A DNA stretch of 18,819 nt from Candidatus Hodarchaeota archaeon (GTDB lineage: Archaea; Asgardarchaeota; Heimdallarchaeia; Hodarchaeales; Hodarchaeaceae): contig JAEOTC010000231.1 in NCBI GenBank assembly GCA_016840035.1, positions 1 through 18,819 on the forward strand, written 5' to 3'. Positions 1 to 18,819 of this stretch are shown here, piece by piece (the first letter of the stretch is position 1; each line of letters opens with the position of its first letter). Both the position numbers and the translations under genes were made by a program. The notes under the pieces were generated by a model, which saw only the letters and a program-made list of their open reading frames with translations, had not been told where the DNA came from and did not search any database.

Positions 1-222
1 GGCAGGAGTGGAAGTCAGATGGGGCCAGAAGAAAAGATTGAAGGAATCGATAACTATTTTGAAGTTAGGGATGAGATATTAGAGGTACTTCGACAATTTC
101 GGCATCAATATGCCACTACCACAGAATCTCCTGGTACATACGAAAGCCAAGAACCTGTAAAAGGTTTTGAACAGCAGCTATTAAAGGAATTAAAAGAGAT
201 CAAAGAGATTTTGAAGAACTAA
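1..222 (+). CDS. 3' part of a gene entering from the left, probably a PH-domain (bPH_2/YdbS-like) membrane-associated protein
   Basis: Frame is open from base 1 (GRSGSQMGPEEKIEGIDNYFEVRDEI), resembling the end of bPH_2 domains, followed by a short amphipathic tail LLKELKEIKEILKN. A stand-alone 67-aa ORF from ATG 19 cannot be excluded. Confidence 0.5.
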   Translation, partial: GRSGSQMGPEEKIEGIDNYFEVRDEILEVLRQFRHQYATTTESPGTYESQEPVKGFEQQLLKELKEIKEILKN

Positions 223-253
223 TTTCTTCAACCATCTCACCTTATTTTTCCGT

Positions 254-272
254 GAAATAATCCCTTATAAAA
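254..272 (+). promoter_or_regulatory. Putative archaeal promoter (purine-rich BRE-like segment + TATA box TTATAAAA at 265-272) for the ABC-2 operon
   Basis: TTATAAAA preceded by GAAATAA in the intergenic gap; GGTGA SD at 318-322 lies 7 nt before GTG 330. Confidence 0.5.
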
Positions 273-314
273 CTGATTTTATTCTATTTAGATAAATAAA
301 TGTGACCCCCTAAT

Positions 315-1148
315 ATGGGTGATAATATCGTGGAAATGTTACAGATCAACAATTTAACTAAAAAGTTTGGAAAACGAAATATTGCGCTTGATAACTTCAG
401 TTTGAATATCAATAAAGGAGAAGTCTTTGGATTATTAGGCCCCAACGGTGCAGGAAAGACTACATTGATCCGATTATTAATCGGGTTAATTAAACCAACC
501 TCTGGAACCGCAAAAATTAGCTATAACGGAGAATATTATGATATCCATAAGGATATTATGAAAATCCGTGAACGGGCGAGTTTGTTGCCTCAAGAGGCGG
601 AAGTATATGAGAATTTGACTGCGAAAGAGAATATTCTCTATTATGGACAAATTTATGGCAATATGACAAATACAGAGGTTCAAGCACGAACTGAAGAATT
701 AATTGACATGATAGGATTACGCGGACGGGAAAATGATGTCACCAAAGAATTTTCTGGGGGAATGAAGCGAAAAGTTTTAGTGGCTCGTGCATTAGTTATG
801 GATCCTGACCTTGTTTTCTTAGATGAACCTACAACAGGGATAGATATCTTAGGAGCAAGAACTGTTCGGAACGTAATAAAAAAATTATCCAAAGAACTCC
901 ATAAAACTATTATTCTGACCACCCACGACCTTTCCGAAGTAGGAGAACTGTGTGATCGAGTGGGAATTCTAGTCAAAGGTAAACTAGCCGCGGTAGGAAC
1001 TCCTGATGAATTAGAAGAGAAATTCCAAAAAGCAGGTCTGGAAGATGTATTTATTGGCCTAACAACTGGAGAAGGAGTAATTGAAGAGGAATTTTTAGCT
1101 AAAGCGAAAAAGCCGACCCTCTTTTCTCGTATACTTAAACGACGGTGA
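315..1148 (+). CDS. ABC-2 type exporter ATP-binding subunit (NatA/DrrA-like)
   Basis: Walker A GPNGAGKTT, signature FSGGMKRK, Walker B LVFLDEPT, H-loop TTH. Likely real start GTG 330 (or ATG 336) after the GGTGA SD. Confidence 0.95.
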   Translation: MGDNIVEMLQINNLTKKFGKRNIALDNFSLNINKGEVFGLLGPNGAGKTTLIRLLIGLIKPTSGTAKISYNGEYYDIHKDIMKIRERASLLPQEAEVYENLTAKENILYYGQIYGNMTNTEVQARTEELIDMIGLRGRENDVTKEFSGGMKRKVLVARALVMDPDLVFLDEPTTGIDILGARTVRNVIKKLSKELHKTIILTTHDLSEVGELCDRVGILVKGKLAAVGTPDELEEKFQKAGLEDVFIGLTTGEGVIEEEFLAKAKKPTLFSRILKRR

Positions 1149-2476
1149 TAGACATGAATGTATTGAAACAAACTTTTTCATTAGTAAAACAAGAACTAAG
1201 ATCAGCTAGTAGAACTCGTTACATCGTAATTAGTTTTGTTTTTATGCCCCTACTCATGTGGGGACTCCAAGGAGGGCTCCAAATGCTTGTTGGCTTTTCA
1301 TTGACCTCCTCGCAGGCTGGTGAAACAATCTATGTCGTGAATTTTGATGCTGGGAACGGTACATACACACTCGGTGATGATTTTGTAGCCGATCTAAAAG
1401 AAGCTTCTTTGAACGAAACCAAGGAATCCTTCTTATTCGGATCTACGATCAATGATACAAGGTATTCAGATTATACATATTCTCAGCTTATCGATCTCAC
1501 TAAAGATCCCGAACAAGCAAGTAATGTAATGCCATTAATAATTATACCCCTTGATTTTACTGTTGTATTTGACTCATTTGTAAATTTAACTATTTCTGCT
1601 CCCCCAAGGGTCGAGCTATATACCTTACCAGGAGGTATACTTGGTTCTGAACTGCTTCAAGCAGGTATTGGCATGATTTTAGCTGATGAACCATATACCA
1701 GGGTTGATATTAAGAAATTAAGTTATCTTCAAGCAAATACAGTTACCTTTCCTGGAGAAGAATCAGCTGCTTCTGGATTTGGTGTAGGTTTCATTGGTTT
1801 TATTTCTGTAATTATCGCGGTTATGGCTCCGGCTCCATTTGTATCTACAAGTTTTGCGGGTGAAAGAGAAAAGAAAACAATGGAGTCTTTATTAGCTCTC
1901 CCAATCTCACGATTCAACATTTTGCTTGGGAAGTTGCTTGCAGGAATGGTCTTAGTAAGTATCTTTGCTGTTATGAATATGGTTGGACTGCTTGGATTCT
2001 CTTTTGTTATTAGTTTAGCGGATACAGGATCTGAGTTCAATGCTGCAGAAATGTATGCTATAGATCCAACTGTGATCATGCTATTTCTCATTGGTCTCAC
2101 CATGTTTCTCTCAGCCTTTGTTTCGATTGGGATTGGTATCTCAATTGCCTCTTTAACGAAAGATGTTAGAAGTGCCGAATCTTTGTATTCTATGGTAATG
2201 TTACTTCCATCTATGATTGTTGGAATGTCATCTATGTTTGGATCCCTTCCAGAGGAATCGTTTGGAGGCGCAGGAATCGTTTTGTACTTAATCCCTTGGA
2301 GTCATGCCATTGCTATTCTTTCTAAAGGATTATACCCGCAAACATATGCATCGAGCGCAATTACTGGCAGTATCCCTGGAGATTTACTCTTACATCTGGG
2401 ATATCTTGTGGTAATAATTCTGATTGCATTGTTCATTGCCTCGAGAGTCTTTGAACGTGAAGGAATTCTAACATAA
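1145..2476 (+). CDS. ABC-2 type exporter permease (NatB-like)
   Basis: One N-terminal TM helix, large extracellular loop with N-x-T sequons (NGT, NET, NDT, NLT), multi-TM C-terminus, and motif SFAGEREKKTMESLLALPISR..ILLGK. Coupled to the ATPase; likely start ATG 1154 after GGTGA (1144-1148). Confidence 0.9.
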   Translation: MIDMNVLKQTFSLVKQELRSASRTRYIVISFVFMPLLMWGLQGGLQMLVGFSLTSSQAGETIYVVNFDAGNGTYTLGDDFVADLKEASLNETKESFLFGSTINDTRYSDYTYSQLIDLTKDPEQASNVMPLIIIPLDFTVVFDSFVNLTISAPPRVELYTLPGGILGSELLQAGIGMILADEPYTRVDIKKLSYLQANTVTFPGEESAASGFGVGFIGFISVIIAVMAPAPFVSTSFAGEREKKTMESLLALPISRFNILLGKLLAGMVLVSIFAVMNMVGLLGFSFVISLADTGSEFNAAEMYAIDPTVIMLFLIGLTMFLSAFVSIGIGISIASLTKDVRSAESLYSMVMLLPSMIVGMSSMFGSLPEESFGGAGIVLYLIPWSHAIAILSKGLYPQTYASSAITGSIPGDLLLHLGYLVVIILIALFIASRVFEREGILT

Positions 2477-2503
2477 TTCCTCTCTCCCCCTTCTTTTTTA
2501 TCT
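2477..2503 (+). terminator. Pyrimidine-rich/oligo-T archaeal-type terminator between convergent genes
   Basis: TTCCTCTCTCCCCCTTCTTTTTT directly after the permease stop codon. Confidence 0.55.
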
Positions 2504-2519
2504 TGAACTCTTCTATATC

Positions 2520-3452
2520 TTATATTAAAATTAGGACTACTCCGCTCAATATTAATAGTAGGCCGAGAAATTCAAGTGTTGAGATTTTTTCCTTGTTTAT
2601 TAACCAGGAAATTGGTATAGAAAATAAAGGACTTGCCGTTAACATCAGTGAAGTATAAGGTGCTCCTGCCAATCGTGCGGCTTCTGAATATAACAAAATG
2701 CCCAGAGCTGTACCAATTATTGAAGCTGCAAGTAGTATGCCTATAACTTTTCCCTCATAGGGACTTCTATACAATGAATCAGGATTTTCCCGATTAGCAG
2801 GTCTTGATTTCCACCCCATTACGCAAAGGATCACCGCTGCAAACGGAAGTCGAATAGCATTCCCCAAAAATGAAGTTTCTTCTCCTTGAGGAAGGAGTTC
2901 ACTTAATTCAGTAAACCCAATATCTGTTAGAACAATGGCTATAGCCCATGAGATTGAGGCGATTAACAAGGTAACTACCATTAAAAGATATTTTGAAATT
3001 TCTTGGTTCATCGATAATTCCTCCCGTGAAATTTGACTCTTCGATATAAGGATGATCCCTGTTCCAATAATAATGCCAGAAAGGAATAAAATTTCCGAAA
3101 TTTGTTCACCAATAAGAATGGATATCACAAATGTGAAAAAAGGCATTGTTCCTGAGATCGCTAGAGCGATGGTTGTACCAAGCGATTCTTGACCTATAAA
3201 GTAAGCGGTATCGCCTATGATTTGACCAAAAAAGATACTAATGAGGAGAAGAACTAAGAGAGTTGCAGGAATTAAGCCGAGAAATTTCAATTGGTCATTG
3301 AGTAATATAAATAGAACGAAAAATAGTGCTCCAATGCTTGTTCGAATGGCATTGATTTGAGAGGGAGTAAAGAGATCATCCACTTTTTTGAACAGTGCGT
3401 TTGCTAGGGGAAATGTAATTGCTGTAGCTACCGCTAAAAGTTCTCCTGCCAT
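2520..3452 (-). CDS. DMT superfamily (EamA-type) transporter
   Basis: 310 aa, about 10 TM helices in two repeats (GQIIGDTAYF...PFFT and GTALGILLY...SPLFSIPISWLINKEKIS). Confidence 0.9.
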   Translation of the reverse strand: MAGELLAVATAITFPLANALFKKVDDLFTPSQINAIRTSIGALFFVLFILLNDQLKFLGLIPATLLVLLLISIFFGQIIGDTAYFIGQESLGTTIALAISGTMPFFTFVISILIGEQISEILFLSGIIIGTGIILISKSQISREELSMNQEISKYLLMVVTLLIASISWAIAIVLTDIGFTELSELLPQGEETSFLGNAIRLPFAAVILCVMGWKSRPANRENPDSLYRSPYEGKVIGILLAASIIGTALGILLYSEAARLAGAPYTSLMLTASPLFSIPISWLINKEKISTLEFLGLLLILSGVVLILI

Positions 3453-3471
3453 GATTCAAACCTAACTAGTA

Positions 3472-4836
3472 TTATTGGCCGAGAAATTCCTTGGCTAAAT
3501 TATAGTAAGCCATTAATGAATATTCTACTGTCTTTAAATTGACACGCTCATTGGGACCGTGAGGTAGTTTAGCCATTGTATTGAGAGGAGTATCAGGGTC
3601 AAACAAAGAAAACCCATATGCTTGAGTTCCTTGTTCTCGAAGGTATCTAAGATCAGTTGCCCCAGCTACAACGAGAGGTACAAATTGAACATTGGGATAT
3701 ACTTCAGAAACAGCTTTACACATAAATGGAACAATTTCTGATTCTGGATTACTTGCAGTTCCTTCTGATGTGAAAAATCCGGGCTGATCTGGAGGTTGTT
3801 CAATTATCGCTTCTTCCCCTAATTTTCCCATTGCTTTTCTGAGCTGTTTTTCAATATATTCATCATTTTGATTTGGTAGGGTGCGGATATCCACATCAAG
3901 ATACGCTTCACCTGCGACAATGTTTGTTTTAGTACCCCCATGGAAAATATTGGGGGAAATAGTCATTCTCGAGAGAGCATGTAGTAATCGAGCCATGACA
4001 GGATTCTGTCGGTGGGCCGTTCTTAGTACAATTGGAAGAAGTAAACGATGACTCAGCATAAAACGTGTTATTCTGTTTAATCCGAGTCCATTCACCATGA
4101 TTTTGATGTAGTCTAGGTTAATGGGGGGGGTATATTTGCTGAGTTTTTCTGCTGCAATCGCAGCTTTCACAACTGCATTATCACTCTTATATGGCATTGA
4201 TCCGTGAGTTGGTGTTCCCTTAAAGGAAACGCGTTTCCAAGCGGCTCCTTTTTCACCTGTTCCAAACAAGAGTTTACCTGGGGTGATTGGAATTCCACCA
4301 GCTTCGCTCAGAGCGTAGTCAACCTTCATGAAGTCAGGTTCATTTTTCATTAACCATTCGGTCCCGTAAATCCCTCCTGCTTCCTCGTCAGCGACTATAC
4401 ATAGTTTTAAATCCCCTTTTGGTTTAAACCCCTCTTCATGAAGACGTACAAATGCTTGAACTTGAGTGGCAACAATAAATAACATATCAAGAGTTCCCCG
4501 TCCCCAAATCTGTTCATCTTTAATAATTCCGCTAAATGGCTCTACTTCCCAAGCAGATTCGTTACCAATTGGAACTACATCAACATGAGAAGGTCCAAAC
4601 ATAAGTGATGGGCTTGATCCCTCACCTTTGATTTCAGCAATTAAGTTACCTCTTTCAGGTGCTGATTCAATGATTTTACAAGGGATGTTTCGTTGTTTCA
4701 AGTGATTTTCAATTGTGAGTATTGATTTGAGTTCTGTTCCAGGAGGATTGATACATTTATTCTGTACCATGGTTATTAATAATTCGTTTACTTCGTTAAT
4801 ATGCGTATTTTTAGATACCATCTTTAATCCAACCAT
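3472..4836 (-). CDS. M20/M25/M40 family metallo-amidohydrolase (ArgE/DapE fold; CPS1/PM20D1-like subgroup)
   Basis: Metal and catalytic motifs SHVDVVP, GRGTLDM, DEEAGG, SEAGG, HGPNER; dimerisation-domain motifs HGSMP and KTNIV. Start may be ATG 4821. Confidence 0.92.
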   Translation of the reverse strand: MVGLKMVSKNTHINEVNELLITMVQNKCINPPGTELKSILTIENHLKQRNIPCKIIESAPERGNLIAEIKGEGSSPSLMFGPSHVDVVPIGNESAWEVEPFSGIIKDEQIWGRGTLDMLFIVATQVQAFVRLHEEGFKPKGDLKLCIVADEEAGGIYGTEWLMKNEPDFMKVDYALSEAGGIPITPGKLLFGTGEKGAAWKRVSFKGTPTHGSMPYKSDNAVVKAAIAAEKLSKYTPPINLDYIKIMVNGLGLNRITRFMLSHRLLLPIVLRTAHRQNPVMARLLHALSRMTISPNIFHGGTKTNIVAGEAYLDVDIRTLPNQNDEYIEKQLRKAMGKLGEEAIIEQPPDQPGFFTSEGTASNPESEIVPFMCKAVSEVYPNVQFVPLVVAGATDLRYLREQGTQAYGFSLFDPDTPLNTMAKLPHGPNERVNLKTVEYSLMAYYNLAKEFLGQ

Positions 4837-4888
4837 TTTTGAGCCATGAAATAATAGAAATTGAGTTTTTCCTTGATCACTTTGGAGG

Positions 4889-4895
4889 TTATAAA
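4889..4895 (-). promoter_or_regulatory. Putative TATA box (TTTATAA) for the M20-DMT unit
   Basis: TTTATAA on the minus strand in the 97-bp gap, about 55 nt upstream of the M20 ORF. Confidence 0.45.
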
Positions 4896-4933
4896 TAACT
4901 AATAAATTCTGTTTAACTAAGCCTATTGATACT

Positions 4934-5740
4934 TTAGCTCTGCTGGGATAGGAAATTCATCACAATCTCATTAAATTCATTTGGTTTTTCCCACGTAACC
5001 ACATGTCCACTATCTGGGATAACGTGAATTTCGGAATTAGGAATATTCTCATGAATTATTTTGGAGTATTTCTTCGGGGGTTTCAAGATATCTTTCTCCC
5101 CTCCTATAACACAGGTCGGAATCTTAATTTGATTTAATTGATCTGTAATATCAAGCTTAAGAAATGCGTCCATAAGTCTAACAAAGGAAGGATAATTAAA
5201 ATCTTTATAGCGACCTTTTGCTTGCTCCAACAAATCAGAATTATTTTTAATGTATGTTTCTGAAAAGTTGAATGGAACCGTGGAATAGTAAAACATTAAT
5301 GGGTTTGCTAGAACACACGCCTCTCTCCATAATTGTGCTACTTGCGCTAAGTAAGGACCAATATAAGAAACTCCACAACAGACAACGAGGGATTTTACCA
5401 GTTCTGGATATTTTAATGCAAAAACCATTCCCAACTCACTCCCATAGGAGATCCCGATATGATGAACGTGTTTGATGTCTAATACTTCTAGTAAGGCCTT
5501 TTGATCAGCCGCGTGAAGATCAAACGTATAATCCCCACTGGGTTTATCGCTCTGACCTTGGCCTCGCATATCATATAGTATAACTTTGTATTTTTTGGAA
5601 AATTCGGGAATCTGATTAAACCAACTGACGGTGTTAGCAAAGATCCCATTCGCGAAAATTAGAGGCTCTCCCTCTCCATGGATTTCGTAATAAATATTGA
5701 TTCCATTAACTTCAATTGTTGGCATTCCAAATCTTCTCAA
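4934..5740 (-). CDS. Alpha/beta hydrolase (PcaD/enol-lactonase-like serine hydrolase)
   Basis: YDMRGQGQS, nucleophile elbow GISYG, GEKD acid, SGH His. Likely start ATG 5725 (MPTIEVNG). Confidence 0.92.
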   Translation of the reverse strand: MRRFGMPTIEVNGINIYYEIHGEGEPLIFANGIFANTVSWFNQIPEFSKKYKVILYDMRGQGQSDKPSGDYTFDLHAADQKALLEVLDIKHVHHIGISYGSELGMVFALKYPELVKSLVVCCGVSYIGPYLAQVAQLWREACVLANPLMFYYSTVPFNFSETYIKNNSDLLEQAKGRYKDFNYPSFVRLMDAFLKLDITDQLNQIKIPTCVIGGEKDILKPPKKYSKIIHENIPNSEIHVIPDSGHVVTWEKPNEFNEIVMNFLSQQS

Positions 5741-7281
5741 TTACTATATTTTTCACGGAGTGCACGCTTAAGGATTTTGCCTGCACCAGATATAAACGGA
5801 GTAAAACTGTCGATAAAGACGACAGATTTTGGAACTTTAAATTTAGCAAGTTTCCCCTGACAGAATTCTACAATTTCTTCAGCAGTTGGGTCTTCACCTG
5901 ATTTTTTTACCGCGATAATTCTCCCGACTTCCCCCCATTTTGGATCAGGAATACCTATTACTTGCACTTGAGCTAGTTTTGGATGTTCTTCCAGGATTTT
6001 TTCTATTTCCCTTGGGTAAATGTTTTCTCCACCACTAATAAACATATCTTTCGTCCGATCAACGACGTAAAAGTAGCCTTCATCATCGTAGCGAACCATA
6101 TCTCCCGTTGCGAAATAACCTTCATTATCTAAGAGTTTTTCATTTAATTTCGGTCGATTCCAATACCCTGACGTTACAGTTGGTCCTTTAAACATCAATT
6201 CTCCCACCTCATTTGGTCCACAACGATTTTCAGTTTCAGGATCGACAACCTTAACATCAATAAAGAAATTTGGAGTACCAATACTGCCTATTTTCCGTTC
6301 AGCATCGACAGGGTCAAGAGCAAAACATCCAGGACCCACTTCAGTCATTCCAAACCCTTGTTTGAATTTCACCCCATGGGTCTCTTTGAAGGCCCGAATT
6401 ATGTCTAATGGGAGTGGTTCTCCTCCTGATGTTAGAAATCTCACACTGCTAAAATCTGTGGATGAGAAATTCGGGTTTGACATTAACATTCTGTGCTGCG
6501 TAGGAACTGCAAAAAAGAAGTTTGGTTTTTCTTGCTGAATTAAATTTAGAACTGTTTCTGTATCCCATGTTCGCATCTGTAATACTCTTCCTCCCAGGAT
6601 GAAAAGCGGAACTGGATATACATATGTTCCTCCAACATGAAATAAGGGTAAATGATTGATATAGGTGTCTCCAGGGAGAATATCACGTATAGTGTTAAGA
6701 GTATTGAACGCTACATGTTGATAGGTGATTAAAGCGCCCTTAGGCAGACCTGTTGTCCCTCCAGTAAATACTATTCCCATGGCATCATCGTAATGAAGTT
6801 TTGGAGAGGTCGGAGGTGAGCTTGAAGCGCTAGCAACTAGATGTTGATATGCCAAAGCATCTTTTGGACTTTCTTTAGAAGAATCCATCACTAACCAATG
6901 GGTTACAGAGGTTTCTCGTGATACTTCAAGAGAGATCTTACTGAATTCTTTTCCCACCATGACAACTCTGGGGGTAATATCGTTAATTAAACCAGAAAGT
7001 TCTTGAGACACTAATCGCCAGTTAAGGCCTGCGAGAATTCCACCTATTTTCTGGCATCCAAAGAATAATTCCCAGTATTCTAAAGTGTTTAAAGCAATAA
7101 CTGCTATTCGATCACCCTTTTTCACCCCTAAATCGTGAAGAGCATTTGCTACTCTATTTGCGCGAGTATTAAATTCTTCATAAGTGTATTTTCTACCTGT
7201 TTCCACTTCAATAATGGCTTCACTTTTTGGTGAATATACCACTCTTTTGGAAAGATAATCAAATTGGTTTACCATTTTCAT
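5737..7281 (-). CDS. Acyl-CoA synthetase / AMP-forming fatty-acid-CoA ligase (ligase 2)
   Basis: ANL motifs FTGGTTGLPKG, QGFGMTE, TGD, ISGGENIYPREIE, GKILKR. Confidence 0.95.
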   Translation of the reverse strand: MKMVNQFDYLSKRVVYSPKSEAIIEVETGRKYTYEEFNTRANRVANALHDLGVKKGDRIAVIALNTLEYWELFFGCQKIGGILAGLNWRLVSQELSGLINDITPRVVMVGKEFSKISLEVSRETSVTHWLVMDSSKESPKDALAYQHLVASASSSPPTSPKLHYDDAMGIVFTGGTTGLPKGALITYQHVAFNTLNTIRDILPGDTYINHLPLFHVGGTYVYPVPLFILGGRVLQMRTWDTETVLNLIQQEKPNFFFAVPTQHRMLMSNPNFSSTDFSSVRFLTSGGEPLPLDIIRAFKETHGVKFKQGFGMTEVGPGCFALDPVDAERKIGSIGTPNFFIDVKVVDPETENRCGPNEVGELMFKGPTVTSGYWNRPKLNEKLLDNEGYFATGDMVRYDDEGYFYVVDRTKDMFISGGENIYPREIEKILEEHPKLAQVQVIGIPDPKWGEVGRIIAVKKSGEDPTAEEIVEFCQGKLAKFKVPKSVVFIDSFTPFISGAGKILKRALREKYSN

Positions 7282-7307
7282 ACACCCGTTGACTTATATA
7301 TTTCCCG

Positions 7308-8321
7308 TTACCACCATCGTAATACTGCTGCCGAATAGTTTGCTCCTCCTCCTGAAGTACAAAGTGCAATTAGCTCCCCGTGGCCGCTCCCTGGCTTTGG
7401 GAGCTTCTTTTGAGTTATGGCATCATAAATACAGAGAGGTACACATGCTGAACCTGTGTACCCCCACTTATCCATGACAGTATGAGTCTTAGATATATCC
7501 GAACCCATTGCATGGAGAACAGCTTCAATCGTTTTTAAGTTAACCTGAGTAAAGAAAAACCAGTCTACATCATTGGGTGTAAACCCAGCTTTTGATAATG
7601 CGGTTTTTGTCACAATAGGCCAGTTTTTAAGGTTCGTTTCAGGTGGAAATCGTTTTCGAAATGCTACATGATGTCTGTGATTCTCTATAGCTTCAATTGT
7701 TGGAGGTTCGACTGTGCCTCCTACAAAAATCCCTAAATGATCATGAAAGCTCCCATCTGCCATTAATTTAGAAGATATATACCCTTTTTGTTTAGTATCA
7801 GCAGATAAAAGAAGAGCTCCTGCCCCATCAGCGAAAAGTGTGCAGGTATAATGATCAGTCCAATCAACATAGCGAGTCATACCATAGGCACCAATGACTA
7901 AAACGTTTTCTATGGTTTCATCGGTTTGGATATAGCGAGCTCCAATATCTAATGCAGATACAAATCCTGCACAAGCTGCATTTACATCAAAGGTCCCAGC
8001 GTTCTTTGCTCCAAGTTTATGTTGGACAACAACTGAAGTTGCTGGACTCAAATAATCAGGAGTATCTGTACTAACAATGATTAGATCAATATCTTTAGAA
8101 CTTACTTTCGCATTTTTTAATGCTTCTTGAGCGGCATATACGCATAGATCTGATGTAACTTCATCATCGGCCATGATATGTCGTTGTTTGATACCAACAT
8201 TCTTTACAAGCCAATCTGCAGTTCCAGGTCTTTGAAGCATTTCCTCCAATTCTTCATTTGTCAGAACTTTTTTTGGAACATACATCCCTACCCCTGTAAC
8301 GACAGCAGAGCGTTCCATCAA
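7308..8321 (-). CDS. 3-oxoacyl-synthase III (FabH/KAS III)-fold protein A with non-canonical active site (Cys-Thr-Tyr)
   Basis: GMYVP N-terminus, FDVNAACAGF (Cys117), LFADGAGA, GGG..AAVLRW C-terminus. HQAN is replaced by TQVN and GNTS by GYTG. Confidence 0.92.
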   Translation of the reverse strand: MMERSAVVTGVGMYVPKKVLTNEELEEMLQRPGTADWLVKNVGIKQRHIMADDEVTSDLCVYAAQEALKNAKVSSKDIDLIIVSTDTPDYLSPATSVVVQHKLGAKNAGTFDVNAACAGFVSALDIGARYIQTDETIENVLVIGAYGMTRYVDWTDHYTCTLFADGAGALLLSADTKQKGYISSKLMADGSFHDHLGIFVGGTVEPPTIEAIENHRHHVAFRKRFPPETNLKNWPIVTKTALSKAGFTPNDVDWFFFTQVNLKTIEAVLHAMGSDISKTHTVMDKWGYTGSACVPLCIYDAITQKKLPKPGSGHGELIALCTSGGGANYSAAVLRWW

Positions 8322-8324
8322 AAA

Positions 8325-9191
8325 TCAACCCTTAGGAAGGATAGTTCTTTTTGGTTCGGGGATGAAAGTTCCTGAGTCTACTTGCTCGTAAAAATCTAAT
8401 ATGGTTTGGTTAAACTGAGTATGTCTTTCAACTTCTATCCTATGGGGACCATCTTCGAAAAAAACCAGTTTCGAATTAGGTATCAACTCAAGGAGCATGT
8501 CGGCATTTTCAGGAGGGACAACCTTATCCTTCTGGCCATGGAGTATTAGGGTGGGAGACTTTATCTCATGTAAATGAGATTCTGAATCAAAATCTAAGCT
8601 TGCTTGAGCTTGTCTTCCCCGAGCATAATCTGGTTGAGGATTATCGAGAACCCACCTATCCATCTGATTGAGTAAAGGCTTATTTGCGTTTAGAAATTCC
8701 TCACTCCATGCAGTACTTCTTCGAATAGCCATAGCTTGTTCAAGAGAAATTGTTTCAGTTGGATAAGTAAACATTGCTGCAAGCATCTTATCTGAAGCTT
8801 GAATCGCTCGCTTGTTTGCAGCCCCGAATGCAGTGGATGAGATTGCTAAACCTGCCACCATTTCTGGATGAGAAATCGTTAATTGTTGTGCGATATATCC
8901 TCCCATACTAATCCCAAGAACATGAGTATGTTTTATCCCTAGTGCATCAAGCAATCCCTTTGCATCATCTGCAAACATTTGAATTGAATATTCCTCATCC
9001 GGTTTAGACGTCTTTCCTGCTCCACGATTATCGAATATTATCACTTTATACTTCTGACTGAATGATTCCAACTGTCTAAACCAAGTCCAGATTGCAACAC
9101 CCCAGCCTTCCAATAAAACTAATGGAAATCCATCTGAAGGTCCATGTATCTCATAGTAAATCTTAATATCATTAACGTTTATGTATGGCAT
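8325..9191 (-). CDS. Alpha/beta hydrolase (PcaD/MenH-like fold serine hydrolase)
   Basis: FDNRGAGKTS, nucleophile elbow GISMGG, HGQKD acid, GPH His; GGAG SD upstream. Confidence 0.92.
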   Translation of the reverse strand: MPYINVNDIKIYYEIHGPSDGFPLVLLEGWGVAIWTWFRQLESFSQKYKVIIFDNRGAGKTSKPDEEYSIQMFADDAKGLLDALGIKHTHVLGISMGGYIAQQLTISHPEMVAGLAISSTAFGAANKRAIQASDKMLAAMFTYPTETISLEQAMAIRRSTAWSEEFLNANKPLLNQMDRWVLDNPQPDYARGRQAQASLDFDSESHLHEIKSPTLILHGQKDKVVPPENADMLLELIPNSKLVFFEDGPHRIEVERHTQFNQTILDFYEQVDSGTFIPEPKRTILPKG

Positions 9192-9217
9192 TTTATCTCC
9201 TCATATCATACTTATCA

Positions 9218-10603
9218 TTATGAAACCATTGCAAACATTATAAAAAATACTAGAAATGTACCAATAAGAGCAAAAATCCAATAATCATGCTCATAGATGA
9301 ATAGCTGCCGTCCAGTCTCTTTCAATGACCGTGAACGTCTTTGAAGTGAACCTACAATACCATAGGGAAAGAAGAGGACAATGATTATATATAGAACACC
9401 TAGCACGACAAGCCACCATTCACCAAACCCTGGAAAGATATTCTCGATTAGATCTACAAGTCTTAATTCTGAGAATACCACAACTCCCGTACCTAGGAAT
9501 GGACCAATCAAAGTCCCTAAACCTCCTACAATGGTATAAATCATTGCATCAATAGCAATTTCCACACCTAAACCGGTATGGGGATCTAATGTACGAATAT
9601 AAGGAGAAAATAAAGCTCCAGAAAGAGCAGCTATTCCCCCAGCAATAGCAACAGTAATAATCTTATATCGGTATGTATTGTAACCTAAGGCCTGTACTCT
9701 TTCTTCATTTTGAGCTATTGCTGTTATCACCCTTCCAAAGGGAGAGATAGATAATCGTTGAATAAACAGGTACACAACCACCATTGAAGTAAGGGCAAGA
9801 TAGTATTGGACAGGAATTGTGAATAAGTATCTTTTAGAAGTAAAAAAGAGTGAAAAGACATTTGAAGCCACAACAAGCCCAACAATAATGAGTCCCAATA
9901 TCATTAATCCAATCTTTCTCGAAGTTAATTCAAATTTTTCCGCTTTTTCTGTAATTTCATTAACTTTTTGATAATCAAATGGGTTCACGGGTAAACGAGT
10001 AGATATATACTGCACAACCATGAAAATGAAAGCAATTATTACTAGTAAAGCAAAGATAGCAAAAATTAAGTAAGTAAACTGATTTTTGATTAAAGGAGGT
10101 ATTTCCACTCTCAGACCTGTTTCCCCACCTGAAATATCTGAATTTGTTTTGAAGAATTCAAAAACAAGCATTGCAATTGCAAGAGCAATAAAAGCAAATC
10201 CTGTTCCACGTAACCTATCAGTTGTAGCACCCATTACAGCACCAACAAAAATTCCAACTAGGATAGTCAAGAATAAAGCGAAAGGATATGGTAGACCAGA
10301 TATTAAGCTTATCGGAAACGGCATAGCCTTATTAGTAAAAATAAATGCAAACATATAAGCTCCAACCCCGAAGAGTAATGCTTGTCCAAAATTTAAAAGG
10401 CCAGAACGACCTAGCTGTAGATCAAAAGACATTGCTAAGATTCCAAATGTAAAAATCAGCGTTAATGTGTGTAGGAGAGTTCTAAGTGATGAAGTTTCAG
10501 CTGCTGTTAATAACGGTAGAAAATATAGAAAAGCTACTACCGTAATAAAAACCCTATTTTTCGACAAATATTTGTCTATTTTTGATAACGTAAGATAAGA
10601 CAT
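9218..10603 (-). CDS. livM: HAAT (Liv-type) ABC transporter permease LivM, extended
   Basis: GRSGLLNFGQALLFGVGAY, GGETG, SPFGRVITAIAQNEERVQALGY, IVGGLGTLIGPFLG. Confidence 0.92.
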   Translation of the reverse strand: MSYLTLSKIDKYLSKNRVFITVVAFLYFLPLLTAAETSSLRTLLHTLTLIFTFGILAMSFDLQLGRSGLLNFGQALLFGVGAYMFAFIFTNKAMPFPISLISGLPYPFALFLTILVGIFVGAVMGATTDRLRGTGFAFIALAIAMLVFEFFKTNSDISGGETGLRVEIPPLIKNQFTYLIFAIFALLVIIAFIFMVVQYISTRLPVNPFDYQKVNEITEKAEKFELTSRKIGLMILGLIIVGLVVASNVFSLFFTSKRYLFTIPVQYYLALTSMVVVYLFIQRLSISPFGRVITAIAQNEERVQALGYNTYRYKIITVAIAGGIAALSGALFSPYIRTLDPHTGLGVEIAIDAMIYTIVGGLGTLIGPFLGTGVVVFSELRLVDLIENIFPGFGEWWLVVLGVLYIIIVLFFPYGIVGSLQRRSRSLKETGRQLFIYEHDYWIFALIGTFLVFFIMFAMVS

Positions 10604-10618
10604 GATAAATCTCTCCTA

Positions 10619-11710
10619 CTAGTGTTCTCCTGTTAATCCTCCTGGTTTGAATACCAGTATTACTGACATGATGATGAATACTATGATGCTCGATATATCT
10701 GGGAAGAAATACTCGCAGAATTTTATTGACATGCCCACAATGAGTGCTCCGAAGAACGTTCCTTCAAAACGTCCGTAGTGAGCCCCGCCTACGACTACGA
10801 TTACAAACGCAAAAATTAGATAAGTGGTCCCATGTCCTGTATTCGCACCTAACCAAGGTACCAGAATTACGCCTGCCAGTCCAGCTAAAGCTGCTCCAAC
10901 CATAAAAACAAGTGTGAATAACCGTGTAATGTTTATTCCAAGCGCTTCTACCATTTCCGCATCCTCAATTCCAGCTTGGATTTGTAGACCAACCCGAGTT
11001 TTTTGGAATACAAGGAACATCCCACCAGCGAAGAGAAAACCAAAGATTATCAAAAAAATTTGGTAAACCTCAAAGACTAGTCCCGTTCCAAGATTAATTA
11101 CTCCACCTAAAAAGAAATAATTAAGTTGTGACGACGAATCGAGAAAGAATGTCTGGAATGGGGCCCCCCAGATTATTTCCGCCAGTTTAGCAATAATAAA
11201 CATGAAACCGATGGTTAGTAGAATTTGACTTGTCACATTTCCATAGTATTTTTTGATGGTGAATACTTCTATCCCCCCTCCAATTACTGCTAATATAGAA
11301 GCTGTCCCAATACAGGCAATGAAAAATGCAAGAAGTGACACAAAAAAGTTGTTATTGAGAAAAGCAGTATCAAGGAGATAAATTTCTGACGCAAGATAGA
11401 TCTCATATCCAATAAAGCCTCCTAGCATAAAAAAAGCTCCATGCGCAAAGTTAATGACGTCACATAAACCGAAAATAACGAAAAATCCACTAACCATAAG
11501 GAAAAGAAGCATGCTATATGCTAACCCATCGATAATTGATCGGCCGAATTTTAAGGTGAAAGCGTCTACTGATATTTCAATTTGAGAATAAGCCCAATAG
11601 ATTGATAGGATCAAAATGATCACTAATGTTAAAATCTTAACAATTCGACTTGTAAGAATAAATTTCTTAATTTTTTGGTATATACTGGTTTCTATACTCA
11701 TAATTTTCAC
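10619..11710 (-). CDS. livH: HAAT (Liv-type) ABC transporter permease LivH
   Basis: FGLCDVINFAHGAFFMLGG, TRVGLQIQAG...MVEALGIN, FVIVVVGG, KPGGL. Likely start ATG 11701 after AGGTGA. Confidence 0.92.
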   Translation of the reverse strand: MKIMSIETSIYQKIKKFILTSRIVKILTLVIILILSIYWAYSQIEISVDAFTLKFGRSIIDGLAYSMLLFLMVSGFFVIFGLCDVINFAHGAFFMLGGFIGYEIYLASEIYLLDTAFLNNNFFVSLLAFFIACIGTASILAVIGGGIEVFTIKKYYGNVTSQILLTIGFMFIIAKLAEIIWGAPFQTFFLDSSSQLNYFFLGGVINLGTGLVFEVYQIFLIIFGFLFAGGMFLVFQKTRVGLQIQAGIEDAEMVEALGINITRLFTLVFMVGAALAGLAGVILVPWLGANTGHGTTYLIFAFVIVVVGGAHYGRFEGTFFGALIVGMSIKFCEYFFPDISSIIVFIIMSVILVFKPGGLTGEH

Positions 11711-11711
11711 C

Positions 11712-12437
11712 TTACGTTGTAGTTACTCCAAGATGTCGTGATACAAGTTCTTTATCTGCAGTAAGTTTAGCCATATCTTCACCACTTGCTACAATTTTCC
11801 CATCATCAAAGATATAGTATCGGTCCCCTAATGCTGTCACGGATCGGAAATTTTGTTCTACTAACAGAATTGTTTTTGTTTCTTTAAGTTGACTAAGAGA
11901 TCTCAATAGATTTTTGGAATAGAGAGGCGATAATCCTTCAGTTGGTTCATCGATAAGAAGAAGATCATTTTCATTAACAAGAGCTCGTGCGACGGCAAGC
12001 ATCTGTTGTTGACCTCCAGAAAGACTTCTTGCCTTATTTTTCCAAAATTGTTTGAGATCAGGAAATAGATTGAAAATATATTCAAATTTATCTTCCTGAT
12101 TCTTTGTTCCAGATCTTCGCATAGCAACAAGTAAGTTCTGTTCGACAGTAAGGGTGTTAAATATGCGTCGTGTGTCGGGAACATAGCCTATTCCTTGTTG
12201 AACTATTTTATGTGCTGGGAGATGTGAGATTTCATCCCCTTTAAAGCGAATGCTTCCTTGTCTTGGTGGAAGTAATCCAAGAATGGCTTTCATAGCTGTA
12301 GTTTTTCCTGAACCATTACGACCAAGGAGTACAGTCACTTCACCTTTTGGGACTTCAAAAGAAACTCCGTGTAAAATATAAAAAGACTGGATATATACAT
12401 GGATATCATTAACTTCAAGCAGACTCATATTCATCAC
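11712..12437 (-). CDS. livF: HAAT ABC transporter ATP-binding subunit LivF
   Basis: GRNGSGKTT, LSGGQQQMLAVARAL, LIDEPTEGL, LVEQN. Likely start ATG 12428. Confidence 0.95.
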   Translation of the reverse strand: MMNMSLLEVNDIHVYIQSFYILHGVSFEVPKGEVTVLLGRNGSGKTTAMKAILGLLPPRQGSIRFKGDEISHLPAHKIVQQGIGYVPDTRRIFNTLTVEQNLLVAMRRSGTKNQEDKFEYIFNLFPDLKQFWKNKARSLSGGQQQMLAVARALVNENDLLLIDEPTEGLSPLYSKNLLRSLSQLKETKTILLVEQNFRSVTALGDRYYIFDDGKIVASGEDMAKLTADKELVSRHLGVTTT

Positions 12438-13238
12438 CTAAATTAAATCCTCATCTGTACTTCCCAAGTACGCCTGCAATACGTCTTTATTCTCCTTTAT
12501 CTCTTGTGGTTGTCCTTGTGCAATTTTCTTTCCATTAGATAAGACTATTATCTCTTCTGATATTCTCATCACAACATCCATTTTATGTTCAACAAGAATT
12601 ACTGTTAGATCCTTCCCGAAACGCTCTTTTACTCGAAGGATTGCATCAATTACTTCTGGAATTTCCTCTACAGACATACCCGCGGTCGGTTCGTCAAGTA
12701 GAAGTAGCGAAGGTTTAGTTCCAAGAGCCATGGCAATTTCTAATTTTCTCTGTTCTGCATGTGGTAGCAATGTTGCAGGGACAAATAATCGGACTGGATC
12801 TAAACCAACGATATCTGCAATCCCATAGGTTTCATTATGCAATACTTCAATGTCTCCTGCTCGTCTGATAATATCCGAAAGCTTAATCTTCCCTTTTAGA
12901 TAGTGACCTTGAATAGAAAGTCGAATATTCTCGAAAGCGGTTAGATAAGGAAAGATATTCGTTATTTGATAAGATCTAGAAATTCCATGTTGAGAACGTT
13001 GATGGGGAGGAGAATTTGTAATGTCTTTACCATTAAATAGGATTGATCCTTCTGTAGGAGGAAGAACTCCAGTGATTAAATTAAAAAAGGTGGTTTTACC
13101 AGATCCATTTGGGCCAATAATAGTCTTAACAGACCCTCTTTCAATTTCTACATCGACCATGTTAACTGCGGTTAATCCACCGAATTTCTTGGTAATTTTG
13201 TTGGTCTGTAGAATGATATCATTTGTAGCTGAATTCAT
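12438..13238 (-). CDS. livG: HAAT ABC transporter ATP-binding subunit LivG
   Basis: KKFGGLTAV, GPNGSGKTT, SRSYQITNIF, LLDEPTAGM, VEHKM, VLQAYLG. Confidence 0.95.
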   Translation of the reverse strand: MNSATNDIILQTNKITKKFGGLTAVNMVDVEIERGSVKTIIGPNGSGKTTFFNLITGVLPPTEGSILFNGKDITNSPPHQRSQHGISRSYQITNIFPYLTAFENIRLSIQGHYLKGKIKLSDIIRRAGDIEVLHNETYGIADIVGLDPVRLFVPATLLPHAEQRKLEIAMALGTKPSLLLLDEPTAGMSVEEIPEVIDAILRVKERFGKDLTVILVEHKMDVVMRISEEIIVLSNGKKIAQGQPQEIKENKDVLQAYLGSTDEDLI

Positions 13239-13261
13239 TTTTATTCCTTCATTATTGTGAC

Positions 13262-13675
13262 TTAACTTAACATAACCTCTGCTTCACCCGTGATAACCTC
13301 TATTTCATCTTGGTTTTTACAGATTGTTTTTAGCCTTATTCTCTTTTTATCATCCTGCTTACTTATTACTTCAACATATGTATTAATAGTATCACCAATT
13401 CTCACTGGCCGCTTAAACTTAACTTGCTGAGAAAGGTAAATAGTGCCTGGTCCAGGTAGCTCTTTTGCAAGAACTGTGGAGATAAACGATGCAGAAAGCA
13501 TCCCATGGGCTATTCTTCCTTTAAAAATTGTTCCTTTTGCAAATTCTTCATCTAAATGGACAGGATTATGATCTCCTGATACTTCTGCAAAATTCACAAT
13601 ATCTTGTTCCGTAATTGTTCGAACATATTCTGCTGATTGACCGATTTTGATATTTTCATACGTATTTTTCGTCAT
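13262..13675 (-). CDS. phaJ: MaoC-family (R)-specific enoyl-CoA hydratase, PhaJ-like
   Basis: Hydratase-2 motif FAEVSGDHNPVHLDEEFA...RIAHGML and LPGPGTIYLSQ; single 137-aa hot-dog domain. Confidence 0.9.
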   Translation of the reverse strand: MTKNTYENIKIGQSAEYVRTITEQDIVNFAEVSGDHNPVHLDEEFAKGTIFKGRIAHGMLSASFISTVLAKELPGPGTIYLSQQVKFKRPVRIGDTINTYVEVISKQDDKKRIRLKTICKNQDEIEVITGEAEVMLS

Positions 13676-13722
13676 TTCTATCCAGACTTTAATTTATAAT
13701 TCATATCACTCTATTTACAGCA

Positions 13723-14748
13723 TTATACTGTTCCCCAACGAATTACTCCAGCATTCCAGGCCCATCCAATTCCTGCTGCTGCAAACACGACATAATCTCC
13801 ATCCTTAATCATACCTTGTCTCACTCCCCTATCAATTGATAAAATCATATCATTTTGACCATTATGACCAATATCATCTAGGTAAATAGATTGTTTGTAT
13901 GGATCAACCCCGATAGCTTTCGCTACATATTCGAATGCTGAACGCTTCATATGGAGTAATGCGAAGAAATCTATATCCTCTCTTGTAATCCTTGACATGG
14001 CTAATGCTTCGTCAATAACTCGGACAAAAGACTCCATTGAAAAACTATCAAGCCGTTCTTTTAATCCACTCGGATCGGATACGTCTAAATAAGTTAATTC
14101 TTTCTCGATAGCTTCTGATGAAATTGGATGAACGGTACCTCCTGCAGGAACATATACATCATCTGCAAATCGTCCATCTGAAACTGCAGATATTCCTAGT
14201 ATTTCATTCGTTTTGCTATCGCCTTTGACTATAATAGCAACACCACTAGCTGCTAAACTAATCATAAATCTAGTACGTGGATTTTTATAATTAATTAGAT
14301 CCGAATTTCTGTACCCAGAGGCAATTAATACTCGCTTCATCTCTGGGTAAACCTGTAATAGACTCTTAGCTAATAGTATACCAACAGGTAAACTGCCACA
14401 CCTTTGATTAATATCAAAAGCCCATGGTTTTTTTGGACACCCAAGGTATTTCTGAAGTTTAATTCCGTACGTTTGCATTGGATATTCAGAGTACACTTCG
14501 CCAGCCCAAATGATGAGGTCTATATCTTCGGCAGTAAGATTAGCTTGTTTTAGAGCTTTTTTTGCTGCTTCTGCTCCCATATACACAGTGTGATCTTTTG
14601 GACCAGGGACTGTTTTTGCTTTTAATCCAAATTTTGATTCCAGAATATCTTTTGGAATTCCAGTTTCTGACGAAATTAAATCACTAGTGTGCCGTTCTTC
14701 AGGAAGGTACACTCCCCATGATTCGATTCCTACAGGACGTTCAGTCAG
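13723..14748 (-). CDS. KAS III (FabH)-fold protein B (Cys + GHxGxxD type; resembles the PRK06840-type family as I recall it)
   Basis: FDINQRCGS (catalytic Cys), GYRNSDLINY.NPRTRFM, LLHMKRSA, GHNGQND, AGIGWAWNAGVIRW. Frame extends 12 codons beyond the ORF-track GTG (14712) to CTG 14748, restoring the first beta-strand VGIESWGVYLP. Confidence 0.9.
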   Translation of the reverse strand: MTERPVGIESWGVYLPEERHTSDLISSETGIPKDILESKFGLKAKTVPGPKDHTVYMGAEAAKKALKQANLTAEDIDLIIWAGEVYSEYPMQTYGIKLQKYLGCPKKPWAFDINQRCGSLPVGILLAKSLLQVYPEMKRVLIASGYRNSDLINYKNPRTRFMISLAASGVAIIVKGDSKTNEILGISAVSDGRFADDVYVPAGGTVHPISSEAIEKELTYLDVSDPSGLKERLDSFSMESFVRVIDEALAMSRITREDIDFFALLHMKRSAFEYVAKAIGVDPYKQSIYLDDIGHNGQNDMILSIDRGVRQGMIKDGDYVVFAAAGIGWAWNAGVIRWGTV

Positions 14749-14764
14749 TTTGATTCACCTTCAT

Positions 14765-16303
14765 TCATTTTAACTCCCGTTTCAATATTTTTCCTGCAGC
14801 TGAAAGAGGTAATTCCTCTTTTATCACAATGTATCTGGGAATTTTATATTTTGCGAGTCTCTCGGTTAAATATTTTCTTATTTCTGTCTCTTTTATTGAT
14901 TTTCCAGGTTTTAGAGTTACATAAGCTTTCCCTACTTCACCCCATTTCTCATCAGGTACTCCTATGACTGCTGCTAGTGCAACAGCTTCATTCTTGTATA
15001 ATGCTTCTTCGATTTCTACTGGATAAATATTCTCACCCCCTGAAATATACATCTCTTTAGAACGTCCTACAATATAGAAAAATCCATTTTCATCCTGTTT
15101 AACCAAATCACCTGTATGCATATAGCCATCTGACCTGATTGCTTTCTTTGTCTCCTCAGGTTCTTCCCAGTATCCTGAAAATATATGAGGTCCTTTAATC
15201 AGTAATTCTCCAACTTCTCCTTGGGGACATTCAGTACCAGTCTTTGGATTGACTATTTTTAGATCATTATGAAACACAGGGTAACCTACTGATAGAGGAT
15301 GCTGTTTTATTTTATCCTCTGGAAGGTAGAAGTTGTTTGGTCCAGCTTCTGTTAGTCCGTATCCCATTTTCATAAGTTTACCCTTTTCCCAGTAGCGTTT
15401 CATGACCTCTTCAGGACAGGCCGCACCACCTGAAATAAATATCTTGACGGCCTCAAAATTTGCAGTTTGAAAGTTTGGTGACATCGACATCATGTGGAAC
15501 ATAGTTGGTACTCCCACTACAATAGTGCATTTTTCTTTCTCTATTAAACGGAGAGTTTCATCTGGATCAAAATCACCCATTAAAATTGTTTTTCCCCCTT
15601 GATGATAACAAGGAAGAAATAGGACGTTCCATCCACCAGTATGAAACAGAGGAAACAGTAATGGTTCCACCTCATCTGGATGTAAATTCCATGTAAGTAT
15701 CGTATTTATCGAATTCCAGAAAATCATGCGATGCGATAGGACTGCTCCTTTTGGAAGTCCTGTTGTTCCCCCAGTAAATAGTATAAGATGGGGATCTTCA
15801 AAATGTACAATAGGTCGCTCTATATTAGTTTTTTCTTCTTCTTGTGTAAATTCCAGATAGGATTGATCCCCATCTACCGTTTCACTTCCCATTGCAATAT
15901 ACAATGGGATTTTTACAGTTTCTCTTGATTTCATTACTTTTTCTTTAATTGTTGGATCATAAAACATGATAGTGGGAGAAGTTTTTTCAATTAGATAAGT
16001 AAGCTCTGCGGGAGCTAATCTTATATTGTATGGTACGAGAATTGCACCTAATTTACCAGTAGCAAAGAATAAATCTAGACTCTCAATACGATTCTTGGAA
16101 TATAAGGCAACTCTATCTCCTTTAGATATTCCCCTTTTCTTCAAAGCGTGTGCTAACTGATTAGCACGATAATTCATTTCTTCAAACGTATATCGTTTCT
16201 TCTCAATATTATCGACTATTGCTTCTAACTTCGGTGTAAGTTGAGCTCGTCGTGCGGAATAATCACCAATCCATGACCAATCATCATTCATCGTAATATT
16301 CAA
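14765..16303 (-). CDS. Acyl-CoA synthetase / AMP-forming fatty-acid-CoA ligase (ligase 1)
   Basis: FTGGTTGLPKG, GYGLTE, TGD, ISGGENIYPVEIE, GKILKR. Likely start ATG 16291. Confidence 0.95.
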   Translation of the reverse strand: MNITMNDDWSWIGDYSARRAQLTPKLEAIVDNIEKKRYTFEEMNYRANQLAHALKKRGISKGDRVALYSKNRIESLDLFFATGKLGAILVPYNIRLAPAELTYLIEKTSPTIMFYDPTIKEKVMKSRETVKIPLYIAMGSETVDGDQSYLEFTQEEEKTNIERPIVHFEDPHLILFTGGTTGLPKGAVLSHRMIFWNSINTILTWNLHPDEVEPLLFPLFHTGGWNVLFLPCYHQGGKTILMGDFDPDETLRLIEKEKCTIVVGVPTMFHMMSMSPNFQTANFEAVKIFISGGAACPEEVMKRYWEKGKLMKMGYGLTEAGPNNFYLPEDKIKQHPLSVGYPVFHNDLKIVNPKTGTECPQGEVGELLIKGPHIFSGYWEEPEETKKAIRSDGYMHTGDLVKQDENGFFYIVGRSKEMYISGGENIYPVEIEEALYKNEAVALAAVIGVPDEKWGEVGKAYVTLKPGKSIKETEIRKYLTERLAKYKIPRYIVIKEELPLSAAGKILKRELK

Positions 16304-16377
16304 CCGTAAATAACCTATAGTTCGTCAAAGAAGTTTTTACGAATTTCTATTGTTTGTATCGGGAGATTCATCTTTAA

Positions 16378-16423
16378 GGAGGGAGAAAAAAGGGAGAAAA
16401 TTTAGTAAATTAATACTAAATTT
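16378..16423 (-). terminator. Hairpin + U-tract internal terminator/processing site after the binding-protein gene
   Basis: 10-bp inverted repeat AAATTTAGTA (16398-16407) / TACTAAATTT (16414-16423), followed on the minus strand by TTTTCTCCCTTTTTTCTCCCTCC. Confidence 0.6.
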
Positions 16424-17855
16424 ATCTTCGTCGTTTCAAGATTACGGGTACCGCGGCAAGGAATCCTACTGCAATTACAACAGTAGTAATGTCAAATCCA
16501 GGCGCTGCACCTCCACCAAAGCTTCCAGGTTCATAATCTGTTAACACTGGAGGAGCAACCGATTCTGCTGATAGAGTTTGGACATGTTTAGCAATTAAGA
16601 AACCAAAAGTCTCTGAGGTTGGTCGATCATCTTGCCAAATTTCTGCAATGTACATCTCTGACAATCCTTGGTGATCTTCAGGCCTAAGTCGTGTTGGACC
16701 TTTTGGAGTAGTAATTGTCAGATTACTCTCAAGGTGATTTATCATATCTCCTACATCAAGATCTTTGACTTCACTAGTAACATCGACAATAAATTGAGCG
16801 GTACCAAAGCCAGATGCGGTGAATAATTCAGGAACTTTGTAATTGAGTCCAAAAGCACCATTAGGTTTGATATTTCTGGTTTTATGTTCGGCTACCATCC
16901 AATCATTGACATCGTTGTCTGGAAGTTCATAACCATATACACAAAGACCTGTACCTCCAACAAGAGTGCTATTTCCTCCAAAGCTAGCCTCAATAGCATT
17001 CATAGAGAATATATCGATAACAGCACCAGAAACATTCATTGAGTTGTAGATTGCAAATGTTTCCATGTCTTTGTATAGATTCGTAAAGTCTCCAGCCCAG
17101 ATTATAAACAAGGCATCAATACCAAATATCGCATCAGCGGTAATTAAATTAGTTAATGCTGCGGAAAAGTCAGTAGCAAATAAACTGGCATATTGAATGC
17201 TAGTAACACTTCCACCTTTTTCCTCAATAACTGCCTTCATGGTTTCTACTCCAGAATATCCGAAAGAATAGTCTGCAGCAAGAAAAGCACATTTTTTAGC
17301 ACCAATAGTGTCCATCATATAGCTTACACCAGTTTTCGCATCGTGCCAATTATTTCGTGCAATTCTGAAGATATAAGGATTGAAGTTATCAGCAGTTAAT
17401 GATGCATCTGCAGCTGGCCCCATGAAGAATAAAGTCTCATATTCCTCTGCGATTGGTGCAATTGCACCAGCAACACTGCTATATGTTGCACCAGCAAGAA
17501 TATCCATCTGATCAGTTTCAATGGCTTGAACAGCTAAAGTAGCTGCATCTGTAACGGAACCTTTCGTATCATAGTATGTAATCTCATATGGTCGACCCGC
17601 AGGTGTCGCATTTGTTCCATCAGTTGCATAATCAAGCCCCAATTCGAATCCTTGAATTGACCAAGGTGCGTAGAACGACAAGGAGGCGGTCGTCATTGGC
17701 GCAAAATACCCAATCTTAATTGGGTCATCAGCCGCAGCCTTTTCTGTCACAGCTGTTAATGGAACAACTGTCATAAGTGGAGCTACAGCCAATATGGCCA
17801 AGATAAATAACATAGAATAATTCTTTTTCATATTCATTTCATTCCTCCAAATCAT
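16422..17855 (-). CDS. HAAT/LivJ-K-fold (type 1 periplasmic binding) solute-binding protein with signal peptide and C-terminal PGF-CTERM-like anchor
   Basis: MKKNYSMLFILAILAVAPL signal peptide; IKIG...GFELGLDYAT, YIFRIARN, LAADYSFG, RPEDHQ motifs; tail APGFDITTVVIAVGFLAAVPVILKRRR. Likely start ATG 17837, 6 nt after GGAGG. Confidence 0.92.
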   Translation of the reverse strand: MIWRNEMNMKKNYSMLFILAILAVAPLMTVVPLTAVTEKAAADDPIKIGYFAPMTTASLSFYAPWSIQGFELGLDYATDGTNATPAGRPYEITYYDTKGSVTDAATLAVQAIETDQMDILAGATYSSVAGAIAPIAEEYETLFFMGPAADASLTADNFNPYIFRIARNNWHDAKTGVSYMMDTIGAKKCAFLAADYSFGYSGVETMKAVIEEKGGSVTSIQYASLFATDFSAALTNLITADAIFGIDALFIIWAGDFTNLYKDMETFAIYNSMNVSGAVIDIFSMNAIEASFGGNSTLVGGTGLCVYGYELPDNDVNDWMVAEHKTRNIKPNGAFGLNYKVPELFTASGFGTAQFIVDVTSEVKDLDVGDMINHLESNLTITTPKGPTRLRPEDHQGLSEMYIAEIWQDDRPTSETFGFLIAKHVQTLSAESVAPPVLTDYEPGSFGGGAAPGFDITTVVIAVGFLAAVPVILKRRR

Positions 17856-17896
17856 AGTGATTTGGGAAAGACGAGCTCTTCAAAATATGAACTTAC

Positions 17897-17904
17897 TATA
17901 TAAA
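17897..17904 (-). promoter_or_regulatory. TATA box (TTTATATA) of the transporter/acyl-CoA operon
   Basis: Consensus archaeal TATA on the minus strand, about 60 nt upstream of the likely start codon, leaving room for a short leader carrying the GGAGG SD. Confidence 0.65.
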
Positions 17905-17919
17905 TCTTATGGGAATTGA

Positions 17920-17947
17920 TATTACAGAAATGGGTATTACAAAAATG
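17920..17947. repeat. Direct repeat TATTAC(A)(G/A)AAATG x2, 15-bp period
   Basis: TATTACAGAAATG (17920-17932) and TATTACAAAAATG (17935-17947), 12/13 identical. Confidence 0.6.
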
Positions 17948-18011
17948 ATATCTCTTGTATTGTGTCATAAAAGAGTGAGATTTAATTTTCTACTAGAAAG
18001 AGAAAGGATTA

Positions 18012-18034
18012 TTGATTATTACTTAAATAATCAA
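18012..18034. promoter_or_regulatory. Perfect inverted repeat TTGATTATT-N5-AATAATCAA, candidate operator
   Basis: 9-bp arms at 18012-18020 and 18026-18034 in the divergent intergenic region. Confidence 0.55.
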
Positions 18035-18041
18035 GTTTAGT

Positions 18042-18053
18042 AAAAGTTATAAA
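18042..18053 (+). promoter_or_regulatory. Putative BRE/TATA (AAAAG TTATAAA) for the wHTH gene
   Basis: TTATAAA at 18047-18053 preceded by a purine run, between two palindromes. The region is AT-rich, so chance matches are possible. Confidence 0.35.
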
Positions 18054-18075
18054 GTTTAAGTTACGACAAAAATAG

Positions 18076-18091
18076 TTAAGTATGTACTTAA
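18076..18091. promoter_or_regulatory. Palindrome TTAAGTA-TG-TACTTAA, candidate operator
   Basis: 7-bp perfect arms at 18076-18082 and 18085-18091. Confidence 0.5.
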
Positions 18092-18190
18092 GACAGTAAA
18101 AGAACCTAAAAATCTAATAAAAAAAACCAATTTTTCGGGTTTAAAATTCTGACAATATATTCAGGTATGTATACGAGGTGACATGATAGA

Positions 18191-18799
18191 TTGCCAATCA
18201 TGTTAGATGAAATTTTCAAACCTAAATCCCTTACTAAAAAGGGAGTTCCTTCAATCAAAATAGTTGCGGGAATAATAGGAAATTGTTGGATTAAACCCAT
18301 GAAAAACCGTGAAATTGCAAATAAACTATCAGTGAGTGACGCTGTCATATCAGATGCAGTTAATAACCATTTAAAAAGGGCAGAAGTTCTTGTAATAGAA
18401 CCTTCTTCATCCGAAAAACGATTTAAGAATAATTTAAATTTTCTTGGTATTGTGGAATATTTTAGTGAGATTTCTGATTGGAAAGGAGATCAAAATGAAA
18501 TTGTGTCTGCTATTTTATTTAATCGTAAATCAGTGGGAAAATCATTTATTGATTCATTTGTTCTTGGAAAAGCGTATGAATATGGTTTAAATAAGGTTTC
18601 CCATCTCTATAAAACGATTCCTGAGCTATTATTTCTACTTATCATGAGTCTTGATGCAACTGCCCCTAAAAATCAAGTTTATCTCCATTTCTTACGAAGT
18701 GTTTATCGTTCAATCATGCTTAAGGCTCAAGAGGATCATCCTGAGCTTGTTTATGTGTGGTCAGGACTAACGTGGTTCATGATGGACTTTGATAGTTAG
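18191..18799 (+). CDS. Putative winged helix-turn-helix DNA-binding protein with uncharacterised C-terminal domain
   Basis: PMKNREIANKLSVSDAVISDAVNNHLKRAEVLVIE fits an ArsR/TrmB-like wHTH; GAGGTGA SD at 18175-18181 before TTG 18191; divergent from the operon. Confidence 0.65.
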   Translation: MPIMLDEIFKPKSLTKKGVPSIKIVAGIIGNCWIKPMKNREIANKLSVSDAVISDAVNNHLKRAEVLVIEPSSSEKRFKNNLNFLGIVEYFSEISDWKGDQNEIVSAILFNRKSVGKSFIDSFVLGKAYEYGLNKVSHLYKTIPELLFLLIMSLDATAPKNQVYLHFLRSVYRSIMLKAQEDHPELVYVWSGLTWFMMDFDS

Positions 18800-18819
18800 G
18801 AGTAATCATTCACTCTAGA

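Follow-up and report, generated by a model that had tools for sequence, protein, structure and literature searches.

The window analyzed here, the whole 18,819-nucleotide stretch of DNA, was assigned taxonomically to an Asgard archaeon, the kind of host that had been suspected. It carries 12 minus-strand open reading frames (ORFs) between positions 4934 and 17855, all read in one direction from 17855 down to 4934. The ORF list and the Pfam assignments bore out the preliminary description of 12 tightly packed, co-oriented genes, which are, from the 5′ end on:

16422..17855, minus strand: solute-binding protein of a HAAT-type ABC importer (Peripla_BP_6, 155.6 bits)
14765..16303, minus strand: acyl-CoA ligase 1 of the ANL family, partner of KAS III-B (AMP-binding and AMP-binding_C)
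13723..14748, minus strand: KAS III-B, a KAS III-fold protein of the NF005308 (PRK06840) family (ACP_syn_III; NF005308 score, motifs, and AF2 model)
13262..13675, minus strand: MaoC/PhaJ-type (R)-specific enoyl-CoA hydratase (MaoC_dehydratas, 107 bits)
12438..13238, minus strand: LivG-like ABC ATPase (ABC_tran and BCA_ABC_TP_C)
11712..12437, minus strand: LivF-like ABC ATPase (ABC_tran, 123.5 bits)
10619..11710, minus strand: LivH-like ABC permease (BPD_transp_2, 96.7 bits)
9218..10603, minus strand: LivM/UrtC-like ABC permease (BPD_transp_2, 129 bits)
8325..9191, minus strand: cytoplasmic serine alpha/beta hydrolase 1 (Abhydrolase_1, 109 bits)
7308..8321, minus strand: KAS III-A, of a "Cys-Thr-Tyr" clade (ACP_syn_III; FabH-structure alignments, clade signature, and AF2 model)
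5737..7281, minus strand: acyl-CoA ligase 2 of the ANL family, a near-universal partner 3′ of KAS III-A (AMP-binding domains)
4934..5740, minus strand: cytoplasmic serine alpha/beta hydrolase 2 (Abhydrolase_1, 114.8 bits)

In the run of genes between ligase 1 and hydrolase 2, neighbors overlap by 4 nt at the closest and lie 47 nt apart at the widest, and the binding-protein gene lies 118 nt upstream of ligase 1. Chance does not account for this arrangement: Anaerolineae as well as Thor-, Hermod-, and Hodarchaeota genomes have the same set of genes. As had been stated from the letters, the window is devoid of ACP, malonyl transacylase, ketoreductase, enoyl reductase, acyl-CoA dehydrogenase, and classical thiolase. 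The system also proved to be ACP-less in a search of the host genome (86.97% complete): neither ACP, PPTase, nor FabD was found, PF00550, PF01648, and PF00698 gave zero matches, and the genome-wide best result for PF00109 was a single match of 20.5 bits. One carboxyltransferase that could make malonyl-CoA is present in this genome. Databases name the operon proteins ketoacyl-ACP synthase III and branched-chain amino acid transporter, the fabH-plus-liv labeling that had been foreseen.

The binding protein starts with a signal peptide and ends with a tail consisting of PGF, a hydrophobic helix, and KRRR. Its closest solved structures are R. palustris 3n0x and 3nnd (E 1e-38), and its scores on the LIV and urea models were both far under the cut-offs (27 bits versus 477 for LIV). 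The LivM/UrtC-like permease scored 117 bits on UrtC and 57 bits on LivM, each under the cut-off. The binding protein, the ligases, and the hydrolases thus match broad families only, the cut-offs of more specific models not being reached. The two ligases share 38% identity. Ligase 1 gave 469 bits with NCBIfam NF005307 and 450 bits with NF004837, its top PDB match being the feruloyl-/fatty-acyl-CoA synthetase 8wev (341 bits), and ligase 2 gave 449.6 bits with NF004837 versus a cut-off of 476, with PDB matches to 8weu/8wev (328 bits) and FadD13 (294 bits). Hydrolase 1 has the nucleophile motif GISMG and no signal peptide; its closest solved relatives are esterase Est1 (6eb3/8v16; 155 bits) and the AHL-lactonase/esterase Est816 (5egn), and it reached 139 bits on the PcaD model versus a cut-off of 256. 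Hydrolase 2, which probably starts at ATG 5725, carries GISYG, has the metagenomic esterase MGS-M2 (4q3l; 143 bits) as its closest solved relative, and has orthologues in Anaerolineales loci at 240 to 260 bits. The MaoC/PhaJ protein scored 158.6 bits on the hydratase domain NF006045.

KAS III-A exceeds the cut-off of the NF006829 subfamily (267 versus 249 bits), and its AF2 model (pLDDT 94.7) superimposes on FabH at TM 0.86 to 0.91. Its residues are numbered here from TTG 8321, the start codon probably being ATG 8318; the positions followed were Asp86, Ser92, Cys117, Tyr146, Asn230, Trp234, Thr258, Tyr288, Cys293, and Ser323. Cys117 is kept, Thr258 occupies the position of the FabH His, and Tyr288 occupies that of the FabH Asn. 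The clade is sharply bounded by Asp86, Cys117, Thr258, Tyr288, and Cys293 in place of Cys-His-Asn; these signature positions are kept in 87 to 95 of its 95 sequences, and Asp86 is present in 94 of them. Asp86 aligns with the catalytic Glu of the HMGCS-like protein of the host genome, and an Asp at this position would be no less compatible with enolate (C-C) chemistry than with ester or amide formation. Judging by helix geometry, Cys293 may be buried and not catalytic. The FabH contacts with the CoA adenine (Trp32/Arg151 equivalents) are not conserved across the clade, so that the acyl donor of KAS III-A is itself one that we infer.

KAS III-B scored 384 to 396 bits on NF005308 versus a cut-off of 315, and its AF2 model shows the KAS III fold (pLDDT 78). 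It most likely starts at CTG 14748 rather than at GTG 14712, since homologues beginning with M-x-x-R-P-V-G have their Met at the position of this CTG in the alignment. Its key residues are Glu84, Cys117, Lys268, His295, and Asp300, among which Glu84 and Lys268 are conserved. Leu stands at the FabH His position and is followed by a nonconserved His, His295 stands at the FabH Asn position with Asp300 after it, and Glu84 aligns with the same catalytic Glu of the HMGCS-like protein. Given the CerJ-like triad, ester or amide formation by KAS III-B is plausible. The preliminary description had noted that both KAS III proteins lack the decarboxylation pair of FabH, which the alignments confirmed not only for these two proteins but also family-wide. 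The constancy of this loss across both families indicates redesign rather than decay, and the two active sites appear to have been rebuilt in a manner that would exclude the usual FabH reaction. No published or tested function for members of either clade was found in the literature.

The KAS III-A clade occurs in at least 596 species genomes, with members in Asgard, Thermofilum, Chloroflexota, Acidobacteriota, Myxococcota, and Caldisericia. The Asgard sequences are nested within this bacteria-dominated family, and in the host genus only 3 of 22 species carry KAS III-A; the operon thus appears to be accessory and was probably acquired from bacteria. These data qualify the suggestion that the locus bears on archaeal fatty-acyl metabolism: the host is an Asgard archaeon, but the cluster is not archaea-specific, and its nesting and patchiness say little about the ancestral archaeal state. 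Synteny was sampled in the best 80 of the at least 596 hits, many of which are close kin. The genes did co-occur across genomes, so that the lack of conserved co-occurrence that would have refuted the preliminary interpretation was not seen, the whole set being found again in Hodarchaeota (L027), Hermod (L012), Thor (L020, L023, and L026), and Anaerolineae (L034, L036, L045, L053, L063, and L064). Within this sample, the next gene 3′ of KAS III-A encodes an ANL CoA ligase in 59 of 68 loci, and a butyryl-CoA:acetate-type CoA-transferase replaces the ligase in L101, in Caldisericia L016, and on Chloroflexota plasmid L108. CoA activation is a conserved step across KAS III-A loci.

Other components vary around this step. 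Importer genes accompany KAS III genes in Asgard, Thermofilum, Halobaculum (where the KAS III and permease genes overlap by 8 nt), Bacillus, Chloroflexota, and Caldisericia, and the importers are of different classes, either HAAT ABC systems, MFS transporters with a TonB-type barrel, or SSS symporters with a TonB receptor. An ester-opening enzyme is always nearby and is drawn from unrelated folds, esterases or lactonase-like propellers, with NHL/SGL propellers in the hydrolase place in Bacillus and Brevibacillus and a PQQ-like propeller in Halobaculum. TetR or MalT regulators adjoin related loci, near which MaoC also recurs, and thiolase with DUF35, thiolase alone, and Bcd/Etf lie near some of them. 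An SDR was present near 20 of 40 bacterial loci, and in Caldisericia L016 and L101 FabG/PhaB-type SDRs exceed the TIGR01830 cut-off; no reductase was found in the window or the other Asgard loci, and no enoyl reductase in any locus examined. KAS III-A occurs without KAS III-B in 33 of the same 40 loci; the two genes are adjacent in L101 and co-clustered in Asgard and Anaerolineae. In a Thor genome, a PapA/condensation-like acyltransferase gene was observed close to the locus.

The exchange of ligase for CoA-transferase, the exchange of importers, the FabG-type reductases, thiolase/DUF35, and the TetR/MalT regulators in relatives point to an ester or hydroxy acid that is imported and broken down. 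We therefore favor, with slightly better than even confidence, an accessory operon for catabolism or salvage that probably came from bacteria, in which an ester, lactone, or hydroxy acid bearing a carboxylate would be imported and processed as CoA thioesters free of carrier protein. That the substrate is an (R)-3-hydroxyalkanoate ester, such as a PHA-derived oligomer or a related lactone, is a tentative and rather doubtful refinement. From family membership and context, the anchored binding protein and LivGFHM would bring the compound in, the two cytoplasmic Ser-hydrolases would open its ester bond(s), and the two paralogous ANL ligases would convert the resulting acids into acyl-CoAs, each supplying its own KAS III-fold enzyme for acylation on Cys117. 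KAS III-B might then act as an acyltransferase toward an O, N, or S acceptor, or perform the reverse reaction, thiolysis. KAS III-A might carry out nondecarboxylative enolate chemistry, in which Asp86 would serve as base and Thr/Tyr would form the oxyanion hole; this would be either a thiolase-like Claisen/retro-Claisen reaction or the making or breaking of a C-C bond in the manner of HMG-CoA synthase. MaoC would interconvert (R)-3-hydroxyacyl-CoA and enoyl-CoA, with general beta-oxidation or crotonyl-CoA metabolism as the outlet. SDR, thiolase, and acyl-CoA dehydrogenase are all missing from the window, so that only genes located elsewhere, or analogy to related loci, complete this route. Of the scheme put forward earlier, import followed by CoA activation agrees with the ligase and importer context; the genes of relatives point to catabolism rather than to hydrolases trimming a synthesized product.

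Biosynthetic condensation like that of the OleABCD, lipstatin, or PqsBC systems was weighed against this reading. Here, a KAS III-A/B heterodimer would join two acyl-CoAs, one per ligase, head-to-head, and the hydrolases would release or decarboxylate a ketone, beta-keto acid, lactone, or ester lipid. The KAS III, ANL, and alpha/beta hydrolase families of OleABCD are indeed all present, with the SDR in half of the bacterial loci, and, as in PqsBC, there are two KAS III paralogues whose triads are incomplete, side by side or clustered together in the lineages named above. Asp86 could serve as the base in nondecarboxylative Claisen chemistry, and the PapA-like gene of the one Thor genome would also be in keeping with synthesis. 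However, the ligases fit CoA-ligase subfamilies (449.6 bits on NF004837, cut-off 476) with FadD13 and feruloyl-CoA synthetase as nearest structures, and CoA-transferases stand in for the ligase in three lineages, an exchange that does not allow a beta-lactone synthetase role. OleA retains Cys-His-Asn and adds a Glu117; its His and Asn are missing here, and Ser92 of KAS III-A lies at what we take, from residue spacing, to be the Glu117 position. Furthermore, KAS III-A occurs without a KAS III-B in most of the 40 bacterial loci, the nearby transporters are of importer classes (binding-protein ABC; MFS/SSS beside TonB-type barrels) with TetR/MalT regulators, and Asgard loci have no reductase. We consider this condensation unlikely.

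Fatty-acid synthesis or elongation on CoA esters is less probable still. In this scheme, KAS III would condense, a FabG-type SDR would reduce, and MaoC would dehydrate, with imported short acids as primers; an ACP-independent archaeal route was reportedly proposed by Lombard et al. in 2012. The combination of KAS III, MaoC, and CoA ligases with no ACP found, the FabG-type reductases adjoining KAS III-A in several bacteria, and the carboxyltransferase as a possible source of malonyl-CoA are all consistent with it. Against it, neither KAS III protein has the His/Asn pair for malonyl decarboxylation, enoyl reductase was in no examined locus and Asgard loci are reductase-free, two esterases are left without a role, and occurrence in 3 of 22 species with nesting in bacterial diversity is unexpected for core lipid synthesis. 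The automated-annotation reading, a LIV amino-acid importer lying by accident beside ordinary fabH genes, agrees with the source names and with the NF006829 score of KAS III-A, but it is close to refuted by the loss of catalytic His and Asn from both KAS III proteins, by the failure to find ACP, PPTase, or FabD in the 86.97% complete genome, by the KAS III-importer linkage from Asgard to Caldisericia, and by the very low LIV score of the binding protein.

The favored catabolic reading was compared with the closest known systems. HAAT (LivJFGHM-type) importers are coupled to CoA ligases for aromatic, fatty, and dicarboxylic acids, e.g., in R. palustris, and the operon likewise has Peripla_BP_6, two permeases, and two ATPases beside acyl-CoA ligases, although its binding protein bears an archaeal C-terminal anchor; no system of this kind with KAS III-fold enzymes is known to us. 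With FabH (E. coli 1hn9 and B. subtilis FabHA 8vd9), both proteins share the KAS III fold, the domain pair, and a nucleophilic Cys at the same helix N-terminus, and KAS III-A retains the GGG oxyanion loop. In contrast, His244 and Asn274 of FabH are Thr and Tyr in KAS III-A and Leu and His in KAS III-B, the pocket residues Phe87′ and Phe304 are both Ser in KAS III-A, Arg249 for ACP docking is, like the adenine contacts, not conserved in its clade, and no ACP was found in the host genome at its 86.97% completeness.

The OleABCD olefin/beta-lactone pathway and LstAB/NltAB of lipstatin and nocardiolactone use nondecarboxylative condensation and paired KAS III paralogues. The operon resembles them in its paralogue pair, in the putative chemistry, and, when the SDRs of relatives are counted in, in the clustering of KAS III-like, ANL, alpha/beta hydrolase, and SDR genes, but differs in its CoA-ligase-like, exchangeable ligases, in the FabG rather than OleD type of the relatives' SDRs, and in the importers and catabolic regulators at KAS III-A loci. 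HMG-CoA synthase (Glu-Cys-His, thiolase superfamily) has its catalytic Glu where KAS III-A has Asp86 and KAS III-B has Glu84, and use of CoA esters free of ACP and decarboxylation would be a further likeness. Unlike that enzyme, KAS III-A has Thr258 in place of His and scored 40 bits on TIGR00748 (cut-off, 353); we know of no HMGCS counterpart of its Tyr288 and Cys293. CerJ, ChlB3, and DpsC are KS III-like acyltransferases of Streptomyces secondary metabolism, in which a Cys-His-Asp arrangement (C113/H296/D301 in ChlB3; C116/H295 in CerJ) activates Cys for acyl transfer and not for decarboxylative condensation (PMC9573744). Cys117/His295/Asp300 of KAS III-B match this arrangement, with His at the FabH Asn position and Asp five residues on. 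However, KAS III-B falls outside their clade, its profile scoring FabH at 129 bits versus 59 for DpsC, 52 for CerJ, and 49 for ChlB3, and it resides in uptake/catabolic operons with a CoA ligase and MaoC, whereas theirs are PKS clusters with ACPs.

The operon runs from position 17855 to 4934 of the minus strand, and ORF calling combined with Pfam assignment resolved it into 12 co-oriented genes, given here in the order of transcription.

17855-4934, minus strand: the operon of 12 co-oriented ORFs
17855-16422, minus strand: binding protein (Peripla_BP_6)
16303-14765, minus strand: acyl-CoA ligase 1 (LIG1)
14748-13723, minus strand: KAS III-B, a KAS III-fold protein of the NF005308 family
13675-13262, minus strand: MaoC dehydratase
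13238-9218, minus strand: LivGFHM transporter parts, two ABC ATPases followed by two BPD_transp_2 permeases
9191-8325, minus strand: alpha/beta hydrolase 1 (HYD1)
8321-7308, minus strand: KAS III-A, a FabH-like protein of the Cys-Thr-Tyr clade
7281-5737, minus strand: acyl-CoA ligase 2 (LIG2; AMP-binding)
5740-4934, minus strand: alpha/beta hydrolase 2 (HYD2)

Between LIG1 and HYD2, neighboring genes overlap by up to 4 nt or are separated by no more than 47 nt, a spacing that fits a single transcript, and the binding-protein gene lies 118 nt upstream of LIG1. No ACP, FabD, ketoreductase, enoyl reductase, acyl-CoA dehydrogenase or classical thiolase was found among the ORFs and Pfam matches of the 12-gene stretch. 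The preliminary description, which had portrayed an ACP-less acyl system, was accurate as to gene content, gene order and missing enzymes. On the downstream side, an M20 (ArgE/DapE-family) deacylase gene follows the operon at 97 nt and an EamA transporter gene comes after a further 19 nt, both on the same strand (window 2520-4836); neither was conserved beside the cluster in the other loci compared. The low end of the window carries an ABC-2 type exporter pair (ATPase and permease) on the plus strand at 315-2476, and beyond the binding-protein gene there are two ORFs of 202 and 80 aa without a Pfam match (18106-18799).

Database names place close homologues of KAS III-A and of KAS III-B in Thor-, Hermod-, Hod-, Odin- and Promethearchaeota, and the host is thus an Asgard archaeon, which answers in the affirmative a question raised when only the sequence had been read. 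Its assembly, in which the window is contig 217, measures 4.3 Mb and is 86.97% complete. At this completeness, the genome gave no match to PF00550 (PP-binding, ACP), PF01648 (ACPS, PPTase), PF00698 (Acyl_transf_1, FabD) or PhaC_N; the sole KAS I/II match reached 20.5 bits, and one carboxyltransferase was present. We also observed an HMG-CoA-synthase-like protein of 560 aa in the same genome (contig 252, 199-1881, minus strand), which scored 185 bits against the archaeal HMG-CoA synthase cut-off of 353 and carries a long C-terminal extension with a Cys-x-x-Cys motif.

Both KAS III proteins contain the ACP_syn_III and ACP_syn_III_C domains of Pfam, and their fold is a homodimeric one. FabH structures were the top Foldseek matches for both models, and the search identified the general KAS III fold only, without separating FabH from its CerJ, OleA and PqsC neighbors; the ESM Atlas look-up likewise yielded only generic KAS III clusters. 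The AF2 model of KAS III-A (pLDDT 94.7) superposes on FabH with a TM score of 0.86 to 0.91. We read the active site from the alignment to solved FabHs. KAS III-A retains Cys117 and has Thr258 and Tyr288 at the positions of the FabH His and Asn. These three residues occur in 94 to 95 of the 95 members of the clade, and among the 124 best full-length representatives at 50% identity the Cys-Thr-Tyr combination was counted 17 times and Cys-His-Asn 101 times. Judging from these sequences, the Thr/Tyr replacement is not decay. The wider signature of the clade comprises Asp86, Ser92, Cys117, Tyr146, Asn230, Trp234, Thr258, Tyr288, Cys293 and Ser323, each present in 87 to 95 of the 95 members, and FabH-like outgroups differ at every one of these positions save the Cys. 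Ser92 and Ser323 occupy what we take to be the sites of the Phe residues lining the primer pocket of E. coli FabH. The columns of the ACP-docking Arg249 and the CoA-adenine Trp32 and Arg151 of FabH are variable in the clade (commonest residues F at 0.35, K at 0.18 and S at 0.24), the window's own protein keeping the Trp; in Cys-His-Asn relatives the same columns are 0.86 to 0.99 conserved.

Asp86 aligns with the catalytic Glu (S-E-S motif) of the HMG-CoA-synthase-like protein of the same genome, a position filled in canonical FabHs by Ile, Leu, Val, Thr or Ser. The correspondence is the best hint that the alignments offer of a non-decarboxylative enolate chemistry in KAS III-A. Cys293 is invariant in the clade and lies off the thiolase Cys position; going by FabH helix geometry, its place may be below the active site. 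Cys321, located before the GGG loop, was considered as a thiolase-like second Cys and was rejected since it is not conserved in the clade.

KAS III-B scored 384 bits against the NCBIfam model NF005308 (PRK06840; cut-off, 315) and 395.7 bits with an extended N terminus. The model is an equivalog named "3-oxoacyl-ACP synthase," a name for which we found no experimental basis. The protein keeps Cys117, has Leu at the FabH His position and places His295 at the FabH Asn position. Cys117, Lys268, His295, Asp300 and an acidic residue at position 84 are invariant among the Asgard and Chloroflexota members. His266, one place past the FabH His, is Arg in Thorarchaeota sequences and Leu in Caldilineales, and for this reason it was discarded as a catalytic residue. 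The ORF called from GTG 14712 misses the conserved first strand, and its homologues start with M-x-x-R-P-V-G, their Met aligning with CTG 14748, which stands six bases after AGGTGA. There is no ATG, GTG or TTG ahead of the first strand (positions 14745-14768), and the ATG at 14768 is out of frame and overlaps the LIG1 stop as ATGA. Since the homologues' Met falls on CTG 14748 and the shorter ORF lacks the first strand, translation probably starts at this CTG; the alternative is that a one-base assembly error mimics a CTG start.

Co-occurrence of these genes in other genomes had been named in the preliminary description as its own test, and we found the gene set in Asgard archaea and in Anaerolineae. 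Another Hodarchaeota locus has the same set on one strand. In a Hermodarchaeota locus and three Thorarchaeota loci, it is split into two divergent arms, MaoC-KAS III-B-LIG1 and LivGFHM-HYD1-KAS III-A-LIG2-HYD2-binding protein. The Anaerolineae order is KAS III-B-LIG1-HYD-KAS III-A-LIG2-binding protein-LivGFHM, which is essentially the content of the window. Beside the KAS III-A module of Thorarchaeota CP070761.1, we noted a protein with weak matches to Condensation/PapA_C and an AHSA1/SRPBCC protein (16286-19459); in this lineage the two could add further functions in acyl transfer or lipid binding.

A pattern scan of species-representative genomes confirmed KAS III-A relatives in at least 596 species genomes of both domains, including those of the cultured genera Thermofilum, Corallococcus, Archangium, Pyxidicoccus and Chondromyces. 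We then compared the surroundings of the 80 best-scoring of these at least 596 relatives, a sample that includes close kin, so that its counts hold for these loci rather than for the family at large. In 59 of the 68 loci with enough flank, KAS III-A is directly followed downstream by an ANL ligase gene. Within 6 kb of KAS III-A in 40 bacterial loci, we counted a ligase in 35, a hydrolase in 22, an SDR in 20, ABC parts in 9, MaoC in 8, KAS III-B in 7, a thiolase in 4 and DUF35 in 4. At three loci, from an uncultured bacterium, a Caldisericia genome and a Chloroflexota plasmid, a butyryl-CoA:acetate-type CoA-transferase occupies the place of the ligase. Because a CoA-transferase can stand in for the ligase, the conserved step is the formation of a CoA thioester, rather than the making of a beta-lactone or the loading of the enzyme from an acyl-adenylate.

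The other partners vary as well. The transporter is of the importer type throughout: Asgard archaea, Thermofilum, Chloroflexota, Bacillus and Halobaculum have a HAAT ABC system, the Pyrinomonadaceae locus has an MFS transporter beside a TonB-type barrel, and the Chondrinema locus pairs a sodium:solute symporter with a TonB receptor. An ester- or lactone-opening enzyme always lies close by, and its folds are unrelated: the window has alpha/beta hydrolases, Bacillus and Brevibacillus have double propellers of the NHL/SGL (gluconolactonase/arylesterase-like) type, and Halobaculum has a PQQ-like propeller in the corresponding place. The frequent companion genes are those of (R)-3-hydroxy/3-oxoacyl-CoA metabolism, among them FabG/PhaB-type SDRs above the TIGR01830 cut-off, MaoC, a thiolase with DUF35, a plain thiolase and Bcd/Etf. 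Regulators at the loci are of the TetR or MalT type.

KAS III-B also occurs in modules of its own kind. The Firmicute version reads TetR-ligase-MaoC-KAS III-B-NHL/SGL double propeller (621 to 633 aa)-binding protein-LivGFHM and was seen in Bacillus sp. N5-665 (NZ_CP093325.1, 5454-15730) and Brevibacillus laterosporus (locus L106 of our comparison, 5317-11745), the latter with an SDR after the propeller; both are cultured, tractable carriers. On a Halobaculum roseum plasmid (NZ_CP082288.1, 3379-12798), the order is binding protein-LivGFHM-KAS III-B-like-PQQ propeller-acyl-CoA dehydrogenase with no adjoining ligase, and 8 nt of the KAS III-B-like gene are shared with the permease gene. Such KAS III-B-like clusters lie on haloarchaeal megaplasmids.

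The remaining proteins of the window were characterized only at the level of broad families. LIG1 and LIG2 are paralogues sharing 38% identity, and their nearest solved relatives are the feruloyl-/fatty-acyl-CoA synthetase 8wev and FadD13; LIG2 falls just below the cut-off of the long-chain-fatty-acid-CoA ligase subfamily. The best models of LIG1 and KAS III-B, PRK06839 and PRK06840, are numbered beside an SDR (PRK06841) and an M20 deacylase (PRK06837), presumably as neighboring genes of one Bacillus genome. Both HYD1 and HYD2 show a GxSxG serine followed by a late His, and both are free of a signal peptide. Their likeness is to metagenomic esterases, to the esterase/AHL-lactonase Est816 and to 3-oxoadipate enol-lactonase, and they miss every specific cut-off. 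The binding protein scored 27 bits against the LIV model (cut-off, 477) and 40 to 53 bits against urea models (cut-off, about 494). Its best solved relatives are two Rhodopseudomonas palustris proteins, 3n0x and 3nnd, for whose ligand a literature search returned nothing. Its C terminus (window 16422-16520) consists of a Gly-rich linker, PGF, a hydrophobic helix and KRRR, a tail with the look of an archaeal PGF-CTERM-type anchor, here attached to a HAAT binding protein of bacterial type.

A quick maximum-likelihood tree search, with long basal branches and with Cys-His-Asn relatives as the root, placed the Asgard KAS III-A sequences in one clade (SH-aLRT 100), whose sister was a clade of Chloroflexota and Myxococcota (support 95). 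Acidobacteriota, Caldisericia, Thermofilum and unassigned lineages branched outside these two. Within the host genus, KAS III-A is present in 3 of the 22 species. The tree position and this sparse distribution agree with a single ancient gain from bacteria and patchy retention since then, but do not prove the direction of transfer. The Asgard "fabH" genes of this cluster belong to a patchy, probably acquired and probably catabolic module, and they should not be taken as a sign that these archaeal relatives of eukaryotes make fatty acids in the bacterial manner.

Taken together, the exchangeable activating enzymes and importers, the recurring ester- or lactone-opening enzymes, the (R)-3-hydroxy/3-oxoacyl-CoA companions and the TetR/MalT regulators lead us to lean, by a little, toward a substrate-inducible catabolic locus. 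In such a pathway, HYD1 and HYD2 would de-esterify the imported compound, LIG1 and LIG2 would convert the resulting acids into CoA thioesters, and Cys117 of each KAS III protein would be acylated by the acyl-CoA from the adjoining ligase. KAS III-B could then acylate a heteroatom acceptor or catalyze the reverse reaction, and MaoC would link (R)-3-hydroxyacyl-CoA with enoyl-CoA. In KAS III-A, Asp86 would serve as the base and Thr258/Tyr288 as the oxyanion hole, and a C-C bond would be made or broken without decarboxylation in a thiolase- or HMG-CoA-synthase-like manner. As to the substrate, a rather doubtful proposal is (R)-3-hydroxy acids in ester or lactone form, e.g., PHA-derived oligomers; if it were right, roles would fall to the esterases and ligases as well as to MaoC and the FabG-type enzymes.

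Two candidate reactions fit KAS III-A: thiolase- or HMG-CoA-synthase-like making or breaking of a C-C bond in free CoA thioesters without decarboxylation, and CoA-dependent thiolysis of oxygen esters, which, if true, would save the ATP for re-activation. OleABCD and PqsBC come close in their set of protein families and in having paired paralogues. Two further readings were weighed and rejected. An OleC-like beta-lactone synthetase role for the ligases disagrees with their matches to CoA-ligase models and with the CoA-transferase found instead in relatives; an obligate PqsBC-like heterodimer of KAS III-A and KAS III-B does not fit the co-occurrence statistics, KAS III-A being mostly found without KAS III-B.

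The KAS III-A and KAS III-B families, labeled as fatty-acid starter enzymes in hundreds of genomes, almost certainly do something else. It is conceivable, with the chances somewhat against it, that the Asp-Cys-Thr-Tyr(-Cys) clade performs a reaction type new to the KAS III fold and marks, as its signature enzyme, a cross-domain and CoA-dependent catabolic pathway for environmental esters or hydroxy acids that has yet to be described, KAS III-B then being the first catabolic or primary CerJ-like Cys-His-Asp acyltransferase. Our literature search found no paper on either clade or on the cluster in Asgard archaea, and no published function for KAS III-A or KAS III-B. To the preliminary description, the present analysis added the cross-domain extent (at least 596 species genomes), the ligase/CoA-transferase swap, the variable importers and ester-opening enzymes, the Asp86/HMG-CoA synthase correspondence, the CerJ-like positions of KAS III-B and a list of cultured carriers. 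The latter, Thermofilum adornatum (locus tag N186_09645), Chondrinema litorale (OQ292_RS29210), Halobaculum roseum (K6T36_RS17185), Corallococcus coralloides and Bacillus sp. N5-665, make direct testing feasible. The two KAS III proteins form the conserved core of an uptake-and-activation locus, and solving its substrate would yield a new thiolase-superfamily reaction and a pathway for models of carbon turnover in sediments, soils, sludge and hot springs. The interest is mainly for enzymologists and for annotators of Asgard lipid metabolism, for whom a false "fabH" signal is removed.

Compared with known systems, FabH, CerJ/ChlB3, HMG-CoA synthase and OleABCD each have at least one defining feature that is lacking here. 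FabH (EC 2.3.1.180) shares with KAS III-A and KAS III-B the KAS III fold only: its Cys-His-Asn triad (E. coli C112/H244/N274) is absent from both, and its partners ACP, PPTase and malonyl transacylase were not found in the 86.97%-complete genome. In HMG-CoA synthase, the acyl-Cys intermediate loses a proton to a Glu that afterwards activates water; the window's proteins share the Cys and an acidic residue at the Glu position (Asp86 in KAS III-A and Glu84 in KAS III-B) but miss the His, and KAS III-A scored 40 bits against the TIGR00748 cut-off of 353. OleA combines Cys-His-Asn with the base Glu117, whereas KAS III-A lacks the His and Asn and, by residue spacing, has Ser92 at the equivalent loop position; no reductase is encoded in the window. 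The Cys-His-Cys on the four loops of thiolase (EC 2.3.1.9/16) is likewise missing, the Thiolase_N scores of 24.6 to 26.3 bits lying below the cut-off of 26.4. The Cys of ChlB3 (C113/H296/D301) and CerJ (C116/H295) is activated for transfer of acyl groups by a His-Asp pair (PMC9573744). KAS III-B, with C117/H295/D300, its His at the FabH Asn position and its Asp five residues on, matches CerJ/ChlB3 by triad, yet it falls outside their clade: its profile scored FabH at up to 129 bits, DpsC at 59, CerJ at 52 and ChlB3 at 49. All parts of a HAAT importer of the LivJFGHM type are present in the window, i.e., Peripla_BP_6, two BPD_transp_2 permeases and two ATPases, one of them with the BCA C-terminal motif, and HAAT importers coupled to CoA ligases are among the closest known kinds of system.
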